IMG/VR virus record: IMGVR_UViG_3300045836_000108
Span: 64,001-102,929 of that record
DNA from: a virus
Taxonomy: Duplodnaviria; Heunggongvirae; Uroviricota; Caudoviricetes
Reading direction: 5' to 3' (one strand)
Length of the DNA stretch: 38,929 nt
The notes beneath the pieces were generated by a model. That model worked only from the letters and a program-made list of their open reading frames with translations. It made no database searches and was not told where the DNA came from. Of this stretch, positions 1-38,929 are shown one piece after another. Numbering within the stretch: position 1 is the first letter of the stretch; each line of letters begins with the position of its first letter. Both the position numbers and the translations under genes were made by a program.

Positions 1-93
1 GACCTCCAGGAACTTGGCGTGGAGAGCGATATCGAATACGGCCAGCTGGATCAGAACCTGGATGCGGACCTTGATCTTGTCTTCCGTGCTCAA
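1..93 (-). CDS. hypothetical protein, 5' part only (runs off window)
   Basis: GGAGGAGG RBS 5 nt before TTG at 93; open frame MSTEDKIKVRIQVLIQLAVFDIALHAKFLEV to the window edge; not in the ORF track. Confidence 0.5.
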   Translation of the reverse strand, partial: MSTEDKIKVRIQVLIQLAVFDIALHAKFLEV

Positions 94-149
94 CTGTTCC
101 TCCTCCGGTTGAATAGCCCCTCGAACGTAGCGACGGCGGTAAACGTAGT

Positions 150-183
150 AAAGCCCCCGGGGAGACGAACTCCCCGGGGGCTT
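150..183 (-). terminator. intrinsic terminator
   Basis: 13-bp perfect inverted repeat aagcccccgggga/tccccgggggctt with a U-rich tail on the minus strand, directly after the 194-526 gene. Confidence 0.7.
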
Positions 184-193
184 ACCGGCCAGG

Positions 194-526
194 TTAGACG
201 CGCTTCTGCCTCTCGGCGTCCAGCTCGTCCAGCCGGTCCAGCAGGTCCGCCGTCCTGGGGGCGTACACGTGGGCGTACGTCTCCAGGTCGGTCTGCCGCA
301 GCACGTTGGCCAGCGTGTCTATCACCCAGGTGTTGAGGAACGGCGCCAACTCCTTGCGGAACTTGCGCTCGGCCTCACGGGCCTCAGCCGTGGCCGTCGG
401 CGCGATCGACACCTCGTCGCAGTCGGGGTCGGCCAGCTTGAGAACCATCTCCAGGGCATTCTGGATGCCGTTGTTGCGCAGGTAGTTGAGGCGCTCGGCC
501 TTGGGGTTGTTGACGGACGCGATCAT
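194..526 (-). CDS. hypothetical protein (110 aa)
   Basis: ORF track; CCGGAGGAGAAGC RBS before ATG. Confidence 0.8.
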   Translation of the reverse strand: MIASVNNPKAERLNYLRNNGIQNALEMVLKLADPDCDEVSIAPTATAEAREAERKFRKELAPFLNTWVIDTLANVLRQTDLETYAHVYAPRTADLLDRLDELDAERQKRV

Positions 527-551
527 GCTTCTCCTCCGGTATCGCGCGGTG

Positions 552-920
552 TTACACCAGAGACCTTGTCCTGTTCAGAAACAGGTGGATAGCGGCCATC
601 TCTGCCAGCGCGGCTGCCTGCCCGTAGGCGTTGGTTTTGCGGTCCGGGCTGGTCAGCTCCTGGGAGCGCTTGAAGGCGATGATGCGGACCATCTTCAAAG
701 CGTCGTGCCAGCTGTCGCCCGACTTGGGCTGGATGCTGAACACGAGGTCGCGGAAGAAACAGGCCTGCGCGTAGGCGGTGAGGTCCGGCACCTCGTTGTT
801 GTTAAGGCGTTCGGTAACCTCCAGCTTGGCGTACATGACGCCTTCACCGGCCATGCGCCGCAACCCGCCTTCCGGGTCGTACAAAGCCCTGTTGACGATC
901 TGCGCCTTCGTGTCTCCCAT
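552..920 (-). CDS. hypothetical protein (122 aa)
   Basis: ORF track; GGAGAAGAGGAGC RBS. Confidence 0.8.
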   Translation of the reverse strand: MGDTKAQIVNRALYDPEGGLRRMAGEGVMYAKLEVTERLNNNEVPDLTAYAQACFFRDLVFSIQPKSGDSWHDALKMVRIIAFKRSQELTSPDRKTNAYGQAAALAEMAAIHLFLNRTRSLV

Positions 921-1059
921 GCTCCTCTTCTCCTGCTTCTGCGGCGCAGGCAGGTCTGTTCCTGCGCCTGGTGGCCCTGGCCGGATTTGGACCGGCCGCT
1001 ACCTTGCGGTAGCCCTACCTGGGGGCCGGTCCCCCGGAGGGGACCGGTGTTGCAATCGG

Positions 1060-1260
1060 TTAGACGTCTATTGAGTTCCAGCCCCAGGCCGCCTCCTCCA
1101 GCTCGGCCTCGTAGTCCTCGACCTGCGCCTCCATCCAGGCGTCGCGCTCGCTCTCGTCGCCTTTGTCCACCTCGCCCCGGTCCACCATGTCGTTCCAGGT
1201 GAACATCAGTTCTGCCTGCCACGGAGCCGCCGTGTCCATCTGCGCCTGGGTGTACTTCAT
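1060..1260 (-). CDS. small acidic hypothetical protein (66 aa)
   Basis: Start moved to ATG 1260 (MKYTQAQM), leader GGAGAAGACG-ATG, directly behind the promoter at 1305-1335. Confidence 0.75.
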   Translation of the reverse strand: MKYTQAQMDTAAPWQAELMFTWNDMVDRGEVDKGDESERDAWMEAQVEDYEAELEEAAWGWNSIDV

Positions 1261-1304
1261 CGTCTTCTCCCCTGGGTTCCGCTGGTGTTCCCTTACCGGT
1301 ACCA

Positions 1305-1335
1305 ACTCTAGGGGAATCGCTAAGCTCTGTAAAGC
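1305..1335 (-). promoter_or_regulatory. conserved phage promoter, GCTTTAC-N4-CTTAGCG class
   Basis: Minus strand GCTTTACAGAGCTTAGCGATTCCCCTAGAGT = TTTACA-17-TAGAGT; the motif recurs at 20446, 22268, 27538 and 29049. Confidence 0.75.
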
Positions 1336-1426
1336 TAATCGGATAATCTTCACCCTAGACAGGTAGGTGATGACAAACGCGCAAACGGCGCCCAGCGATT
1401 CGCGGCTGGGCGCCGTCAGACGCCGG

Positions 1427-2566
1427 TCACTCGTACTCCGTGCCGCCCTTGCGGGTCAGATAGTCCGGGTTGATGAACTTGGCGATAGCGCGTCCCGCCA
1501 GCGGGTCCGTGCGGTCGTAGTCAGGCCGCACCACCAAGCCCTCCCGGACGTGGAGCTTGTTGCCGGACACCGTCTCCATGCCCTCTGACAGCTCGCACAA
1601 CATGTCGTAGTCGTACCGGCCCCGAAACAACACCGGCACAGTCGGCATGTCCCGCAGCTCCTTGGGGAGCAAGACCAAGGCCATGTCCCACACCTCACCG
1701 TCCAAGAACTTGGTGACGCCGCCGGTCCGGAACGCAATGTCGAACAGCGCAAACCCGAGAGTTTCGTCCACTCCGGCATCGGCGCCATAGTGCAGGTCCT
1801 GGACGCCCTTGCCGTAAACCTCGCCGAAAAGGGCCACGTACTCCTGCTGGTAGCTGTGCGCCAGGTGCTCCGCGACGTCCTTCAGCCGGTACCGGCGCGC
1901 CGCACGCCAGTACAGGTTCTTGTCAGACTCTTTCAGCGCCAGGTTCTTGGCGCCCTGGCCCTTGGACGACACCCACATACGGTCCTCCGCGCGGCTGTAC
2001 GTCAACATGAAGCAGCTGCCGTGGATCTTCTCCGTGGCAACCACCGGCTCGCCCTCTTCGAACATGCCCGGGAACCGTTTGATGTTCTCGACGTCGGGCC
2101 ACGGGATCAGGTCCGGCGCGGACTCCACCTCACCGGCCATCCCCACCGGCACCGGCGGCACCCACTTGGTGATGCCAAGCCTGTCGGCGTAGTCCTTGTT
2201 CAAGCTCGCGTGACCGTCCCACACCTGCTTGCCGCCCAGAAACAGCGGCTGCGTCAGGTCCCAATCCCACGGGACGGCCAAAGCGTAAGGGCGGCACACG
2301 ATGCCCTGGGACAGCTCTCCGCGCAGCCGTACGGCCTTTACGCGGTCTTTCTCCGGCCCGGCCAGCTTCCCCTCAAGCCCCAACTCCTGAAGCAACCTAG
2401 GAGGCAGTACGGCAGCCTCTGGGATGTACAGGGCGTAGTCTCCCGTCTTGAACTGCGCCTTGCGCACGACGGCACGGAAACCGCCAACCTGCGCCAGCTC
2501 CAACGCGTCGGCGTTCGGGTGCTCCAGCACCGTCAGCTGCTCCAGCTTGACCTTGAACTCGCTCAT
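1427..2566 (-). CDS. ATP-dependent RNA ligase, DRB0094/Rnl5-like family (379 aa)
   Basis: N-terminal HPNADALELAQVGG module; nucleotidyltransferase motifs TEKIHG, LFGEVYG, FALFDI, REGLVV, IAKFIN; RBS GAGGAG before ATG 2566. Confidence 0.9.
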   Translation of the reverse strand: MSEFKVKLEQLTVLEHPNADALELAQVGGFRAVVRKAQFKTGDYALYIPEAAVLPPRLLQELGLEGKLAGPEKDRVKAVRLRGELSQGIVCRPYALAVPWDWDLTQPLFLGGKQVWDGHASLNKDYADRLGITKWVPPVPVGMAGEVESAPDLIPWPDVENIKRFPGMFEEGEPVVATEKIHGSCFMLTYSRAEDRMWVSSKGQGAKNLALKESDKNLYWRAARRYRLKDVAEHLAHSYQQEYVALFGEVYGKGVQDLHYGADAGVDETLGFALFDIAFRTGGVTKFLDGEVWDMALVLLPKELRDMPTVPVLFRGRYDYDMLCELSEGMETVSGNKLHVREGLVVRPDYDRTDPLAGRAIAKFINPDYLTRKGGTEYE

Positions 2567-2745
2567 TCCCGTTTCTCCTCCGGTTTGTCCCTGCCGGGGA
2601 TCCCGCCAGGGTTCTTCTCCATCCACTGCCAGTTGTCGTACGTTCCGCCGACGCCGCATCTGAAGCACCAGTACAGGCGTTTCTCGTCGTTCTCGTAGTA
2701 GGCGTCAGATCCGCACCAGTGACAGATCCTGCGTACAGCCGTCAA
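2563..2745 (-). CDS. small zinc-ribbon protein (60 aa)
   Basis: CHWC...CFRC; GGAGGG RBS before TTG 2745; its stop overlaps the ligase start (ATGA). Confidence 0.65.
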   Translation of the reverse strand: MTAVRRICHWCGSDAYYENDEKRLYWCFRCGVGGTYDNWQWMEKNPGGIPGRDKPEEKRE

Positions 2746-2760
2746 CAGCCCTCCAACGAC

Positions 2761-2794
2761 AAAAGGGGGTGCCCCAGGCCACAGAGGCACCCCC
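2761..2794 (-). terminator. intrinsic terminator after the Ro60 gene
   Basis: ggggtgcc/ggcacccc stem followed by UUUU on the minus strand. Confidence 0.7.
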
Positions 2795-2801
2795 TAGCTT
2801 G

Positions 2802-4433
2802 CTACAGCTCCCACGGCCAACCGGCGTCGTGGCCCCGCGACAGCAAGTCCATCATCTTGAACATGGCGTCGCTGAACCCGCCGATCTCGTACCGGTTCGG
2901 AGCCGACGTGTTGATGGTTGCCTTCTCGTAGCCGTTGGTGTTGATGCCGAACATCGGTACGTCCGGCGGCAGCGTCTCCGACACAGACTGCCTGCCGTAG
3001 GACCACGCCTGCATGTCGGAGACGATGATCACGCGCTTGTGGATCGTTTCCCGGTACGTGGCCCTCAGAGCCTCTACGGTGCGGGTGCCGTGGCCAACGG
3101 AGCCGTTCTTGGCCTTGAACGCTTCGATCTGACGCAGCGCGCTGCCAGCCTTGTTAATGTTGTGCGGGAACTGGCCGTCGGCGAACCCGATCAGGTCCAC
3201 CTCGTTACCGCGCATCGCCAACGCCACGCCGATCAGAGCGCCCACGTCCTCGTGCGTCACCTGCGACTTGGAGGAAACCCGACCCTGCATGGAACCAGAG
3301 GTGTCCACCAACACCAGGCTGCGCCCGTCCAGCTTAGGAAGCGCGGAACACGCAGCATCCAAGCCCTTGTCCAGGGCGTGGCCCCAACGCAGCGACGGCG
3401 CTGCCCGGTACGCCGACAGCAGCCGGTACGGAAACACCCGTGCCTTGCGGATGTCCTCCGGGTCGGAAAGCCGCTCGCACACCGCCTTGGCGACGTCGTC
3501 GGACACCCCGGCCACGTCGAAGTTCCGCAGGTTCCGCATCAAGGCAAACGCCCCCATGGCCGGGATGATCGCTTCCCAAGCGGCCTTGTCCATCGGCCCC
3601 TGGAGCCAACCGGCCAGAGCCTCCCACGTCATGCCAGCCTCGATCAGACGCTGCGACGCGTCCTTGGAGCGGACCAGCTTGCGGCGCTCCGGAACCGGCA
3701 TAGCCATCAGGGCCTGCCGCGCCATCAGGGTCTTGTTGCCCTCCGGCAGCCGGGCGTCCGGACGGTTGTGACGCTTGTCGATGATGTACCGGAACAGTTC
3801 GCCCTGGTAGGACTTGTCCCTGGCCGGGGACGGGTGGGTCAGCTCCAGAACGTCAGCGAACCGGTAGCCGCTGTCCGAGTCCCACTTCAGGAAGTTCTTG
3901 CCGGTGTACAGCTCCTGAACAGCGTCGGCCACACCGCGCTTCACCGGCTTGGGGATGCGGCGGCCGAAGCGGGAAGTCCAGTACGCCAGCAGCTCACCCT
4001 GTTCGTCGGCGCGGACGCAGGCGGCCTTGATGATCCGCCGGTTGAGTCCGTCATTTTCCTGCGGCACGCCCGGCAGAGGCTCCTCGTACAGGGCCAGACG
4101 GGCGTGCACGGCCTCACACGCCGCGACGATGGATGCGGACCGCATGTTGGCCTTGTCGCGGAGCCACGTCACGAAATCCAGCGTCCAGCTGCCGTCCGCG
4201 ACGGCGACCTTGCGGACCAGTTCCCGGTACCGCTGATCACGGGTGTTGGCGTCCTCATAGAACGTGGCCTCGCCCACCATGTTGGTGACGGCCAACAGAA
4301 CCAGAGCCGACTTGTCGTCGTGGACCCACGCCTTGCCGCCTTCGTGGCTGACGGTCTGGACGCCGGTGTTCCCCATGGGCGACTTGGCCGGGTGGACGTA
4401 CGGCTTGGCTTCATTGGTGTTGAACTTGGCCAT
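2802..4433 (-). CDS. rsr: Ro60/Rsr orthologue (TROVE domain plus C-terminal vWA, 543 aa)
   Basis: TROVE hallmarks EATFYE, WLRDKANMRS, RRIPKPVKRGVADA, MTWEAL, MGAFALMRNLRNF, FPYRLLSAY; vWA MIDAS LVDTSGSM, GHGT, IIVSDMQ; RBS AAGGAGG. Confidence 0.95.
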   Translation of the reverse strand: MAKFNTNEAKPYVHPAKSPMGNTGVQTVSHEGGKAWVHDDKSALVLLAVTNMVGEATFYEDANTRDQRYRELVRKVAVADGSWTLDFVTWLRDKANMRSASIVAACEAVHARLALYEEPLPGVPQENDGLNRRIIKAACVRADEQGELLAYWTSRFGRRIPKPVKRGVADAVQELYTGKNFLKWDSDSGYRFADVLELTHPSPARDKSYQGELFRYIIDKRHNRPDARLPEGNKTLMARQALMAMPVPERRKLVRSKDASQRLIEAGMTWEALAGWLQGPMDKAAWEAIIPAMGAFALMRNLRNFDVAGVSDDVAKAVCERLSDPEDIRKARVFPYRLLSAYRAAPSLRWGHALDKGLDAACSALPKLDGRSLVLVDTSGSMQGRVSSKSQVTHEDVGALIGVALAMRGNEVDLIGFADGQFPHNINKAGSALRQIEAFKAKNGSVGHGTRTVEALRATYRETIHKRVIIVSDMQAWSYGRQSVSETLPPDVPMFGINTNGYEKATINTSAPNRYEIGGFSDAMFKMMDLLSRGHDAGWPWEL

Positions 4434-4464
4434 GGCCGTTCCCTCCTTGACAGAAGGGGAGAAA

Positions 4465-4597
4465 ACGCGGAGGCGTCCGAGATCCAGGCGGCGATGGTTT
4501 CACCGCCCCTTGCGGGGGCGGGTTCAGGGATTGAACCTGTTCCTTGTAAAGGAGTTACCGAAGTAACCATCACCTGCGCACCGGACGCGTTACGCGT
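4465..4597 (-). ncRNA. Y-RNA-like element Y1 (T arm, loop-closed acceptor, no D arm, UAC loop)
   Basis: Ends pair (GCGUCCG/CGGACGC); shared motifs GGUGCGCAGG..ACUUC and GGAUCUC; T arm CAGG-UUCAAUC-CCUG; acceptor hairpin CCGCCCC/GGGGCGG; immediately upstream of Ro60. Confidence 0.75.
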
Positions 4598-4599
4598 CT

Positions 4600-4738
4600 C
4601 CTCCCGAGATCCAATCGGCTGCGGTCAGCAGGGCCGGAGTCGAACCGGCGACCTCCGCCTTACCTTGGCGGTGCTCTACCACCTGAGCTACCCGGATGAA
4701 GTGGTATCCGAAGTAACCGCTGCCTGCGCACCGGGAGG
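4600..4738 (-). ncRNA. Y-RNA-like element Y2 enclosing a normal-order tRNA-Thr(GGU)-like body
   Basis: Terminal stem CCUCCCG/CGGGAGG with Y motifs; interior D arm GCUC/GAGC, anticodon arm CCGCC-AAGGUAA-GGCGG, T arm GCCGG-UUCGACU-CCGGC, only 4-bp acceptor. Confidence 0.75.
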
Positions 4739-4751
4739 TGCACTTGTTCAG

Positions 4752-4905
4752 TTGTGTAGTCCTGAGATCCAAGACGGCGGAGGCTTCCGTGGAGGCCGCT
4801 GTCTTAGGCCGCTAGACGACCGCCCCGTACGGCGCGGACAGGATTCGAACCTGCGATAGGCGGCTTAGGTAAGAAGTATCCCCAACCTACGCACCAGGAC
4901 CACAA
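4752..4905 (-). ncRNA. yrlA: Y-RNA-like element Y3, YrlA-type (tRNA module opened at the anticodon loop)
   Basis: Order: Y 5' strand, GCCGC, T arm GCAGG-UUCGAAU-CCUGU, acceptor hairpin CCGCGCC/GGGGCGG, Glu-like D arm GUCU-AGCGGCCUA-AGAC, GCGGC, Y 3' strand GGAUCUC. Confidence 0.75.
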
Positions 4906-4909
4906 TGTT

Positions 4910-5056
4910 TTGACCTGCCCGAGTTCCAAGCGACTTGGGCAACGTTACATGTTGCCAGTTACACCACGGCCCCGAGGATGGAGCCGACGGGACTCGAACC
5001 CGCATCTTCAAATTTCCAGTTCGAAGTAGCCCAGGTCTTCGCACCGGGCAGGTCAA
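4910..5056 (-). ncRNA. Y-RNA-like element Y4, circularly permuted tRNA module with intact GGA anticodon arm and G3.U70 acceptor
   Basis: 12-bp terminal stem UUGACCUGCCCG/CGGGCAGGUCAA; GGUGCGAAG motif; CUUCGAA-CUGGAAA-UUUGAAG, then T arm, then CGGCUCC-A-UCCUC-GGGGCCG, then D arm GUGU/ACAU. Confidence 0.78.
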
Positions 5057-5104
5057 GCTTGAGCGCCGTCCCCCGGCCGGGGGGGTCGCGGGGGGACGGC
5101 GCAG

Positions 5105-5187
5105 TGAGCGGTGAGGGAATCGAACCCCCGACGCCGAAGCGACGGCTTTACAGGCCGCTGTGACATACCAACAGTCACCAACCGCAC
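5105..5187 (-). tRNA. trnY: tRNA-Tyr(GUA)
   Basis: Cloverleaf with anticodon loop CUGUAAA, long variable arm CGC-UUCG-GCG, T loop UUCGAUU; one acceptor mismatch; no encoded CCA. Confidence 0.85.
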
Positions 5188-5277
5188 TAGTGGCAGATGT
5201 TGGACAGGGTATCTGCCAGACCCATCGCGACCCAACGACTCAGGCTGACCTTTCTCCAAGCCCGCGTTGGGAGCCCG

Positions 5278-5351
5278 TAGCGCGTACCGGATTCGAACCG
5301 GCGATCTTCTCCTTGAAAGGGAGGTGTCCTAGACCTCTAGACGAACGCGCC
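5278..5351 (-). tRNA. trnE: tRNA-Glu(UUC)
   Basis: GGCGCGU/ACGCGCU acceptor, GUCUAGAGGUCUAGGAC D arm, loop CUUUCAA, GGUUCGAAUCC. Confidence 0.9.
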
Positions 5352-5394
5352 TCGCGCGGTCCCCAAGTACAGCCCCGGGGACCACCTTTAGCTG

Positions 5395-5508
5395 CTAGTA
5401 GCCCAAACCGGGCTGGCGGTGCGGGCCGGTCCAGTCGTTGGATTCCGGCTGCTCCTTCTCCTGCTCCTCTTCCTCGTCCGTGTCCGGCGTCTCCGGTTCG
5501 TCGGTCAT
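5395..5508 (-). CDS. 37-aa acidic micro-protein inside the tRNA array
   Basis: CCGGAGGAGAAAAACA-ATG; MTDEPETPDTDEEEEQEKEQPESNDWTGPHRQPGLGY; below the ORF-track cutoff. Confidence 0.6.
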   Translation of the reverse strand: MTDEPETPDTDEEEEQEKEQPESNDWTGPHRQPGLGY

Positions 5509-5601
5509 TGTTTTTCTCCTCCGGTTGCGTGCGGCAGACTCCGCGTGAGGCGGCCTGCCAGCGCCCTGTCCCTACCCGCCCCCACGCGGATAGCACGCGA
5601 G

Positions 5602-5672
5602 CTGCCCTAGCAGGATTCGAACCTGCATTCACTGATCCAAAGTCAGGTGTCCTGCCGTTGGACGATAGGGCA
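5602..5672 (-). tRNA. trnQ: tRNA-Gln(UUG)
   Basis: UGCCCUA/UAGGGCA acceptor, loop CUUUGGA, GGUUCGAAUCC, G73. Confidence 0.92.
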
Positions 5673-5945
5673 GAGTAACGGCCGGTGGCCACCGGCCGTT
5701 ACGCCGTTCTCAGCAAACCGGCCCAGCGTCCGGCACTTTGGGATAACCCTCTGGGCGCTTCTCAGCCTCCTGGCCTTGGCGTGCCAGTACAAGCAGCTCC
5801 ACGGCTCGTGGTCCCCGGAGGGCTTCCCGTTCAATAAGCTCCTGGACCGTCTCGGATAACAGACAAGGCGGGTCAGGAGCGGCAGACTTTGCGCCCTGGG
5901 GTCTGCCTCCCAGGTTCTTCACCGCCCCGTAGGGCGGTACGCGCG

Positions 5946-6017
5946 TACCTCCGGCGGGATTCGAACCCGCGTCAGTCCGCTTAGAAGGCGGTTTCCCATC
6001 CTCTGGGCGACGGAGGT
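5946..6017 (-). tRNA. trnR: tRNA-Arg(UCU)
   Basis: ACCUCCG/CGGAGGU acceptor, loop CUUCUAA, T arm GCGGG-UUCGAAU-CCCGC. Confidence 0.85.
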
Positions 6018-6044
6018 ACGACCGACAAGAGCCGGTCGGGCACT

Positions 6045-6140
6045 TCAGTCCTTCTTGCCGTGGATGCAGCAGCTGCAATAGCCGCAGCAGGAGCCGCTTC
6101 TACAGTTCTTGCACTTCGCTCCCACAAACACCTTCAACAA
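6045..6140 (-). CDS. 31-aa Cys-rich micro-protein inside the tRNA array
   Basis: GGAGGAG RBS 6 nt before TTG; MLKVFVGAKCKNCRSGSCCGYCSCCIHGKKD (7 Cys, 1 His); below the ORF-track cutoff. Confidence 0.6.
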   Translation of the reverse strand: MLKVFVGAKCKNCRSGSCCGYCSCCIHGKKD

Positions 6141-6276
6141 GCGCTTCTCCTCCGGACGGCGTCTGCTACAGGCAGACGTTGGACCAAGGGGCCTGCCAGC
6201 CCTTTCGCAACCCGTAGGTGACACTACGGTGGCCCGTTCCCTTACCCACCCGCCAGTCGTAACAGATAGGGAGGGG

Positions 6277-6350
6277 TAGGCCGCCAGGGGCTCGAACCCT
6301 GAACTCCCTGGTTAAAAGCCAGGTACTCTGCCAGCTTGAGTTAGCGACCC
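6277..6350 (-). tRNA. trnK: tRNA-Lys(UUU)
   Basis: GGGUCGC/GCGGCCU acceptor, CCUGG-CUUUUAA-CCAGG, GGUUCGAGCC. Confidence 0.92.
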
Positions 6351-6667
6351 AAAATGTTGGTCTACCCCACGTACCAACGCGCCTGGTCCAACTCTTCTCT
6401 CCAGGCTCCCGAGACGGACTAGCAGTGACGCGTGTGCCGCTTCCGTCCTCCCCCTTGCGGGGGTTGCTCTAATGCCTGCTATTTGGGGCAGCAGGCGCAG
6501 TAGCCGCAGTGTCTGATCAAGCCGCAGCTACAGATCGTGTTGGCCGATGTCAGCATCCGCTTGAAACGCTTCATCGTCCCCTCCTCTCTGGAGCCGGACG
6601 TCACCGGCCCAGCCTCCAACAACGCTCAATGAAGTTGGAAACCGCGCACGGGCCGGTGACGCCGACG

Positions 6668-6742
6668 TACCCTCAACAGGATTCGAACCTGCACTGTTCT
6701 GCTCCTAAGGCAGACGCCTCCTACCAGTTGGGCTATGAGGGC
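6668..6742 (-). tRNA. trnL: tRNA-Leu(UAG), short variable loop
   Basis: GCCCUCA/UGAGGGU, UCUGC-CUUAGGA-GCAGA, 5-nt variable region ACAGU, A73. Confidence 0.85.
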
Positions 6743-6935
6743 GCGAGGCCCACCGTCCTCCATCGGGCCCGTCGGCCGATATCCAGGCGGACGGTGGGTC
6801 TCTTCAAAGTCCAGGCGGGGAGGCTGTGCCCTAGCTGGCCGCTCAACGGGGGCTTCGCGGCTTCCGGTCCGGGCACTAGTACGGGGCGCTGACCACGGTG
6901 AGCCGTACTGCCTGGTCAGTCCCTTCCTGGACTTG

Positions 6936-7010
6936 CGCTTGTGACGGGACTTGAACCCGCGACCTTCTCCTTGACAGGGAGATGAGCACTCCAGGCTGCT
7001 CCACACAAGC
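6936..7010 (-). tRNA. trnD: tRNA-Asp(GUC)
   Basis: GCUUGUG/CACAAGC, GGAGCAGCCUGGAGUGCUC D arm, loop CUGUCAA, G73. Confidence 0.92.
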
Positions 7011-7081
7011 ATTGACGGCATACAGCGCCCCGGGTATGCCAGCCGGGTATGCACCCACCCCAGAAGGGGTTCAGTTGCGCG

Positions 7082-7153
7082 CGTCCTCGCCAGGGATCGA
7101 ACCTGGGCGCTCCGGACTTCAACCGGATGCTCTTCCAACTGAGCTACAAGGAC
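7082..7153 (-). tRNA. trnF: tRNA-Phe(GAA), atypical G37/U38 and G73
   Basis: GUCCUUG/CGAGGAC, UCCGG-UUGAAGU-CCGGA, CCAGG-UUCGAUC-CCUGG. Confidence 0.82.
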
Positions 7154-7315
7154 AAGCCGCTTGCCTGCTGATCAATGACCCACCCAGGACGCGGTGTAGT
7201 GTCCGGAGATCTCCTGCCGGTTCTACAACGGCAAGCGGCGGCAGACGTGTGCACGGGGTCTGCTAGCCCGCGACCGCTTACGCGGCCTCCGGGGGAGGAG
7301 GAGCGTTAGCGCACG

Positions 7316-7391
7316 TAGCGCAGGTGGGATTTGAACCCACGATCTTTGGGTTATGAGCCCAACGGGATGGACCTAGCTTCCCTACTGCGCG
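7316..7391 (-). tRNA. trnfM: initiator tRNA-fMet(CAU)
   Basis: Unpaired C1:U72, anticodon stem UUGGG/CCCAA with three G-C pairs, loop CUCAUAA. Confidence 0.85.
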
Positions 7392-7608
7392 TCGCGTCCG
7401 TTGTGATCAGTGAAGGAGTCGGGACCCGTCCTGGGATTTGCCCAGGCTCTACACCAACGGACTGAGACAGACGTTCCGCACAGCGGTCTGTCAGCGCTGC
7501 ATCACGGTGGACCCGTTGACGTGAGCGGACGGCAAACAGTTGCACCCGGAGGTTTGCCAGCTCCGGCCGTCGCGAACCCCCCAACCCTTGAGACGTTCCG
7601 CGCGTGCG

Positions 7609-7679
7609 AGCCTTCTGCGGGTGTCGAACCCACGTCTCCACCATGGCAAGGTGGTGTCCTACCGTTGGACTAAGAAGGC
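7609..7679 (-). tRNA. trnG: tRNA-Gly(GCC)
   Basis: GCCUUCU/AGAAGGC, CCACC-UUGCCAU-GGUGG, U73. Confidence 0.9.
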
Positions 7680-7747
7680 GTGCCCGTCCGGCAGTGGGAG
7701 CCGGACGGGACACCGCCACCGTCCCTGGACATGACAGGGGCGGGGGC

Positions 7748-7823
7748 TGGAGCCACCTGCGGGATTCGAACCCGCTATCTGTCGCTTACGAGGCGACCGC
7801 ATGTCCCAACTTGCTCCGGTGGC
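7748..7823 (-). tRNA. trnT: tRNA-Thr(CGU) with encoded CCA
   Basis: GUCGC-CUCGUAA-GCGAC, GCGGG-UUCGAAU-CCCGC, ends UCCA; 7:66 mismatch. Confidence 0.8.
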
Positions 7824-7990
7824 GCGGCGATCATTGCGTGGGGGGATCGCCAACCCCCATCCCAGCTCCCAGCAGGGTCGAAAGGAGTAAAGCCCCCTGC
7901 CGGGGCCAACGCGGTGACGGTTTGTGCGTACAGGTACCGCCGGACCTGTTCTAGTCGCCACCGCACGAGTAAGGCACGGCGGCTGACGCG

Positions 7991-8062
7991 TGGCCCTACC
8001 AGGAATCGAACCTGGACCCCCACCTTCGGAGAGTGGTGCGCTATCCGTTGCGCTACAAGGCC
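7991..8062 (-). tRNA. trnR: tRNA-Arg(CCG)
   Basis: GGCCUUG/UAGGGCC, GCGC-AACGGAUA-GCGC D arm, loop CUCCGAA. Confidence 0.88.
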
Positions 8063-8299
8063 GTGCGGGAGGAGAGGCAGCGCCGACATGTACCTCTAGG
8101 CCTTCTGCGCAGAAGGCTGTTTCTTCTCCCTGACGCCGGTTGATGTCGTCTCACCGGCGGTACTGCGGTACGGCGTCGGACTTCAGTCACCTGCCTCTCC
8201 GACAAGGCCCCCGCCACCCAGAGCCGTGTAATGAGCAGGGTTGGGAAATCAGGCGGGGAAGGCGCGGCCTCCCCGGGTTTGGAGAGGTCGCCGTACCAG

Positions 8300-8372
8300 C
8301 TGGCCCGGCAGGACTCGAACCTGCGGTAGCCGACTTAACAGGTCGGTGCCGTACCAACTTGGCTACGGGCCA
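8300..8372 (-). tRNA. trnN: tRNA-Asn(GUU)
   Basis: UGGCCCG/CGGGCCA, CCGAC-CUGUUAA-GUCGG, G73. Confidence 0.92.
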
Positions 8373-8499
8373 TCGACCTGGGAAGGTGCGCACCCTCCCA
8401 GGGTTGAAGGACAAGCTGGAGACCCGTCGTAGTGCTGAGACCCACTAAACGGGGCGTCGCCAGTTCTCAGTTCTAAGCGCTCCCTTTCCTGTTCCTCCG

Positions 8500-8571
8500 T
8501 GCCCTCACAGGGATTTGAACCCCAAACCTGCTGCTTGTAGGGCAGCTGCTCTGCCGTTGAGCTATAAGGGC
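8500..8571 (-). tRNA. trnV: tRNA-Val(UAC)
   Basis: GCCCUUA/UGAGGGC, GCUGC-CCUACAA-GCAGC, A73. Confidence 0.9.
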
Positions 8572-8803
8572 GTAGCCCGGTCGTTTTGTTCAGGTGACCG
8601 GCAGGCCTGACTCTGGTCGGTCCGGCTCGCGGGGTGCTAGCCCGGTCTACGGACCGCAGATCGCATATCTGGCGACCAGGGACGCGCGCTGCTGGCTTGC
8701 CGCGTCGTTCCCCTGCTGAACCAAGCCAGTCCGGCACACAGGGGACCTGCTGCGACGCGCACCCCCAGCGGATCGGGGAGGATACGGGAGAGGTGCGCGT
8801 CAG

Positions 8804-8876
8804 TGTCCCCGGCAGGAATCGAACCTGCAATCGCTGGATTCGTAGTCCAGTGCCTTATCCGTTAGGCCACGGAGAC
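8804..8876 (-). tRNA. trnR: tRNA-Arg(ACG)
   Basis: GUCUCCG/CGGGGAC, CUGGA-CUACGAA-UCCAG, A20-containing D loop. Confidence 0.92.
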
Positions 8877-8987
8877 GTGACGGCTTTGTGCAGAACCAGC
8901 GCCGCCGTTCTGGTGAGTAGAGCATCCGGCCCCAGACGCAGCCGACGGGTAGGGAGTCGGATACGCCTTGGGCTTTGGCCCTCTGCG

Positions 8988-9062
8988 TGCTCTCGGCGGG
9001 AGTCGAACCCGCACTGTACGTGGTTTGAGCGCGTCGCCTCTGCCTAGTTGGGCTACGAGAGC
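8988..9062 (-). tRNA. trnL: tRNA-Leu(CAA), short variable loop
   Basis: GCUCUCG/CGAGAGC, loop CUCAAAC, one anticodon-stem mismatch, variable region ACAGU. Confidence 0.82.
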
Positions 9063-9182
9063 TTGGGGCGCAGCCCCGCGCAGGAGGAGAAGACACTGCG
9101 CGGGGCCGCTTATCCCAGGGTTGTTTCCAGAGGGTGGTGAGTTGTAAGCCAAACCAACGCGTCCGCAACGGTCCTGGGATCG

Positions 9183-9259
9183 TCCTCACGGGTGGATTCG
9201 AACCAACCGATCTCCGTCTTATCAGGACGGCGCTCTGAGCCAGGCTGAGCCACGTGAGG
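9183..9259 (-). tRNA. trnI: tRNA-Ile(GAU)
   Basis: CCUCACG/CGUGAGG, CCGUC-CUGAUAA-GACGG; bulged T stem. Confidence 0.85.
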
Positions 9260-9386
9260 TTTGTCGGTTGTGCGGCCTCCATGGAGGCAGGCCGCCACCG
9301 ACGTCTACGTTCTTCTACATCATCGTCACTGTTGAGTTCTCAAGTATCCAGGAACTTCGCGCCCAAGGTACAAACGCGTTCCTTTG

Positions 9387-9700
9387 TGCGGTGGCGCGGA
9401 ATCGAACCACGCAGGCCGGTCAGGCTTAGCCAACATACGTCGGCCGTACGCATCCCGTAGAGGCTGGCAGACTATGACACCTGCCCGTCGCCTTGTCCCT
9501 CAGGACCCCTATCCAGGGCACCGCTTGTTTAGTTGTTGTGCGGGCTTCCGGATTTGCACCGGAAGCCGGGCCGTGCACTGCCACTCTCCCGCCTTGGGAC
9601 CCGCGTGGCGGGCCCGTTTTCCTCCTTGTGGAGGACACCCGTCCAGTTGGACCTGGAAGGTTCCGGCGTTGCAACCCCACGGGCCAACAGGGTCGTCGCC
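9387..9700 (-). ncRNA. unassigned structured spacer ending in a T-arm-like hairpin
   Basis: CGUGG-UUCGAUU-CCGCG near the 3' end; 9-bp hairpin with UGCAAAU loop at 9543-9567; no complete cloverleaf found. Confidence 0.3.
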
Positions 9701-9704
9701 TTAG

Positions 9705-9777
9705 GGTGATGTGCGGGAATCGAACCCACTACAACCTGGACCACAACCAGGTGCCCAACCGGAGGGCCTACACCACC
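9705..9777 (-). tRNA. trnH: tRNA-His(GUG) with encoded G-1:C73
   Basis: 8-bp acceptor GGUGGUGU/ACAUCACC, CCUGG-UUGUGGU-CCAGG. Confidence 0.88.
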
Positions 9778-9781
9778 AAGT

Positions 9782-9856
9782 GAGACCGCCAGAGATCCGG
9801 ACGGCTGCGGCCTGTTCCCAACGAAGTATCCGCTGCCTGCGCACCTGGCGGTGCTC
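9782..9856 (-). ncRNA. Y-RNA-like element Y5, minimal (75 nt, no tRNA module)
   Basis: CCGCCAG/CUGGCGG terminal stem, GGUGCGCAGGCAGCGGAUACUUC, short interior, CCGUCCGGAUCUC. Confidence 0.72.
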
Positions 9857-9871
9857 TGAAGTTTTAGTTGT

Positions 9872-10017
9872 TGTACCCCACCAGAGGTCTAGTCGGCCAG
9901 GCAGATCGTAGGTGCTCTGCCGCTGAGCTACGGTCCCGGGGGACCGGCAGGATTCGAACCTGCGACAACCCGCTTAGAAGGCGAAGAACTCCTGGCCTGC
10001 GCACCTGGTGGGGTGCA
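9872..10017 (-). ncRNA. Y-RNA-like element Y6, circularly permuted tRNA-Arg(UCU)-like module
   Basis: UGCACCCCACCAG/CUGGUGGGGUACA terminal stem; GGUGCGCAGG..UCUUC; UUCGC-CUUCUAA-GCGGG, T arm GCAGG-UUCGAAU-CCUGC, CGGUCCC-CC-GGGACCG, D arm GCUC-AGCGGCA-GAGC. Confidence 0.78.
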
Positions 10018-10071
10018 TCGCCTTTACTGAGGACCAGCTGCATTTGTTCCTTGCGTTCCGGCGATGTCTTT

Positions 10072-10101
10072 ACGATACCGCGTTACGGGGCGGGGCGTCT
10101 A
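10072..10101 (-). promoter_or_regulatory. candidate promoter of the Y-RNA/tRNA/Ro60 operon
   Basis: TAGACG-18-TATCGT on the minus strand about 55 nt upstream of Y6; same -10 hexamer as the 27538 promoter. Confidence 0.45.
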
Positions 10102-10112
10102 ATCAAACTCGG

Positions 10113-10625
10113 TCACAACGGCCCCATCCAGTCCGCCGCAGTCCGTACCAAGATCCCAGCGTCACGAGCCATACGCATACACCCCGTAGTCCCAGACTTC
10201 TCCCTCAACGGGAAAGCCAACACGACGTCGGCGCCCAACGCAACCATCTTCCTGTTGCGCCTGGGACCGGCCTTAGGACACCAGTCCTCCAACGTTCCCG
10301 GGTGGAGCCTGTCCCCCGGTTGGCGGCGCACCCGGTGGGGCTTAGAAGGGCATCCGGAACCGCAAGAATCCCAATCCGCCGGATGCCGCTCCGGCGTCCA
10401 ACCCCACGATGTCCAGAGCCGGTCCGCTATCGCGTCGGCTCCGGTAGAGCAGGCACCGTGCACCAGGACAGGAGAAAGCCCGAAGTCCTGTGCCGTCGCC
10501 ACGTATTCACGGAGCGCTCGGCGTACAGGCCCTTCGGGCTTCCAGTCGCGGGATCCTATCAACAAGATCCTGTAGGTGTCAGGTTCCAGCAGCGTCGGCG
10601 CGGCCAATCGAGAACGTGCCGTCAC
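10113..10625 (-). CDS. SLOG-superfamily (DUF2493/YspA-like) protein
   Basis: RILLIGSRDW, LVHGAC.TGADAIA, HPADW, AGPRRNRKM, VLAFP, SGTTGCMRMA. Confidence 0.8.
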   Translation of the reverse strand: MTARSRLAAPTLLEPDTYRILLIGSRDWKPEGPVRRALREYVATAQDFGLSPVLVHGACSTGADAIADRLWTSWGWTPERHPADWDSCGSGCPSKPHRVRRQPGDRLHPGTLEDWCPKAGPRRNRKMVALGADVVLAFPLREKSGTTGCMRMARDAGILVRTAADWMGPL

Positions 10626-11082
10626 AGTTTTTGAACACCTCCCACTCGGACGGCGGCCGTGTCCGCCATCCTGGGTCGTACTTGTCTAAGGCTTCCCCGT
10701 AGGGGAGACGTCCGGAGGCGAGCCCCAAAAGCATCCCCAAGTCTTGCGGGTACAGCTCCAGAGGGATCACGCCGGTACCGGCCAGCAGCGGCGTCTCCAG
10801 CCACGCCACGGGATCCTTGTGGCCGTGGTGCTCCAGGAAGTCCAGAACAGCCAGCGCCTGAGCCACCTTCATGACGTCGCTGAACCATCCGGACTTCCGG
10901 CGCCGCCAGTCCCGCAACTCGGCCAAGCTTACGTCAAGCATGTGGGCGATATGCCGGGACGCCATACCCTTGTCTTCCAGGGCGTCCAGACCGGCCCAGT
11001 GGTTCTTGCGCCAGTCGCGGCTGGTGCGGCGTGCCAGCAGAACGGTTTGGAACGCCAGAGCCTCCTCAGCCTCAGAAGCCAT
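10579..11082 (-). CDS. HTH-containing protein, possibly Xre/MbcA antitoxin-like (167 aa)
   Basis: MASRHIAHMLDVSLAELRDWRR helix-turn-helix; downstream AWLETPLLAG..PLEL; start placed at ATG 11082. Confidence 0.55.
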   Translation of the reverse strand: MASEAEEALAFQTVLLARRTSRDWRKNHWAGLDALEDKGMASRHIAHMLDVSLAELRDWRRRKSGWFSDVMKVAQALAVLDFLEHHGHKDPVAWLETPLLAGTGVIPLELYPQDLGMLLGLASGRLPYGEALDKYDPGWRTRPPSEWEVFKNCDGTFSIGRADAAGT

Positions 11083-11257
11083 CCGGGTCGTCGTCTCCCC
11101 TCTGCGGCTCCACACAGTCGTGGACAACGCGGTAGTCGGTCAGGTCCGGATCAGGGTGCTCATCGCCGCGCAGCGAATACTCACACTCCTCCGCTAGCCG
11201 CTGCGCCGCCTCCGCAGACAAACACACCGGCCAGTTGCAGATACGGGCGTCAGCCAC
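11072..11257 (-). CDS. hypothetical protein (61 aa)
   Basis: GGAGG RBS before GTG 11257; overlaps neighbours at both ends. Confidence 0.55.
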   Translation of the reverse strand: MADARICNWPVCLSAEAAQRLAEECEYSLRGDEHPDPDLTDYRVVHDCVEPQRGDDDPDGF

Positions 11258-11444
11258 AGGCGCCTCCGTGATCATCTTCCCAGTGGAAGATCCGCAGCCC
11301 GAGCTGCGCCTCCCAACGCTTGCGGAAACAACGGACCCAACCGCAGTCACAGGCCGCCACCCAGTCGTGCCGTCGGAGACAGGCCCAGTTGTTGCATGGC
11401 CGACGGCCGGACGCGTACCGGTGAACCCGGACGATGGAGGTCAT
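11250..11444 (-). CDS. small Cys/His-rich hypothetical protein (64 aa)
   Basis: Fills the gap between neighbours; C..WAC..H..CDC..C...H pattern. Confidence 0.45.
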   Translation of the reverse strand: MTSIVRVHRYASGRRPCNNWACLRRHDWVAACDCGWVRCFRKRWEAQLGLRIFHWEDDHGGACG

Positions 11445-11454
11445 GGTGGAGACT

Positions 11455-12102
11455 TCAGAACGCACCTGGAGCCACCTGCCACGTTGTCAGGCCCAGCTTC
11501 CGCCAGAGGTACACGCATCGGTCCCTGTCGTCCAGCACCAGGATCGGGTGGGTGATGCCGCGCACGTACTGGTCAAACAGGTCAAGCTTGACGATGTCGT
11601 CGCTGCGGCGGTCACCCTCCGGCCGCATCAGCAGCATGTCGTACTTGACGGCGTACTTGGCGAGCCAGCGTTCGGTGTGGGGCCGGTACTCGGACTGGCG
11701 GCCGGACAGCAGGATGATGGTTTTGCCCGCGTCCCGCCACATGGCCAGGTTGGTGGACACGACGGCGTTGAGGTAGTCGGTTTCGACCCTGTCGAAGTCG
11801 TACGGTCCCCGGTGGAAGCGTTCGGCCAGGGTGCCGTCGATGTCGCAGAGGACGCTCTGCGGCACGTCCTCGTCGTCCTGGACGGGCCTGGCCATCTGCA
11901 CGTCCACGCCGAACGGCTGAACCGACGCGCCGGTGGCCTGCTGAAGGTGCCACCAGATCTTGTCGCTGGCGTCCTGCTCGATGTCGGTAATGCGACGTGA
12001 GACGCCAGACAGGCCAGTGGTGCCGGGCCCGTCGTGGACGTACCACGCCCAGTCGGAGCCGTTGGAGTCGGCCAGGACAGTGTGTATAGGGTTGGCGCTC
12101 AC
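11455..12102 (-). CDS. HAD-family polynucleotide 3'-phosphatase (T4 Pnkp C-terminal type) without a kinase domain (215 aa)
   Basis: CDIDGTLA, SGR, TERWL, LLMRPEGDRRSDDIVKLDL, LDDR, LWRKLGLTTWQV; GTG 12102 overlaps the upstream stop; no P-loop in the N-terminal ~80 aa. Confidence 0.85.
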   Translation of the reverse strand: MSANPIHTVLADSNGSDWAWYVHDGPGTTGLSGVSRRITDIEQDASDKIWWHLQQATGASVQPFGVDVQMARPVQDDEDVPQSVLCDIDGTLAERFHRGPYDFDRVETDYLNAVVSTNLAMWRDAGKTIILLSGRQSEYRPHTERWLAKYAVKYDMLLMRPEGDRRSDDIVKLDLFDQYVRGITHPILVLDDRDRCVYLWRKLGLTTWQVAPGAF

Positions 12103-12554
12103 GCTGCCACCGGCTGGACCAAGGTCAGGGTGGGGGTAGCCGGGTGGGTGTTGACGTATTCCCACAGTCCGGCCAGGGCGGTGCGCCAGTTGCCGTCGAG
12201 CATGGCCTTGGTGGCGAGGTTGGTGGCGTGGCGTTCGTTGGTGGCGTTGCCGATCTTGTGGACGGCCAGGCCTCCGACGGCGACCCGCAGGGACGGGGCC
12301 GGGGGCTCGTCGGTGATCTTGGGGAGGATGCGGGTGGCGGTCTGGTCGGCGTAGACGGAGGGCGGCACGGTGCGGTATCCGATGTGGGCGCCCTTTTCGA
12401 CGCCGACGGCGTTGTAGAGGGGCCGCTGCGGCGCGGTGATGCCGTTGGCGGGCTCCTTGATGTCCAGCTTCAGGTCCAGGTTGCCGTCGCTGCGGTGCCA
12501 GGCCTTGGCGGTGCCGGTGAAGCGGCGGGTGAGCTTGTCCTTCAGGTTCCACAT
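12099..12554 (-). CDS. hypothetical protein (151 aa)
   Basis: ORF track; GGAGGAGAACACC RBS. Confidence 0.8.
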   Translation of the reverse strand: MWNLKDKLTRRFTGTAKAWHRSDGNLDLKLDIKEPANGITAPQRPLYNAVGVEKGAHIGYRTVPPSVYADQTATRILPKITDEPPAPSLRVAVGGLAVHKIGNATNERHATNLATKAMLDGNWRTALAGLWEYVNTHPATPTLTLVQPVAA

Positions 12555-12618
12555 GGTGTTCTCCTCCAGTTGAAAGCGGTAACGTAGCGGAACGTTACTC
12601 CTACCCTCTCAGGCTCCG

Positions 12619-13173
12619 CTACTGCGTTGCCGACGTTCTCGGCGTCGAGACGACTGTAGAACTGCCCGTAGATGCGCTACTAGGGCGTGTCGTGGGTTCC
12701 GGCGTGGGCGAGGGGCTAGAAGGCTCAGAGGAGCGCTCTCCGGACGTCGGGGATGTCGTTGTGACCGGCGTCGGCGTCACGCGCGTAGAAGACGACACCG
12801 GCTCTGTGGGCGACGGCCTGCGGATGCTGGGGCGCGGTGTCGTTTCTGTGCGGTGCGGCGTCGGCTTGTATTCCGTACGCGACGTAGTTGTTGCCGGGGT
12901 GTCCGGAAGCAGCGGAAGGTTGGTACCGGTAGGCGTAGGGGTTGGGGTGGACATCGGCGTAAACACTGTTACGTCGGGGGCAGGCTGCTGCGGAGTGTTG
13001 CCGCCGGTTGCGGGATTGGCGGCGACGATGACTGCGGTGCCGCCTCCGAGGACTGCGGCTACGACAGCGAAGGCGCTGGTCAGGTACCAGTTCCGTCGAG
13101 GGGCTGGCCGGATGAGGGGTTCGATTGGTTCCGGCGTTTCCTGCGGAAGGAACATGATTCTGGTGTCGGTCAT
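12619..13173 (-). CDS. single-pass membrane protein with a Pro/Thr/Ser-rich tail
   Basis: Hydrophobic SAFAVVAAVLGGGTAVIVAA followed by low-complexity PTPT/SSEPSS sequence. Confidence 0.7.
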   Translation of the reverse strand: MTDTRIMFLPQETPEPIEPLIRPAPRRNWYLTSAFAVVAAVLGGGTAVIVAANPATGGNTPQQPAPDVTVFTPMSTPTPTPTGTNLPLLPDTPATTTSRTEYKPTPHRTETTPRPSIRRPSPTEPVSSSTRVTPTPVTTTSPTSGERSSEPSSPSPTPEPTTRPSSASTGSSTVVSTPRTSATQ

Positions 13174-13267
13174 GGGGACTCCGGCCGGTAGTTAAGCTGT
13201 TGGGGAATATGTCGGTATCGTAATGTGCGCTTACTCACCTAGGCAAAAGCGGACACAGCTTCAGAGC

Positions 13268-13304
13268 GCTTTACGTTTTGAATCAATGGGGTATACGATA
13301 CCTC
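13268..13304 (+). promoter_or_regulatory. promoter with GGGGTATACGATAC palindromic box (copy 1)
   Basis: GCTTTACG-18-TACGAT; the 14-mer recurs at 23317 and 38768; lies between divergent genes. Confidence 0.65.
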
Positions 13305-13374
13305 ACAAGTGGTGCCCCTCAGGCGCCCCGACGTGGCCAAAGGCCACCGCCAAGCCAACCGGAGGAGAAAAGAA

Positions 13375-14778
13375 ATGGCTGGAAAAAAAGACCTCGAAGA
13401 GTTCGTCCGCGACATGAGACGCACCCCCGGCTGGACGGTCCCAGACGCGCCCAACGGCGCCGGACACTGGACCTTCACCAACGACGAGACCGGGGAATCC
13501 GTCACCATGTCGTCCACGCCATCCAGCGTCCGGACCCTGGCCAATACCAAGGCGGAGCTGCGAAGGAAGGGATGGGACGAGGAGGCGTTCAAGCGAGCCA
13601 AGGAAGCGGACCGGGCAGAACGTCTGGCCGCCGACAAGCTCAAGGGGGAGAAGGCAATGGCTGACGCCATAGCCCGCGCCGCCAAGGCGACAGCCGAGCT
13701 GGCCGCTCCCGTCGCAAGTCAGTTCATCCCCGCGCAGGTACCCATCATCATCACGCCTACCGCACCGGAGGTGCCCATGGCCTCTGCCCGCAACATCCGC
13801 GCCCTCTTCGAGCCCCACCGGGACCGCGACCCCGAGCAGTACGACCTGTACTGGGTCACGCCGGAACTGGCCGACGCAGCGCTGGAGAAGGGGCCGTGTG
13901 CACAGCGCCGCGTCTCCGACACGAACGTGGCCCGGATCACCAGGGCCATCAACACCGGCCGTTTCTACAAGAACCCTGCCGACCACATCTTGTTCGATGT
14001 CCACGGCTGCGCCTCCAACGGTCAGCACCGGCTGTACTCGATCCTGGACGCCGATCCCGACGCGCTCAAGGAGCACTACCCCAACGGGGTGCCGCTGTAC
14101 GTCAAGTTCGGATTCAACCCGGAGCACATGAGCGTCGTGGACACCGGCAAGTCCCGGGACGCCAACGACGCGCTGACCGTCGCGGGTGAGGCCCAGTTCG
14201 GCAAGCAGGGCGCGGCTGTGCTGCGGCTGATCATGAACTTCGACAAGGGTCTGCCGTGGACCCATTGGAACAAGGAAGTCTGGATCAACGACGACTTCAC
14301 CGAGGCCGCCAAGGGCGGCTTGAAGGAAGTCGCAGACTACCTGAACTTCGCCCAGACCCTGTACCGCAAGGCCGGTCTGAACAAGACCGTGGGCGCTGCT
14401 GCGGCGTTCCTCATCGACCGGGACAACCCGGGCGGGGGGGCGCCGGACCGCCCGGAGCGCACCAACCAGGAATTCTGGGACGGAGTGTGCTTCGAGGTGG
14501 CGCTGGCGCCTAACGACCCGCGTGCTGCGCTGTACAAGTACCTGAAGGGTCTGAAGGACGACAAGACCCGTACCGCCAAGACGCCGGTGCTGCTGGGCCA
14601 CGTCCTCCGGCAGTACGCCAACTGGCATCTCGGCAACACCCTGTCGATGTCCCGGCAGGACGACGACTGGCCGATCCCGGCCGTGTGGCAGCCGGGTATG
14701 CGGTTCATCGCGGGCAAGCTGAAGCACCCGGAGCGGGCGGTGAAGCCGAAGACCGCGCCGAAGACCACCAAGAAGTAG
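13375..14778 (+). CDS. HicA-like N-terminal domain fused to a ParB/DGQHR-like domain (467 aa)
   Basis: GWTV..NGAGHWTF..VTMSSTPSSVRTLANTKAELRRKGW; VTPELA..QRRVS..V..I...G.F....ILFD..G..SNGQHRL; CCGGAGGAGAAAAGAA-ATG. Confidence 0.65.
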   Translation: MAGKKDLEEFVRDMRRTPGWTVPDAPNGAGHWTFTNDETGESVTMSSTPSSVRTLANTKAELRRKGWDEEAFKRAKEADRAERLAADKLKGEKAMADAIARAAKATAELAAPVASQFIPAQVPIIITPTAPEVPMASARNIRALFEPHRDRDPEQYDLYWVTPELADAALEKGPCAQRRVSDTNVARITRAINTGRFYKNPADHILFDVHGCASNGQHRLYSILDADPDALKEHYPNGVPLYVKFGFNPEHMSVVDTGKSRDANDALTVAGEAQFGKQGAAVLRLIMNFDKGLPWTHWNKEVWINDDFTEAAKGGLKEVADYLNFAQTLYRKAGLNKTVGAAAAFLIDRDNPGGGAPDRPERTNQEFWDGVCFEVALAPNDPRAALYKYLKGLKDDKTRTAKTPVLLGHVLRQYANWHLGNTLSMSRQDDDWPIPAVWQPGMRFIAGKLKHPERAVKPKTAPKTTKK

Positions 14779-14800
14779 TCCCGTTCCCGGGACTGCACCA

Positions 14801-14837
14801 GCAGACGCCCCATACGCTACGGGGCGTCTGCTTCACT
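14801..14837 (+). terminator. intrinsic terminator-like hairpin
   Basis: gcagacgcccc/ggggcgtctgc 11-bp stem followed by ttcactt, just after the 14778 stop. Confidence 0.6.
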
Positions 14838-14857
14838 TCGACAACCGGAGGACAACC

Positions 14858-15076
14858 GTGTACTACTGCTCTGCGGGCCACCTGCTGGCTTCCCGGACCG
14901 CTCACTGCACCTACGTCGGCTGCGGCTGGGAAAACCCGCTGTACGTCGCGGAGGAGGTGGCTGCGGCCACCGGCAACCTGGAACTGGCCGAGGACCTGGC
15001 GCTGGCCCGGGGCGACGTCGGCGCCGCGATCGCGTACGAGGTACAGGAAGAGATCCAGGACGCGTTCGGCTGGTAG
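14858..15076 (+). CDS. small protein with N-terminal zinc-binding motif (72 aa)
   Basis: YYCSAGH...HCTYVGCG; GGAGG RBS before GTG. Confidence 0.7.
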   Translation: MYYCSAGHLLASRTAHCTYVGCGWENPLYVAEEVAAATGNLELAEDLALARGDVGAAIAYEVQEEIQDAFGW

Positions 15077-15090
15077 TCAGCCCCCTCTCG

Positions 15091-15124
15091 GCAGCGCCGT
15101 TTCCCTACGCGGGAACGGCGCTGC
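15091..15124. terminator. hairpin at the convergence of plus and minus genes
   Basis: gcagcgccgtttccc/gggaacggcgctgc, 14 bp with one bulge. Confidence 0.55.
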
Positions 15125-16013
15125 TGCGCTTCTCCCGCACGTTCACGGCCCGGTCCAGCTCCTCGTCAGCGGTGCCGCACTCGGTGACCTTGGTTCGGAA
15201 GTAGCTGACGATGCTGATGCGTTCTGCGCCGCAGTCCTTGCAGTACTTGTCTAGGGTGTTCCCGCACTTGCAGACGATGGCGGTGTTGCCGTGCCACTCG
15301 TGGGCGTTCATGAGGATCAGGTCGCCGTCCTGAAGGTCCACGGCCACCCGGTACTCCGGGAAAGTCAGACGTCCCCCGGTGAACTCGCCGCGCCGAATAC
15401 AGGCGATTGTAGAGAACCCTTTGTCCAGGTCTCCCTTGTCGGTGTGGACTCCGGTGGGGTACGTGTTGTTGACGGTGACGGTGGAGAACGGCGTGCCCGG
15501 CACCACCCACTCCGGCTTGGATGCCTTGGCCTCGGCAAGTTGGTTGGCGTAGCGGTCTGGGACGTACTCCTCCAGGTACTTGGCGACCTCCATCAGGAAC
15601 GGCTGGAGGCTCTGCCACTGGGGCAGGTTGTCCCCAGTCCAGGCGGTGAGGCGGCAGTACCGGTAGATGCCACCTGGGTCGATGGCGCCGATGATGGCGG
15701 ACGGCACGTCTTTGGCGTAGGTGCGGTTTTGGCCGTTGCGCTTGACGCGGACGCTTCCGGCGGCCATGCCCCTGTTCTTGGACACGGCGTTCCAGAGGCT
15801 GTGGAAGATCGCATACACCTCGTCGGTGATGGCGTCTTTCATCGCGGCGGGCAGGTACACGCACAGCGGTGAGCCGTCTGGTTTGCGGACGTAGCTGGGG
15901 CCGGTCAGCAGGATGTTGTAGTCGGCGTCCGTGAGGATCTTCGCGACCTTCTCGTCCATCTCCTGCTTGGAGATCTTGGACCGCAGGCGGACGTCAACAA
16001 GCGGGATGGTCAC
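15105..16013 (-). CDS. TET/JBP-family 2OG-Fe(II) 5-methylpyrimidine dioxygenase (302 aa)
   Basis: TPFSTVTVNN..T.VHTDKGD (HxD), GG.L.FPEY..AV....GDLILMNAHEWHGNT (distal His), RISIVSYFR (2OG-binding Arg). Confidence 0.85.
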   Translation of the reverse strand: MTIPLVDVRLRSKISKQEMDEKVAKILTDADYNILLTGPSYVRKPDGSPLCVYLPAAMKDAITDEVYAIFHSLWNAVSKNRGMAAGSVRVKRNGQNRTYAKDVPSAIIGAIDPGGIYRYCRLTAWTGDNLPQWQSLQPFLMEVAKYLEEYVPDRYANQLAEAKASKPEWVVPGTPFSTVTVNNTYPTGVHTDKGDLDKGFSTIACIRRGEFTGGRLTFPEYRVAVDLQDGDLILMNAHEWHGNTAIVCKCGNTLDKYCKDCGAERISIVSYFRTKVTECGTADEELDRAVNVREKRSSAVPA

Positions 16014-16558
16014 CGCAGAACCTCCAATGCCGGAACAGCTTCTATGAGGGCTTCAACAAGTTCTTGGGGCGTGCGCATGCCGTCCAGGTCCCAGCCTCCG
16101 ATGGCGGCGCGGAGGTTCGCTGCCCGCGTGGAGGCGCCCTTGATCCACTTCTCGTCCTGGTTGCTGCCGCGCTTCCGGCGGCGTGCGTCCAACTCCTGCC
16201 GGGTGGCGTCGAGGTAGAACGTATGCACGGCGTATCCGGCGCCTCTAGCGGCCTCTAGGAAGCCGCGCGTGGCCAGCCGTGCCCCTTCCCCAAGAATGAG
16301 TCCGTACGGCTGCGTACGGAGCCAGGAGATGGCTTGCGGCTGGATGCTCATCGACATGGCGTCGGTGCCGGAGAAGGCTTGCCGACGTCGGCCAAGCTCC
16401 ACGCCGACGATCTCCGGAACGTAGTGGCCTTCACGGAGCAGAAGGTCATGGGGGACTTTGGATTCGCTTGTAAGGCGTCCGCAGTTCTTGGTCAGCTCCG
16501 CCATCAGCGTGGATTTCCCGACTCCGGGAGGACCGTACAGGTAGACCAGCGCGTTCAC
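16010..16558 (-). CDS. P-loop nucleotide/DNA kinase of base-modification clusters (182 aa)
   Basis: Walker A GPPGVGKST; FSGTDAMSMSIQP; LGEGARL; lid RRRKRGSNQ; GTG 16558 overlaps the upstream stop. Confidence 0.75.
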   Translation of the reverse strand: MNALVYLYGPPGVGKSTLMAELTKNCGRLTSESKVPHDLLLREGHYVPEIVGVELGRRRQAFSGTDAMSMSIQPQAISWLRTQPYGLILGEGARLATRGFLEAARGAGYAVHTFYLDATRQELDARRRKRGSNQDEKWIKGASTRAANLRAAIGGWDLDGMRTPQELVEALIEAVPALEVLR

Positions 16559-17361
16559 CACGAGTTCACCATCTCCTCTGCCTCGGCCGGTGCCAGGGCG
16601 TAGCCGGTCCGGTGGTAGCCGGTCAGGACATAGTGGCCACGGCTGTGCTGGAACGCCCGGGGCTCGGTTTGGATCCTCTGTCCGTACACCGGCCTCCACG
16701 GACCGGAGGAGTCGCCAGCAGTGATCCCCAGATCGTTGGCGATGTCCAGCATCTTCTTGGCCTGTTCCCGGGCGCCCTCCACCGTCGTGGACGACGAGGA
16801 ACCAAGCCGGGCGCGTCCTCCGACGACACCGGCGGTGAGGGTCTTGTACGGGGCGATGTAGTGGACCCGCAGGCTCGGTTGGGCAAGCCTACGTGGGCTG
16901 GCTACCCACGTGACGCCGTGGGTGATCTTGCCGTCGCCGTGGCTGGACCCAACAGCTACAACGACCTTGTCGCCTTTGAGGACACGGCCATCGGCAAGGG
17001 AAACCTCATTGCGGGAACACCTGGACAGGATTCCCTTCTCGACGCCGGAGGTGAACAGCGGCGCAGCCGGGTCAAGCATCCGCCAGTCCTTGTCGCGTTT
17101 GACGCCTTGCCGCTGGTAGCTGGAGACGTCTGCACCTTCCAGCATCTCCACGCCCCACGCCTTGTACATCTCCATGCTGCGGTCCCACAGGCGGGCGTCG
17201 CGGGGAGTCTTGGTGTGGTAGCCGCGCCGAAGAACGGCGGTGGCGGCCAGCGACGACGGCGCGTTGCCATCAGAGATGTGGACGGTTTCAAAGCCTCGCC
17301 GGTGACAAGCCCGAACCACGGAGCAGCCCGCAATACCTGCCCCGACAACAATCACCCTCAT
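16555..17361 (-). CDS. FAD-dependent oxidoreductase, DAO/glycine-oxidase-like (268 aa)
   Basis: Rossmann VIVVGAGIAG at the N-terminus; C-terminal TGYHRTGYALAP. Confidence 0.8.
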   Translation of the reverse strand: MRVIVVGAGIAGCSVVRACHRRGFETVHISDGNAPSSLAATAVLRRGYHTKTPRDARLWDRSMEMYKAWGVEMLEGADVSSYQRQGVKRDKDWRMLDPAAPLFTSGVEKGILSRCSRNEVSLADGRVLKGDKVVVAVGSSHGDGKITHGVTWVASPRRLAQPSLRVHYIAPYKTLTAGVVGGRARLGSSSSTTVEGAREQAKKMLDIANDLGITAGDSSGPWRPVYGQRIQTEPRAFQHSRGHYVLTGYHRTGYALAPAEAEEMVNSW

Positions 17362-18227
17362 GTGCGCTCCAAGATCTTGCCGGTGTCGCGGTATGCGCGT
17401 TTGCGGACAGGGTCCGGGCCGGTCCAGCCGTAAATCTCACCCAGGTACGGGTTGGGAAGGGTGTGGAACCGGGCTTCCAGAGCTGACTGGGTCCACGCCG
17501 ACTGCACGTCCAACAGCTGCCGCAGCATCTGGTCGATGTCGTGGCCGACGTAGTACCGGCCGGTAGCCAGGGCATGGAAGTCGCACAAGGTCGTCTCCAC
17601 CTCCTCCACCGGGGCGTGGAGTCCTTCCTGCTCCAAGCGGCGGCAGATGATCTCCGAGACCTTGTCCAGCTCCCGCGCAGCCTCCTTGCTGTTTCCCTTA
17701 GGCAAGTCCCGCAGCAGCAGATCCATGCCTTGACGGGGGCCGGACGAGTGGGCGTGGCCCATGTCGGTGGCCTCCACCCGAACGCTACAAACCTTCCACA
17801 GAAGCTCAGACGTTTTGAATGAGGCCCACCGGCCGTTGCCCCAGATATCCAACAGCGCGTCGTTGAGTTTCCCCCAGGCGTCCCGGGGACCCGTCGAGCC
17901 TTGGATAGCGTTCCTGATCCACCGTTCCCATCCTCCAGGCAGAGCCTCCACGGACCGGAGTCCGTCTAAGTGCCTGGCAAGCTTGCGGGCATCCCGGTGT
18001 CCACGGCGTTCCGTCGCGCACGGCAGAGGGCCCTTCTCGCCCAGGAATGCTGCCAGCCCGGAGCCCAGGTGGTAGTACGCGACGTACCGCATCACCAGCC
18101 GGATGCGGTCCTCGGCGGACAGGCCGTGGTACACGGCCAACTGACGCAGCACCGGGTACACCGGGTCAACGTCTTGTGTCTCCAACGCCAGGCGGTGGAA
18201 CCGGGCGTAGTCGTCCCAGATAGCCAT
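17358..18227 (-). CDS. amino acid:DNA transferase (aGPT-Pplase2-like, HhH-glycosylase fold) (289 aa)
   Basis: DVDPVY, TERRGHR, GNGRWASFK, EVETTLCDF....GRYYVGHDIDQM. Confidence 0.75.
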   Translation of the reverse strand: MAIWDDYARFHRLALETQDVDPVYPVLRQLAVYHGLSAEDRIRLVMRYVAYYHLGSGLAAFLGEKGPLPCATERRGHRDARKLARHLDGLRSVEALPGGWERWIRNAIQGSTGPRDAWGKLNDALLDIWGNGRWASFKTSELLWKVCSVRVEATDMGHAHSSGPRQGMDLLLRDLPKGNSKEAARELDKVSEIICRRLEQEGLHAPVEEVETTLCDFHALATGRYYVGHDIDQMLRQLLDVQSAWTQSALEARFHTLPNPYLGEIYGWTGPDPVRKRAYRDTGKILERT

Positions 18228-18955
18228 CAGACGGGGCTGTGGATGGCGTTGTAGTGCTTGCAGTGGTCGCAGTCGTCGCCGTGTTCTGCGCGGGCTGCCA
18301 CGGTCAGCTTCAGGCCGCGTGCGGCCCGCAGCAGGATCTCCCCGTTGGTGAGGTCGCTGTTTGCGTCCAGGGAGGACCGCAGACCGGCCAGGTGCCGGTG
18401 GAGTTCGTCGTGGTCGTCCTGGGGGAGGATGATCACGGTCTCGCGGATGCCGCGTGCCGCCAGGGATTCCCCGGAGCCCAGTTCGGAGCGGGCCTGCGCC
18501 TCCTCCGGCGTCTCCGCGTACTGCGCCTGCGTGGCGACGTACGGCGTCTCAGCTACCTGGTCCAGGGCTGCCAGCAGGTCGTCCAGGTCGTCGGCGTCCC
18601 AACCGGTACCGACGAAGTCCCCGTCCAGCTGCTCCAGCAGCGCAGCCAGGGACGCGTCATCGTAGCCTGCGCGTTCGCCGATGCGGTTGGCGGCCAGGTT
18701 GATCCAGAGGGCTTCATCGTCGGAGCACTCGATGACCTTGCACTCGACAGTGTCCCAGTCCTCCAGGCGGGCTGCCTCGGCGGTGCCGTGGCCGGAGAGG
18801 ATGGTGTAGACGCCTGCGTGTTCCCGTACGACGATCGGCTGAAACTGTCCGCGCCGGAGGCTGCGGCGCAGCTCGTCCAGGTCGTGTTCCTTGGCGTTGC
18901 CGGGGAATTCGTGGAGCTTAGCCAGCGGGAGGTTGGCGAACTCGATGTGCTTCAT
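18227..18955 (-). CDS. ParB/Srx N-terminal domain protein (242 aa)
   Basis: L..L..FPGNAKEHD...L..SL..GQFQPIVV....ILSGHGT.EAA, NLAANRIGE.AGYD. Confidence 0.85.
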   Translation of the reverse strand: MKHIEFANLPLAKLHEFPGNAKEHDLDELRRSLRRGQFQPIVVREHAGVYTILSGHGTAEAARLEDWDTVECKVIECSDDEALWINLAANRIGERAGYDDASLAALLEQLDGDFVGTGWDADDLDDLLAALDQVAETPYVATQAQYAETPEEAQARSELGSGESLAARGIRETVIILPQDDHDELHRHLAGLRSSLDANSDLTNGEILLRAARGLKLTVAARAEHGDDCDHCKHYNAIHSPV

Positions 18956-20322
18956 ACGTCGTCCTGTCCTTCAAGGGTGTTCAGTGCGGAGTCAACATCG
19001 ACTTCACCGCAGAGCTTGGCGGCAGCGTTGGGGCTGCCTTTGATGAACACCAGGACTTCCTGGTGGTTTCGGATCAGAAGCCGCGTGCGGGGGAACGTGT
19101 AGCCAGCCCGGATTGCGGCGGTGCCGATCGAGTTGATCAGAACTGCCTCGGAGTGTGTTCTCAAGCCCGCGTCGGCTGCGGCCTTGCAGGTAACGGCCCG
19201 GAGGTCGCGCAGCCCTCCGCGCTTGTCCCGGACGGAGCCTACGACGATGACTGCGAACCTGTCGTTTTTCAAGGTCCGGAACGACTCGCGCAGGATGTGC
19301 ATGTACGCTTCATCGAACGCGTCCGTATCCATGTTGGATAGGTCTTTGTCGTTGTCGGAGTACTTCTCCAGGTCGTAGTACGGCGGGCAGGTGAACACCA
19401 TGTCAAACTGTTCGTCGCGGAGGATCGAGGCCTCGTATCGGGAGTCTCCCTGCATCCACACCGGGACCTGTGTTCCCCACCGTTTCCGGTAGGCCCAGGC
19501 GGTGTCGAAGTTCAAGTCCACCTGCTCCTGCGACAGGTCCACGCCGCTGTATTTGAGGCCTAGTTGGGTGGCTACTAGGCCGCGCGGAGGGCCACCGGCG
19601 AAGGGGTCGAAAACGTGGCCGCCTTTGGGGCAGAACCAGATGTAGCACAGCTCCGCCAATACAGGATCGAACACGGACGTGCCGGTGGTGAACCCTTTCT
19701 TCACCAGGTAGTCGGCTGCCTTCACGGGAATCTTGTAGGACGTGGCGCCTTCCCGTGCCTCGTCCCGGGCTTCCAGTCCGCCGACGCCCCGGTCAAGCCA
19801 CTGGCGTTTGCGGCCTAGCCACCAGCCGGTGCGTGCGTCGATGACGGAGAACGGCGGGGCCAGGAAGCGCTCTGAGAGGCTGCCTGCCGCCACGGGAGGC
19901 TGCTCCGTAGCTAGTTCCTGGTCGGCTTGTTCCAGAGCCTCCAGCGTGGTCTGTATGTCGTATCCGAGCAGGTCTGGGTCAACGCCTTCATCAAGCAGAC
20001 CGGCGAGGAGTTCGTTGAGTTGTTCGTCGTCGTAGTCGCCAAGGTCGGAGGTGCGGTTGTCCGCGACCATGATGGACTTGGCCGTTGTGTCGTCCACGTC
20101 CAAGACGACGGCGGAGACCTCTGCGCGCCCCAGCTGTTTCATCGCTTTCCAGGTGTGGTTGCCCGCGATGATGTAGCCGGTGCTGGCTTGGACGACGATG
20201 GGCTTGTATTGGCCCAGGGCTTCGATGGATTTGGCGATGGCTTCGGTGTTGCCGCGCCTGGGGTTGTCGGGATGCGGCTGAACAGCGTCGATGGCTAGCG
20301 TCCGAACCTGCTCAGGCTGCAT
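18952..20322 (-). CDS. ParB/Srx domain fused to an amino-DNA methyltransferase (N4-C/N6-A type) (456 aa)
   Basis: PHPDNPRRG..GQYKPIVV..IIAGNHTW, DNRTSD; SAM motif FDPFAGG; catalytic FTCPPY; GGAGG RBS before ATG 20322. Confidence 0.85.
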   Translation of the reverse strand: MQPEQVRTLAIDAVQPHPDNPRRGNTEAIAKSIEALGQYKPIVVQASTGYIIAGNHTWKAMKQLGRAEVSAVVLDVDDTTAKSIMVADNRTSDLGDYDDEQLNELLAGLLDEGVDPDLLGYDIQTTLEALEQADQELATEQPPVAAGSLSERFLAPPFSVIDARTGWWLGRKRQWLDRGVGGLEARDEAREGATSYKIPVKAADYLVKKGFTTGTSVFDPVLAELCYIWFCPKGGHVFDPFAGGPPRGLVATQLGLKYSGVDLSQEQVDLNFDTAWAYRKRWGTQVPVWMQGDSRYEASILRDEQFDMVFTCPPYYDLEKYSDNDKDLSNMDTDAFDEAYMHILRESFRTLKNDRFAVIVVGSVRDKRGGLRDLRAVTCKAAADAGLRTHSEAVLINSIGTAAIRAGYTFPRTRLLIRNHQEVLVFIKGSPNAAAKLCGEVDVDSALNTLEGQDDV

Positions 20323-20445
20323 GCGTCCTCCGGTACTTCCCTGCGTTTGATCACGAGTGTAGAGCACCTGGTGGCGACACGGTGTCGTGTGGCGGTGTGG
20401 CCGTTTCTGAGTATGTAAAAGATCTTGGATAAAGTTCGCGAACCC

Positions 20446-20477
20446 GCTTTACATCACTTAGCGATCAGGAGTAACGT
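20446..20477 (+). promoter_or_regulatory. conserved phage promoter
   Basis: GCTTTACATCACTTAGCGATCAGGAGTAACGT = TTTACA-18-TAACGT. Confidence 0.75.
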
Positions 20478-20516
20478 TGCCCCCGTAAGCCAGACCGAGA
20501 CCCAGAGGAGCAGGCG

Positions 20517-21659
20517 ATGAACATCGAGTACAAGTACACCGGGACCAAGCAGATCCGCATCGTGGACGGCGACGTCCTGGAGGTCACCGACCGCGAGGCC
20601 TTCATCAGCTCCAGTGGCACCGCCCACTACGCCGACTGCTCCGTGGTCACCCGGATGCTGTCCGGCGGCGGTATGAACCGCATGGCGGCGCGCAAGCCCG
20701 TCTCCATCGTCAAGGCCATGGAGGGCATCAAGAACGGCACCTACGCCGACTGCGCCGCCTGCGCCAAGAACGAGGCCAGCCGCCAGGCTGAGTACGCCGA
20801 GAACGAGCAGCTGATAGCCCCCAAGCCCGTCGTCGTGGACGTCGAGCCGACGGCTCCGGTCCAGAAGACCCGCAAGACCCGCAAGGCCCGCAAGTCCGTG
20901 AACAACACCAAGGTCGAGGAGAAGACCATGAACAACACCGCTACCGCCACCCCGCTGCCCGAGGGCGTCAAGGCCAGCCACACGATGCAACCGGTGTGGG
21001 ACGCCATCGTGGAGCTGAAGTCCGCCACCACCGCGCAGGTCATCGAGAAGTCGGGCGTCAGCCGGTCCTCCGTGCTGCGGGCCCTGAAGGCTCTGAACGA
21101 GGCCGGGGCCGTCACGGTCACCGTCGGTGACAAGCGCACCCAGTCCCCGGACGTGTGGACGCTGGCCGGGGCCGAGCCGACCGCGCCGCAGGCGTCGGCT
21201 CAGGACGAGCTGGAGCTGGAGCTGGAGGAGCCGGTGGCGCAGGTGCCGACTCCCCGCGAGGAGCCCAAGCCCGCTGTCGCCGTTCAGCCAAAGCCGCAGC
21301 CCGCGAAGAAGGCTGCGGCCCCCAAGCCCGCGATGACCGTGGCGCAGCACCGGCAGGCGAACGCCGACGAGGCCCAGAAGCGCAGCGCCGCCGCGAAGAA
21401 GACCGCTCCGGCCCCGGCGAAGAAGGCTCAGCCGCTGCCTCCGACCGCTATCGGCGGCAAGCAGATGACGGTTATCCTGCCGTGGATGATGGAGCACCCG
21501 GGCGAGTTCTTCACGGTGAAGCAGGTGGAGGAGGCTCTGGGTCTGCCGGACTACCCGCGCGGGGCGTGCTTCCGGCTGGTGGCGGCGAACGTCGGCGTGG
21601 AGCAGGAGAAGCGGACCGACAACAAGCTGCGGTTCGGGTACACGGGTAAGGCCAAGTAG
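20517..21659 (+). CDS. hypothetical protein with internal winged HTH and Lys/Ala/Pro-rich linkers (380 aa)
   Basis: ATTAQVIEKSGVSRSSVLRALKALNEAGAV; internal RBS plus ATG at 20928. Confidence 0.8.
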   Translation: MNIEYKYTGTKQIRIVDGDVLEVTDREAFISSSGTAHYADCSVVTRMLSGGGMNRMAARKPVSIVKAMEGIKNGTYADCAACAKNEASRQAEYAENEQLIAPKPVVVDVEPTAPVQKTRKTRKARKSVNNTKVEEKTMNNTATATPLPEGVKASHTMQPVWDAIVELKSATTAQVIEKSGVSRSSVLRALKALNEAGAVTVTVGDKRTQSPDVWTLAGAEPTAPQASAQDELELELEEPVAQVPTPREEPKPAVAVQPKPQPAKKAAAPKPAMTVAQHRQANADEAQKRSAAAKKTAPAPAKKAQPLPPTAIGGKQMTVILPWMMEHPGEFFTVKQVEEALGLPDYPRGACFRLVAANVGVEQEKRTDNKLRFGYTGKAK

Positions 21660-21674
21660 GGCAAGGCGGTGCGG

Positions 21675-21701
21675 AGGGGCCCCGGTAGACCGGGGCCCTT
21701 T
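21675..21701 (+). terminator. intrinsic terminator
   Basis: gggccccgg-taga-ccggggccc followed by ttt. Confidence 0.65.
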
Positions 21702-21766
21702 ACGACGTTTACCCGGAGCGGGTAGCGTTACCGGTGTAGATCTTTTAGCAGGGGAAAGGAACCGCC

Positions 21767-22024
21767 ATGGCTGCAAGCCCGTACAACAAGCCGCAGTGGA
21801 AGAGGCAGCTGGCCGGGGCGGCAGAGATCGCCGCTTGGGCTGGTGTTACGTCGGCTCAGGTTACGCATTGGGCCAAGGAGGAGTGGTGGCCTGCGGCGAA
21901 GGATGAGCTGAGGATGGGGCGCGTCTGGGCCTTTGATGAGGTCAAGACTGTCCTTGAGGCTCGGGGCTTCCCGAAGGCTCCGTACCTTGACCGGTACCCG
22001 TCGCACCGCAAGGAAGCTGCGTGA
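21767..22024 (+). CDS. AlpA/excisionase-like HTH protein (85 aa)
   Basis: LAGAAEIAAWAGVTSAQVTHW...WPAAKDELRMGRVWAFDEV. Confidence 0.65.
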   Translation: MAASPYNKPQWKRQLAGAAEIAAWAGVTSAQVTHWAKEEWWPAAKDELRMGRVWAFDEVKTVLEARGFPKAPYLDRYPSHRKEAA

Positions 22025-22170
22025 CCGTTGCTTCTGAGCAGTGCGAGTTTGTGTTCTACGTGGGCTCGTTCGCTTATGCGCCGGAGCAGTGCGAGGAGGA
22101 TGCGGTGGAGGGTTCCCGCTTCTGTTCCCGGCATGTGGACGACTTCTGGTGGGATCCGGAGGATGTCTAG
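22021..22170 (+). CDS. 49-aa C..C..C..H zinc-finger micro-protein
   Basis: GTG overlaps the upstream TGA; VTVASEQCEFVFYVGSFAYAPEQCEEDAVEGSRFCSRHVDDFWWDPEDV. Confidence 0.6.
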   Translation: MTVASEQCEFVFYVGSFAYAPEQCEEDAVEGSRFCSRHVDDFWWDPEDV

Positions 22171-22267
22171 GAGCAACGCTCTGCGCCTCTAGGGGACGCC
22201 CCTGCCGCTCTGTACGGCAGGGGCGTTGTCGTTGGTCTGGGTTGCCGTAGGGCCTGTTCTCGGCCTA

Positions 22268-22301
22268 GCTTTACTCCCCTTAGCGACGCGGGTAACGTTA
22301 C
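22268..22301 (+). promoter_or_regulatory. conserved phage promoter with GTAACGTTAC palindrome
   Basis: GCTTTACTCCCCTTAGCGACGCGGGTAACGTTAC = TTTACT-17-TAACGT. Confidence 0.75.
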
Positions 22302-22341
22302 CGCGTACGCGCCGTCAGACGGACGGCTGAGAGGAGAAGGA

Positions 22342-23049
22342 ATGCCCAACGCCCACTTGCAGAGCGCCATGTTCGTCCACGCCGCCGTGGATGCGGACGA
22401 GCTGTACGACACCACCCTGGAGGCGATGCTCGCCTTCGACAGCAACATGAGCGGCTTCACCGACGTCTCCAAGGTGGAGCAGCCGGTCACCATCACCCCC
22501 GGGCTTTGGATGAAATCGCCGGTCGGTCTGTCCACCAAAGCAATGGTGCTGTACAAGCCGGACGGCGCCCCGGCTCTGGACGAGGCCGACGCCCTGCTCC
22601 AGAGAGCGGCCTGCCGCAACCCGGAATGCAAGCCGGAGAACCACTTCCCGGCACACCGCCTGATGGTGGCATTCGAGACCCACGTGGACTACAACGACGT
22701 CCGGCGGGACTGGAACTGCGGGCAGCTCCACGCCGCCCTGCTGTTCAAGCTCGGGGCGTGGCTCGATGACCGGGGCATCCCGTGGAGTTGGACGTCGGAG
22801 GCTGATGACACGGTCCACAACGGCTACGACGGGTTGAACGAACTGGGTGAGAAGTCCAAGGAGTACAACCTGAGGCAGGCGTACGAGTACGCCATGGCCA
22901 CGATGCCGCCGGTCCCGATGAACTCGGTGATGGGTCTCATGATCATGGCCGACCAGGTGGCGATGCGTGCGGCGGCTGACGCCGACGACGAGGACGACGA
23001 GGCGGAGGACGACCGTTACGCGCCGTACTACCCGGAGGACGACGACTGA
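22342..23049 (+). CDS. hypothetical protein with acidic tail (235 aa)
   Basis: ORF track; GAGGAGAAGGA RBS. Confidence 0.8.
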   Translation: MPNAHLQSAMFVHAAVDADELYDTTLEAMLAFDSNMSGFTDVSKVEQPVTITPGLWMKSPVGLSTKAMVLYKPDGAPALDEADALLQRAACRNPECKPENHFPAHRLMVAFETHVDYNDVRRDWNCGQLHAALLFKLGAWLDDRGIPWSWTSEADDTVHNGYDGLNELGEKSKEYNLRQAYEYAMATMPPVPMNSVMGLMIMADQVAMRAAADADDEDDEAEDDRYAPYYPEDDD

Positions 23050-23062
23050 GCAGACGCACTAG

Positions 23063-23097
23063 AAAGCCCCCCGGGCGCCTCGGACCTGGGGGGCTTT
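23063..23097 (+). terminator. intrinsic terminator
   Basis: aaagcccccc/ggggggcttt stem. Confidence 0.65.
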
Positions 23098-23316
23098 GTG
23101 CTGCCCGGGGGCACCGGAGGGAAGACCCCCGGGCAGCGTTCCGTGTCTCTACCAGCAACCCAGAAGGTCCGGGAGACACGGAGCTTGTAGTGATCTTAGG
23201 GGTTGGATTCCCGTAGCGCACGTTCCCCTAGTTGGATCTTTATAAAGGTATCGTACGGACGTTACTAACGCGCTGCCCGAGACCCTGTCGAACGGATCTT
23301 TCTTTCTCTTACCGAT

Positions 23317-23332
23317 GGGGTATACGATACTC
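23317..23332 (+). promoter_or_regulatory. GGGGTATACGATAC box (copy 2)
   Basis: Exact 14-mer repeat containing -10 TACGAT, upstream of the AAA ATPase. Confidence 0.65.
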
Positions 23333-23387
23333 ATATCGCAGCCCGGGGGAACACCCCGGAGCTTGAAAAACCGGAGGAACAAAGCTT

Positions 23388-24920
23388 ATGGCGACACAGG
23401 TCATCACCATGGACACCTTCCAGCAGCTTCTCAACACCGGCGGAAACAAGGACCAGGACGCCGTCCAGGCCATGATCCTGGCCGCGCTGGCGAAGCTGGG
23501 CGGCGCTGCCGCCACTGAGGACGACCTGGTGTACAAGGGCAAGAAGTTCATCCTGCCCGTCCACTTCGAAAACAACATCCCCGGTGCCATCCAGTACCTG
23601 CACGACCTGGACCAGCAGTCCAACAAGGTCCACGCCTTCCGGAAGGTGTTCCGCTACCGGCCCAACGACGTCGCCCACGCTCTGGGTGTCGCCATGAAGA
23701 AGGTGTTCGGCACCACCGGCGTCGGCAAGGAAACCGTGGGTTTCTTCGGCTCTGTCACCCCGCCCACGTTCCGCACCATCGACATCGGCTGGGAGGAAAC
23801 CGCGCAGGTCATCCACGGCAAGACCGCCTTCTCGCCGCTGGGCGCCGTCATCACCGTCAGCTCCGACTACGACGCGGAGGTCGGCTTCCTGGGCGAGATC
23901 ATCGTGGAGGCGCCCCGCAAGTTCCGGGCCCAGGTGGAGGGCCTGTTCGTCGCCATCGAGGACGTCCTGAAGACGGCGTCCATCTACCGGGCCAAGGCCA
24001 TCAACGGCTCCGAGGCCCCGGGCTTCCTCAACGTCAAGCTGACGGACCCCAACAAGGCGGTCTACGCCAAGGAGGCGATGCGGCAGCTGAACGGCAGCCT
24101 GTGGTCCCCGATCGAGCACGCTGACACGCTGCGGGAACTGGGCGTGCCGCTGAAGCGGGCAATCCTGCTGGAGGGCCCGTACGGCACCGGCAAGTCCATG
24201 GCCGCCGCCATCACGGCGCGCAAGTGCGTGGAGAACGGGTTCACGTTCATCCAGGTCCGCCCCGGGGATGACCTGGAACTGGCGATGAAGACCGCGCGGC
24301 TGTACGAGCCCGCCGTCGTGTTCTTCGAGGACGTGGACGTGGTGTCGGAGAACGGTGAACCGGCGCACGTCTCCAAGCTGTTGGACGTTTTCGACGGCAT
24401 CGCCGCCAAGGGCGCGGAGATCATGGTGGTGTTCACCACCAACCACGTCGAGAAGATCCAGAAGGGCATGCTGCGTCCGGGCCGGATGGACGCGGTCATC
24501 CACATCGGCGCTATGGACCCGGACGGCGTCCGCAAGCTCATCGAGGCCAACGTGGACTCCAAGCTGATGCTGGACCTGGACTTCGACGTCATCGGGAAGG
24601 CGTTCGACGGCTACCTGCCCGCGTTCGCCATGGAAGCCATCAAGCGCACGATCCAGTACGCCGTGGCCCGTGTCGGCGGCAAGCCGACGCACCTGACCAC
24701 GGACGACTTCGTGGCGGCGGCTGACGGTCTGCGTCCGCAGCTGAAGCAGATGGAGGAGGCGACGGAGGGCATCCGGCGTCCCACGCTGGACAAGGCTCTG
24801 CGGGGCGTGCTGCGGGAGGCCATGAACGAGATGGACGTCGTGGACTCCAACTACGACTTCAAGAGCGCCGCCCCGGACTTCAAGATGCGTGAACCGGCTC
24901 CGACGCTGGCCGACGTCTGA
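23388..24920 (+). CDS. AAA+ ATPase (510 aa)
   Basis: Walker A GPYGTGKS, Walker B VVFFEDVD, sensor TTN, second region of homology LRPGRMD. Confidence 0.9.
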   Translation: MATQVITMDTFQQLLNTGGNKDQDAVQAMILAALAKLGGAAATEDDLVYKGKKFILPVHFENNIPGAIQYLHDLDQQSNKVHAFRKVFRYRPNDVAHALGVAMKKVFGTTGVGKETVGFFGSVTPPTFRTIDIGWEETAQVIHGKTAFSPLGAVITVSSDYDAEVGFLGEIIVEAPRKFRAQVEGLFVAIEDVLKTASIYRAKAINGSEAPGFLNVKLTDPNKAVYAKEAMRQLNGSLWSPIEHADTLRELGVPLKRAILLEGPYGTGKSMAAAITARKCVENGFTFIQVRPGDDLELAMKTARLYEPAVVFFEDVDVVSENGEPAHVSKLLDVFDGIAAKGAEIMVVFTTNHVEKIQKGMLRPGRMDAVIHIGAMDPDGVRKLIEANVDSKLMLDLDFDVIGKAFDGYLPAFAMEAIKRTIQYAVARVGGKPTHLTTDDFVAAADGLRPQLKQMEEATEGIRRPTLDKALRGVLREAMNEMDVVDSNYDFKSAAPDFKMREPAPTLADV

Positions 24921-24982
24921 TCGAGCACCAAGGGGGACGTTCGACCGGGCGTCCCTCTCCTTTCTGTGTAGGAGGGCACAAG

Positions 24983-25438
24983 ATGGTGATGAACGCGCAG
25001 ATTGCGGCGGAGCAGGTGGCCGCTGGGGGCAAGTGGATGGACGCGCACGCCCCGCACAACTGGTACGACTTCCCGGACCTGGACACGCTCGACATCTCCC
25101 GTGCGGACCTTTGCGTGCTGGGTCAGGTGTTCAAGGGTCTGAGCGTGGACGGATTCGGGTACGCCTTGAACACGTTCGGGTTGGGGCGTGAGGTGTACAA
25201 CCTGGGGTTCAACTACCGGGAGGACTACACCGACCCGCACGACTCGTTCGGTTGGGGTTGTGCGGCTCTGACGTCGGCGTGGAAGGCGTACATCCTGGAG
25301 CGTCGGGCGGCTGACGTGCGGAACCGGAAGACGGCTGCGGAGGTGGCCCGGCAGGAGCCTTGGGTCACGCCGGAGTTGGAGGCGGAGCTGGTGGTGTCGT
25401 TGGGACAGGCGCAGCGCGGTCAGCTGGTTCCGGCGTAG
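24983..25438 (+). CDS. hypothetical protein (151 aa)
   Basis: ORF track; AGGAGG RBS. Confidence 0.75.
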   Translation: MVMNAQIAAEQVAAGGKWMDAHAPHNWYDFPDLDTLDISRADLCVLGQVFKGLSVDGFGYALNTFGLGREVYNLGFNYREDYTDPHDSFGWGCAALTSAWKAYILERRAADVRNRKTAAEVARQEPWVTPELEAELVVSLGQAQRGQLVPA

Positions 25439-25592
25439 CCATCTGATGGGGCGCCGGAGGACTTCCCCCCTCCGGCGCCCTTGCCGTCTTCTGGGCTGTC
25501 TCTGACGCTGCGGGAGGGTGTTTCCGGGTAGTCGGGTGGGAGCTACTCCGTAAGGCTGTCTCCGTTGCGGAGAGGGGGCGATATCCAAGGGC

Positions 25593-25626
25593 GCTTCCCT
25601 ACTCTTACCGACTACGGTAACGTTAC
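25593..25626 (+). promoter_or_regulatory. variant promoter with GTAACGTTAC palindrome
   Basis: GCTTCCCTACTCTTACCGACTACGGTAACGTTAC; same spacing as the main class, CTTACCG variant. Confidence 0.55.
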
Positions 25627-25660
25627 TCCCTGCTTACATCGCTTCACGGAAGGAACGCCC

Positions 25661-26320
25661 ATGGAAGGGCCAACCAAAGAAACCGCCACCAACACGGCAC
25701 ACGTCACCAAGCTCCTGAGGGCTATGGGATGCGAGACCGTCTCCGGCGGAGTCCACCGGAACCGGTTCGTGGACGGCTACCGCGTGTTCACGCCGGAGGT
25801 GCAGTACGGGCCGGTGAAGGTCACCGCTCTGGCCCGTCGGCGCGGGTTCGACGTCGCGGAGGACTTCAAGCGGATCCGCAGGGAGTTCGCGGACGCCGGT
25901 CTCACCGTCTCCAACGTGGAGATAGGCGACAACGGCAAGACCGGCAGCTTCGAAGTCACCCGGACCTTGCTGAAGGGTAAAACCAAGGACGGCAAGAGCT
26001 TCGTGCACCTGGACGGCCCTTGGTGGGGTCTGCGCCCGTCGTCCAACAAGCTGTGGATCATAGAGGTTGAGCCGGGCACTGACCTGCGGGACATGGACTT
26101 GGACGGCGACCCGGTGAAGTTCCTGCCGTTCCGGCTTGTCGCCGCCATGTACCGGGGCAACGCTGAGCATCGGAGGCAGCTGAAGTGGTTCTCCGCTGTC
26201 CTCGACGTGGAGCGCGGGCCGTTCGACACTGTTGACGAGGCCAAGGCGGATGCGTTGACGGCGCTGAGGATGCAGCTAATCAACGACAAGATCAAAGAGC
26301 ACTTGCAGAAGGCCAGCTAG
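25661..26320 (+). CDS. hypothetical protein (219 aa)
   Basis: Start placed at ATG 25661 after GAAGGA. Confidence 0.75.
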   Translation: MEGPTKETATNTAHVTKLLRAMGCETVSGGVHRNRFVDGYRVFTPEVQYGPVKVTALARRRGFDVAEDFKRIRREFADAGLTVSNVEIGDNGKTGSFEVTRTLLKGKTKDGKSFVHLDGPWWGLRPSSNKLWIIEVEPGTDLRDMDLDGDPVKFLPFRLVAAMYRGNAEHRRQLKWFSAVLDVERGPFDTVDEAKADALTALRMQLINDKIKEHLQKAS

Positions 26321-26353
26321 GCAGGGACGTTTCACGACCGGAGGAGAAGCCCC

Positions 26354-26794
26354 ATGGAAACGTGGGTGTACGAGAAGCGAGGGCAATGGCTGCGGGAGTT
26401 CCCAACGCTGAAGGAGGCTCAGCTGCGTCTGGCGCCGTTCTTTGAGCCGGAGACCAACTGGCGTTGGCGGTCTGTGTACGACAACGGCCTGTCCAAAAAC
26501 GCGCTGTACAACCGGTCCTTTGACACGGGAATGCGGCTGTACCGCCGGGACGTGCCGCTGTGGGAGTGCGAGTGGGCGTGGTTCAACCCGTGCGGCTGCC
26601 CTATCGGCTGCGCGCACCCGGTCACATCCGACGAGGACGAGGCTTGGCTGGACATGTTCGGCGCGGTAACCGGCAGGCGGTACCGGGCGCAAGGCGTCAC
26701 GGCTCAGCTGATGACGTTCGACAGGGCGCGGGTGGAGGTCTTCCCCAAGATGAGGTTGGACTACAAGTGCCCGCACAAGGAGGAGGGGAAATGA
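26354..26794 (+). CDS. hypothetical protein (146 aa)
   Basis: CCGGAGGAGAAG RBS; CGCPIGC motif. Confidence 0.75.
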   Translation: METWVYEKRGQWLREFPTLKEAQLRLAPFFEPETNWRWRSVYDNGLSKNALYNRSFDTGMRLYRRDVPLWECEWAWFNPCGCPIGCAHPVTSDEDEAWLDMFGAVTGRRYRAQGVTAQLMTFDRARVEVFPKMRLDYKCPHKEEGK

Positions 26795-27003
26795 GCGCCA
26801 ACATGGACCGGGTGACGTTCAACGTCAGCAAGCAGGCCAGGACCGACTTGGACTGGCTGACGGAGGAGATGGAAATCAACCAGACCGACGTCCTCAACCG
26901 GGCCGTGCGTCTGTTGGCTGTCTACCGGGAGACTGTCCGCAACGGCGGGCAGTTCCTGCGGCGCCGCGACAGCGGCGAGATGGAAACCATCTTGTTCCTG
27001 TAG
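26791..27003 (+). CDS. ribbon-helix-helix (CopG-like) DNA-binding protein (70 aa)
   Basis: RVTFNVS beta strand followed by two helices TDVLNRAV; ATGA overlap; AGGAGG RBS. Confidence 0.65.
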   Translation: MSANMDRVTFNVSKQARTDLDWLTEEMEINQTDVLNRAVRLLAVYRETVRNGGQFLRRRDSGEMETILFL

Positions 27004-27032
27004 CTTCACCGCCCCGCTCCGGCGGGGCACAA

Positions 27033-27104
27033 GCTCCTGTACCTCAGAGGTCAGAGGCCCCAGTCACCGTGGGGAAGTCGCTGGTTCGAATCCAGTCGGG
27101 AGCA
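27033..27104 (+). pseudogene. isolated degenerate tRNA (CAC anticodon, Val-like)
   Basis: GCUCCUG/CGGGAGC acceptor, CCUC/GAGG D stem, GCUGG-UUCGAAU-CCAGU T arm, CCCCA-GUCACCG-UGGGG with non-canonical G32/C37/G38 and no position 26. Confidence 0.6.
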
Positions 27105-27311
27105 CAGGTACGCGCAGGTGAACACGGGTTCCTCGCCCCGGCGTTCCTCTGTTCCAGCAGGGTGACCGGCCTGCGCGTACCGCCCAGAGGTCGGGCAGCC
27201 AGGTAAGAACATGAGAAACAGCGTCGGGCTGATCGGACGCTGAACGCCACCGTGTCTCGTGTCGCCTCTCTTACGGCACATCGCGCAACGGAGGCACAGT
27301 TGAGTAACAGC

Positions 27312-27473
27312 ATGACCCGTAAGCACTTCAGGGCCATTGCGGAGGTTGTCTCCGAGATCAAGGATCCGGCCCAGCGTCGGCTGACGTGTTTGGCGTTTGT
27401 TGTCGTGTTGTGTCAGTTCAACAGCAATTTCAACAGCTACCGGTTCATGGAGGCCTGCGGTTTGGAGGAGTAG
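27312..27473 (+). CDS. small hypothetical phage protein (53 aa)
   Basis: MTRKHFRAIA...FNSNFNSYRFMEACG. Confidence 0.7.
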   Translation: MTRKHFRAIAEVVSEIKDPAQRRLTCLAFVVVLCQFNSNFNSYRFMEACGLEE

Positions 27474-27537
27474 CGGCTGCGCTTTTGGGCCCAAGGTTGT
27501 TGTTCCGGCCTTGGGGTTTTCTGGGTTTGCTCAATGG

Positions 27538-27568
27538 GCTTTACGATGCTTAGCGAAAGGAGTATCGT
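27538..27568 (+). promoter_or_regulatory. conserved phage promoter
   Basis: GCTTTACGATGCTTAGCGAAAGGAGTATCGT = TTTACG-17-TATCGT; downstream TGCCCGCGTAAGCCA nearly matches the 20446 copy. Confidence 0.75.
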
Positions 27569-27614
27569 TGCCCGCGTAAGCCAACCCACCCAGCCGAACG
27601 TCGAGGAGAAGACG

Positions 27615-29015
27615 ATGGCCGCCAGGATCCAGATCACCGAGACCCCCGTCACCCTCACCCTGAAGAACCGCCAGGGCGCCGGTACCGCCTACCAACTCCA
27701 GGACGAGCTGCCCGGCTACGTCTTCGAGGTCATCCACATCAAGGGCGGCCGTCGCGCCAAGCTCTGCGGCACCTGCTCCGGCACCGGCTACCGCCCCGAG
27801 TACGGAAACGTCTTCAACGGCGTCTGCTTCCACTGCAACGGCTCCGGCGTCCACAAGATCTACGACGACACCAAGGCTGCCGAGAAGGCTGCTCGGGCGT
27901 GGCTGGGCCGTCAGCGGTCCGAGCACAAGAAGCAGGAAGCGATCATGGCCGCTGCCGCCGAGGCGCGGGCCAAGATGGACGCGGAGTTCAACGCCTGGAT
28001 CGCCGACAAGGGCGACGTCGTGGCCTACATCGAGGCCAACGCGGAGTCCAGCCGCAGCCGTTTCCTGCCGGAACTGGACGCCCAGCTGAAGTACCGCAAC
28101 ACCCTGACCGACAACCAGGTGGCCGCCGTCCGCAGGATGATGGCGGAGCAGGAAACGCAGCGCTGGTACGGCGAGCCCGGGGACAAGGTCACGTTCACCG
28201 GCATCGTCGAGCGCACCTTCTCCGGCCACAACGACTACGGCACCTACTACATGGTGACCGTGCGCGGCACCGGCGAGTTCACCGGCGTCCTGTTCCACAC
28301 CACCGGAACCTCCAAGGTTCACATCGAGCTTCAGGACTGCGAGGGCGACACGGTTACCATCGCGGCGACGGTGAAGAAGCACGACACGTACGACAACACC
28401 AAGCAGACGGTGGTGCTGCGGCCGAAGCTGATCTCGCAGGAGCCGACGCTGGACCCGGAGACAGAGGCGGCGCTGGAGGCTGGGGAGCCCAAGTGGGCCG
28501 GTGAGCTGCACGTGATCGGCTACAACACCGACACGTGGAAGGTGTTCCCGGCGAACGGTACCCGGGACGCCTACGACATGCTGTGCGAACTCTCCGCTAA
28601 CGAGAAGGTCAGCTACGCCTACTTGTCGTTCTACGGCGCGGAGTGGAACGCGATGCACTTCAACCCGAAGAACCTGTCCCGCTACGGCAGCAGCGACGGC
28701 AAGTTGGTATCGCTGATCGACAAGTCCAACATCCACTACGCGGTGACGGACTTCAAGCCGAAGACGTGCCTGCGTCACCTGACGCTGGCGCAGGAGCACC
28801 TGCTGGTGGAGTGGCGCAAGGCGTTTGGGCAACTTCAGCTGCACGTGCAGGAGCGGGGGGAGGGTACGCACCACGCCTGCCAGGTGTCTGGGGTGCAGCG
28901 TTGGGGGTGCCCGGAGTGGCGGGAGATGAACAAGCCGGTGGCCGAGTTGGAGGACCGGATGCGGGAGGCCGGTATGGCTGCGCCGTATGCGGTTCTGGAG
29001 GCTCCGACGCGCTAA
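27615..29015 (+). CDS. protein with DnaJ-type CxxCxGxG zinc finger and a possible OB-fold region (466 aa)
   Basis: CGTCSGTG...CFHCNGSG; GDKVTF.G.V...YG...GDTVTIAATVKKHDTYDNTKQTVVLRPK; GAGGAGAAGACG-ATG. Confidence 0.7.
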   Translation: MAARIQITETPVTLTLKNRQGAGTAYQLQDELPGYVFEVIHIKGGRRAKLCGTCSGTGYRPEYGNVFNGVCFHCNGSGVHKIYDDTKAAEKAARAWLGRQRSEHKKQEAIMAAAAEARAKMDAEFNAWIADKGDVVAYIEANAESSRSRFLPELDAQLKYRNTLTDNQVAAVRRMMAEQETQRWYGEPGDKVTFTGIVERTFSGHNDYGTYYMVTVRGTGEFTGVLFHTTGTSKVHIELQDCEGDTVTIAATVKKHDTYDNTKQTVVLRPKLISQEPTLDPETEAALEAGEPKWAGELHVIGYNTDTWKVFPANGTRDAYDMLCELSANEKVSYAYLSFYGAEWNAMHFNPKNLSRYGSSDGKLVSLIDKSNIHYAVTDFKPKTCLRHLTLAQEHLLVEWRKAFGQLQLHVQERGEGTHHACQVSGVQRWGCPEWREMNKPVAELEDRMREAGMAAPYAVLEAPTR

Positions 29016-29048
29016 TGGGCGAAGCCCTTCTGTCTAAACAGCAGAAGG

Positions 29049-29079
29049 GCTTTACGTTACTTAGCGTATCCGATAGGGT
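29049..29079 (+). promoter_or_regulatory. conserved phage promoter
   Basis: GCTTTACGTTACTTAGCGTATCCGATAGGGT = TTTACG-17-TAGGGT. Confidence 0.75.
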
Positions 29080-29113
29080 CCCCTAGAGGGCTACAACCGG
29101 AGGAGGTAAAGCA

Positions 29114-29425
29114 ATGACGTACCAACTGAGCATCAACGGTGGATCCACCGAATATGAGACGTTCCCCGCCGTCGGCAAGGCGATCGCCGACACGCTGCGC
29201 GAATGGGCAAAGCTGACCGCCTGCCCCACCCACGGCGACTACGCCAACTGGGGATGCCGGGAGTCGGCCTGCACCGGCCGCGTCAAAGCCATCCGCGACG
29301 CGGACCTGTTTGCCGTCGGCCACGGGAAGCTGCCATACATCGCTGTTCTGCCCGGAGGCCACGGAGTAGACAAGCGCGTCATTCACGCATCGCAGAGCGC
29401 TGCCGTAGACAGCAAAGCGGCCTGA
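29114..29425 (+). CDS. hypothetical protein (103 aa)
   Basis: GGAGGAGG RBS. Confidence 0.75.
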   Translation: MTYQLSINGGSTEYETFPAVGKAIADTLREWAKLTACPTHGDYANWGCRESACTGRVKAIRDADLFAVGHGKLPYIAVLPGGHGVDKRVIHASQSAAVDSKAA

Positions 29426-29502
29426 CCGGCTGCGGGCGCAACCGGCTCCGGCCGGAGGCGTCCGTGGGCAGTCAGCCCTACCCGAGGAGAAGGGGCACCA
29501 TC

Positions 29503-30027
29503 GTGGACCGCAAGAAGGCAGAGGCCGTGCTCAAGGCCGTGGAGACCAAGTACGCGGAGTGGATCGCGCTGAGCAAGGCGGACGGCATCAACGACGCCGA
29601 CTGCTACCCGCAGCTGGTGGCCAACTGGTGGGGCTACCGGGAGCGGAGCGGACGCCCGGCGCCGTTCGCCGTCTCCTGGGAGGTGAACTCCCCCGACAAC
29701 TGGGCCGTCACCTTCAGCATGGAACAGGAAGGCAACGTGAACGTGCCGGACGGCGTCCACTGCGAGGCGGAGTTCTCCTTCGTCCTGGGCGTCCACGACA
29801 ATGACGCGTTCGACTGGAACCGGGTGAAGCGCGGCGGCAAGTTCGTGCACCAGAGGGCGATCGACCAGGACGGCCAGCCGGTGACCTGCTGGATCACGAA
29901 GGTGTCGCGGGTGGACGACGGGATAGACGTTGTCTGGTACCGCCATGAGAACCCCAAGACCGGTTTCCTCAGCAAGTGCTCGGCGGAGTTCTTCGCCGAC
30001 AAGGTCCTGTCGTTCTGGGAGGACTGA
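29503..30027 (+). CDS. hypothetical protein (174 aa)
   Basis: GAGGAGAAGGGG RBS before GTG 29503. Confidence 0.75.
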   Translation: MDRKKAEAVLKAVETKYAEWIALSKADGINDADCYPQLVANWWGYRERSGRPAPFAVSWEVNSPDNWAVTFSMEQEGNVNVPDGVHCEAEFSFVLGVHDNDAFDWNRVKRGGKFVHQRAIDQDGQPVTCWITKVSRVDDGIDVVWYRHENPKTGFLSKCSAEFFADKVLSFWED

Positions 30028-30029
30028 CC

Positions 30030-30221
30030 GTGGACGAGGTCAAGGAAGCCGTCATGCGGCACCTGAACACACAAGCGGGACTGTCCGGGACCCAATTGGC
30101 CCGGATGACGGGCTACGTGCGGTCGGAGGTTGAGGACGCGCTCCGGGACCTTGAGGCAGCCGGTACAGCGGTCCGGGACCGTGACAGCGACGGCGTCAGA
30201 ATCTGGTGGAAGGCGGTCTAA
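30030..30221 (+). CDS. small winged-HTH protein (63 aa)
   Basis: LSGTQLARMTGYVRSEVEDALRDLEAAG; GGAGG RBS. Confidence 0.65.
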   Translation: MDEVKEAVMRHLNTQAGLSGTQLARMTGYVRSEVEDALRDLEAAGTAVRDRDSDGVRIWWKAV

Positions 30222-30223
30222 CG

Positions 30224-30454
30224 ATGCTGTTCAAAATCTCCAAGGACGGAGAGGACGTGACGTGGCTGACGACGTTCTCGCTCGATGAGGCGGTTGCGCA
30301 CGTCCTGGTCGAGTACGTACTGAAGGGTGACGACTACGACCCGGAAGACGCGGGCCTGCTGCCGGTGGTGGCGTACTACAAGGTGTGGGGTTTGTTCAGG
30401 GTCCGGGATGACGGGACGCTGAAGCGGACCGGCTACAGTTTGGAGGAGAAGTGA
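30224..30454 (+). CDS. hypothetical protein (76 aa)
   Basis: ATG 2 nt after the upstream stop. Confidence 0.65.
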   Translation: MLFKISKDGEDVTWLTTFSLDEAVAHVLVEYVLKGDDYDPEDAGLLPVVAYYKVWGLFRVRDDGTLKRTGYSLEEK

Positions 30455-30567
30455 GCGGGTGGGATTGGTTGCTGGTCGGAACCGTCGCGTGGGCGTCTGC
30501 CGCCGTAGGCGTGTGGATGGTGTTCCGCGCGTGGGTCTTCCTCGTCAAGCGGGGAGGGCAACCGTGA
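30451..30567 (+). CDS. 38-aa membrane peptide
   Basis: GTGA overlaps at both ends; VSGWDWLLVGTVAWASAAVGVWMVFRAWVFLVKRGGQP. Confidence 0.6.
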   Translation: MSGWDWLLVGTVAWASAAVGVWMVFRAWVFLVKRGGQP

Positions 30568-30857
30568 GCATCCACACCGACAAGAATGCGCCCAGGTACT
30601 GGGCGACTCTGGAGGGCGCGGACGTTCCGCAGCCAATTGCGGAGCTGGACTGGGTCGCGCGGCGCGCCGCCAAGAGCCTTGGTTTGGAGATGCACATGCT
30701 GGAATTCTCCACCAACAACGGCGTGTATCGGCTCCACGGCAATGGCCGGGTGGAGAGGACAAGGATCCTGCCCGACTGCTGCACCCTCCCAACAACGGAG
30801 GCTTGGCAGCAGGGCTGGAGTGACGAGCCGCACGACGGGGCCCCTTGTAAGCCGTGA
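30564..30857 (+). CDS. hypothetical protein (97 aa)
   Basis: GTG overlapping the upstream TGA; GGAGG RBS. Confidence 0.65.
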   Translation: MSIHTDKNAPRYWATLEGADVPQPIAELDWVARRAAKSLGLEMHMLEFSTNNGVYRLHGNGRVERTRILPDCCTLPTTEAWQQGWSDEPHDGAPCKP

Positions 30858-30943
30858 CCGTCTTCAGGAGCAACCGGGGCCCCTGCGGCTCCGGAGGCTC
30901 TTGTAGGCGGTCAACCGGCCGCAGGGGCCCAACCGGAGGGGCA

Positions 30944-31207
30944 ATGGACACGGATAACTACGACGCGATGGAAGAGAAGTACGACGCGCTGAAGCAGTTT
31001 CTGCTGAAGCGGCTGATCGGCAAGACGGTGTCGATCGATGAGTCATTCGACGCAGACGCTGCCTTGAACCAGGTGGGTTGGCGTCCGGAGGACTTGGAAC
31101 GGATCGAGCCGGTACACCTGGACTTGCGGGTGTCTGCGCAGCCGCTGCTGGACGAGGGGTCCGGCGAGATCTATTGGCAGTTCGAGATTGTGGGACCGGA
31201 GGAGTGA
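30944..31207 (+). CDS. hypothetical protein (87 aa)
   Basis: CCGGAGGGG RBS before ATG 30944. Confidence 0.7.
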   Translation: MDTDNYDAMEEKYDALKQFLLKRLIGKTVSIDESFDADAALNQVGWRPEDLERIEPVHLDLRVSAQPLLDEGSGEIYWQFEIVGPEE

Positions 31208-31208
31208 C

Positions 31209-31514
31209 GTGAAGCGTGTGAAGGTGCAGGTGAGAGCGGACCTCAACGTGTACCAGCTGGCTGCTCTGTTCAAGGACGCGGTCTGCGCCAAAAGCGACTC
31301 GGTGTTCCCCTCGATGGTCCTCGACTGGGCCGCCGCTGACCGGAACATGCCGTCCAGGAACTACCCGCAGGTGAAGGTTCTGGTGGCGCAGCAGCTCCAA
31401 AGATTCGGCGAGGACTCGGTGAACTGCGGGCCGCAGAACGAGTGGACCGGCGACGTCGAGGAGCAGTGGTATCTGCGGCACGTCACCGCCGTCTACAAGC
31501 TGGAGGAGGCGTGA
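31209..31514 (+). CDS. hypothetical protein (101 aa)
   Basis: GGAGGAG RBS before GTG 31209. Confidence 0.7.
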   Translation: MKRVKVQVRADLNVYQLAALFKDAVCAKSDSVFPSMVLDWAAADRNMPSRNYPQVKVLVAQQLQRFGEDSVNCGPQNEWTGDVEEQWYLRHVTAVYKLEEA

Positions 31515-31651
31515 CGTACGCGCCGCTGTTGGGGCGTCGCTAGTGCTGCCGATAGTGGAGGGTGGGGCCGTCGGTGCTGCCGTGGCCCTGCTGCTCTGTC
31601 TCGTCTACGCGGTGTTGGTTAGGTGCCGCTAACTATTGCCCGGGGGAAACA

Positions 31652-31846
31652 GTGGAGTTGCTGGATCTGGAAGACCTGTTGGACGTGGACGCGCTGAAGT
31701 GGACCGACGCCGAGTTTTCGGAGGGTGCTGGGCCGGAGCGTCCGGCGCGGTTGGCGTCGTTGGCGACGTTGATGTGCTACTCGATGGCGTCCGTCGCGTA
31801 CGTGTTGGTGCTGGACCAGATCACGTCAGGAGCGTGGAAACGGTGA
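31652..31846 (+). CDS. hypothetical protein (64 aa)
   Basis: GGGGGA RBS before GTG; acidic N-terminus. Confidence 0.5.
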   Translation: MELLDLEDLLDVDALKWTDAEFSEGAGPERPARLASLATLMCYSMASVAYVLVLDQITSGAWKR

Positions 31847-32205
31847 ATCGCCAGGGGATGAGTGACGCGGAGGCGTACGACGCGTTGGTGCGCCTGTTCC
31901 GGAGCGTCAGCGATGAGGATTGGCGGAAGGCGTGCGCTGAATTGGCGAACGCTGGTTTGCCTACGGAGGAGAGACGCCAGAGGTATCTGCTGATCTTGGA
32001 GGAGGAGCCGCAGGAGCAACGGCGTCAGGAGCCGCTGCGACGCCGACGTGGCGGCTCCGGCGTTACGTCCTCTGCGAACGCAAAGTCGAGTTTGCCGTCT
32101 TTGATGTCTTGGATCAACCGGCGGAAGTCGGCGCGGGACATCTCCACCTCCGGGCCGTTCTCGATCTCGGGGTCGCCGATAACAAAGCTGTCGGTTACGG
32201 CGTAG
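31843..32205 (+). CDS. hypothetical protein whose 3' end overlaps a convergent gene
   Basis: GTGA overlap with the upstream gene; only the first ~65 codons look protein-like. Confidence 0.45.
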   Translation: MNRQGMSDAEAYDALVRLFRSVSDEDWRKACAELANAGLPTEERRQRYLLILEEEPQEQRRQEPLRRRRGGSGVTSSANAKSSLPSLMSWINRRKSARDISTSGPFSISGSPITKLSVTA

Positions 32206-32225
32206 TACCAGACGCTGACGGACAT
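32025..32225 (-). CDS. small protein, DUF397-like C-terminus (66 aa)
   Basis: EMSRADFRRLIQDIKDGKLD; GAGGA RBS. Confidence 0.55.
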   Translation of the reverse strand: MSVSVWYYAVTDSFVIGDPEIENGPEVEMSRADFRRLIQDIKDGKLDFAFAEDVTPEPPRRRRSGS

Positions 32226-32237
32226 GGCTGGCTTCCT

Positions 32238-32333
32238 CTACTTGTTGCGGAACTTGTTGGTGAAGATCCAACGGCCTAACTCCCAGCCAGCTACTGCTAC
32301 GGCGCCTGCCAGCACCCAATAGAACGTGCTCAC
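32238..32333 (-). CDS. 31-aa membrane peptide
   Basis: VSTFYWVLAGAVAVAGWELGRWIFTNKFRNK; GGAGG RBS; GTGA overlap. Confidence 0.6.
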   Translation of the reverse strand: MSTFYWVLAGAVAVAGWELGRWIFTNKFRNK

Positions 32334-32818
32334 TGTTCCTCCGGTCTGACGGTGGGTTGTTTCGTGCCGTCGGGCCGCAGGAGATACCAGCCGGTCACGA
32401 GTTTGATGGGTACGGTTTCGGGGTCTGCGGTGCGGGCGACGATGAAGCCTGTGGTGATGGCGGCTTGCCGAAACCTCTCGACAGAGGTGTGGCAGCCGTC
32501 GGGAGTTGTGGCGGATCCGCACAGCAGGACCAGGTTGGACGGGGAGTTCGCTGCGGGGTCTTTGGTGCCTCCCATGCCGCGCGGTTTGCGGTGGTGGATG
32601 GAGTAGGCGCCGGTGATGGTTTTACCACAGCGTTCACAGTGGTTGTCACCGCGTGCCATAACTAGTTTTCGCGTGCCGACGGTGGGGCCGGTGTTGCGGG
32701 GCGTGCGGGGTTTGGCAGTGCCGGTCTTGATGGTTTTGGCGGTGGACAGGTCTTTGGTGGCGGCCAGCGGAGTGCGCCTCTCGGGGGCTTTCTTGCGGCT
32801 CAGTGGAGTCCGTTTCAC
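32330..32818 (-). CDS. HNH endonuclease (162 aa)
   Basis: CERCG....SIHHRKPRGMGG...NSPSNLVLLCG...GCH. Confidence 0.85.
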   Translation of the reverse strand: MKRTPLSRKKAPERRTPLAATKDLSTAKTIKTGTAKPRTPRNTGPTVGTRKLVMARGDNHCERCGKTITGAYSIHHRKPRGMGGTKDPAANSPSNLVLLCGSATTPDGCHTSVERFRQAAITTGFIVARTADPETVPIKLVTGWYLLRPDGTKQPTVRPEEQ

Positions 32819-33114
32819 CAGACAATTTTGCGCCCTTCAGAGGCTGCGCGGAGGCCGTTCTGGAGCCTGTTCTGAACCTCGGCCAGCCACTGCCGGTGCG
32901 CCTCCTGCTCGCATTCGGCGCAGCGACGGCGCGGCAGGAGCCGGTTGAGGAAGCCGTCCGGCTGGTAGTGCTTGCGGCAGTACCGGTCATCCTCCTCCGG
33001 TCCGTGTTCCCTGAGGGGGACCGGAGGAGGCGACGCGGCCTGGAAGAAGCTCAGCGATGCCGCGTAGGCTTCGATGTCTTCAGGGCGGCTGTACTGTTCC
33101 GCCAGCGACGGCAC
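32815..33114 (-). CDS. hypothetical protein with C..H...C..C motif (99 aa)
   Basis: GTG 33114 overlaps the upstream TAG; YCRKH...RCAEC. Confidence 0.6.
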   Translation of the reverse strand: MPSLAEQYSRPEDIEAYAASLSFFQAASPPPVPLREHGPEEDDRYCRKHYQPDGFLNRLLPRRRCAECEQEAHRQWLAEVQNRLQNGLRAASEGRKIVW

Positions 33115-33371
33115 TAGGCATCCTCTCGGGCGTTGCGGATGGCGCTGCGGCAGTCGGCCAGGTGTTTCCGAACGGCCTTCGGGGAGGCTGCCCGGCCCCG
33201 GGGAGGGACCTTGCTGTCTGCGGGGAGCGGGACGCGCCAGCCGGAGCGGCGCAGGTTGTACACGATGCGGTCGGCCCACTGGCCCGGGTCGGGCATGTCC
33301 CACTGGTCAAACTGGTCTTCTAGGGAGTCCCGCAGGTTAGACCAGCGGGCTTCCTCAACGAGGGAAGTCAT
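33114..33371 (-). CDS. hypothetical protein (85 aa)
   Basis: ORF track; AAGGAG RBS. Confidence 0.65.
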   Translation of the reverse strand: MTSLVEEARWSNLRDSLEDQFDQWDMPDPGQWADRIVYNLRRSGWRVPLPADSKVPPRGRAASPKAVRKHLADCRSAIRNAREDA

Positions 33372-33777
33372 CCGGTACTCCTTCCTCGCGGCGGGCTTCT
33401 ACAAGCAGTTCGGTGAATTCTTTGGGGTAGCGCTGCCGGAGACGTGCATACGCTGAGTAACGTGCCCGGTCTACAGCACGGCGAACCTCTACGCGTCCGG
33501 GGTGGGAGTTGTAGAAGTCACGGACCCGCTGGGTCTCGTTCTCCAGGTACTCCACTCCCAACTCTTCGATGTTGGTGATTCGACGCTGCCGCATGTATTC
33601 CTGCTGGCACTTTTTGCAGTTGGAGCGGTACCGGCCGCGCGGGGCGTCGGAGGGGTCCTGGCCTGCGCGCGGCTTGTACCGCTGGAAATGAAACTCGGAG
33701 AGCAGCTTCACTTCACCACACTGGGTGCACTGCTTACGCCCAGTGGGGTATTGGGTCTTAATCTGCTCGGGGGTCAC
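33355..33777 (-). CDS. zinc-finger protein (KxCxxCxxxK...CKxC) without an evident nuclease domain (140 aa)
   Basis: RKQCTQCGEVKLLSEF...SNCKKC. Confidence 0.7.
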   Translation of the reverse strand: MTPEQIKTQYPTGRKQCTQCGEVKLLSEFHFQRYKPRAGQDPSDAPRGRYRSNCKKCQQEYMRQRRITNIEELGVEYLENETQRVRDFYNSHPGRVEVRRAVDRARYSAYARLRQRYPKEFTELLVEARREEGVPDDFPR

Positions 33778-33893
33778 AGAGAGCTGTCCCTTTCTTCGCG
33801 GTAACGCGGGCCTCGGTCTGTTCTAAGGTAGCCGATACCTCGTTACCGCGCTATGGGACTATCGCCCGAAAGGGTGAATTTCGCTACCGCCCG

Positions 33894-34394
33894 CTATCCC
33901 TCTAACGGGTTAACGTCGTCCTCCGACATGGACTTTTGTTTTCGGGAAAGCCACCACCGACGCGGACGGGGAGTATCGTCGGCTACCTCCTCCGAGGTAA
34001 CGGGCGGCACTCTCCGGCCGATAGCTGCCAACGGCAGCCCGCCCTGAGGAGGCGTCCCAGGGGTAGGCTCCGGCTGGTAATCCCCGGCCCGGAGCGCCCG
34101 GATGAACGCTGTCGGGTCGTCAGGGTCAGCGTTGGGCACCCGCAGCCTCTGTGCCGTGTCCTCCTTGGGTTTCCGGGCTGCGGCCAACTCCCGGGACCCT
34201 TTCAAGATCTGCGCTGGAGACAGCCGCCTGTCCGACTCAGCAAAGTGGGCAGTGACGACCGCCTTGGCGTCATCGAAGTCAGCTGAGGCCAGCAGCTGGT
34301 GCCAGGCCTCCACCTCCACCTTGCTGACCGCTTGTTCCCTGCGTTCGTACACGTAAATCGCGGTCAGCAGGAACGAGACCTCAGTTTTGGTCAT
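33894..34394 (-). CDS. putative helicase loader/inhibitor (G39P N-terminal-like) (166 aa)
   Basis: MTKTEVSFLL..I...EAWHQLL...FDDAKAVV..HF..SDRRLSPAQI; lies downstream of the initiator. Confidence 0.55.
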   Translation of the reverse strand: MTKTEVSFLLTAIYVYERREQAVSKVEVEAWHQLLASADFDDAKAVVTAHFAESDRRLSPAQILKGSRELAAARKPKEDTAQRLRVPNADPDDPTAFIRALRAGDYQPEPTPGTPPQGGLPLAAIGRRVPPVTSEEVADDTPRPRRWWLSRKQKSMSEDDVNPLEG

Positions 34395-34593
34395 CCTGAT
34401 CCTTCAGGGCGCGGTACTCCCGATCGGCGTTGGTGAAAGCGGTCCAGTCCGCAATGGTCGCCAGTTCAAGGGGCGTGTCGTAGATGATGGCGTCAGGGTC
34501 GCATTCCAGAAGGTGGGCGATGGCTTGGGCTTTCTTGGCGTGGTCCCAGGCCAGGCGTCGGCGGGCACCCCGGGCGTCTTCCAGCGCGTTCAC
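34381..34593 (-). CDS. hypothetical protein (70 aa)
   Basis: GTGA overlap with the initiator stop. Confidence 0.65.
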   Translation of the reverse strand: MNALEDARGARRRLAWDHAKKAQAIAHLLECDPDAIIYDTPLELATIADWTAFTNADREYRALKDQDDQN

Positions 34594-36056
34594 CAGCTGG
34601 GTCCGATTTCTTTGGGGGTCTGGCCGCCGTTGAGGCCTTCAGCGCGCCGGTACTCCTCGACCATCATCATGTTGTGGTGGAACGCGTCATCGACGCGGGA
34701 CCGGACCTGCGGGGCCTGTTCCAGTTCGTCGTCCCAGCGTTCCTGGTTGAGCCAGACGGAGGGGTACGGGATGAACTGCTTTTCCTTGCGGATCAGCTGG
34801 CAGTTGTCGGCGTAGGCGGCAGCGGCCTGGATGAGGCGGGCTGCGGGGACGCGGGCTGCGGCGGCCAGGAAGGCTTTGCGGGCTGCGCCTTTGCCTGCCT
34901 TGCGGGGGTAGTACGCCCAGAAGGTGTCGAACTCCTGCTCGGTGTTCTGCTTCAGCGGCTTGGGGGCTGCGGGGATGGTGAACAGTCCGCCGTCGGTGGT
35001 GACTTCCGGGTCGGAGAGGATCAGGTGTCCGGGGATGAGGTGGAGCTTTCCGGCGTCGATGAGGGTGCCGATCATGTTGCCGATGTCAGCGATGGTGATG
35101 TCTTCGTCGTAGCGGAACAGTTCCGCTTTGAGGTAGCGGGGGTCTGCGAGGGTCATTCCGTTGTCGGCGATACTGCGCAGCCCCAGGTAGAACAGGCGGG
35201 TGTCGCGGGTGAGGGCTCCGAGGGCAGGGTCAGTGAACGGTGTCATCGGGGGAGTCCCTTCAGTAGCAGGTGGGGAATACGTTACCGGGATCTTGGTCCC
35301 CGAGGAAAGCGGACACGGGGCCTGCGGCAGGGCCAGAGAGCGCCTCAGAGGGCCTGCGGGAGCGTCGGACGTCTTAGGACCCACGAATCCCTCCAGGACG
35401 CGCTTAGCGGTGCTCCTAGCCAGCTTCTTGACGGTAGCCCGTGACGGCGCCAGACCCAAGTGACGTACGCGCCTAGCGTTACCTGAAGGCTGCGGTTGGG
35501 CTTCTGGTCCAGTTCTCGTCGGCAGAGCCGACGAATATAGACCAGCGCCCAGTTGGGAGTGAGAGAAGTCTCCGGAAGGCGACGCACTTTGGGGTTCTAC
35601 GTAGACCGCAGGTCCAGTAGGTTTAGTTTCATACGTAAAAGCGCAGGTCAGAGCATCTTCGACTTCCCACTCCGGCGGCACGCTCTGAGCCTCCTCCCGG
35701 AGAGCTTCCCGAGCTTCCACGACCCACTCCGGCAGAGGGCACTCCGGCGTCCCAGACAGTCGGTACCCGGTGAACGCGCGTCCCCTACCGGAGGGCACCT
35801 GGCCGTCCAACGCGATGAGCTTCAGGTCCCGCAGTTTCTTCAGCGCCTTCTCCACCGAGGACCGGGAACACCCCAGCGCCTTCTTCATGGCGTCGATGCT
35901 CATGAGGAACTTGTTCCACAGTCGGAAGCTGGTGTTGGTGCCGATCAGACGCAACACACCCAAGGTCAGGCCGGTAAGGCCATAGAACGCGGCAGTGTTG
36001 GCAATCCAGCTCAGGACGGCGGTGTTGCGTCCCAGGTTGCGCAAACGGCTCAGCAC
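34590..36056 (-). CDS. phage replication initiator (two wHTH-like modules plus FWxxYPRK domain); possible internal start at 35246
   Basis: MKKALGCSRSSVEKALKKL; RLFYLGL..IAD...DPRYLKAELF; FDTFWAYYPRKAGKGAARKAF...IPYPSVWLNQERWDDE. Confidence 0.75.
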   Translation of the reverse strand: MLSRLRNLGRNTAVLSWIANTAAFYGLTGLTLGVLRLIGTNTSFRLWNKFLMSIDAMKKALGCSRSSVEKALKKLRDLKLIALDGQVPSGRGRAFTGYRLSGTPECPLPEWVVEAREALREEAQSVPPEWEVEDALTCAFTYETKPTGPAVYVEPQSASPSGDFSHSQLGAGLYSSALPTRTGPEAQPQPSGNARRVRHLGLAPSRATVKKLARSTAKRVLEGFVGPKTSDAPAGPLRRSLALPQAPCPLSSGTKIPVTYSPPATEGTPPMTPFTDPALGALTRDTRLFYLGLRSIADNGMTLADPRYLKAELFRYDEDITIADIGNMIGTLIDAGKLHLIPGHLILSDPEVTTDGGLFTIPAAPKPLKQNTEQEFDTFWAYYPRKAGKGAARKAFLAAAARVPAARLIQAAAAYADNCQLIRKEKQFIPYPSVWLNQERWDDELEQAPQVRSRVDDAFHHNMMMVEEYRRAEGLNGGQTPKEIGPSW

Positions 36057-36353
36057 GATAACCTTGTCTTAGGTTGATTTGATTTACTGAGCCGCCCGGT
36101 CTGCCAAGAAGGGGCGGCTCAGTGCTTTGCTGAAGAGCTTATACCTCGGGGACCCTCCAGACCGGTTTGACGTTCGACCCTTGGCGTAGGCCTCCGCCGT
36201 CCGGTAACGTTACTTCCGACATATTGGAACTGCGGTGCTGCATACACCAGCTGCGCAGGGACGGTAGGTCTCGTGCGAAAGCTGACAGGAAACAGCCTCG
36301 TACTGACGCGCGTAACCCAGCGGGGCCCCCTGGCGCATGGGGGTCCCGCAGCG

Positions 36354-36695
36354 TCACCCCCGACCCATGCCCTGGTAAAGCGGCACGGGACGCGGGCGAA
36401 GACGCCGAGGGATCTCCCGGCTGAGGTCAGCGGGACGCCACACCGCCGTCTCCACCCCCGCAGACTCCAACACCCGCAGCCAAAACTTCTGCTCAGGCGT
36501 CAACCGGCCGGTGGCGGACTTCAGCTCGGCGAACATCAGACGACGTTGCCGTTCGTTGATCATGATGAGGTCCGGGCAGCCGCGCACCGTCACCCTCCGG
36601 GAGTCCGGCACGTGATACACCGTCCACCCGAACCTCTTGGCCAGCTCGATCACCTGCCGCTGGAACACGGCCTCGGACACCCGCGTCTCGGTCAC
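36354..36695 (-). CDS. VRR-NUC domain nuclease (113 aa)
   Basis: SEAVFQRQV...GWTVYH..GCPDL...FAELKSATGRLTPEQ.FW...L (PD-(D/E)xK); GTG 36695 overlaps the upstream stop. Confidence 0.85.
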   Translation of the reverse strand: MTETRVSEAVFQRQVIELAKRFGWTVYHVPDSRRVTVRGCPDLIMINERQRRLMFAELKSATGRLTPEQKFWLRVLESAGVETAVWRPADLSREIPRRLRPRPVPLYQGMGRG

Positions 36696-36934
36696 GGCAC
36701 CACCGACGGGCCCAACGCCGTAGCGGCAACGCTCCTGCGCGTTCCGCACTCCAGCCTTCCCCGGGGCCACCGCTCCAACGCGGAACCGGGTACGCGGCTC
36801 TCCGGCCGTTCTGGGGCCATCGGAAGCTGGAACGTCGGCGGTGACGGAGTACCGAACCACGGCAGCTGGTCCTCCAGCGTGTAGGCGAACCAGTAGCCAG
36901 ACCGCGTCAACGACCCGAACGTTGGGACGTTCAC
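36692..36934 (-). CDS. hypothetical protein (80 aa)
   Basis: GTGA overlaps at both ends. Confidence 0.5.
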   Translation of the reverse strand: MNVPTFGSLTRSGYWFAYTLEDQLPWFGTPSPPTFQLPMAPERPESRVPGSALERWPRGRLECGTRRSVAATALGPSVVP

Positions 36935-37215
36935 AGCTTGTGCAGCCACGACTTGTTGAACTTCGGGTGATCGCGCCAGCGAGACGCCAGCGTCTTCAAG
37001 ATCCCCTCAACCTGAGATGCAGTCACCGCAGGCACGGTGCTCGCCTCCACGTCCGACGCGAACCCCAGCAGCGCCCGGCAGGCCTTGATGTCCGCCTCGA
37101 TGGTCTTGGTGATGTCCAGGCCGCTGATGTTCACCTGCGCGCCCTTGATGCGGTGCTCCAACTCCCGCAGCCGGTCCTCGATGAAAACCTTGATGTCGTC
37201 GGTGACGTTAGTCAT
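36931..37215 (-). CDS. DUF6221-like protein (94 aa)
   Basis: FIEDRLRE...ADIKACRALL...LKTLASRWRDHPKFNKSW; GGAGGAGG RBS. Confidence 0.65.
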   Translation of the reverse strand: MTNVTDDIKVFIEDRLRELEHRIKGAQVNISGLDITKTIEADIKACRALLGFASDVEASTVPAVTASQVEGILKTLASRWRDHPKFNKSWLHKL

Positions 37216-37378
37216 ACGTACCCTCCTCCACATCGTCGTCCTCCGCGTCCAGCGGCAGCTCAATCAAAGCCATATGCCGGTGCATCTCTTCCAGGCCGTA
37301 CCAGCGCCGTAGGAAGTCCAGTGCGGCACGGCGTGGGCGGTCCTCCCGCCACCTGCCCACGCCTTGACGTCGCGTCAC
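37208..37378 (-). CDS. hypothetical protein (56 aa)
   Basis: GTGA overlap; acidic tail. Confidence 0.55.
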   Translation of the reverse strand: MTRRQGVGRWREDRPRRAALDFLRRWYGLEEMHRHMALIELPLDAEDDDVEEGTYD

Positions 37379-37812
37379 ACCTCGTGGATCCACCCCATGA
37401 AGTATGCCGCGAACCCCAACATGAGGCTCATCACCTCCACCGCGACGTCCCAGCCGCCACGGTCCATCAACTCCTGCCACACGCCGAACGCACGTTCCCC
37501 GTTGCGGTCCTCCATCGCGTACAGCAGGTCACAGAAAGCCATCCGGGTCAACGACTCCTCAACCGGCGCGTCCGCGATGCAAAGAGTCACCTTCTCCGCC
37601 ATCTGCGACACCGCCTCCTGGCCCGCGTCAGCCTGGCACCAGTCGTGCCAGCGGGCCATCGCGGCGGGCAGCAGAAACGGGTCCTCCTGGTAGACGGAGC
37701 AGGCCAGAGCGGTCAAGGCGGTCATGTCGTTGTCCACTGCCAAGGCCAGCATCTGCTGTGCCAGCTCATCGGCGTTGCGGACAACCTGCTCGACCTGCTC
37801 CTCGTCGCTCAT
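37375..37812 (-). CDS. all-helical protein, paralogue 3 of 3 (145 aa)
   Basis: ATGA overlap; CDLLYAMED...W..GGWDVAVEVMSLM. Confidence 0.8.
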   Translation of the reverse strand: MSDEEQVEQVVRNADELAQQMLALAVDNDMTALTALACSVYQEDPFLLPAAMARWHDWCQADAGQEAVSQMAEKVTLCIADAPVEESLTRMAFCDLLYAMEDRNGERAFGVWQELMDRGGWDVAVEVMSLMLGFAAYFMGWIHEV

Positions 37813-38261
37813 TCCGGGCTCACGGGAAGCAGAAGCTTGTGGAATATCGCCGTCATCATCGACATGACCTCCTGCGCTACGGGCCAACCGTCAGGAACCA
37901 CAACCCGGTCCCAGGCCGCGATGGCCCGCGCCGCGTTGTCGTCCTGCATCCCATACAGCATGTCGCAGACGATAGACCTTGAGGAAGCCTGCTCAAACGG
38001 GGCAGAAGCGATGTTGGACGATACCAGGCTCACCAACTTCTCCAAGCCGCCGGTGCCGACCTTGTCCAGACCCACCAGCCACCACAGGTAGAACACGGTG
38101 GGAACCAGCTTCGGGTAGCGCTCCCACACCTCGCGGCAGAAGGCGTCAAGGGCGTCATCGGCTTCGCGTGCGGACAACTCCAGAATGATCTCAGCTATCG
38201 TCTCGGCCCGGACGGTCACGGCCACGGGCACGACTTCCGGCCGCTTGCGAAACCAGCGCAT
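37809..38261 (-). CDS. all-helical protein, paralogue 2 of 3 (150 aa)
   Basis: TAATG overlap; CDMLYGMQD...W..DGWPVAQEVMSMM. Confidence 0.8.
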   Translation of the reverse strand: MRWFRKRPEVVPVAVTVRAETIAEIILELSAREADDALDAFCREVWERYPKLVPTVFYLWWLVGLDKVGTGGLEKLVSLVSSNIASAPFEQASSRSIVCDMLYGMQDDNAARAIAAWDRVVVPDGWPVAQEVMSMMTAIFHKLLLPVSPE

Positions 38262-38737
38262 TATTCGCAGTCCGCTGTCGCGACGGAGGGGTTGAGGACG
38301 GAGGAGGCGAACCCGAGGATAACGGCAGCGGTCTGTACCGCCGTCTCCGGCTTGGACACCGTCATCCATAGCTCCAGGAACCGGTCCGGGTCGTCCTTGG
38401 ACAGGTGGATCAGGAGGAGACGCGCGATGGACGGCGCCAGCAGCTGCCGCTGCACTTCCTTGTGGTCTTGGGTGTTGTCCCAGGACTCCTGCCGCAGCCG
38501 GACCTTGTGGCCGATGATGTCCACGGCCTTGGCGACGGCTTCCTTGCCGCGTTCGGTAACGCACATCTGGTACCAGAGGACCATGGCGCGGCCGAGGACA
38601 GCACGGTCTGTCTCTGCCAGGAGCCGTTCGACGTCGGCGGTGGAGCCCATGTCGTTGTAGGCCAGGAGGGTAACGGCAAGGTTCCCTGCGGGATCTTCCA
38701 TGCGCGCGGCTGCCGTCTTGTTGGGGTTTTTCTTCAC
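38261..38737 (-). CDS. all-helical protein, paralogue 1 of 3 (158 aa)
   Basis: GGAGGA RBS before GTG; NDM...AMVLWYQMC...GKEAV...ILGFA. Confidence 0.8.
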   Translation of the reverse strand: MKKNPNKTAAARMEDPAGNLAVTLLAYNDMGSTADVERLLAETDRAVLGRAMVLWYQMCVTERGKEAVAKAVDIIGHKVRLRQESWDNTQDHKEVQRQLLAPSIARLLLIHLSKDDPDRFLELWMTVSKPETAVQTAAVILGFASSVLNPSVATADCE

Positions 38738-38767
38738 AGTTCCTCCGTTTTTGAGTAACGCTCCGTA

Positions 38768-38783
38768 GGGGTATACGATACTC
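38768..38783 (+). promoter_or_regulatory. GGGGTATACGATAC box (copy 3)
   Basis: TTGAGT-17-TACGAT on the plus strand; exact 14-mer repeat upstream of the minus-strand operon. Confidence 0.65.
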
Positions 38784-38929
38784 TACGTTGAGCCGTTCAA
38801 ACCACCAGGTCAACGGCTATGCAGGCGCTGAGCAACTACCGCCAACCGGAAGGGGACCCGTGTCGCGCTAGTTCCAGCAAAACCCCTTACCGTGACGGGC
38901 GTCCGGGCCATCACCCCGGACGCCCACCC

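What the first reader, a model, noticed from the sequence alone, without database searches (positions are those of the whole stretch)
1427..12102. Phage tRNA-protection island: Ro60, six Y RNAs, 18 tRNAs, RNA ligase and 3'-phosphatase
Seen: on one strand the order is HAD 3'-phosphatase, SLOG, Y6, Y5, 18 tRNAs, Y4, Y3, Y2, Y1, Ro60, terminator, zinc ribbon, Rnl5-type ligase. All six Y elements have paired ends and share GGUGCG(C/U/A)AG(G/A)-N8-(A/U)CUUC on the 5' side; the 3' side is GGAUCUC in four, with variants GGAACUC (Y4) and AGACCUC (Y6). The 5' motif echoes the GGUCCGAAG strand of animal Y RNAs. Established: bacterial and some phage Ro60 genes have adjacent Y RNAs (YrlA/YrlB), and in Salmonella they sit in an RNA-repair operon with the RtcB ligase. 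Inference: this phage combines an unusually large Y-RNA repertoire bracketing its tRNA array with heal-and-seal enzymes instead of RtcB, forming one system to defend translation against host tRNA-cleaving defences.
Basis: partly seen in the sequence, partly recalled or inferred. Interest (0 to 1): 0.92.

Follow-up and report, generated by a model that had tools for sequence, protein, structure and literature searches.

The report
Six Y RNAs beside phage Ro60
An uncultured soil phage carries six small tRNA-mimicking "Y RNAs" woven into its tRNA gene cluster next to the gene for their likely partner protein Ro60; this is a real, enlarged version of a known RNA-protein system, but the idea that it forms one tRNA-repair machine with the nearby ligase and phosphatase is only weakly supported.

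Summary
The motif GGTGCGHAGR-N8-WCTTC occurs six times on the minus strand, against 0.03 expected. Each copy has a covarying terminal stem. A covariance model finds exactly six such RNAs in the complete 102.9-kb phage genome.

They are YrlA/YrlB-type Y RNAs. They lie upstream of a true Ro60 gene, whose predicted fold matches Xenopus Ro60 at TM 0.73.

The same RNA family sits directly upstream of Ro60 in all 26 metagenomic loci that could be tested. It also occurs in Streptomyces, Gordonia and Arthrobacter phages. Copy number there is 2-6, and the copies are interleaved with tRNA genes, often only 2-8 nt apart. Two relatives also carry six, so six is the top of a range and not unique. This scan has already noted similar arrays beside Ro60-like genes in other phages.

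The ligase is a true DraRnl/Rnl5 enzyme. The phosphatase is a T4-Pnkp-type domain, but no Pnkp kinase domain exists anywhere in the genome. RtcB is absent.

Ligase linkage recurs in a few relatives; phosphatase linkage does not. One relative with six Y RNAs has neither enzyme. A strong terminator separates Ro60 from the ligase. The "single tRNA-protection system" reading is therefore only partly supported.

Verdict: a new variant of a known kind.

The parts
11455..12102 (-). Pnkp-type HAD 3'-phosphatase, 215 aa. It has the phosphatase domain only, with no kinase domain.
   Evidence: Pfam HAD_PNKP 145.6 bits. phrog_505 matches profile positions 127-295 only. PDB Pnkp1 4xrp at 4.8e-30 and T4 Pnk 1ltq at 6.9e-23, with the DIDGT, SGR and DDR motifs aligned. 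GC3 frame plot. No kinase homolog in the genome.
10579..11082 (-). ORF of 167 aa with no family match.
   Evidence: High GC3 frame. No Pfam, PHROG or NCBIfam hit.
10113..10565 (-). SLOG (YAcAr/YspA-related) protein, placed directly upstream of Y6.
   Evidence: Pfam PF10686 40.7 bits; phrog_289. A 51%-identical homolog sits directly upstream of the Y array in the closest relative, L008.
9875..10014 (-). Y6, a long YrlA-type Y RNA. Order: terminal stem, conserved loop, stem 2, anticodon-like hairpin (loop CUUCUAA), T-arm, acceptor-like hairpin, D-arm.
   Evidence: Model R1 104.5 bits. Rfam YrlA 44 bits, E 1.4e-7. Fold. 35/40 identity to the phage's own tRNA-Arg(UCU), including 14/14 in the anticodon arm.
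9785..9852 (-). Y5, a short YrlB-like Y RNA: a hairpin with no tRNA-like module. It ends 8 nt before tRNA-His.
   Evidence: R1 65.3 bits; fold. The positional orthologue L008b is 74% identical and is also followed by tRNA-His.
5104..9776 (-). Array of 18 tRNA genes, from His to Tyr.
   Evidence: ARAGORN. Rfam tRNA 37.5-67.8 bits.
4910..5056 (-). Y4, a long YrlA-type Y RNA. It has a 13-bp terminal stem, an anticodon-like hairpin (loop CUGGAAA), a T-arm, a 7-bp acceptor-like hairpin and a D-arm.
   Evidence: R1 100.5 bits. Rfam YrlA full-length 25.3 bits, E 0.005. Fold z = -4.06.
4755..4904 (-). Y3, a long YrlA-type Y RNA with a T-arm, acceptor-like hairpin, D-arm and an extra 3' hairpin.
   Evidence: R1 93 bits. 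Rfam YrlA partial 21.2 bits.
4600..4738 (-). Y2, a Y RNA whose tRNA-like module is in normal order (D-arm, anticodon arm with loop AAGGUAA, T-arm). Stem 2 takes the place of the acceptor stem.
   Evidence: R1 73.3 bits. ARAGORN 'tRNA-Thr(GGU)' at 4623-4698. Rfam tRNA 40.2 bits over model positions 4-67. Fold.
4473..4588 (-). Y1, a Y RNA with a partial tRNA-like module: a UUCG hairpin, a T-arm-like hairpin and a GC hairpin, but no D-arm. It ends 39 nt before the Ro60 start codon.
   Evidence: R1 73.5 bits. Fold z = -4.22.
2802..4433 (-). Ro60 (TROVE + vWA) RNA-binding ring protein, 543 aa.
   Evidence: Pfam TROVE 50.6 bits; phrog_850 3.4e-52. AlphaFold model pLDDT 81.9. The top 13 PDB fold matches are all Ro60/Rsr/phiLo TROVE, TM 0.58-0.73. 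The MIDAS residues DxSxS...T...D are invariant in 15 homologs.
2764..2795 (-). Intrinsic terminator hairpin after Ro60, with 12 bp, 9 of them G-C, followed by a T run.
   Evidence: Terminator scan; sequence.
2563..2745 (-). Small CxxC...CxxC zinc-ribbon protein (about 60 aa), translationally coupled to the ligase through an ATGA overlap.
   Evidence: Sequence and translation. Weak phrog_3794 hit.
1427..2566 (-). Rnl5-type (DraRnl/NgrRnl family) ATP-dependent RNA ligase, 379 aa.
   Evidence: NCBIfam TIGR02306 RNA_lig_DRB0094 equivalog, 313.8 bits against a cut-off of 151, full length. Pfam OB plus RNA_ligase. PDB NgrRnl 5cot at 2e-15, with KIHG aligned to the KLDG motif. Among 14 control genomes, phrog_968 hits only D. 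radiodurans.

Best explanation
This is a phage-encoded Ro60-Y RNA ribonucleoprotein module built into the phage's tRNA operon.

**Shown.** Six diverged paralogous Y RNAs, about 60% identical to one another, share one 'handle'. The handle is a covarying terminal stem, a nearly invariant internal loop (5' GGUGCGNAG / 3' GA..CU.GAUCUC) and a covarying second stem. This RNA family always lies just upstream of a Ro60 gene on the same strand. Beyond the handle the six carry different bodies:
- three permuted YrlA-type tRNA mimics (Y3, Y4, Y6);
- one normal-order tRNA mimic (Y2);
- one partial mimic (Y1);
- one bare hairpin (Y5).

**Inferred.**
1. The RNAs are transcribed with the tRNAs. The enzymes that trim the neighbouring tRNAs (RNase P and the 3' processing enzymes) also cut them out, because the gaps to flanking tRNAs are only a few nucleotides.
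2. The Ro60 ring binds the conserved loop, which resembles the GGUCCGA strand contacted by Xenopus Ro60.
3. The tRNA-like bodies act as adaptors. They bring tRNA-recognising host factors, most likely a 3'-5' exoribonuclease such as PNPase (as in D. radiodurans and Thermus phage phiLo), to Ro60.
4. The particle then surveys and clears damaged or misfolded tRNA-like RNAs during infection.

The Rnl5 ligase and the kinase-less Pnkp phosphatase are neighbouring RNA-end enzymes that may act on the same substrates. They are accessory and variable, not obligate parts of the module.
For: - **Motif and copy number.** 6 copies against 0.03 expected. Model R1 finds exactly six, at 65-104 bits; the next best hit is 18.9 bits. 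There are six in the whole genome.
- **Covariation.** On a MAFFT alignment of 33 elements, 93.4% of cells are paired against 73% in shuffles and 37-48% in slid controls. 22 of 29 pairs show compensatory changes, in all four helices.
- **Rfam YrlA.** Sub-threshold but significant hits to Y6 (44 bits, E 1.4e-7), Y4 and Y3. In the same test a mycobacteriophage of the published type (Bxz1) reaches only 32.5 bits.
- **Partnership with Ro60.** Of 45 IMG/VR loci that match the motif, 29 contain R1-positive RNAs. All 26 that extend far enough have Ro60 directly downstream on the same strand.
- **Ro60 itself.** Fold confirmed, with an intact MIDAS site.
- **Interleaving with tRNAs.** Gaps of 2-8 nt to neighbouring tRNAs occur in relatives G001 and G003, in the phages Atuin, BRock and GiJojo, and in this window.
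- **Published mechanism.** Y RNA tethers Ro60 to PNPase in D. radiodurans (PMC4201824). phiLo Ro60 binds two phage Yrl RNAs and forms complexes with host PNPase (PMC12135203). M. smegmatis YrlA is cut by RNase P (PMC4201824).
Against: - I have no expression, end-mapping or binding data for this phage or any relative.
- The conserved internal loop is almost invariant, so its pairing and its role as the Ro60 site cannot be tested by covariation.
- The PNPase-tether step is carried over from distant systems. The phage Ro60 is only 16-20% identical to the solved Ro60 proteins in the structural alignments.
- The anticodon-like loops and the recurrent ligase linkage hint at a more tRNA-specific role (repair or decoy) than general surveillance.
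Confidence: 0.55

Rival explanations
1. Integrated tRNA heal-and-seal island. Ro60-Y RNPs capture tRNAs cut by host anticodon nucleases, the Pnkp-type phosphatase heals the 3' ends, and the Rnl5 ligase reseals them. The island, together with the phage's own tRNAs, would then be a single anti-defence system.
For: - All parts lie on one strand within 10.7 kb.
- The ligase is a true DraRnl-type RNA ligase and the phosphatase has intact catalytic motifs.
- In the closest relative (G001) the layout is SLOG, Y array, Ro60, tRNA array, then the same ligase.
- BRock and GiJojo have another annotated RNA ligase at the end of the same tRNA array.
- In Salmonella, rsr-yrlBA sits in the rtcBA repair operon, which is induced by cut tRNAs (PMC7790460).
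- Co-occurrence of Ro-like protein, RNA ligase and polynucleotide kinase has been noted in mycobacteriophage LeBron (PMC13148394).
Against: - No Pnkp kinase domain exists anywhere in the genome (tblastn E > 0.4). The only AAA_33 hit lies in the base-hypermodification cluster. Breaks with 5'-OH ends therefore cannot be healed by the island alone.
- HAD_PNKP genes in 4 relatives lie 30-50 kb from Ro60.
- The Rnl5 ligase is present in only 2 of 11 Ro60 phages.
- G002 has six Y RNAs and Ro60 but no PF09414 ligase, HAD_PNKP or RtcB.
- A strong terminator separates Ro60 from the ligase unit.
- From my own knowledge, Rnl5 enzymes seal nicks in duplex RNA, not anticodon loops.
Confidence: 0.2
2. Decoy panel. 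The Y RNAs are Ro60-stabilised tRNA look-alikes that display anticodon-type stem-loops. They would titrate or mislead host tRNA-targeting nucleases or other tRNA-binding defence proteins, sparing the real tRNAs.
For: - Y6 carries an exact 14-nt copy of the anticodon arm of the phage's own tRNA-Arg(UCU), and 35/40 identity through the T-arm.
- Y4, Y6 and about half of the long forms in relatives have a first hairpin with a 7-nt CU-NNN-AA loop and varying 'anticodons'.
- Y2 embeds a normal-order tRNA-like body.
- Hughes et al. proposed that YrlA could be a competitive inhibitor of an anticodon nuclease (PMC7790460).
Against: - Only part of the family has canonical 7-nt loops.
- Y5 and the other short forms have no tRNA-like body, yet they are conserved.
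- No target nuclease is known for the unknown host.
- This is inference from shape alone.
Confidence: 0.15
3. The elements are not trans-acting RNAs. They would be cis elements of the tRNA operon (processing or insulator hairpins, attenuators) or decaying tRNA pseudogenes.
For: They lie in tRNA arrays, contain tRNA-derived arms, and abut tRNA genes.
Against: - A conserved handle with compensatory changes is shared across phages whose Ro60 proteins are only 36-59% identical.
- The elements are strictly adjacent to Ro60 on the same strand, in 26 of 26 testable loci.
- They are homologous to YrlA, which is experimentally Ro60-bound in bacteria (PMC4201824).
- They are absent from the phage's other tRNA cluster.
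Confidence: 0.05

Closest known systems
Bacterial Rsr (Ro60) with YrlA/YrlB Y RNAs: Salmonella, M. smegmatis (Chen et al. 2014, PMC4201824; Rfam RF02553)
   Same: - The RNAs are encoded upstream of Ro60 on the same strand.
- A 5' motif next to a terminal stem.
- A permuted tRNA-like domain in the order stem-loop, T-arm, acceptor-like hairpin, D-arm.
- A long form coexists with a short hairpin form.
- Significant sub-threshold Rfam YrlA hits.
   Different: - Six copies instead of two.
- Two copies lie 5.4-5.6 kb from Ro60, beyond the 4-kb criterion, because 18 tRNA genes are inserted in the array.
- The motif is UGCG(A/C/U)AG rather than GNCGAA(N)G.
- A conserved 3' strand (GAUCUC) is also recognisable.
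- One copy has a normal-order tRNA body.
- The first hairpin often looks like an anticodon arm rather than a variable arm.
- No RtcB/RtcA is present.
Mycobacteriophage (cluster C: Bxz1, ET08) Ro60 with one YrlA (Pedulla 2003 as cited in PMC4201824; Chen 2014)
   Same: An actinophage Ro60 with a YrlA-type RNA, in a genome rich in tRNA genes.
   Different: In Bxz1 my model and Rfam find one convincing Y RNA (36 and 32.5 bits). Here there are six, interleaved with the tRNAs.
Thermus phage phiLo Ro60 with Yrl1/Yrl2 (PMC12135203; PDB 9KOP, 9L5Y)
   Same: A phage Ro60, and the best sequence match in the PDB (1e-17). It has several phage-encoded Y-like RNAs upstream. In that system, binding and a ternary complex with host PNPase were shown experimentally.
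   Different: Two RNAs without described tRNA-like bodies. Different motif (CGAA in a bulge). Not embedded in a tRNA array. Only about 20% identity in the structural alignment.
T4 Pnkp + Rnl1 tRNA repair against the PrrC anticodon nuclease (Amitsur et al. 1987, as cited in PMC7790460)
   Same: A phage-encoded 3'-phosphatase of the same HAD family (T4 Pnk 1ltq at 6.9e-23), together with an ATP-dependent RNA ligase.
   Different: There is no 5'-kinase domain. The ligase is the nick-sealing Rnl5/DraRnl type, not Rnl1. The two genes lie about 9 kb apart, in different transcription units.
Salmonella rsr-yrlBA-rtcBA RNA-repair operon (Hughes et al. 2020, PMC7790460)
   Same: Ro60 and Y RNAs are genetically linked to an RNA ligase and to tRNA damage.
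   Different: No RtcB, RtcA or RtcR. The ligase chemistry differs: 5'-P/3'-OH sealing here, against 3'-P/5'-OH for RtcB.

Membership tests
YrlA-type Y RNA (Rfam RF02553; Chen et al. 2014) | Score at or above the Rfam gathering threshold (69 bits) | tested here: not met
   The best scores are 44 bits (Y6), 25.3 (Y4) and 21.2 (Y3). The threshold is strict: the Y RNA of Bxz1, a phage of the published group, reaches only 32.5 bits, and relatives' long forms reach 40-48 bits full-length.
YrlA-type Y RNA (Rfam RF02553; Chen et al. 2014) | Encoded within 4 kb of Ro60 on the same strand | tested here: met
   Y1-Y4 end 39-480 nt upstream of the Ro60 start, on the same strand. Y5 and Y6 are on the same strand but 5.4-5.6 kb away, because the tRNA array is inserted between them and Ro60.
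YrlA-type Y RNA (Rfam RF02553; Chen et al. 2014) | 5' motif GNCGAA(N0-1)G | tested here: not met
   All six read (G/U)GUGCG(C/A/U)AG. Rfam aligns UGCGAA to ggCgaA, so the first G is U, and in five of six the first A is C or U. This is a close variant, not the exact motif.
YrlA-type Y RNA (Rfam RF02553; Chen et al. 2014) | tRNA-like domain with T-arm, acceptor-like hairpin and D-arm in permuted order | tested here: met
   Present in Y3, Y4 and Y6. The T-arm is 93.8% paired and the D-arm 96.3% paired, both with compensatory changes. Y1 is partial, Y2 is in normal order, and Y5 has none (YrlB-like).
YrlA-type Y RNA (Rfam RF02553; Chen et al. 2014) | Physically bound by Ro60 | not testable with these tools
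   There is only genomic co-occurrence: 26 of 26 testable loci have Ro60 directly downstream.
Animal Y RNA (Rfam RF00019) | Match to the Y_RNA covariance model | tested here: not met
   No Y_RNA hit at E <= 10 over 4400-5120. There is only a weak Deinococcus_Y_RNA hit to Y1 (17.7 bits, E 2.3). The resemblance of GGUGCGA to GGUCCGA (PMC4201824) is a lead only.
Ro60 / TROVE | TROVE domain above the Pfam cut-off, and a ring of helical repeats closed by a vWA domain with a MIDAS site | tested here: met
   TROVE 50.6 bits against a cut-off of 23. Model pLDDT 81.9. The top 13 PDB matches are all Ro60/Rsr/phiLo TROVE, aligned over the full length with TM up to 0.73. DxSxS...T...D is invariant. The protein is not an Rsr equivalog by NCBIfam (32 bits against a cut-off of 900).
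Rnl5 (DraRnl/NgrRnl) RNA ligase | N-terminal OB module plus C-terminal nucleotidyltransferase with a motif I lysine; equivalog model | tested here: met
   TIGR02306 313.8 bits against a cut-off of 151, covering 4-341 of 341. Pfam PHA02142 OB plus RNA_ligase. KIHG aligns to KLDG of NgrRnl. Activity was not tested.
Bifunctional T4-type Pnkp | P-loop 5'-kinase domain fused to the HAD 3'-phosphatase domain | tested here: not met
   The phosphatase domain is present. The kinase domain is absent from the gene and from the whole genome. The relative G001 has the full 306-aa form with GLPASGKT.
rsr-yrlBA-rtcBA type repair operon | RtcB ligase linked to Ro60 | tested here: not met
   PF01139 is absent from this genome and from 10 other Ro60 phages; the control search hits 10 of 14 genomes.

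The most novel reading that the evidence does not exclude
The phage would make its Y RNAs by permuting and fusing pieces of its own tRNA genes onto a Ro60-binding handle. Y6, for example, carries the exact anticodon arm of the phage's tRNA-Arg(UCU). The resulting panel of Ro60-protected anticodon-arm mimics would act as decoys or sensors for host anticodon nucleases. If so, arrays of Y RNAs in phage tRNA operons would be a previously unrecognised class of RNA-based anti-defence, tuned to the host's tRNA-targeting immunity.
Probability: 0.15. Interest if true: 0.85.

Novelty: new variant of a known kind. Interest (0 to 1): 0.55.

Why it matters
Ro60 and Y RNAs are conserved from bacteria to humans, yet their role in bacteria and phages is still poorly defined. 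Published phage examples describe one or two Y RNAs.

This phage and many actinophages carry arrays of 2-6 diverged Y RNAs with one shared handle and different tRNA-like bodies. The arrays are physically woven into tRNA operons. GenBank records do not annotate them, and some are mis-called as tRNAs.

Cultivable Streptomyces, Gordonia and Arthrobacter phages share the layout. That gives experimental systems for three open questions:
- what Ro60-Y RNPs do during infection;
- whether the tRNA-like bodies are adaptors, decoys or substrates;
- how Y RNAs arise from tRNA genes.

It also corrects the tempting but weakly supported idea that everything RNA-related in the neighbourhood forms one machine.

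Tried and rejected
- Megablast of the whole island against GenBank phages gave no match.
- Rfam at gathering thresholds returned only tRNAs.
- Public sequencing runs: only DNA (soil and rhizosphere metagenome) holders were listed. No RNA holder was listed for the island or for Y1-Y4, so expression could not be examined and read laying was not used.
- The supplementary tables of Chen et al. 2014 are not held. The 2020 Annual Review and Burroughs & Aravind 2016 are not held either. I therefore could not check how many Y RNAs per phage those works list.
- Literature searches for YrlA, Y RNA or Ro-like together with phage found no description of multi-copy Y arrays in actinophages.
- The sigma-70 promoter scan was uninformative: 3 hits against 1.3 expected.
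- Repeat searches did not reveal the terminator-promoter cassette module, reported elsewhere in this genome, inside the island. Transcription units other than the Ro60 terminator remain unresolved.
- Pairing inside the conserved internal loop could not be tested, because its columns are nearly invariant.
- The ORFs at 10579-11082 and 12099-12554 gave no hit in Pfam, PHROGs or NCBIfam.
- The PADLOC scan failed on a coordinate error and was not repeated.
- I considered and rejected the idea that the gene upstream of the phosphatase is a frameshifted kinase. It has no P-loop and no similarity to the G001 kinase domain.

Full report
**Source and context.** The window is bases 64001-102929 of a 102,929-bp IMG/VR virus record. 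The record has direct terminal repeats and is estimated complete. G+C content is 64%. Its Ro60 is most similar to those of Streptomyces, Gordonia and Arthrobacter phages, at 36-42% identity. It is an uncultured actinophage-like phage. The only public runs that hold it are soil and rhizosphere metagenomes.

**Check of the observation.**
- The 5' motif GGTGCGHAGR-N8-WCTTC occurs six times, all on the minus strand. Only 0.03 matches are expected by chance, and there are none elsewhere in the genome.
- The 3' sides and paired ends are as described.
- ARAGORN and Rfam confirm 18 tRNA genes between Y5 and Y4. A 19th call, 'tRNA-Thr(GGU)', lies inside Y2.
  - a Pnkp-type HAD phosphatase, a SLOG/YAcAr protein, Ro60 (TROVE), a zinc-ribbon ORF and an RNA ligase with an N-terminal OB domain;
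  - a 12-bp terminator directly after Ro60.
- Small corrections:
  - A 167-aa ORF with no family match lies between the phosphatase and SLOG genes.
  - The ligase starts at ATG 2566, overlapping the stop of the zinc-ribbon gene in an ATGA.

**Are the six elements real structured RNAs?** I collected Ro60 loci from IMG/VR (25 loci at 36-59% identity). The same motif lies upstream of Ro60 in most of them.
- I aligned 33 elements with MAFFT, so the alignment was not fitted to any structure. On it I scored four helices: the terminal stem, a second stem, the T-arm and the D-arm.
- 93.4% of cells pair, against 73% after shuffling and 37-48% when the partners are slid.
- 22 of 29 pairs show changes on both sides, and no shuffle out of 500 reached the observed values.
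- One caveat: I chose the terminal-stem boundaries by their pairing. However, the stem always abuts the invariant CUC of the 3' motif, and the other three helices were not selected by pairing.
- A covariance model built from this alignment (R1) finds exactly six matches in the window with filters off, at 65-104 bits. The next best hit is 18.9 bits and overlaps a tRNA. It finds six in the whole genome.

**What kind of RNA?**
- Rfam's YrlA model gives significant but sub-threshold hits to Y6 (44 bits, E 1.4e-7), Y4 (full-length, 25.3 bits) and Y3.
- Relatives' long forms score 40-48 bits full-length.
- The gathering score of 69 bits is strict. In the same test the Y RNA of mycobacteriophage Bxz1, a member of the phage group in which YrlA was first reported, reaches 32.5 bits.
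- The anatomy matches Chen et al. 2014 (PMC4201824): a 5' motif, then a stem, then four stem-loops, of which the T-arm, acceptor-like hairpin and D-arm mimic tRNA in permuted order. A short hairpin form (YrlB-like) is also present.
- The six bodies differ:
  - Y3, Y4 and Y6 are permuted YrlA-type.
  - Y2 carries a normal-order D-arm, anticodon arm and T-arm.
  - Y1 has only a T-arm-like part.
  - Y5 is a bare 68-nt hairpin.
- The six are about 60% identical to each other, so they are old paralogues.

**Partner protein.**
- The 543-aa protein folds with mean pLDDT 81.9. Its 13 best PDB matches are all Ro60, Rsr or phiLo TROVE structures, aligned over their full length with TM up to 0.73.
- The MIDAS residues are invariant in 15 homologs.
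- I also tested the partnership from the RNA side. An exact-motif scan of IMG/VR gave 45 loci.
  - 29 of them contain R1-positive RNAs.
  - All 26 that extend far enough have Ro60 directly downstream on the same strand.
  - The other 16 have no R1 hit, and their number fits chance matches to the pattern.

**How unusual is six?**

| Genome | R1 matches |
|---|---|
| This phage | 6 |
| G001, closest relative (Ro60 59% identical) | 6 |
| G002 | 6, split 3 + 3 |
| G003 | 5, or 6 with a weak partial match |
| G004 | 5 |
| GiJojo | 4, plus 1 seen by eye |
| BRock | 4 |
| Atuin | 4 strong; 5-7 with weak matches |
| Quantum | 3, or 4 with a weak partial match |
| VanLee | 2-3 |
| Bxz1 | 1 |

- The short IMG/VR loci show 1-6 copies.
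- In G001 the order is Y, Y, tRNA-His, tRNA-Lys, Y, Y, Y, Y, Ro60, then 25 tRNAs and the ligase. The 2 + 4 split is therefore ancestral, and in this phage most of the tRNA array simply sits inside the split rather than after Ro60.
- Y6, Y5 and Y4 pair with G001's first three copies at 69-74% identity.
- None of the GenBank records annotates these RNAs. GiJojo 'tRNA-Arg(cct)' and VanLee 'tRNA-Arg(tct)' overlap Y RNAs.
- I found no paper in the held library describing multi-copy Y arrays in actinophages.
  - Published phage cases have one YrlA per phage, in 22 phages (PMC4201824), or two Yrl RNAs in phiLo (PMC12135203).
  - I could not read the supplementary tables of Chen et al.
- Earlier notes of this scan report arrays of 4-7 Y-like RNAs beside Ro60-like genes in other, unrelated phages. 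The theme is therefore recurrent in this scan.

**The enzymes.**
- *Ligase.* It is an equivalog of D. radiodurans DRB0094: TIGR02306 at 313.8 bits against a cut-off of 151. It aligns to the Naegleria Rnl5 structure, including the motif I lysine. Its PHROG family hits only D. radiodurans among 14 control genomes.
- *Phosphatase.* It aligns to the phosphatase domains of Pnkp1 and T4 Pnkp, with the catalytic DxDGT motif. It has no kinase domain.
  - G001 encodes a full 306-aa kinase-phosphatase, 53% identical over the phosphatase half, about 40 kb from its Ro60.
  - No sequence in this genome resembles that kinase domain.
  - The one AAA_33 hit lies in the base-modification cluster.
- *RtcB.* It is absent from all 11 Ro60 phages examined.

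**Is it one system?**
- In favour:
  - The genes share a strand and lie close together.
  - SLOG, Y array, Ro60, tRNAs and the same ligase recur in G001.
  - BRock and GiJojo have a different annotated RNA ligase at the end of the same tRNA array.
- Against:
  - HAD_PNKP lies 30-50 kb from Ro60 in four relatives.
  - The Rnl5 ligase is found in only 2 of 11 genomes.
  - G002 has six Y RNAs but none of the three repair enzymes.
  - A terminator follows Ro60.
  - The 5'-kinase needed for classic healing is missing.
- My conclusion is that the conserved core is Ro60 plus the Y array inside a tRNA operon. The ligase is a recurrent but replaceable neighbour. The phosphatase and SLOG genes have no demonstrated connection to the core.

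**Mechanism.**
- *Shown:* a shared handle with covarying stems, diverse tRNA-like bodies, obligate adjacency to Ro60, and gaps of only 2-8 nt to neighbouring tRNAs in several lineages.
- *Inferred:*
  1. The Y RNAs are co-transcribed with the tRNAs and released by tRNA-processing enzymes. M. smegmatis YrlA is an RNase P substrate (PMC4201824).
  2. Ro60 binds the conserved loop. GGUGCGA compares with the GGUCCGA strand contacted by Xenopus Ro60 (PMC4201824).
  3. The bodies recruit tRNA-recognising factors, most plausibly host PNPase, as in D. radiodurans and phiLo (PMC4201824, PMC12135203).
  4. The particle would then survey or clear structured RNA during infection.
- *Hints of a more specific role:*
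  - Y6 contains an exact 14-nt copy of the anticodon arm of the phage's own tRNA-Arg(UCU), and 35/40 identity through the T-arm.
  - Y4, Y6 and about half of the long forms in relatives have a first hairpin with a 7-nt CU-NNN-AA loop.
  - Hughes et al. suggested YrlA might competitively inhibit an anticodon nuclease (PMC7790460).
  - I keep this decoy idea as the most novel reading that is not excluded.

**Verdict.** They are Y RNAs of the YrlA/YrlB kind, partnered with a true Ro60. The expanded, tRNA-interleaved array with several body topologies is a new variant of a known kind. It is shared by a sizeable group of actinophages and is unannotated in public records. The integrated 'tRNA-protection island' interpretation goes beyond the evidence.

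Noticed in passing
window 9390-9455 (-): The 445-nt gap between tRNA-His and tRNA-Ile holds a T-arm (GCGUGGUUCGAUUCCGCGCC) with tRNA-like flanks. Neither ARAGORN nor Rfam calls it. It may be a decayed tRNA or another tRNA-like element.
   Followed up: no
window 5531-5562, 5879-5907, 6171-6200: Related hairpins (GGCAGAC...GCCUGCC) recur in the long spacers of 250-320 nt between tRNA genes. They could be processing or terminator-like elements of the array.
   Followed up: no
window 9944-9983 vs 5951-5990 (-): Y6 and the phage's own tRNA-Arg(UCU) share 35 of 40 bases, from the anticodon stem through the T-arm, including an identical CGCCUUCUAAGCGG. This suggests exchange between tRNA genes and Y RNA bodies.
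   Followed up: partly
A1 columns 30-64 (Y4, Y6, L011, L012, L015, L019, L020, L023, L032 long forms): The first hairpin of many long Y RNAs has a 7-nt loop CU-NNN-AA, like an anticodon loop. Its 5' stem strand is formed by the conserved CUUC of the motif. In the published YrlA model this hairpin is treated as a variable arm (PMC4201824).
   Followed up: partly
L007:8769-8843 (GiJojo gene 29); L034:5704-5775 (VanLee gene 125): The GenBank features 'tRNA-Arg(cct)' and 'tRNA-Arg(tct)' lie inside R1-positive Y RNAs (50.7 and 95.7 bits). They are probably mis-annotated tRNA-like modules.
   Followed up: partly
window 11455-12102 (-) vs L038:463-1383 (-): This phage's Pnkp homolog lacks the P-loop kinase half that its closest relative keeps. 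It has about 75 unrelated N-terminal residues instead.
   Followed up: yes
window 9785-9852 then 9704-9776; L008:1532-1603 then 1609-1681; L020:5383-5525 then 5533-5607: A Y RNA immediately followed by tRNA-His, with a gap of 5-8 nt, recurs in three related genomes. This hints at a conserved processing unit.
   Followed up: no
window 16151-16549 (-): The only AAA_33-type kinase signal in the genome (27 bits) lies in the cluster that another note of this scan reads as a thymine-hypermodification pathway. It is probably unrelated to RNA repair.
   Followed up: no
A1 columns 13 and 173: Inside the otherwise invariant loop, position 13 (G, or U in G001) and position 173 (U, A or G) partly co-vary: G-U in 19 elements, U-A in 5 of the 6 G001 elements, and G-G in this window's Y1-Y5. 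A non-canonical or protein-read pair is possible.
   Followed up: partly

What the first reader, a model, noticed from the sequence alone, without database searches (positions are those of the whole stretch)
4465..10017. The Y RNAs form a panel of different tRNA fusion topologies and anticodon loops
Seen: the Y stem is attached at different points of the tRNA fold. In Y3 it opens the anticodon loop (classical YrlA layout). In Y4 and Y6 it sits between the D arm and an intact anticodon arm. In Y2 it extends the acceptor end of a normal-order tRNA. Y1 lacks a D arm and Y5 has no tRNA module. Four present 7-nt anticodon-like loops: UAC (4546-4548), GGU (4662-4664), GGA (5015-5017), UCU (9976-9978). 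Established: the YrlA RNAs I recall are described as D/T/acceptor mimics with the Ro stem replacing the anticodon arm. Inference: a diversified set of Ro60-tethered decoys or sensors for anticodon-specific nucleases, or adaptors that bring different tRNA-binding enzymes to Ro60.
Basis: partly seen in the sequence, partly recalled or inferred. Interest (0 to 1): 0.85.

Follow-up and report, generated by a model that had tools for sequence, protein, structure and literature searches.

The report
Phage Y RNAs with rewired tRNA modules
An uncultivated soil phage encodes six small Y RNAs beside its Ro60 gene; each joins the same Ro60-binding stem to a differently cut tRNA look-alike, and related phages carry similar sets, so this is a family trait with two wirings I found in no paper I could read.

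Summary
The six elements are real YrlA-family Y RNAs. They lie on the minus strand and share a 5' GGUGCGNAG…UACUUC and 3' GGAUCUC frame, next to a TROVE/vWA Ro60 gene and an 18-tRNA array. The four loop coordinates are correct.

- **Y3** is the classical layout.
- **Y6** (and, less clearly, Y4) carries the stem-loop that Chen et al. 2014 call "V". Covariation across related phage loci shows it is a composite anticodon arm. The two outer pairs come from the strand after the D arm (28-42 Watson-Crick in 30 of 34). The inner pairs come from the 5' strand. The Y stem therefore branches at 28|29.
- **Y2** is misdescribed. Five homologues show a closed, covarying 7-bp acceptor hairpin with an invariant encoded N-CCA, so it is a third permutation.
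- **Y1** is a degenerate form without a D arm, and its "anticodon loop" is weak. **Y5** has no tRNA module.

Arrays of 3-6 such RNAs flank Ro60 in many viral contigs and, unannotated, in Streptomyces phages BRock and GiJojo.

Anticodon triplets are not conserved between the closest relatives. The anticodon loop varies in size among Y2-type homologues. This argues against anticodon-specific decoys and for adaptors read at the elbow and acceptor end. Other readers in this scan noted similar arrays on other DNA. Verdict: new variant of a known kind.

The parts
2802..4433 (-). Ro60 (Rsr) orthologue, 543 aa
   Evidence: Pfam TROVE 2.2e-13; a vWA_2 match at E 1e-4 is below Pfam's gathering score (23.4 vs 27 bits). 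36-42% identical to 'Ro-like RNA binding protein' of Streptomyces, Gordonia and Arthrobacter phages.
2764..2795 (-). Terminator-like hairpin just after Ro60; likely end of the Y RNA-tRNA-Ro60 transcription unit
   Evidence: 12-bp stem followed by a T run.
4473..4588 (-). Y1: Y stem, weak hairpin (4541-4553, loop UUUACAA), T-loop-like element (4525-4539), closed 7-bp acceptor hairpin (4503-4521); no D arm
   Evidence: Fold alternatives compete (UUCG hairpin; 5-bp stem with 3-nt loop).
4600..4738 (-). Y2: Y stem, closed acceptor hairpin with ACCA in the loop (4691-4712), D arm (4673-4688), anticodon-like arm (4655-4671, loop AAGGUAA), AGGUC linker, T arm (4633-4649), then linker back to the Y stem
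   Evidence: Five homologues in other viral contigs.
4756..4903 (-). Y3: classical YrlA. Long-range anticodon stem GCCGC (4860-4864) with GCGGC (4795-4799), T arm (4838-4854), closed acceptor (4820-4837), D arm (4801-4817)
   Evidence: Rfam YrlA alignment over model positions 23-85; 5/5 anticodon-stem pairs; coordinates.
4913..5053 (-). Y4: Y stem, 7-bp hairpin with loop CUGGAAA (5006-5026), T arm (4987-5003), closed acceptor with G3.U70 and A73 (4967-4986), D arm (4949-4964)
   Evidence: Rfam YrlA hit over the full model, with the hairpin treated as an insertion. Orthologues in L121 and L006.
5104..9776 (-). Array of 18 ordinary tRNA genes between Y4 and Y5
   Evidence: Only 1 of the 18 encodes CCA.
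9785..9853 (-). Y5: short Y RNA with Ro60-binding stem and UACUUC loop, no tRNA module
   Evidence: Short Y RNAs of this kind accompany the long ones in nearly every related locus.
9876..10013 (-). Y6: Y stem, anticodon-like hairpin (9969-9985, loop CUUCUAA), UUGUC linker, T arm (9947-9963), acceptor strands joined by only CC (9931-9946), D arm (9914-9928), A26 (9913), then C27 C28 (9912-9911) that can pair with G43 G42 (9969-9970)
   Evidence: Shares a 14-mer with the anticodon arm of the phage's tRNA-Arg(UCU).

Best explanation
The six elements are phage-encoded Y RNAs of the YrlA kind. They probably lie in one transcription unit with the tRNA array and the Ro60 gene. Each has the same Ro60-binding stem and the same junction motifs: 5' UAC-UU and, in most long forms, 3' CC-UACGU. 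Each then carries a different tRNA-derived module.

The modules are one tRNA fold entered by the Y stem at different places:
- In the anticodon loop: Y3, the classical layout.
- Two base pairs into the anticodon stem, between 28 and 29: Y6 and most actinophage YrlAs. This leaves a complete 5-bp stem and 7-nt loop anticodon arm. Y4 is a long-hairpin variant.
- At the T-stem/acceptor junction, 65|66 or possibly 67|68: Y2. Here the acceptor is a closed hairpin that encodes N73-CCA.
- Y1 is a degenerate form with a T-loop-like element and a closed acceptor hairpin but no D arm.
- Y5 has none.

Inferred mechanism. Ro60 binds the common stem. The tRNA-like part, above all the conserved elbow and the 7-bp acceptor end, recruits host tRNA-handling proteins such as RNase P, CCA-adding enzyme, modification enzymes, PNPase or repair enzymes. 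RNase P may open the acceptor hairpin, as shown for M. smegmatis YrlA, to give a two-piece tRNA mimic held on Ro60.

Shown here: sequence, homologues and covariation. Inferred: Ro60 binding, processing and effector recruitment.
For: Motif enrichment: 5 matches against 0.02 expected. A TROVE-domain ORF lies adjacent. Rfam YrlA gives sub-threshold hits. A mycobacteriophage of the group in which YrlA was described (ScottMcG) also scores only 36 bits against a threshold of 69.

Ro60 genes 35-59% identical are flanked by 2-6 such RNAs in all 18 multi-Y contigs tested by tblastn. The same holds, unannotated, in Streptomyces phages GiJojo and BRock.

RNAalifold on 24 hairpin-type members finds compensatory changes in 26 of 34 pairs, in the Y stem, T arm, acceptor and D arm.

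Hairpin geometry: the distance from UAC to the T stem peaks at 21-22 nt (36 of 65), and 24 of those 36 have a perfect 5-bp stem with 7-nt loop. Pairs 4 and 5 covary.

Composite stem: 27-43 is C-G in 31 of 34. 28-42 is Watson-Crick in 30 of 34, with CG, UA, AU and GC types. No shuffle of 20,000 reached that value, and 7 of 20,000 did when only distinct combinations were counted. ScottMcG shows the same arrangement, with only 3 nt on the 5' strand.

Y2 type: six members all have 7/7 acceptor pairs, the outer four pairs covary, and N-CCA is invariant. Only 1 of 18 true tRNA genes here encodes CCA.

In most of 59 related Y RNAs a closed acceptor stem (at least 6 of 7 pairs) follows the T arm directly; UA and a D arm follow in 32 of them. 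M. smegmatis YrlA with a 7-bp stem is cut by RNase P and receives CCA in vivo (PMC4201824).
Against: None of the six reaches the Rfam YrlA gathering score.

A 2-bp outer helix is thermodynamically weak and is not predicted by RNAfold or RNAalifold. The covariation comes from related sequences, perhaps 5-7 independent changes.

For Y2 the choice between a branch at 65|66 and one at 67|68 cannot be made, because G6, G7 and the CC after the T stem never vary.

The Y1 module is poorly defined. The effector proteins are unknown even for the well-studied YrlAs (PMC4201824 and bioRxiv 10.1101/312249).
Confidence: 0.68

Rival explanations
1. Anticodon-specific decoys or sensors. Each Y RNA shows a particular anticodon loop to a host anticodon nuclease. 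It either soaks the nuclease up or reports the attack to Ro60 and the phage repair enzymes.
For: Hairpin loops keep anticodon-loop shape: U33 in 22 of the 24 perfect hairpins, and a purine at 37 in 33 of the 36 hairpins with 21-22-nt spacing. The Y6 hairpin shares a 14-mer with the anticodon arm of the phage's own tRNA-Arg(UCU). The Y4 loop CUGGAAA is kept in L121 although the stem has completely covaried. The locus sits with an RNA ligase, a Pnkp-type phosphatase and a tRNA array. A competitive-inhibitor role for YrlA has been suggested in print (PMC7790460).
Against: Triplets differ between the closest syntenic relatives. The commonest loop, CUGCUAA, recurs in long and short Y RNAs of many contigs, which looks like a fixed motif rather than a diversified panel. 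In the Y2 type the loop is 3-12 nt and often non-canonical, and Y2 itself lacks U33. Part of the Y6 14-mer is the stem CGC/GCGG that its whole subfamily shares. No nuclease partner is known.
Confidence: 0.15
2. Processed, working two-piece tRNAs or tmRNA-like molecules. RNase P opens the acceptor hairpin, a CCA end is exposed or added, and the Ro60-tethered RNA is aminoacylated (for example Y4 by AlaRS).
For: 7-bp acceptor stems are usual (at least 6 of 7 pairs in the 59 Y RNAs). Some acceptor 'loops' are only 2 nt, including Y6. N-CCA is invariant in all six Y2-type members. G3.U70 with A73 is kept in Y4, its L006 orthologue, L121 and a GiJojo Y RNA. [quoted passage not shown]
Against: Aminoacylation has not been shown for any Y RNA. 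A bulky Y stem branching from the anticodon or acceptor stem would probably block ribosome use. The Y2 loop lacks U33. There is no mRNA-like tag region.
Confidence: 0.1
3. Decaying by-products of recombination within a tRNA array: pseudo-tRNAs fused to a repeated stem, with no function of their own beyond perhaps one canonical YrlA.
For: Module content changes quickly. The closest relative has six Y RNAs of partly different types and no Y2 type. Y1 is degenerate. The Y6 hairpin may come from a conversion patch from tRNA-Arg(UCU).
Against: Compensatory changes keep the stems paired in each subtype. N-CCA is invariant while the acceptor stems diverge fully. The same subtypes recur with Ro60 genes only 35-50% identical.
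Confidence: 0.07

Closest known systems
YrlA (Y RNA-like A; Rfam RF02553; Chen et al. 2014, PMC4201824; crystal structure 6CU1, bioRxiv 10.1101/312249)
   Same: Encoded next to Ro60 on the same strand. A 5' GCGAAG/GCGCAG motif resembles GNCGAAN0-1G, and the YUAY motif is conserved. In Y3, Y4 and Y6 the T arm comes before the D arm with a closed acceptor stem between them. Several per locus and presence in phages were already reported, as was a 'V' stem-loop upstream of the T arm.
   Different: Scores are below the Rfam threshold. The Rfam consensus has no hairpin. Here the 'V' hairpin behaves as the distal part of an anticodon arm, closed by two pairs from the post-D strand. Y2 has the opposite arm order with an encoded CCA. 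The arrays hold up to six members of mixed types.
Deinococcus radiodurans Yrn1 (Rfam RF01053)
   Same: A Ro60-bound Y RNA. The paper describes the T- and D-like arms as oriented the other way round than in YrlA, with an anticodon-position stem-loop between them, as in Y2. It shares the GGUUACUUC motif.
   Different: As described, Yrn1 has no full D arm; the paper mentions no closed acceptor hairpin or encoded CCA for it. The paper reports a 6-nt 'anticodon loop' and no dihydrouridine. Y1 matches the model only at E = 1.9.
Circularly permuted tRNA genes (algae and one archaeon) and the dimeric-tRNA origin model for YrlA; both mentioned in bioRxiv 10.1101/312249
   Same: The 3' part of the acceptor precedes the 5' part, and processing at the acceptor could give mature-like ends. 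Y2 is a permuted tRNA in this sense.
   Different: Those permuted genes yield ordinary tRNAs after processing (my recollection; the paper's text on this was cut off). Here the break is occupied by a Ro60-binding stem, and the anticodon loop is often non-canonical.
Thermus phage phiLo Ro60 with Yrl1 and Yrl2 (PMC12135203)
   Same: A phage Ro60 with Y-like RNAs encoded upstream. Binding was shown, and a PNPase ternary complex formed in vitro.
   Different: Those RNAs are described as stem-bulge-stem Y RNAs with a CGAA motif. No tRNA-like modules or arrays of mixed topologies are described.

Membership tests
YrlA / bacterial Y RNA (RF02553) | Encoded within about 4 kb of a Ro60 (TROVE) gene, on the same strand | tested here: met
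   Y1-Y4 lie 40-620 nt upstream of ORF 2802-4433. Y5 and Y6 lie about 5.4-5.6 kb upstream, beyond the tRNA array.
YrlA / bacterial Y RNA (RF02553) | 5' Ro60-binding motif (GNCGAAN0-1G-like) within a terminal stem formed by the 5' and 3' ends | tested here: met
   GGUGCG(A/C/U)AG in all six, with an 8-10-bp basal stem and a 3' GGAUCUC-like strand. The motif is close to the published consensus but not identical.
YrlA / bacterial Y RNA (RF02553) | tRNA-like domain in the order T arm, closed acceptor stem, D arm | tested here: inconclusive
   Met by Y3, Y4 and Y6. Not met by Y2 (acceptor, D, anticodon, T), Y1 (no D arm) or Y5 (none).
YrlA / bacterial Y RNA (RF02553) | Score at or above the Rfam gathering threshold (69 bits) | tested here: not met
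   44, 25.3 and 21.2 bits. A Bxz1-type mycobacteriophage YrlA also scores only 36.1 bits, so the threshold is not sensitive for phage members.
YrlA / bacterial Y RNA (RF02553) | Bound by Ro60 in vivo | not testable with these tools
   Needs immunoprecipitation.
tRNA (RF00005), for Y2 only | Cloverleaf with a 7-bp acceptor stem made of the 5' and 3' ends, and a canonical anticodon loop with U33 | tested here: not met
   The Rfam match covers only model positions 4-67 (40.2 bits). The loop is AAGGUAA. The 7-bp acceptor is made with the upstream strand as a closed hairpin.
Deinococcus Y RNA (RF01053) | Significant match to the covariance model | tested here: not met
   Y1 scores 17.7 bits, E = 1.9, against a threshold of 80.

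The most novel reading that the evidence does not exclude
Actinophage Ro60 loci encode a modular library of Ro60-tethered split-tRNA mimics. One portable cassette (Y stem with 5' UACUU and 3' CC-UACGU junctions) is inserted two base pairs into either the anticodon stem or the acceptor stem of a tRNA. RNase P then opens the acceptor hairpin. The particle displays a complete anticodon arm and a genuine, in one subclass genome-encoded, CCA end. Such particles could be charged, or could act as bait or sensors for tRNA-targeting host defences during infection.
Probability: 0.15. Interest if true: 0.85.

Novelty: new variant of a known kind. Interest (0 to 1): 0.62.

Why it matters
The effector side of bacterial and phage Y RNAs is the open question in this field: nobody knows what the tRNA-like domain binds.

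This work gives testable constraints from sequence alone. In this phage lineage the same Ro60 handle carries several wirings of one tRNA fold. The published "V arm" is, by covariation, part of a full anticodon arm. One subclass keeps an encoded CCA while letting the anticodon loop vary. The conserved surface is therefore the elbow plus the acceptor end.

The work also points to cultured, tractable systems. Streptomyces phages BRock and GiJojo carry unannotated arrays, and one of these RNAs is mis-annotated as tRNA-Arg in GiJojo.

Tried and rejected
- Megablast of the region against GenBank phages found nothing.
Essentially all were GC-rich chance matches, and only L121, already known, was a true Y4 type.
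- The scan GGTTCRANNCC…TGATCTC returned mostly ordinary tRNAs; none of its loci proved to be a Y2 type.
It says nothing about presence in cellular genomes.
- blastn of Y2 against phages hit only ordinary tRNA genes, for example a suppressor tRNA in Myrna.
- The MAFFT alignment A1 places the 4-nt versus 5-nt linker gap inside the hairpin. RNAalifold therefore missed the hairpin, and I did not use the count of structure pairs on it. I counted pairs on motif-anchored sequences in Python instead.
- I considered a competing 6-bp hairpin in Y4 (4938-4956) and rejected it. Orthologues lack it, and it would disrupt both the D arm and the Y stem.
Its first two pairs, G7 and G6 with the CC after the T stem, remain possible as a composite helix.
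The reviews PMC10870794 and PMC6047535, and the supplements of Chen 2014, were not held. I therefore could not check how the V arm is drawn there.

Full report
**Setting.** The window is the right end of a 102.9-kb IMG/VR virus record with terminal repeats. The features on the minus strand, read 5' to 3', are:
- Y6 and Y5.
- 18 ordinary tRNA genes.
- Y4, Y3, Y2 and Y1.
- A 543-aa ORF with a TROVE domain and a weaker, sub-threshold vWA match, the architecture expected of a Ro60 protein.
- A terminator-like hairpin.

An RNA ligase gene and a Pnkp-type phosphatase gene flank the unit. The Ro60 protein is 36-42% identical to 'Ro-like RNA binding proteins' of Streptomyces, Gordonia and Arthrobacter phages. 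Nothing in GenBank phages is close at the DNA level.

**Are the six elements real?** All six share three features:
- a 5' GGUGCG(A/C/U)AG;
- a (U/A/C)UACUUC motif 7-9 nt later (UUCUUC in Y6);
- a 3' GGAUCUC-like strand that closes an 8-10-bp basal stem.

The 5' pattern occurs five times against 0.02 expected. Rfam YrlA gives sub-threshold matches to Y6, Y4 and Y3. A Bxz1-type mycobacteriophage, from the group in which YrlA was first described, also reaches only 36 bits. The threshold is therefore not informative for phage members.

The same frame recurs upstream or downstream of Ro60 genes that are 35-59% identical:
- Most of the 25 viral contigs found through the protein have 2-5 such RNAs.
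- A motif scan found arrays of 3-6, and all 18 multi-Y contigs tested by tblastn have a Ro60 gene beside them.
- The closest relative, L006, has six with GUUGCG in place of GGUGCG.
- Cultured Streptomyces phages GiJojo and BRock have 4-5 unannotated ones. In GiJojo the annotated 'tRNA-Arg(cct)' overlaps one of them.

**Y3.** The Rfam consensus is a four-way junction in which the Y stem continues the anticodon stem, with no extra hairpin. Y3 fits it. A 5/5 long-range stem (GCCGC with GCGGC) leads into a CUAUC linker, T arm, closed acceptor stem and D arm. L007 and L009 carry the same type.

**Y6 and Y4.** Both have a hairpin between the Y stem and the T arm. Chen et al. 2014 already describe such a stem-loop as 'V' in many YrlAs, including actinobacterial and mycobacteriophage ones (PMC4201824). 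The secondary-structure element itself is therefore not new.

What the comparative data add is the following. Among 65 related Y RNAs with a T arm, the distance from UAC to the T stem peaks sharply at 21-22 nt (36 cases). That equals a 17-nt anticodon arm plus a 4-5-nt variable loop. Twenty-four of the 36 have a perfect 5-bp stem with a 7-nt loop. The inner pairs covary (GC, CG, UA, AU). The loops are almost all YU-NNN-RA, followed by an AGGUC-like linker.

More tellingly, the two nucleotides after N26 on the 3' side of the D arm pair with the last two nucleotides of the hairpin. Pair 27-43 is C-G in 31 of 34. Pair 28-42 is Watson-Crick in 30 of 34, with CG (17), UA (11), AU and GC. The invariant U of the UACUU motif cannot explain the AU and GC cases. 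No shuffle of 20,000 reached the observed value, and 7 of 20,000 did when only the 15 distinct combinations were used. Positions 30-31 of the post-D strand do not pair.

In mycobacteriophage ScottMcG the 5' strand supplies only three nucleotides (CUC/GAG, loop AUUGCAA). The post-D CU pairs with the following AG.

My reading is a composite anticodon arm. The outer two pairs come from the 3' half, the inner three from the 5' half, and the Y stem leaves between 28 and 29. Y6 fits exactly (C27 and C28 at 9912-9911 with G43 and G42 at 9969-9970). Y4 is a variant with a 7-bp hairpin and a 2-nt linker. So are its orthologues in L006 and GiJojo. The composite reading is less clear for these.

**Y2.** tRNA finders call a tRNA-Thr(GGU) inside it. 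The match lacks the acceptor ends and the loop is AAGGUAA, without U33. The MFE fold pairs the presumed 5' acceptor strand with the sequence just upstream.

Five homologues in other viral contigs settle the matter (L164, L166, L168, L172, L648). The first four lie beside a Ro60 gene; L648 was not tested for one. In all six members the seven acceptor pairs are formed with the upstream strand. The four outer pairs differ between members. The loop always begins with N73-CCA (A, G, A, A, A, U, then CCA). Only one of the window's 18 genuine tRNA genes encodes CCA.

The order is therefore: acceptor 3' strand, NCCA, spacer, acceptor 5' strand, D arm, anticodon arm, variable loop, T arm, then a CC(Y)-rich linker back to the Y stem. 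This is a third permutation, not a normal tRNA whose acceptor is extended.

By analogy with the anticodon-stem case, the invariant CC after the T stem may pair with G7 and G6, which would put the branch at 67|68. These positions never vary, so this cannot be tested here.

The anticodon loop of this subclass is not conserved in size: 7, 7, 6, 6, 3-5 and 12 nt.

**Y1 and Y5.** Y5 is a short Y RNA of a kind that accompanies the long ones almost everywhere. Y1 has a T-loop-like element and a 7-bp closed acceptor hairpin, separated by 2-3 extra nucleotides, and no D arm. Its 'UAC loop' has a 3-bp stem that can zip further, and a UUCG hairpin competes. Forms without a D arm exist elsewhere, for example in L106.

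**Conservation of 'anticodons'.**
- Between the window and its closest relative, the syntenic RNAs keep their overall type, but loops change. Y4 has GGA and L006 has AUUUGAA, although L121 keeps CUGGAAA over a fully covaried stem. Y6 has UCU and L006 has a larger GCU-containing loop.
- CUGCUAA and its GNU relatives recur in many contigs, even in short Y RNAs.
- The Y6 hairpin shares a 14-mer with the phage's tRNA-Arg(UCU). Seven of those nucleotides are the stem that the whole Y6 subfamily has. A conversion patch or selection are both possible.

**Function.** What stays constant across subtypes is the D arm, the T arm, the variable-loop pyrimidine, a 7-bp acceptor stem (in most of 59 cases) and, in the Y2 type, the CCA. 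This matches the published view that effectors read the elbow (bioRxiv 10.1101/312249). It also matches the finding that M. smegmatis YrlA is cut by RNase P and receives CCA in vivo. Five acceptor 'loops', including that of Y6, are only 2 nt, which favours an opened, two-piece state.

I therefore favour Ro60-tethered tRNA mimics that recruit tRNA-handling proteins. Anticodon-specific decoys, already floated for YrlA (PMC7790460), are a minority possibility.

**Novelty.** Already known:
- phage and bacterial YrlAs;
- several per locus;
- the V stem-loop;
- the opposite arm order of Deinococcus Yrn1;
- the dimeric-tRNA origin model.

I found three points in no paper I could read: covariation evidence for a composite anticodon arm, the Y2-type permutation with encoded CCA, and mixed arrays as a regular feature of actinophage Ro60 loci. 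Two reviews and the 2014 supplements were not available.

Other readers in this scan have noted similar Ro60/Y-RNA arrays on other DNA, including 'opposite arm orders'. I did not test those.

Noticed in passing
window 4967-4986 (Y4 acceptor); L006 about 2080-2100; L121; L540 about 3835-3855: The Y4-type acceptor keeps G3.U70 and A73, the alanine identity set that tmRNA also has, in the window, L006 (GGGGCGG/CCGCUCC-A-CC), L121 and GiJojo, while other acceptor positions change. Rfam permuted and cyanobacterial tmRNA models give weak hits here.
   Followed up: partly
window 9380-9705 (-) and L006:1680-1942: The roughly 310-nt spacer after tRNA-His is partly conserved in the closest relative (about 70% over the aligned part), with blocks such as GGUGUCAUAG, GCUAAGCC and a T-arm-like GGUUCNAYUCC near its 3' end. 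No Rfam match. It may be another structured RNA.
   Followed up: partly
window 6479-6574 (-) and 6045-6140 (-): Two small ORFs inside the tRNA array encode Cys-rich peptides with a shared C-terminal motif (…CGYCACCPK and …CCGYCSCCIHGKKD). A third small ORF at 5395-5508 (-) encodes a very acidic 37-aa peptide.
   Followed up: no
L540 3769-3843 (Streptomyces phage GiJojo gene 29): The annotated tRNA-Arg(cct) overlaps the 5' half of a Y RNA (Y stem, hairpin, T arm). ARAGORN makes the same kind of call on several YrlA 5' halves.
   Followed up: partly
All long Y RNAs; e.g. window 9905-9912 and 4627-4632: A 3' junction motif CC-UACGU / CCCGUU precedes the 3' strand of the Y stem in both the hairpin type (after the D arm) and the Y2 type (after the T arm). 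It mirrors the 5' UAC-UU motif, as if one cassette had been inserted into different helices.
   Followed up: partly
L541 6079-6242 (Streptomyces phage BRock): Near-threshold manA RNA match (49.7 bits against 55.2) between two tRNA-Lys genes downstream of the Ro-like gene.
   Followed up: no
window 10113-10625 (-): A YspA/SLOG-family (YAcAr) ORF lies just upstream of Y6, preceded by the only promoter-like site found on this strand between it and Ro60 (10582-10553).
   Followed up: no

Follow-up and report, generated by a model that had tools for sequence, protein, structure and literature searches.

The window, the whole 38.9-kb stretch of DNA analyzed here, is the right-hand part of a 102,929-bp IMG/VR phage record, which is complete, carries direct terminal repeats and derives from a soil phage. 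Its minus strand encodes, in this order, a 3′-phosphatase, a SLOG protein, 18 tRNA genes, four Y-like RNAs, Ro60, a terminator and an RNA ligase. Y2, the second of the four Y-type RNAs, occupies positions 4600–4738 of the minus strand (139 bases), and the Ro60/TROVE open reading frame (4433–2802) begins on the same strand 167 nt downstream of it. The features of this island are as follows.

12552–11455, minus strand: HAD/PNKP-type 3′-phosphatase
Between the 3′-phosphatase and the tRNA array, minus strand: SLOG protein
9776–5104, minus strand: 18 tRNA genes
Between 5056 and 4468, minus strand: four Y-like RNAs (Y1–Y4)
2802–4433, minus strand: Ro60 gene, 543 aa, TROVE plus vWA (Pfam TROVE E = 2e-13, VWA_2); presumed protein partner of Y2
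2795–2764, minus strand: strong intrinsic terminator directly after the Ro60 stop codon, the sole one in this run of genes
2668–1427, minus strand: RNA ligase

No intrinsic terminator was found between the tRNA array, the Y RNAs and Ro60, the first being the one at 2795–2764, which suggests that all three are transcribed as a single long precursor. Among the other Y RNAs of the locus, the Rfam YrlA model weakly matches Y4 (25.3 bits, full length) and Y3 (21.2 bits), and the sole match of the Deinococcus Y RNA model (RF01053) is a weak one to Y1 (17.7 bits). Elsewhere in the window, a minus-strand gene run (15105–20367) encodes a Tet/JBP-type oxygenase, P-loop nucleotide kinase 3, an FAD oxidoreductase, an amino acid:DNA transferase and two ParB_N proteins, one of them fused to an N6/N4 DNA methylase; this run looks like a thymidine hypermodification cluster.

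Read 5′ to 3′, Y2 consists of the following parts.

4731–4738, minus strand: outer Y stem, 5′ strand CCUCCCGG, pairing with 4600–4608; helix 1 of the family model, covarying at 2 pairs
4722–4732, minus strand: GGUGCGCAGG, 5′-strand motif common to all Y RNAs of the locus and presumed Ro60 docking site
4716–4724, minus strand: inner Y stem, 5′ strand GGC-A-GCGGU, pairing with 4617–4626; helix 2, with compensatory changes at 7/8 pairs
4710–4715, minus strand: UACUUC motif, common to Y RNAs of this Ro60 clade and set by the pattern used in the search; the acceptor hairpin starts within its final bases
4706–4712, minus strand: UUCGGAU, counterpart of tRNA positions 66–72 (3′ acceptor strand), lying upstream and pairing 7/7 with 4691–4697
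4698–4705, minus strand: loop of the acceptor hairpin, ACCA (equivalent of discriminator plus CCA), then linker CUUC
4691–4697, minus strand: AUCCGGG, tRNA positions 1–7 (5′ acceptor strand)
4672–4690, minus strand: U8 A9, D arm GCUC-AGGUGGUA-GAGC, A26 (Rfam tRNA alignment); G15 pairs with C48
4655–4671, minus strand: anticodon-like arm CCGCC-AAGGUAA-GGCGG, GGU with A32 A33; the stem covaries at all 5 pairs
4650–4654, minus strand: variable loop AGGUC (AGGYY in 16/16 members)
4633–4649, minus strand: T arm GCCGG-UUCGACU-CCGGC (Rfam tRNA alignment); 2 pairs with compensatory changes
4627–4632, minus strand: 3′ linker CCUGCU, whose CCU can pair with G5–G7 as an alternative to the hairpin base (CCY in 15/16 members)
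4600–4626, minus strand: inner and outer Y stems, 3′ strands GACCGCAGCC-GAUUGGAUCU-CGGGAGG

The ends of Y2 pair with each other (CCUCCCGG/CUCGGGAGG) and the stem covaries, bearing out the enclosing Y stem that an earlier note had described; the minus-strand sequence likewise has its D arm, its anticodon arm, the AGGUC variable loop and finally the T arm in tRNA order, as that note had read them. The two halves of the stem match short Y RNAs of other Ro60 loci. The GGUGCGCAGG motif was found in Y1–Y4 and in all related loci, and its Y4 copy is aligned by Rfam to the 5′ motif of YrlA; within the Y2 family the motif was fixed by the search pattern, so its invariance there is no independent evidence.

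ARAGORN calls a tRNA-Thr(ggt) at 4623–4698, and the Rfam tRNA model (RF00005) scores Y2 at 40.2 bits, above the 29-bit gathering threshold, in a local match to model positions 4–67 only. The match stops there because the would-be acceptor stem is topped by three mismatches. The expectation that a scanner would report a Thr tRNA and miss the enclosing stem was thus largely realized. A canonical tRNA has a 7-bp acceptor stem formed by its 5′ and 3′ ends, with discriminator and CCA, whereas the 7-bp helix of Y2 uses an upstream strand. Likewise, in place of the canonical 7-nt anticodon loop with Y32 U33, Y2 has AAGGUAA with A32 A33, confirming that the loop begins AA instead of YU.

To collect relatives, we searched with the pattern GGTGCG-N11-12-TACTTC-N-GTAGCTCA, which returned five viral contigs with the Y2 layout; a near-identical pattern ending in GGTAGCTCA returned ten further distinct metagenome sequences. 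Together with Y2, the family comprises 16 distinct sequences from phage and metagenome contigs. As the patterns fixed GGTGCG, TACTTC and GGTAGCTCA, the invariance of these elements is by construction, and more divergent members may exist. Of the 15 members other than Y2, 11 have Ro60 on the contig that carries the Y2-type RNA; the four without it are short contigs or have no Ro60 match in the part retrieved. A covariance model (R1) built from six relatives scored the 16 members at 105–151 bits (Y2, 135), against at most 55 bits for all other Y RNAs and tRNAs in 39 sources. Pairing over the family structure reaches 97.1%, and 21 of its 35 pairs show compensatory changes; none of 500 shuffles matched this, and pairing fell to 36–53% when partners were slid. 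In one metagenome member (L080), whose Ro60 is 69% identical, the whole anticodon arm is the same as in Y2.

Wider searches returned no further members. The metagenome pattern, run on 185,579 species genomes, gave five chance matches in coding DNA and no real member; a looser pattern (TGCG...GGTAGCNCA) gave 37 viral stretches, of which the real ones were the same five; and among the 80 loci listed for a pattern ending in RCCA, none scored with the covariance model. R1 identified no member in 151 sampled genomes of the class containing Amycolatopsis, where its best match (L100) was an ordinary tRNA-Phe with forced flanks, nor next to Ro60 in any of six cultured actinophages (GiJojo, BRock, VanLee, Atuin, Kela, Rabbitrun). 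BLASTN of the Y cluster against cultured phages gave generic tRNA similarity only, and the match to the Myrna 'tRNA-OTHER' was an ordinary suppressor-type tRNA in an array.

In most of the related IMG/VR loci collected through Ro60, that gene is preceded by a short Y RNA and a classical YrlA. In L080, L084, L086, L034 and L037/L038, six to ten Y-like RNAs stand in tandem among tRNAs with one Y2-type copy per contig, and phage Ro60 loci seem to carry panels of differently wired tRNA mimics. A Y RNA adjoining Ro60 in another contig (L033:2748–2859, minus strand) has the shared stem and a D arm and is without a T arm, a further module type. In L010–L031, about 100–180 nt upstream of Ro60 (e.g. 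L029:2827–2898), ARAGORN labels the classical YrlA as tRNA-Ser(gct), Ile or Asn; these calls on Streptomyces-like prophage contigs arise because a 5-bp stem with a CUGCUAA-type loop, followed by the T arm, mimics half a tRNA. Between YrlA and Ro60 in L022 (2786–2881) lies an odd tRNA-like element with acceptor GGGAGCU/AGCUCCC, a T arm and a long internal insert, reported by ARAGORN as 'tRNA-???' with a 4-base anticodon.

The earlier note had drawn Y2 as an unpermuted body whose 4-bp acceptor (CGGG/CCUG) continues into the Y stem. We anchored the sequences on UAGCUCA (positions 8–14) and on the T loop, and compared the seven bases before U8 with two candidate partners. The upstream partner pairs at 7/7 positions in 13 sequences, at 6/7 in two and at 5/7 in one (n = 16), and the sequences so paired differ widely (AUCC, GACA, AGGG, CAGC, AUCG, UGAG, AAUC and others). 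On the model alignment this acceptor hairpin is 98% paired, with compensatory changes at 5/7 pairs; the Y2 copy is UUCGGAU-ACCA-CUUC-AUCCGGG, with 7 bp. RCCA directly follows the upstream strand in 15/16 members and is itself followed by a linker of 4–8 nt. With the downstream partner, the seven bases 3′ of the T stem, only GGG/CCY pairs consistently, there is no covariation beyond it, and positions 1–4 pair in 21 of 64 cells, about the level of chance. An acceptor made with the 3′ side can have only 4 bp in Y2 and 2–4 contiguous bp across the family; CGGG/CCUG can be drawn, but it is not conserved, its fourth pair being already absent from the closest relatives of Y2 (L080 and L086). In L090, position 5 is an A, which faces a U upstream and a C downstream. 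Nearest-neighbour energies are lower for the hairpin model than for the downstream model in 16/16 members, and the unconstrained minimum free energy fold of Y2 (z = −2.1) pairs UUCGGAU with AUCCGGG, not CGGG with CCUG.

The conserved closed acceptor hairpin, formed with the upstream strand and followed by RCCA, indicates that the Y2 body is not unpermuted: as judged from these pairings, it is a tRNA-plus-CCA that has been circularly permuted and opened between positions 65 and 66, at the junction of T stem and acceptor. The strands then run 66′–72′, RCCA, linker and 1–65, and the Y stem is attached by UAC(U) at the 5′ end of this body and by CCY... at its 3′ end. Nor does the acceptor continue into the Y stem, from which it is separated by the hairpin and the UAC linker on the 5′ side and by CCUGCU on the 3′ side. 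Since the CCY 3′ of the T stem is conserved and able to pair with G5–G7, it could swap with the wobble-rich hairpin base to give a hybrid or switching acceptor helix.

The family retains the nucleotides of the tRNA elbow (U8, A14, G18 G19, AGGYY and UUCGA), the GG of the D loop and the UUCGA of the T loop being present in 16/16 members. As Levitt pair, 12 members have G15:C48 and four have A15:U48; these four form one sub-group, so that the switch may have been a single evolutionary event. The anticodon loops vary (AAGGUAA, UUGAAAA, six-base loops, GCGA and UUCG tetraloops; 2–8 nt in relatives), the arm remaining 14–18 nt long, and the first three acceptor pairs vary freely. The suggestion that Y2 keeps the shape of elbow and anticodon therefore holds for the elbow, with its conserved D and T loops and Levitt pair, and fails for the anticodon loop, where only the length of the arm is kept. 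The absence of an acceptor built from free 5′ and 3′ ends, together with A33, supports the view that Y2 is disabled for decoding. A33 and the freedom of the family's anticodon loops to vary indicate that Y2 does not decode, and nothing in the aligned members indicates a fixed amino-acid identity or codon reading in the family. We also considered that the phage ligase re-joins the permuted tRNA into a decoding one, and rejected this on the ground that relatives have tetraloops for the anticodon loop.

The nearest described RNAs are the YrlA Y RNAs (RF02553; S. Typhimurium, M. smegmatis, actinophages), which contain tRNA-like modules (PMC4201824), fold as a true L shape (Wang et al. 2018, 10.1101/312249) and receive modifications from TruB and DusA (PMC4201824; 10.1101/312249). 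Like Y2, YrlA lies beside Ro60 on the same strand and has a basal stem with a related 5′ motif, a T arm, a D arm, a closed acceptor hairpin and tertiary pairs of the tRNA kind. The nucleotides that make such tertiary contacts (Levitt 15:48, G18 G19, T-loop UUCRA) are all present in the Y2 family. The order of modules is different: YrlA runs T arm, acceptor hairpin, D arm, with the Y stem in place of the anticodon stem and without an anticodon loop, whereas Y2 and its 15 relatives run acceptor hairpin, D arm, full anticodon-like arm, variable loop and T arm; in these the Y stem attaches between positions 65 and 66, and the acceptor loop encodes RCCA. Scanned over 4600–4738 at E values up to 10, RF02553 gave no match (gathering threshold 69 bits), and neither did RF01053 (80 bits). 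The Y2 5′ motif GGUGCG(C/A)AGG resembles the published GNCGAAN0-1G without being identical to it, and only the Y4 copy is aligned by Rfam to YrlA (25 bits); it is these motifs shared with Y4, together with the gene context, that suggest homology of the Ro-binding stem.

Yrn1 of Deinococcus radiodurans (RF01053) can also be modelled with a tRNA-like succession of D-like, anticodon-like and T elements enclosed by its Ro-binding stem (Chen et al. 2014, PMC4201824), and it has GGUUACUUC at the same place in the RF01053 consensus. It is set apart from Y2 by its description, being without a clear D arm, with a 6-nt 'anticodon' loop, without a variable arm and with no described 7-bp acceptor hairpin with RCCA. 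The Yrn1 consensus GGUUACUUC-UCCAACC-UCAAU-GGG is similar to the Y2 family in its UACUUC, its loop with RCCA and its GGG, and Yrn1 may be a degenerate relative of that family.

The permuted tRNA genes of Cyanidioschyzon merolae and the two-piece tmRNA (permuted ssrA) place the CCA-bearing 3′ acceptor strand upstream of the 5′ strand, with a short loop between; processing in the intervening loop frees the CCA end, and the RNAs are aminoacylated and used on the ribosome. Y2 shares this arrangement, with the 3′ acceptor strand and CCA encoded before the 5′ acceptor strand and a short loop joining them, but its family has no conserved anticodon or acceptor identity and sits on a Ro60-type stem. 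With an ordinary phage tRNA-Thr(GGU), Y2 shares the D arm, variable loop, T arm, GGU triplet and a score beyond the Rfam tRNA threshold; it differs in A32 A33, in having neither a free-end acceptor stem nor a 3′-side trailer or CCA, and in the covarying outer stem that encloses it. Y2-type RNA is covered by no Rfam 15 family, and full-text literature searches returned only YrlA and Yrn1 papers, with no description of the Y2 layout. The family thus appears to be a conserved subclass of Y RNA of which we found no description.

On balance, we consider it likely that Y2 is a non-coding Y RNA, that it is partner to the Ro60 encoded by the phage itself, and that it belongs to a conserved subclass in which a permuted, non-decoding tRNA module is mounted on a Ro60-type stem. 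A reading that keeps the wiring of the earlier note, a tRNA-Thr(GGU) recently captured into the loop of a short Y RNA, with its body in normal order and the 4-bp CGGG/CCUG acceptor stacked on the Y stem, now seems improbable. It draws on GGG/CCY pairing, possible in 15/16 members, on downstream strands that pair at 6/7 positions in L035 and L038, on full-length Rfam tRNA matches in some members (e.g. L034, 61.7 bits) and on the window's tRNA array, which has Thr(CGU) and no other Thr(GGU); a relative (L007) has both. Against it, the near-chance downstream pairing at positions 1–4 compares with near-perfect, covarying upstream pairing, position 5 of L090 matches the upstream base only, and the energy of the captured form lies above that of the hairpin model in every member. 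The layout with hairpin and RCCA is moreover common to diverged phages, whose Ro60 proteins are 37–69% identical, and so is old; its presence in 16 distinct sequences on different phage contigs makes it an established RNA class and not a recent capture. That Y2 is a tRNA-Thr(GGU) gene, whether functional or only recently decayed, whose product is trimmed to about 76 nt for translation from a precursor of which the Y-like flanks are mere parts, is more improbable still, to the point that we give it hardly any weight. The ARAGORN call, the Rfam tRNA score and the adjoining tRNA array speak for it, but it leaves a near-universal U33 replaced by A33, an acceptor mismatched at its top and flanks that covary as a stem, and relatives swap the anticodon loop for tetraloops with all else kept.

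A different job for the same RNA is the more serious alternative, and we regard it as possible, if unlikely: Y2 would tether no repair or degradation factor and would divert, as a decoy or sponge, host defence enzymes that target tRNA (anticodon nucleases, CCA-end attackers), or would act simply as RNase P punctuation of the precursor. The setting among a phage tRNA array, an RNA ligase and a 3′-phosphatase is consistent with this, as are the several differently wired mimics in tandem here and in related contigs, and an encoded RCCA with a 7-bp acceptor is exactly what RNase P recognizes (PMC4201824). However, the lack of conservation in the anticodon loops speaks against a decoy for anticodon nucleases across the whole family, no defence enzyme was identified, and known Y RNAs are Ro60 tethers or gates (PMC4201824; 10.1101/312249).

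As a Ro60 partner, Y2 would be cut from one long precursor running from the tRNA array to the terminator after Ro60. The basal stem, shared with Y1, Y3 and Y4, would be bound by the phage Ro60, and the L-shaped module would dock a tRNA-recognizing factor, so that the docked RNA would tether or gate Ro60 within a phage island for tRNA maintenance and repair (RNA ligase, 3′-phosphatase). [quoted passage not shown] A 7-bp acceptor helix stacked on the T stem and a correctly placed RCCA are RNase P determinants, on which grounds cleavage in the acceptor loop of Y2 is to be expected; by analogy, we give it a roughly even chance. RNase P would cut just 5′ of position 1, between window positions 4698 and 4697, and trimming would leave a two-piece Y2 RNA with a genome-encoded CCA-type 3′ end. 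A more speculative and rather doubtful extension is that RNase P and 3′ trimming turn Y2-type RNAs into two-piece Ro60 particles showing a free encoded CCA end on a full tRNA body, and that phages use them as Ro60-anchored tRNA stand-ins, which would capture or report enzymes of acceptor-end attack or repair, or deliver damaged tRNAs to the adjacent ligase and phosphatase. If this were true, these CCA-displaying particles would give Y RNAs their first defined tRNA-end function.

Mimicry of tRNA is a known trait of bacterial and phage Y RNAs. The Y2 family keeps every part of a tRNA, including an arm of anticodon length and an encoded RCCA, while its anticodon loop drifts, pointing to the elbow and the acceptor end as the working surface. 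The 65/66 junction is evidently a third place in the tRNA fold that can take the Ro60 stem, and this wiring predicts RNase P cleavage in the RCCA loop. For annotation there is a warning, as tRNA scanners label both Y2-type RNAs and classical YrlAs as tRNA genes. Y2 would thus offer a new handle on the role of bacterial and phage Y RNAs.

What the first reader, a model, noticed from the sequence alone, without database searches (positions are those of the whole stretch)
4910..5056. Y4: circularly permuted tRNA with an alanine-type acceptor (G3.U70, A73) but a GGA anticodon
Seen: the acceptor strands GGGGCCG / CGGCUCC-A are joined by a UCCUC linker and contain G3.U70; the anticodon loop is CU-GGA-AA with no long variable arm. 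No conventional Ala or Ser tRNA was found in this window. Established: G3.U70 is the AlaRS identity element shared by tRNA-Ala and tmRNA, and circularly permuted tRNA genes that mature through a ligated circular intermediate are known from some algae and archaea. Inference: excising the Y stem, ligating D arm to anticodon arm and opening the linker would give an Ala-chargeable RNA reading UCC/UCU; alternatively it is an AlaRS/EF-Tu-type decoy.
Basis: partly seen in the sequence, partly recalled or inferred. Interest (0 to 1): 0.75.

Follow-up and report, generated by a model that had tools for sequence, protein, structure and literature searches.

The report
Phage Y RNA with alanine-tRNA-like acceptor
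This is one of six small Y RNAs that a soil phage encodes next to its Ro60 RNA-binding protein; like known bacterial YrlA RNAs it contains a rearranged tRNA look-alike, and its unusual point is a stem that copies the alanine-tRNA recognition mark, which a small group of related phages also keep.

Summary
Y4 is not a free-standing permuted tRNA gene. It is a YrlA-class Y RNA, one of six in a tRNA/Y RNA/Ro60/RNA-repair island. A model built from 54 other Ro60-adjacent RNAs scores it at 92 bits (E about 1e-19), and all helices of the family covary. YrlA RNAs are already published as circularly permuted tRNA mimics, also in phages.

Two parts of the reading hold up. G1-C72, G2-C71, G3.U70 and A73 are invariant in the closest relatives while pairs 4-7 covary. 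The hairpin before the T arm has anticodon-arm size and loop signature across the family.

Excision of the Y stem and religation into a decoding tRNA is not supported. The Y stem is the most conserved part, the GGA triplet recurs in only two relatives, and the phage has an ordinary tRNA-Ala elsewhere.

Most likely Y4 works as a Ro60 partner. Its acceptor may be opened by RNase P and given CCA, as shown for Mycobacterium smegmatis YrlA. Alanine charging is possible but untested.

In passing: other phage Y RNAs encode N73-CCA inside the acceptor loop, with a discriminator that matches the anticodon-like triplet.

The parts
4910..5056 (-). Y4, a complete Y RNA (147 nt) of the YrlA class
   Evidence: Bespoke model R1 hits 4913-5053(-) at 92.2 bits, E 1e-19, model positions 1-142 of 142. 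Rfam YrlA RF02553 covers 4924-5045(-) full length but scores only 25.3 bits against a gathering score of 69.
5045..5056 (-). 5' strand of the terminal Y stem (UUGACCUGCCCG)
   Evidence: Pairs with 4910-4921. Base-pair probability is about 1.0. The homologous helix covaries in 127 family members (helix 1).
4910..4921 (-). 3' strand of the terminal Y stem (CGGGCAGGUCAA)
5037..5045 (-). GGUGCGAAG, the family-wide motif corresponding to the presumed Ro60-binding GNCGAAN0-1G element
   Evidence: [quoted passage not shown] The motif is described in PMC4201824.
5006..5026 (-). Anticodon-arm-like hairpin, the 'V' stem-loop of the published YrlA model. Loop CUGGAAA is at 5013-5019 and GGA at 5015-5017.
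   Evidence: Read directly from the sequence. The family helix covaries (helix 5). The loop signature Y32 U33 NNN R37 A38 holds in 64 perfect hairpins.
4987..5003 (-). T arm GCGGG-UUCGAGU-CCCGU
   Evidence: The helix covaries (helix 6).
4967..4986 (-). Acceptor-like stem closed by a 6-nt loop: CGGCUCC (4980-4986), A73 (4979), UCCUC (4974-4978), GGGGCCG (4967-4973). G3.U70 lies at 4971/4982.
   Evidence: The top three pairs and A73 are invariant in the subfamily.
4949..4964 (-). D arm GUGU-AACUGGCA-ACAU, containing G18 G19
   Evidence: The helix covaries (helix 8).
2802..4433 (-). Ro60 (TROVE + vWA) gene, the presumed protein partner
   Evidence: Pfam TROVE 50.6 bits. PDB matches to phage phiLo Ro60 9l5y/9kop, Xenopus Ro60 1yvp and D. 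radiodurans Rsr 2nvo.
4471..4903 (-). Three further Y RNAs between Y4 and the Ro60 gene: 4756-4903, 4598-4740, 4471-4590
   Evidence: R1 hits of 75.1, 55.8 and 49.7 bits.
9784..10013 (-). Two more Y RNAs at the far end of the tRNA array: 9876-10013, 9784-9853
   Evidence: R1 hits of 109.9 and 43.2 bits.
2764..2795 (-). Terminator-like hairpin just after the Ro60 stop codon. It implies one tRNA/Y RNA/Ro60 transcript.
1427..2668 (-). RNA ligase gene in the same island
   Evidence: Pfam RNA_ligase PF09414, 81.8 bits.

Best explanation
Y4 is a YrlA-class Y RNA. It is probably cut out of the tRNA/Y RNA/Ro60 transcript on the minus strand. Its two ends pair into a long bulged stem that carries the family's Ro60-binding motif, and the phage's own Ro60 protein is expected to bind there. 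The middle folds as a complete, circularly permuted tRNA look-alike: an anticodon-arm-like hairpin, T arm, acceptor stem closed by a short loop, and D arm. This part is expected to recruit tRNA-recognising factors, as proposed for YrlA RNAs.

Y4 differs from most relatives, which cap this stem with tight tetraloops. It has a 7-bp acceptor with a loose 6-nt loop and the tRNA-Ala/tmRNA top (G1-C72, G2-C71, G3.U70, A73). I infer that tRNA end-processing enzymes recognise this end: RNase P before G1, then trimming and CCA addition after A73. That would give a two-piece, Ro60-bound RNA like processed M. smegmatis YrlA.

Shown here: family membership, the fold (by covariation), linkage to Ro60, and conservation of the Ala-type top in the subfamily. 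Inferred: Ro60 binding (about 0.85), cleavage and CCA addition (about 0.4), alanylation (about 0.15). It does not act as a decoding tRNA.
For: Family membership. R1 was built from 54 Ro60-adjacent RNAs and contains no member of the Y4 subfamily. It scores Y4 at 92.2 bits, E 1e-19, full length.

Fold. On 127 distinct viral family members, 94.1% of cells are paired. The covariation score is 0.603, against 0.167 for shuffles and at most 0.11 for slid controls. All 8 helices covary.

Context. The Ro60 gene lies about 480 nt downstream on the same strand with a terminator after it. The same Y RNA-then-Ro60 arrangement is seen in 25 plus 80 viral loci and 80 actinomycete loci.

Ala-type acceptor top. 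It is invariant in Y4, L010/L364, L365, L053/L398, L012/L371, L433 and Streptomyces phage GiJojo, while pairs 4:69 to 7:66 and the T stem change with compensation. In a sample selected without reference to the acceptor sequence, 9 of 56 closed acceptors have this top. At least 15 full-length phage Y RNAs carry GGGGC/GCUCC-A, and four of them encode A73-CCA.

Precedent. M. smegmatis YrlA is about 147 nt with a 7-bp acceptor, is cut by RNase P in vitro, and is found in vivo as two Rsr-bound halves with CCA added (PMC4201824). Phage phiLo Ro60 binds phage Y RNA-like RNAs and host PNPase (PMC12135203).
Against: The Rfam YrlA score is below the curated cut-off (25.3 against 69). The whole actinomycete branch also scores only 40-50 bits.

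In 6 of the 7 closest relatives, A73 can pair with U-1. That gives an ordinary 8-bp stem with a 4-nt loop, in which G.U is just a wobble.

Y4 has U74, whereas 22 of the 24 real tRNA genes of this phage and 6 of 7 subfamily members have C74.

The nearest-neighbour MFE does not recover the T and D arms: the cloverleaf-like fold scores -59.4 against an MFE of -67.5 kcal/mol. This is common for tRNAs.

There is no expression, processing or binding data for this phage.
Confidence: 0.8

Rival explanations
1. First reader's main model. Y4 is a permuted tRNA gene: the Y stem is excised, the D arm is ligated to the anticodon arm by the phage ligase, and the linker is opened. The product is an alanine-charged tRNA that reads UCC/UCU.
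For: All cloverleaf parts are present, and the re-joined sequence is called as a tRNA. RNA ligase and PNKP-type phosphatase genes flank the island. ARAGORN finds no conventional tRNA-Ser in the genome. GGA loops co-occur with the same acceptor in L040 and L059 although the hairpin stems have fully covaried. In other phages, CCA-encoding Y RNA modules have a discriminator that fits their triplet.
Against: The Y stem is the best-conserved part of the family and also frames modules without any tRNA part. It is linked to Ro60, and YrlA RNAs are known to be stable Ro-bound RNAs (PMC4201824). There is no bulge-helix-bulge motif at the junction: 3 nt face 8 nt. No phage or bacterial enzyme is known to make such a double cut. 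The triplet varies within the subfamily: UUG, AGG, UCU, GCU, AUG, GUU. Ala at Ser codons would be proteome-wide mistranslation. The phage already has a normal tRNA-Ala.
Confidence: 0.04
2. Two-piece alanyl-Y RNA or decoy. [quoted passage not shown] The charged end then protects the RNA, or it titrates AlaRS or EF-Tu, or it brings Ro60/PNPase to the translation machinery.
For: AlaRS needs only the acceptor helix with G3.U70 (PMC8583063, PMC6055181; abstracts). G1-C72, G2-C71, G3.U70 and A73 are invariant in the subfamily while pairs 4-7 covary. Four Ala-type phage Y RNAs encode A73-CCA. The tmRNA_permuted model aligns the T arm and acceptor at 24.5 bits. Chen et al. raised aminoacylation of cleaved M. 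smegmatis YrlA as a possibility.
Against: The alternative of 8 bp plus a tetraloop applies to most members. G3-C70 versions of the same design exist: L321, L318, L359. Y4 itself has U74. There is no biochemical evidence.
Confidence: 0.15
3. The alanine-like top is a relic with no role of its own. The tRNA-like module descends from, or recombined with, a tRNA-Ala-type gene pair, and G.U is tolerated in a closed stem.
For: Across the wider family the acceptor is highly variable and mostly tetraloop-capped. The Ala-type top is rare: about 5-7 of 120 viral and 1 of 130 chromosomal elements. G.U wobbles occur at other stem positions too. The order anticodon arm-T arm-acceptor 3' strand-spacer-acceptor 5' strand-D arm is what a tandem tRNA duplication would give (inference).
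Against: A single U70-to-C transition would strengthen the helix. Yet U70 is kept in lineages whose Ro60 proteins are only 36-59% identical and whose neighbouring pairs have changed on both sides. Y4 is not a recent copy of the phage's own tRNA-Ala, because the D arm and lower acceptor differ.
Confidence: 0.3
4. Anticodon-nuclease bait. The hairpin presents a serine-type anticodon loop (C U GGA A A) on a tRNA-shaped, Ro60-tethered scaffold. It would absorb or report a host tRNA-cleaving defence, in an island that also carries spare tRNAs and RNA-repair enzymes.
For: The anticodon-loop signature is kept family-wide with many different triplets. The island combines 19 tRNA calls, six Y RNAs, Ro60, an RNA ligase and a PNKP-type phosphatase.
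Against: This is purely contextual. Chromosomal actinomycete YrlAs have the same hairpin, so it is not phage-specific. No nuclease has been identified.
Confidence: 0.1
5. A permuted (two-piece) tmRNA gene.
For: The Rfam tmRNA_permuted model matches 4967-5003 at 24.5 bits (E 0.003), and the top is GGGG.../...CUCC-A.
Against: Only 58 of 213 model positions align and the score is below the cut-off of 47. ARAGORN finds no tmRNA. There is no tag reading frame and there are no pseudoknots. A D arm and a Y stem are present instead.
Confidence: 0.01

Closest known systems
YrlA RNAs (Rfam RF02553; Salmonella Typhimurium and Mycobacterium smegmatis; Chen et al. 2014, PMC4201824; structure in bioRxiv 10.1101/312249)
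   Same: Encoded next to a Ro60/Rsr gene. The 5' and 3' ends form the Ro-binding stem. The middle is a tRNA mimic with T arm, closed acceptor-like stem, D arm and a 'V' stem-loop before the T arm. It is described in print as a circularly permuted tRNA. M. smegmatis YrlA has the same length (about 147 nt) and a 7-bp acceptor, and is opened by RNase P with CCA added.
   Different: Y4 scores below the Rfam cut-off, as does the whole actinomycete/actinophage branch. The 'V' hairpin has full anticodon-arm size and loop signature. Seven to eight nucleotides, instead of one, separate the D arm from the next helix. The acceptor top copies the AlaRS identity set. Whether M. smegmatis YrlA shares that could not be checked here.
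Thermus phage phiLo Ro60 with Yrl1/Yrl2 (PMC12135203)
   Same: A phage-encoded Ro60 with Y RNA-like genes just upstream. Binding to Ro60 and assembly with host PNPase were shown experimentally. It is the best PDB match for this window's Ro60.
   Different: The text read here mentions no tRNA-like module for Yrl1/Yrl2. The host lineage is different.
Two-piece (circularly permuted) tmRNA genes
   Same: The gene order is T arm, acceptor 3' strand ending ...CUCC-A, a short spacer, then a GGGG... 5' strand. G3.U70 is present. The spacer is removed to give a two-piece RNA charged with alanine.
   Different: Y4 has no tag reading frame or pseudoknots and no encoded CCA. It has a D arm, an anticodon-like hairpin and a Ro-binding stem.
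Circularly permuted tRNA genes of Cyanidioschyzon merolae and split tRNAs of Nanoarchaeum (from established knowledge)
   Same: The 3' half of the tRNA lies upstream of the 5' half. Complementary flanks hold the ends together.
   Different: Those use a bulge-helix-bulge motif, the archaeal/eukaryal splicing endonuclease and ligation to give a normal tRNA. Y4 has no such motif, and its flanks are a conserved protein-binding stem.

Membership tests
YrlA-class Y RNA | Encoded beside a Ro60/Rsr (TROVE) gene | tested here: met
   The Ro60 ORF at 2802-4433(-) starts 477 nt downstream of the Y4 3' end on the same strand.
YrlA-class Y RNA | 5' and 3' ends pair into a stem carrying the GNCGAAN0-1G-type motif | tested here: met
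   There is a 12-bp terminal stem plus GGUGCGAAG. The first G of the published motif is U here, as in the whole actinomycete branch.
YrlA-class Y RNA | T arm, closed acceptor-like stem-loop and D arm in that order, with tRNA-conserved nucleotides | tested here: met
   Covariation of each helix is shown.
YrlA-class Y RNA | Reaches the Rfam RF02553 gathering score (69 bits) | tested here: not met
   The score is 25.3 bits, E 0.0024, over the full model length. Chromosomal Streptomyces-type YrlAs reach only 40-50 bits. The bespoke family model gives 92.2 bits.
YrlA-class Y RNA | Bound by Ro60 in vivo | not testable with these tools
   This needs Ro60 immunoprecipitation.
Functional tRNA-Ala | G3.U70 with A73, G1-C72 and G2-C71 | tested here: met
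   Read directly from the sequence.
Functional tRNA-Ala | Free 5' end at G1 and 3' end N73-CCA (or the local N73-C74 gene convention) | tested here: not met
   The ends are joined by UCCUC. Position 74 is U, whereas 22 of 24 tRNA genes of this phage have C74.
Functional tRNA-Ala | Contiguous cloverleaf order and an alanine anticodon | tested here: not met
   The order is permuted and the triplet is GGA. ARAGORN and the Rfam tRNA model do not call it in place.
Permuted tRNA gene (C. merolae type) | 3' half upstream of the 5' half | tested here: met
Permuted tRNA gene (C. merolae type) | Bulge-helix-bulge motif at the junction of the flanks | tested here: not met
   At the junction, UAC faces GUAACGUU, and there is no 4-bp helix flanked by two 3-nt bulges.
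Permuted tRNA gene (C. merolae type) | Circular intermediate and re-joined mature tRNA | not testable with these tools
   No RNA data are held.
Two-piece tmRNA | Tag reading frame, pseudoknots, and the Rfam or ARAGORN call | tested here: not met
   The tmRNA_permuted model gives 24.5 bits against a cut-off of 47, over 58 of 213 positions. ARAGORN finds no tmRNA.

The most novel reading that the evidence does not exclude
A lineage of phage Y RNAs, Y4 among them, are Ro60-bound 'split tRNAs'. RNase P and the CCA enzyme open the acceptor loop, and the exposed end is charged by a synthetase; for Y4, AlaRS would charge it through G3.U70. This would link the Ro60/PNPase RNA-surveillance machine to aminoacylation or translation factors during infection. 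The wider version also remains open: phage Y RNAs that encode N73-CCA and have a discriminator coherent with their anticodon-like triplet may be real synthetase substrates.
Probability: 0.15. Interest if true: 0.85.

Novelty: new variant of a known kind. Interest (0 to 1): 0.58.

Why it matters
Y RNAs that mimic tRNA have been known since 2014, but what the tRNA part is for remains open. Whether any Y RNA is ever aminoacylated was raised only as a possibility for M. smegmatis.

This phage and its relatives supply a concrete test case. The Y RNA subfamily has an acceptor top that is exactly the alanine identity set, conserved while the rest of the stem drifts. Sister Y RNAs in other phages even encode CCA. 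A cultured relative, Streptomyces phage GiJojo, carries the same element, so the question can be answered at the bench.

There is also a practical side. These elements are being annotated as ordinary tRNA genes in phage genomes, which inflates tRNA counts and hides Y RNAs.

Tried and rejected
Sequence searches against cultured phages. Megablast of the region against 50,697 phage records found nothing. Sensitive blastn found only T-arm-sized matches.

Expression. No RNA holder is listed among the public runs; the 11 holders are soil or rhizosphere DNA contigs.

M. smegmatis YrlA sequence. This was wanted to see whether the experimentally cleaved RNA has G3.U70. An exact primer-derived pattern found nothing in genome contigs. 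A 2-mismatch scan of 401 genomes gave only noise. No claim in this report rests on the unpublished genomes flagged in that call. The paper's supplements and two reviews are not held.

Pattern scans. It was replaced by the UACUUC + T loop + D arm pattern.

Folding. Single-sequence MFE folding does not show the T and D arms, so the structure rests on covariation instead.

Rejected readings. tmRNA and a conventional tRNA with an insert (Rfam tRNA, 21.8 bits, joining Y4 to the next Y RNA) were considered and rejected.

Full report
**What is there**

The window is the right end of a 102.9-kb soil phage genome with terminal repeats. On the minus strand a 19-gene tRNA array runs from 9776 down to 4623. 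It is followed by a 543-aa Ro60 gene at 4433-2802 and a terminator-like hairpin at 2795-2764. The Ro60 protein gives Pfam TROVE at 50.6 bits and matches phage phiLo Ro60, Xenopus Ro60 and D. radiodurans Rsr structures. An RNA ligase gene (1427-2668) and a PNKP-type phosphatase gene (11455-12552) flank the block.

These are a terminal 12-bp stem, a hairpin with loop CUGGAAA, a T arm, CGGCUCC-A-UCCUC-GGGGCCG with G3.U70, and a D arm with GG. When the two halves are joined in silico in tRNA order, ARAGORN calls a canonical cloverleaf.

One addition: the phage has a conventional tRNA-Ala(UGC) outside the window, at contig position 44626-44698.

**What it is**

Rfam's YrlA model (Y RNA-like) aligns to 4924-5045 over its full length, but at 25.3 bits against a cut-off of 69. 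Two other sub-threshold YrlA hits lie in the same island.

I fetched Ro60 loci from three searches: 25 and then 80 viral contigs, and 80 actinomycete chromosomes, the closest being Streptomyces and relatives at 56-59% identity. Almost all carry one to several RNAs just upstream of Ro60. These share the 5' motif CCCGGUGCG(A/C/U)AGG...GGNUACUUC and the 3' motif CCGAC..GAUCUCGGG.

A covariance model (R1) was built from 54 of them, with none from Y4's own subgroup. It scores Y4 at 92.2 bits, E 1e-19, end to end, and finds six such RNAs in the window. On 127 distinct viral members, 94.1% of cells pair. The covariation score is 0.603 against 0.167 for shuffles and at most 0.11 for slid controls. Each of the eight helices shows compensatory changes.

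Chromosomal members of this branch reach only 40-50 bits on the Rfam model. The low Rfam score is therefore a property of the branch, not of Y4.

Y4 is a YrlA-class Y RNA. The literature already describes YrlA as a Ro60 partner whose effector domain is a tRNA mimic. [quoted passage not shown] A phage Ro60 has been shown to bind phage Y RNA-like RNAs and host PNPase (PMC12135203).

**The 'anticodon arm'**

Chen et al. call the stem-loop before the T arm 'V' and equate it with the variable arm. In this branch it looks like an anticodon arm. Of 122 distinct viral members, 64 have a perfect 5-bp stem and 7-nt loop placed 4-5 nt before the T stem. Loop position 32 is a pyrimidine in 91%, position 33 is U in 91%, position 37 is a purine in 95%, and position 38 is A in 91%. 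The middle triplet takes 24 different values. Chromosomal members show the same pattern.

In that viral Ro60-based sample GGA occurs only in Y4. Two distant Ala-type relatives from the pattern scan, L040 and L059, have CUGGAAA and CUGGAUA on fully covaried stems. The rest of the subfamily has UUG, AGG, UCU, GCU, AUG or GUU.

The shape is therefore under selection, but a particular codon reading is not.

**The alanine-type acceptor**

Across the family the acceptor-like stem is variable. It is mostly 6-8 bp and capped by 3-4-nt loops such as UUCG, GAAA and GCAA. The combination G1-C72, G2-C71, G3.U70 is rare. It occurs in about 5-7 of 120 viral elements and 1 of 130 chromosomal elements.

It does define a coherent subgroup: Y4, L010/L364, L365, L053/L398, L012/L371, L433 and cultured Streptomyces phage GiJojo. 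All of these also have A73 and a 5-nt spacer. Most share a GUGYAAY-type D arm; L012/L371 has no recognisable D arm in my parse. Their Ro60 proteins are 41-59% identical to this window's Ro60. Within the subgroup, pairs 4:69, 5:68, 6:67, 7:66 and the T stem change on both sides, whereas the top three pairs and A73 never change.

I then took a sample chosen without reference to the acceptor, using the pattern UACUUC + T loop + GUGYAAY. In it, 9 of 56 closed acceptors have this top.

A direct pattern scan followed by the model shows at least 15 full-length phage Y RNAs with GGGGC/GCUCC-A. Most of the loci that extend far enough also hold a Ro60 homologue. Four encode A73-CCA: L071, L074, L115 and L116. 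In acceptor-unbiased Ro60-based samples, encoded N73-CCA is near chance, at 3 of 70 and 2 of 85.

There are three caveats.
- In six of the seven closest relatives, A73 can pair with U-1. That gives an ordinary 8-bp stem with a tetraloop. Y4 itself has A.C at that position.
- G3-C70 versions of the same design exist.
- Y4 has U74, whereas 22 of the phage's 24 tRNA genes and six of seven subgroup members have C74.

**How it most likely works**

Ro60 binding is inferred from the conserved stem and from linkage to the Ro60 gene.

M. smegmatis YrlA is about 147 nt, the length of Y4, and also has a 7-bp acceptor. It is cut by RNase P in vitro and is found in vivo as two Rsr-bound halves with CCA completed. 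The most economical reading of Y4's loose, tRNA-Ala-like acceptor is therefore that tRNA end-processing enzymes handle it, giving a two-piece Ro60-bound RNA. I put this at about 0.4.

Charging by AlaRS requires little beyond G3.U70 in an acceptor helix (abstracts). It would then be possible; I put it at about 0.15.

The Y-stem excision and ligation route to a decoding tRNA is unlikely, at about 0.04. The stem is the family's most conserved element and also frames tRNA-less modules. There is no bulge-helix-bulge motif. The combination of Ala acceptor and GGA loop recurs in only two relatives.

The tmRNA reading is excluded by the anatomy.

**A wider pattern seen on the way**

In the acceptor-unbiased D-arm sample, 13 of 56 phage Y RNAs encode N73-CCA plus a 1-8-nt spacer inside the acceptor 'loop'. 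Chance expectation is about 1.6%. Eleven are confirmed as full-length Y RNAs by the model, and ten of the 13 loci contain a Ro60 homologue.

Eight CCA-encoding elements have a clean anticodon-like hairpin: seven from this D-arm scan (one of them a second element in locus L506) plus L115 from the Ala-type scan. In all eight the discriminator fits the amino acid implied by the triplet. The cases are UCC with U73 (twice); GUU with G73; ACG, UCG and UCU with A73; GAU with A73; and UGU with A73. Among elements without CCA the match is 8 of 25. By my hand calculation from these counts, the hypergeometric probability is about 0.001.

These modules therefore look like recently captured, or still recognised, tRNAs in permuted form. 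This deserves its own follow-up.

**Verdict**

Y4 is a real, well-supported phage Y RNA of a known class. Its permuted-tRNA anatomy is known in principle. The alanine identity set, conserved in a phage subgroup, and the anticodon-arm-like hairpin are variations that I did not find described in the papers I could read. The decoding-tRNA mechanism is not supported.

Noticed in passing
L474:2462-2605(+), L457:9879-10023(-), L473:8995-9139(+), L476:7746-7883(-), L524:822-960(-), L508:3613-3757(-), L497:8459-8602(-), L115:4115-4258(+): These are phage Y RNAs, full length by model R1. Ro60 homologues lie in most of these loci. Their acceptor 'loop' encodes N73-CCA plus a short spacer. In 8 of 8 such elements with a clean anticodon-like hairpin (seven of the loci above plus L506), the discriminator matches the amino acid implied by the triplet: Gly/U73 twice, Asn/G73, Arg/A73 three times, Ile/A73, Thr/A73. 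Among elements without CCA the match is 8 of 25.
   Followed up: partly
Family-wide: alignments A5 and A6. In the window: 5006-5026(-) and the equivalent hairpins of the other Y RNAs.: The 'V' stem-loop of actinomycete and actinophage YrlA RNAs has anticodon-arm dimensions: 5 bp, a 7-nt loop, and 4-5 nt to the T stem. The loop signature is Y32 U33 NNN R37 A38, with 24 different triplets.
   Followed up: partly
L443 (Streptomyces phage GiJojo PP725410, record about 9789-9939). Also Alone3 OR725492 and LuckySocke OR725497, gene 36.: Y RNAs upstream of Ro60 are annotated as ordinary tRNA genes in deposited phage genomes: 'tRNA-Arg(cct)' and 'tRNA-Ser'. ARAGORN likewise calls tRNA-Ser(gct), tRNA-Ile and tRNA-Pro on the 5' halves of Y RNAs in IMG/VR loci.
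   Followed up: partly
window 4598-4740(-): The ARAGORN 'tRNA-Thr(ggt)' at 4623-4698 lies inside a Y RNA (R1, 55.8 bits). Its acceptor pairs only 5 of 7, and the Y stem takes the place of the acceptor end. It is probably not a free tRNA.
   Followed up: partly
whole genome G000: 22 of 24 ARAGORN tRNA calls in this phage have C at position 74, followed by non-CCA sequence. This suggests a local 3'-end maturation convention.
   Followed up: no
L231-L310, L363-L443: The Rfam YrlA model under-detects the actinomycete branch. Ro60-adjacent YrlAs of Streptomyces and relatives score 40-50 bits against a gathering score of 69, though with E values of 1e-5 to 1e-8.
   Followed up: yes
window 5060-5100(-): A GC-rich hairpin (GCCGUCCCCC...GGGGGACGGC) sits between tRNA-Tyr and the 5' end of Y4. 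It may be a processing or stability element.
   Followed up: no
e.g. L046, L063, L067, L091 and about 20 others: Many IMG/VR phage contigs carry circularly permuted (two-piece) tmRNA genes...GCUCCACCA, a spacer, then GGGGCUGA..GGUUUCGAC.
   Followed up: no
L235:2101-2220(+) (Streptacidiphilus sp. chromosome): This is the only chromosomal Y RNA in the sample with the Ala-type top (CCGGUCC-A-CCCCU-GGGCCGG). It lacks the hairpin before the T arm.
   Followed up: no

Follow-up and report, generated by a model that had tools for sequence, protein, structure and literature searches.

How does a phage that encodes a TET/JBP-family dioxygenase beside a DNA kinase, an AADT transferase and a flavoenzyme modify its DNA, and is 5-hydroxymethyluracil (5hmU) made on the DNA itself or in the nucleotide pool? 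The question is raised by an uncultivated 103-kb soil phage, whose complete genome of 102,929 bp is held as a virus record with terminal repeats and rated 100% complete, and of which we analysed the final 38.9 kb (38,929 nucleotides, hereafter the window). There, positions 15105-20322 (bounds read from the sequence) hold six genes, all on the minus strand, which together with the region upstream are, in 5' to 3' order:

20323-20516, no strand: divergent intergenic region between the cassette and a plus-strand wHTH gene (20517-21659), defined by position only
18952-20322, minus strand: ParB_N plus N6/N4 methyltransferase, 456 aa; ATG at 20322, preceded by GGAGGA
18227-18955, minus strand: standalone ParB-like protein, 242 aa
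17358-18227, minus strand: AADT (formerly aGPT-Pplase2), 289 aa
16555-17361, minus strand: short FAD-dependent amine oxidase of the NGTO (PaMx11 gp47) type, 268 aa
16010-16558, minus strand: 5-hydroxymethyl-dU DNA kinase (5-HMUDK), 182 aa, GTG start at 16558
15105-16013, minus strand: TET/JBP-family Fe(II)/2-oxoglutarate dioxygenase, 302 aa

The Pfam assignments of all six proteins exceed the curated cut-offs. The original prediction had described six translationally coupled genes with overlaps of 1-4 nt, and re-reading the five junctions (ATGA, TGATG, ATGA, GTGA and GTGA) returned the same overlaps of 4, 1, 4, 4 and 4 nt. Judged by GC3, the cassette forms an inverted block flanked by plus-strand genes. 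Its promoter presumably lies, judging by position, within the divergent intergenic region, where a consensus scan detected no sigma-70-like site and where short matches to other intergenic regions of the genome occur only in the part adjoining the plus-strand gene.

We consider it likely that this cassette directs post-replicative hypermodification of thymine, in which the dioxygenase with its ParB, the kinase, the AADT and the flavoenzyme would generate 5-aminomethyl-dU, and that the modification would serve to shield the phage DNA from host nucleases. The route would proceed entirely on DNA, from T through 5hmU, 5-phosphomethyl-U and N-alpha-glycyl-T to 5-aminomethyl-dU. The TET/JBP enzyme, aided by the adjacent ParB-like protein, would oxidise a subset of DNA thymines to 5hmU; the P-loop kinase would phosphorylate the new hydroxyl to 5-phosphomethyl-dU; the AADT would put a free amino acid, most likely glycine, in place of this phosphate, joined through its amino group, to form N-alpha-glycinylthymidine; and the NGTO-like flavoenzyme would oxidise the glycine C-alpha-N bond, releasing glyoxylate and leaving 5-aminomethyl-2'-deoxyuridine. 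The first step is proposed from homology with the ParB-dependent 5mYOX class, which was tested in E. coli and in vitro, and the other three from homology with enzymes characterised biochemically and structurally; the corresponding AADT, FAD lyase and kinase pathway of PaMx11 (gp46, gp47 and gp49) was reconstituted by Lee et al. (PMC8989533). As no acetyltransferase is encoded in the complete genome (PF00583 is absent and gp48 has no match), the modification probably ends at the free amine. The order of conversions originally predicted, from T via 5hmU, activated 5hmU and aminoacyl-T to 5-aminomethyl-U or a related base, thus gains support, with an enzyme family matched to each step and no nucleotide-level source of 5hmU genome-wide.

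The kinase matches PF18751 (Ploopntkinase3, 5.7e-38) and phrog_800 (1.7e-21), which is the PHROG of PaMx11 gp49 and is mislabelled 'terminase small subunit'. The 229-aa open reading frame offered for it by a program-made list was rejected as starting too early; the GTG at 16558 yields 182 aa and places the Walker A motif GPPGVGKS near the N-terminus (residues 9-16). The AADT likewise belongs to known families (ADDT PF18724, 1.6e-16; phrog_6364, 4e-33, the PHROG of PaMx11 gp46), and its family profile retrieves PDB 25qc (AADT, 4.4e-18) and 8Z2M (PaMx11 glycinyltransferase, 4.6e-08). Residues D21, Y52, W134, K138, E211, T212, C215 and D230, corresponding to the PUGT active site, are family-invariant, and E73 is found in 22 of 24 members; the PUGT nucleophile Cys247, the metal ligands Glu243/Thr244 and the glycine-binding Trp146/Lys150 are all kept.

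For the FAD protein, Pfam DAO covers only the N-terminal part (2e-11), and its step had been the least certain of those predicted. It held up: the AF2 model (pLDDT 95.5) has as its best PDB matches the gp47/NGTO structures 8Z79 and 8Z2O (E 7e-16, TM 0.78/0.74, 21% identity), the family profile aligns full-length with gp47 in hhalign (probability 97.4%, E 1.5e-11), and both proteins share phrog_16743 (1.6e-23). Profile and model together make it a distant homologue of PaMx11 gp47/NGTO. Its Y172, R229 and R251 are invariant and align to NGTO Y180, R242 and K268, among which Tyr180 acts as a wedge and Arg242 is proposed to bind the carboxylate (PMC11472151), and the position of NGTO Trp51 is Tyr or Trp in the family. 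However, at the position of NGTO Gln182, the residue that reads the thymine edge, this protein has Thr, and Lys202, Arg210 and Tyr244, through which NGTO contacts DNA, are not kept; both points count against this reading.

These substitutions also bear on an alternative that we regard as unlikely but worth weighing, namely that the same dioxygenase, kinase and AADT operate, with the AADT adding another amino acid or a polyamine (putrescine, diaminopropane) and the flavoenzyme oxidising differently, so that a base other than 5-aminomethyl-dU results. Some AADTs are known to use amines (PMC8989533; PMC13458397), and related cassettes carry extra genes of no known function between the AADT and FAD genes. 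Furthermore, the AADT clade is distant from every characterised enzyme, and when its profile is scored against known transferases, the putrescine enzyme of PhiW-14 (49 bits) comes out slightly ahead of the glycine enzyme of PaMx11 (35.7 bits). The appended group may therefore not be glycine, and we infer both the amino acid and the final base. On the other hand, the Arg proposed to bind the adduct carboxylate in NGTO is invariant in all 54 FAD family members, and fold, size and PHROG of the FAD protein are those of NGTO. The position of PUGT Trp146, which contacts the glycine carboxylate, is Trp here as in the glycine enzyme, whereas it is Tyr in the putrescine and Leu in the serine enzyme. 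Moreover, oxidative cleavage on the amino acid side would yield 5-aminomethyl-dU from any alpha-amino acid.

Turning to the proposed initiating enzyme, the dioxygenase matches Tet_JBP (PF12851, 8.7e-22), and its profile matches TET2 and Naegleria Tet structures. It retains the HxD...H...R signature, with H190-x-D192, H241, R265 and C279 invariant across 21 homologues, and a 23-residue C-terminal extension follows C279, the last conserved Cys; such an extension has been described as exclusive to ParB-dependent 5mYOXs (PMC13229309). The closest cultured homologue is gp18 of Pelagibacter phage HTVC112P (32%), directly upstream of which lies a ParB gene. We presume a ParB-dependent thymine dioxygenase, although some clade C1 enzymes were weakly active or inactive in E. 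coli (PMC13229309), which counts against this reading. The standalone ParB is probably the activator of the dioxygenase, a role missing from the original prediction. It carries ParB_N at residues 22-89 (3.9e-07), and its family profile aligns with Spo0J/Noc/ParB structures solely in their CTP-binding N-domain. In its AF2 model, which lacks an HTH domain, a confident N-domain (1-110) is followed by short helices, then by a stretch of disorder (135-164, pLDDT <50) and finally by a helical C-terminal domain. Complex prediction for the pair gave a weak pass, scoring 0.39 against 0.00 for the best control, with runs agreeing in at least 91% of contacts and a partner pLDDT of at least 73; of 80 solved complexes 58 reach the mark, as do 2 of 110 mismatched pairs, and scores past it up to 0.60 comprise only 7 of the 80 solved complexes plus both passing mismatches.

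If the chemistry is as proposed, its extent may differ. We give limited credence to sparse, sequence-specific marks that would act in regulation, packaging or self-recognition, not in broad restriction protection. In E. coli, those phage T-dioxygenases that have been characterised convert just 1-35% of T, with YTY and NTR preferences, and an epigenetic-like role was raised by the same authors (PMC13229309); in cultured relatives, the cassette directly precedes the terminase gene at the genome end. In this genome, however, no recognisable terminase adjoins the cassette, 5hmU-derived hypermodifications block type II restriction (Flodman 2019, as cited in PMC11955845), and the gene co-transcribed with the cassette encodes a DNA methyltransferase, which is typical of anti-restriction. 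We retain protection as the likelier role. The methyltransferase itself (ParB_N 7.9e-11, N6_N4_Mtase 1.7e-08; phrog_498 'DNA methyltransferase', 1.4e-100) had been listed among the six coupled genes. It was ruled out as a pathway step, being missing from the closest relative (L007) and belonging to a family found in many unrelated phages. Full-length matches to its methyltransferase domain (34-43% identity) come from Listeria, Enterococcus, Clostridium, Haloarcula and Mycobacterium (pro)phages, the Enterococcus one annotated 'DNA adenine methyltransferase', and none of these appears among the AADT or FAD-protein search matches. The gene is therefore probably an accessory, encoding a putative independent DNA amino-methylase co-transcribed with the cassette.

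That 5hmU would originate on DNA is consistent with six-frame searches of the complete genome, in which thymidylate synthase/dUMP hydroxymethylase (PF00303), ThyX (PF02511) and C5-methyltransferase (PF00145) are all absent at E <= 1; the original prediction had noted the lack of the first and last in the window and called for a full-genome search, and since the genome is complete, their absence extends to all of it. Neither a tblastn match to the PaMx11 thymidylate-synthase homologue nor a family A or B DNA polymerase was found genome-wide, and the phage DNA is thus presumably built with ordinary dTTP. Very unlikely, in our view, is a nucleotide-level origin in which the dCTP deaminase encoded at genome positions 43409-43987 (DCD 5.5e-47), an enzyme typical of nucleotide-level T-modifying phages (PMC13697223), feeds dUMP to an unrecognised hydroxymethylase, leaving TET auxiliary or with another target. 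Besides the missing synthase and ThyX genes, PF00303 occurs in none of 19 related records (6 of them at least 90% complete), no phage polymerase of family A or B might favour a modified dNTP, and TET is translationally coupled to the kinase. Hardly credible is oxidation of 5-methylcytosine from a host C5-methyltransferase, with the cassette modifying cytosine: clade A/B phage TETs act on 5mC (Burke 2021, as cited in PMC13229309) and tested T-dioxygenases can oxidise it in vitro (PMC13229309), but the genome lacks a C5-methyltransferase, and of 19 related records just 2-3 have a gene resembling one. The TETs with an associated ParB that have been assayed to date yield 5hmU (PMC13229309), and all known substrates of the kinase, AADT and NGTO families derive from 5hmU (PMC8989533, PMC11472151).

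Among 37 IMG/VR contigs encoding the FAD protein, 36 have at least one of AADT, kinase and TET adjoining it, and about 29 carry a ParB-like gene. Cultured actinophages also bear such cassettes (PMC11955845), in all of which the cassette lies at the genome end directly before the terminase gene and, unlike in the window, comes without the ParB-methyltransferase; our literature searches found no nucleoside analysis of this phage or of cultured carriers of the same gene set. In Mycobacterium phages Phelemich/Reprobate it spans gp1-gp5; Phelemich has ParB-TET-AADT-FAD-kinase, all genes of the window's cassette but the methyltransferase, with 40% (AADT), 42% (FAD protein) and 45% (kinase) identity to the window's proteins, whereas its TET, placed between ParB and AADT, belongs to a divergent other subclade (~22-28% identity, under the Pfam cut-off). 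Microbacterium phages Kozie/MO526 carry theirs as gp1-gp4, in Kozie TET-AADT-DAO-kinase without ParB, and the place of the flavoenzyme is taken by an unrelated fifth gene of 290 aa in Gordonia phage Wooper and Rhodococcus phage Tonitrus.

Among characterised systems, PaMx11 gp46-gp49 form the pathway to 5-acetylaminomethyl-dU (Lee et al., NAR 2021/2022, PMC8989533; structures 8Z2M-8Z79, PMC11472151). AADT, FAD protein and kinase fall into the same three PHROGs, in the order AADT-FAD-(acetyltransferase)-kinase, and the AADT catalytic residues and the Tyr/Arg/basic substrate cage of the flavoenzyme are conserved, at ~21-23% identity. However, PaMx11 obtains 5hmU via the nucleotide pool from the dUMP hydroxymethylase gp51, has its own DNA polymerase and acetylates the amine by gp48, whereas the window phage, without genes of these three types, has TET and ParB instead. 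According to Lee et al., gp47 is homologous to MnmC1, the FAD domain of MnmC (tRNA cmnm5U to nm5U to mnm5U), which strips carboxymethyl from a uridine adduct derived from glycine (PMC8989533); there, the substrate is tRNA, not DNA, and a fused methyltransferase domain methylates the amine. Sequences 22-25 in Figure 2 of Lee et al. 2021 (PMC8989533) resemble the cassette in that the hydroxyl acceptor is made in situ, beside 5-HMUDK and aGPT-Pplase2, and appear in that figure as gene maps only. A further close system is 5mYOX clade C1, such as 5mYOX176/ParB176 (O'Toole et al., PNAS 2026, PMC13229309; preprint 10.1101/2025.08.14.668559), in which a TET/JBP enzyme with a C-terminal extension is linked to a kinase (PF18751) and an AADT (PF18724) without a C5-methyltransferase; in the adjacent ParB, as in the window ParB, a disordered linker joins the N-terminal domain, which binds nucleotide, to the C-terminal one, and a DNA-binding domain is absent. 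The partners described there are GATases, kinases and AADTs, with no flavoenzyme in text or domain list, whereas the window has an NGTO-like FAD oxidase; furthermore, the TET subclade of this phage bears a CxC...CxxC insert. Since Lee et al. 2021 (PMC8989533) described metavirome clusters with TET_JBP in place of dUMP hydroxymethylase, and O'Toole et al. 2026 (PMC13229309) showed that phages have thymine dioxygenases which depend on ParB and are linked to kinases and AADTs, the concept is already published, and the cassette is a well-supported new example of it and not a new system.

The window (G+C content 64 %) is the last 38.9 kb of a virus record of 102,929 bp that has terminal repeats and a completeness rated 100 %. 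Within it, 15105-20322 holds six minus-strand genes with overlapping stop and start codons (junctions ATGA, TGATG, ATGA, GTGA, and GTGA), a block inverted with respect to the plus-strand genes flanking it on either side, as seen in GC3. Reading the junctions from the sequence bore out the coupling and coordinates of the original prediction, and a matching Pfam family was found for each of its six protein calls, given here in order of transcription:

18952..20322, minus strand: ParB-methyltransferase, Pfam ParB_N and N6_N4_Mtase
18227..18955, minus strand: standalone ParB, Pfam ParB_N
17358..18227, minus strand: transferase (AADT), Pfam ADDT (PF18724, formerly aGPT-Pplase2)
16555..17361, minus strand: FAD protein, Pfam DAO in its N-terminal part only
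16010..16558, minus strand: P-loop kinase, Pfam Ploopntkinase3 (PF18751)
15105..16013, minus strand: TET/JBP dioxygenase (TET), Pfam Tet_JBP (PF12851)

A consensus-based promoter scan of the cassette and its surroundings turned up no sigma-70-like site, and terminator-like matches showed no excess over the shuffled expectation. The region upstream of the cassette lacks the repeated promoter module reported from other parts of this genome, and it had short matches to other intergenic regions only on the side facing the plus-strand gene. Divergent from the cassette, a plus-strand gene at 20517-21659 encodes a 380-aa winged-helix protein with a TrmB/MarR-like HTH and a weak match to a phage replication-initiator PHROG, which may be a regulator or an initiator. 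A 489-aa protein (13309-14778, plus strand; phrog_5931 and phrog_2089, no Pfam) is encoded convergently towards the 3' end of the cassette, and the closest relative, contig L007, carries a 477-aa gene at the equivalent position.

Most likely, the cassette encodes a five-step route to 5-aminomethyl-dU. The phage DNA would be replicated with dTTP, selected thymines would be converted to 5hmU by TET together with ParB, and the kinase would turn 5hmU into 5-phosphomethyl-dU. AADT would then swap the phosphate for glycine, from which the FAD protein, as an oxidase resembling the PaMx11 flavoenzyme gp47 (NGTO), would remove glyoxylate. The resulting 5-aminomethyl-dU would stay uncapped, as no acetyltransferase is encoded. 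We infer the kinase, AADT, and oxidase steps from homology with enzymes that have been reconstituted and crystallised (PMC8989533, PMC11472151); for thymine oxidation by TET and ParB, we rely on homologues whose class has been assayed both in vitro and in E. coli (PMC13229309).

The first gene of the operon is probably not part of this route. We regard the ParB-methyltransferase as an accessory DNA methylase recruited into the operon, since its catalytic domain family is spread over unrelated phages of Listeria, Enterococcus (annotated adenine methyltransferase), Clostridium, Haloarcula, and Mycobacterium, and since it is absent from L007, a 101,916-bp contig in which the other five cassette genes are present (identities of 95 % for TET, 89 % for ParB, 79 % for AADT, and 69 % for the FAD protein). 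None of the phages carrying methyltransferase homologues was among the matches of the AADT or FAD-protein searches. The wide spread of the family and its absence from the cassette of L007 also make a methyltransferase step in the pathway unlikely. The tRNA enzyme MnmC converts cmnm5U to nm5U and then to mnm5U; on DNA, the FAD oxidase and the ParB-methyltransferase could share these two activities if the latter converted 5-aminomethyl-dU to 5-methylaminomethyl-dU by methylating its exocyclic amine, a scheme to which we attach very little credence.

A 5mC route, with TET acting on methylated cytosine, was rejected, as six-frame searches of the complete genome found no C5-methyltransferase (PF00145) and a C5-methyltransferase-like gene occurs in only 2-3 of 19 relatives' records. 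To our knowledge, all known dUMP hydroxymethylases belong to the thymidylate-synthase family. Supply of 5hmU at the nucleotide level was likewise rejected: the same searches detected neither this family (PF00303) nor ThyX, the PaMx11 dUMP hydroxymethylase gp51 had no tblastn match in the genome, and the 19 relatives' records, six of them at least 90 % complete, contain no thymidylate-synthase-family gene. Thus, the lack of a dUMP hydroxymethylase and a C5-methyltransferase, first noted for the window alone and proposed for a full-genome search, extends to the complete genome. Six-frame searches of the whole genome for DNA polymerases of families A and B found neither, and those for GNAT acetyltransferases gave no PF00583 match at E <= 0.1; the PaMx11 acetyltransferase gp48 had no tblastn match either. 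Outside the window, the genome encodes a dCTP deaminase (genome 43409-43987, minus strand; L049:3409-3987; DCD, 5.5e-47), which, in a genome without a thymidylate synthase homologue, may raise the dUMP/dTTP supply via host enzymes. At its left end (L047:1857-4326), the genome has RecT-like and PD-(D/E)XK nuclease genes.

The FAD protein was the weakest link in the original argument, because a FAD-binding motif at the N-terminus was all that Pfam recognized, and searches with the single sequence were uninformative. Using phmmer against PDB sequences, nothing significant was found; by tblastn, the protein matched only Phelemich and Reprobate among phages, and PaMx11 gp47 had no match in the whole genome. 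At 268 aa and bearing an N-terminal GAGIAG, the protein fits a coherent family of 260-290-aa members, for which 79 homologues were found, and its link to gp47 is visible only by profile, PHROG, and fold. The family profile aligns end to end with gp47 (hhalign probability 97.4 %, E 1.5e-11, 257 columns), and the protein matches phrog_16743 over its full length (1.6e-23), of which gp47 is a member too (1e-170). Furthermore, among at least 500 PDB matches to its AF2 model (pLDDT 95.5), the top three are gp47/NGTO (8Z79, 8Z2O; E 7e-16, TM 0.78/0.74, 21 % identity), followed by secondary-amine oxidases, namely opine dehydrogenase, iminodiacetate oxidase, sarcosine oxidase, and glycine oxidase. It also has the short two-domain GR2-type FAD fold (about 285 aa) of the NGTO type. 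Together, model, PDB matches, profile alignment, and shared PHROG tie the flavoenzyme to gp47, in line with the PaMx11-type oxidase first proposed. Of the five residues forming the NGTO cage, three are kept, one is conservatively changed, and one is changed:

NGTO residues (roles from PMC11472151) and their equivalents in the FAD protein
Tyr180 (wedge): Y172, invariant
Arg242 (proposed holder of the glycine carboxylate): R229, invariant
Lys268 (substrate cage): R251, invariant
Trp51 (substrate cage): Tyr; in the family, Tyr in 41/54 and Trp in 12/54
Gln182 (thymine-edge reader): Thr
Lys202, Arg210, Tyr244 (DNA contacts): not conserved

AADT scores 61.2 bits against PF18724 (cut-off 26.2) and matches phrog_6364, the PHROG of the PaMx11 glycinyltransferase gp46 (PUGT), and its family profile finds two solved AADTs, PUGT among them. 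Six residues invariant in 24 homologues, C215, E211, T212, W134, K138, and D21, align with PUGT C247, E243, T244, W146, K150, and D24, respectively; in PUGT, Cys247 is the proposed nucleophile, Glu243 and Thr244 are metal ligands, and Trp146 and Lys150 bind glycine (PMC11472151). The AADT profile scores the PhiW-14 putrescine enzyme at 49 bits, the PaMx11 glycine enzyme at 35.7, and the ViI serine enzyme at 5, whereas a Trp at the Trp146 position is found only in this AADT and the glycine enzyme. Glycine is favoured as the predicted donor, mainly because the partner oxidase retains the carboxylate-binding Arg. The kinase scores 130.8 bits against PF18751 (cut-off 27), and its start, the GTG at 16558, places the intact Walker A motif GPPGVGKS (residues 9-16) N-terminally. 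Its BLASTP comparison with PaMx11 gp49, the kinase of that phage, was insignificant, though phrog_800 is common to both.

TET (PF12851, 77.5 bits, cut-off 34.9) displays the dioxygenase core H190-x-D192, H241, and R265 (the 2OG-binding Arg), which, like C279, is invariant in 21 homologues from related contigs, and the same alignment reveals a 23-residue C-terminal extension with a conserved acidic/basic pattern after C279. O'Toole et al. report that, among such enzymes, only the ParB-dependent thymine dioxygenases extend their C-terminus past the last conserved Cys, which is C280 in 5mYOX176; P-loop kinases and AADTs are their regular genomic partners, and no C5-methyltransferase lies beside them (PMC13229309). 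The cassette combines several features of 5mYOX clade C1, of which TET is a candidate member, namely the dioxygenase core, the C-terminal extension, an adjacent ParB, and no C5-methyltransferase partner. The standalone ParB shares the operon with TET; Pfam finds only ParB_N in it, its profile matches only the CTP-binding N-domain of solved ParBs, and its AF2 model shows a confident N-terminal domain, a disordered stretch (135-164), and a helical C-terminal domain without HTH. ParB176 is alike in architecture, with an N-domain, a disordered stretch, and a C-terminal domain but no DNA-binding domain (PMC13229309). A complex prediction for TET and ParB scored 0.39 against 0.00 for the best control. 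Of 80 solved complexes, 58 reach the mark, as do 2 of 110 mismatched pairs, and scores of 0.60 or less comprise only 7 of those 80 and both passing mismatches; contacts agreed by at least 91 % between runs, with a partner pLDDT of at least 73. This lends weak support to a TET-ParB complex, and we give it little weight.

Two local features set subgroups of these proteins apart. Between its second iron-binding His and its 2OG-binding Arg, TET has a CxC...CxxC insert (window 15228-15269, residues about 249-262) that may form a zinc knuckle; TET shares it with the other members of its subclade (L007, L008-L012, and L014), and the rest of the alignment lacks it. At residues about 52-58 of ParB (gene 18955-18227), SGHGT is present here and in L007 vs. 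a nearly invariant GNHT in the other 19 cassette ParBs, at the position of the arginine-rich CTP-binding motif of canonical ParBs.

Across IMG/VR, the FAD family occurs at 37 loci. Using tblastn with the window's proteins, at least one of AADT, kinase, and TET was found beside the FAD gene at 36 of them and a ParB-like gene at about 29, with TET located either after the kinase, as in the window, or between ParB and AADT. In the contigs of larger relatives (100-135 kb), two additional genes of no known family (289 aa and 97 aa; L008:8695-10004) separate AADT from the FAD gene, and these relatives may make a different final base. The TETs of L008, L009, L011, L012, and L014 carry a Pro/Ala/basic low-complexity tail of 100-130 residues.

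Cultured phages contain the gene set as well. In the Mycobacterium phages Phelemich and Reprobate, the set occupies gp1-gp5 in the order ParB, TET (divergent), AADT, FAD protein (42 % identical), kinase; Microbacterium phage Kozie has the order TET-AADT-DAO-kinase. Phelemich gp2 (L002:810-1673), annotated 'queuine tRNA-ribosyltransferase', matches Tet_JBP at 8.3e-05, below the cut-off, as well as phrog_6059, which itself bears the queuine label; gp5 (L002:3330-3869), annotated 'terminase small subunit', is identified by PF18751 (2.8e-73) as a 5-hmdU DNA kinase. Both GenBank labels look wrong, and phrog_800 and phrog_6059 appear to spread them; PaMx11 gp49 is likewise annotated small terminase. 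In Gordonia phage Wooper and Rhodococcus phage Tonitrus, the flavoenzyme is replaced by an unrelated 'hypothetical' fifth gene (L004:3054-3926, L005:3761-4642) of about 290 aa with no Pfam or PHROG family and, in Wooper gp5, only a faint N-terminal Rossmann-like match; its product is predicted to be an uncharacterised tailoring enzyme. The Wooper 290-aa gene and the 289-aa extra gene of L008 were ruled out as members of the FAD family, being unrelated to it.

Lee et al. 2021 already described metavirome contigs in which TET_JBP stands in place of the dUMP hydroxymethylase, next to 5-HMUDK and aGPT-Pplase2 (PMC8989533), O'Toole et al. 2026 proved thymine dioxygenase activity and its ParB dependence (PMC13229309), and the genome announcement of Tonitrus annotates such a system (PMC11955845). 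The text and domain list of O'Toole et al. make no mention of a flavoenzyme (PMC13229309). Beyond the published text that we found, the tailoring enzyme of this widespread sub-type is an NGTO homologue, and the same gene set is present, mislabelled, in cultured phages, Microbacterium phage MO526 alongside Kozie. Since Phelemich, Reprobate, Kozie, and MO526 are in culture, the product can be checked by mass spectrometry with no synthesis needed; 5-aminomethyl-dU would have a nominal mass of 257 u, by our calculation 42 u less than the 299 u reported for 5-AcNmdU of PaMx11. For Phelemich, Reprobate, and Kozie, we found no base analysis in the literature.

If our model is true, this phage and its relatives would build 5-aminomethyluracil, which carries a positive charge, wholly on completed DNA, needing no dedicated nucleotide metabolism and apparently using the host's polymerase. 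The ParB-dependent thymine dioxygenases already demonstrated by experiment would thereby gain a complete end product of defined chemistry, and the cassette enzymes would be potential tools for site-selective thymine labelling in DNA. In the PaMx11-type 5-AcNmdU pathway, by contrast, the dUMP hydroxymethylase gp51 feeds 5hmU via the nucleotide pool and the acetyltransferase gp48 caps the aminomethyl group, whereas the phage studied here has neither a PF00303 or gp51 match nor a PF00583 or gp48 match. The order AADT-FAD-kinase of the cassette is that of gp46-gp47-(gp48)-gp49 in PaMx11. If our model is true, the PaMx11 tailoring enzymes would be interchangeable between nucleotide-fed and dioxygenase-fed pathways.
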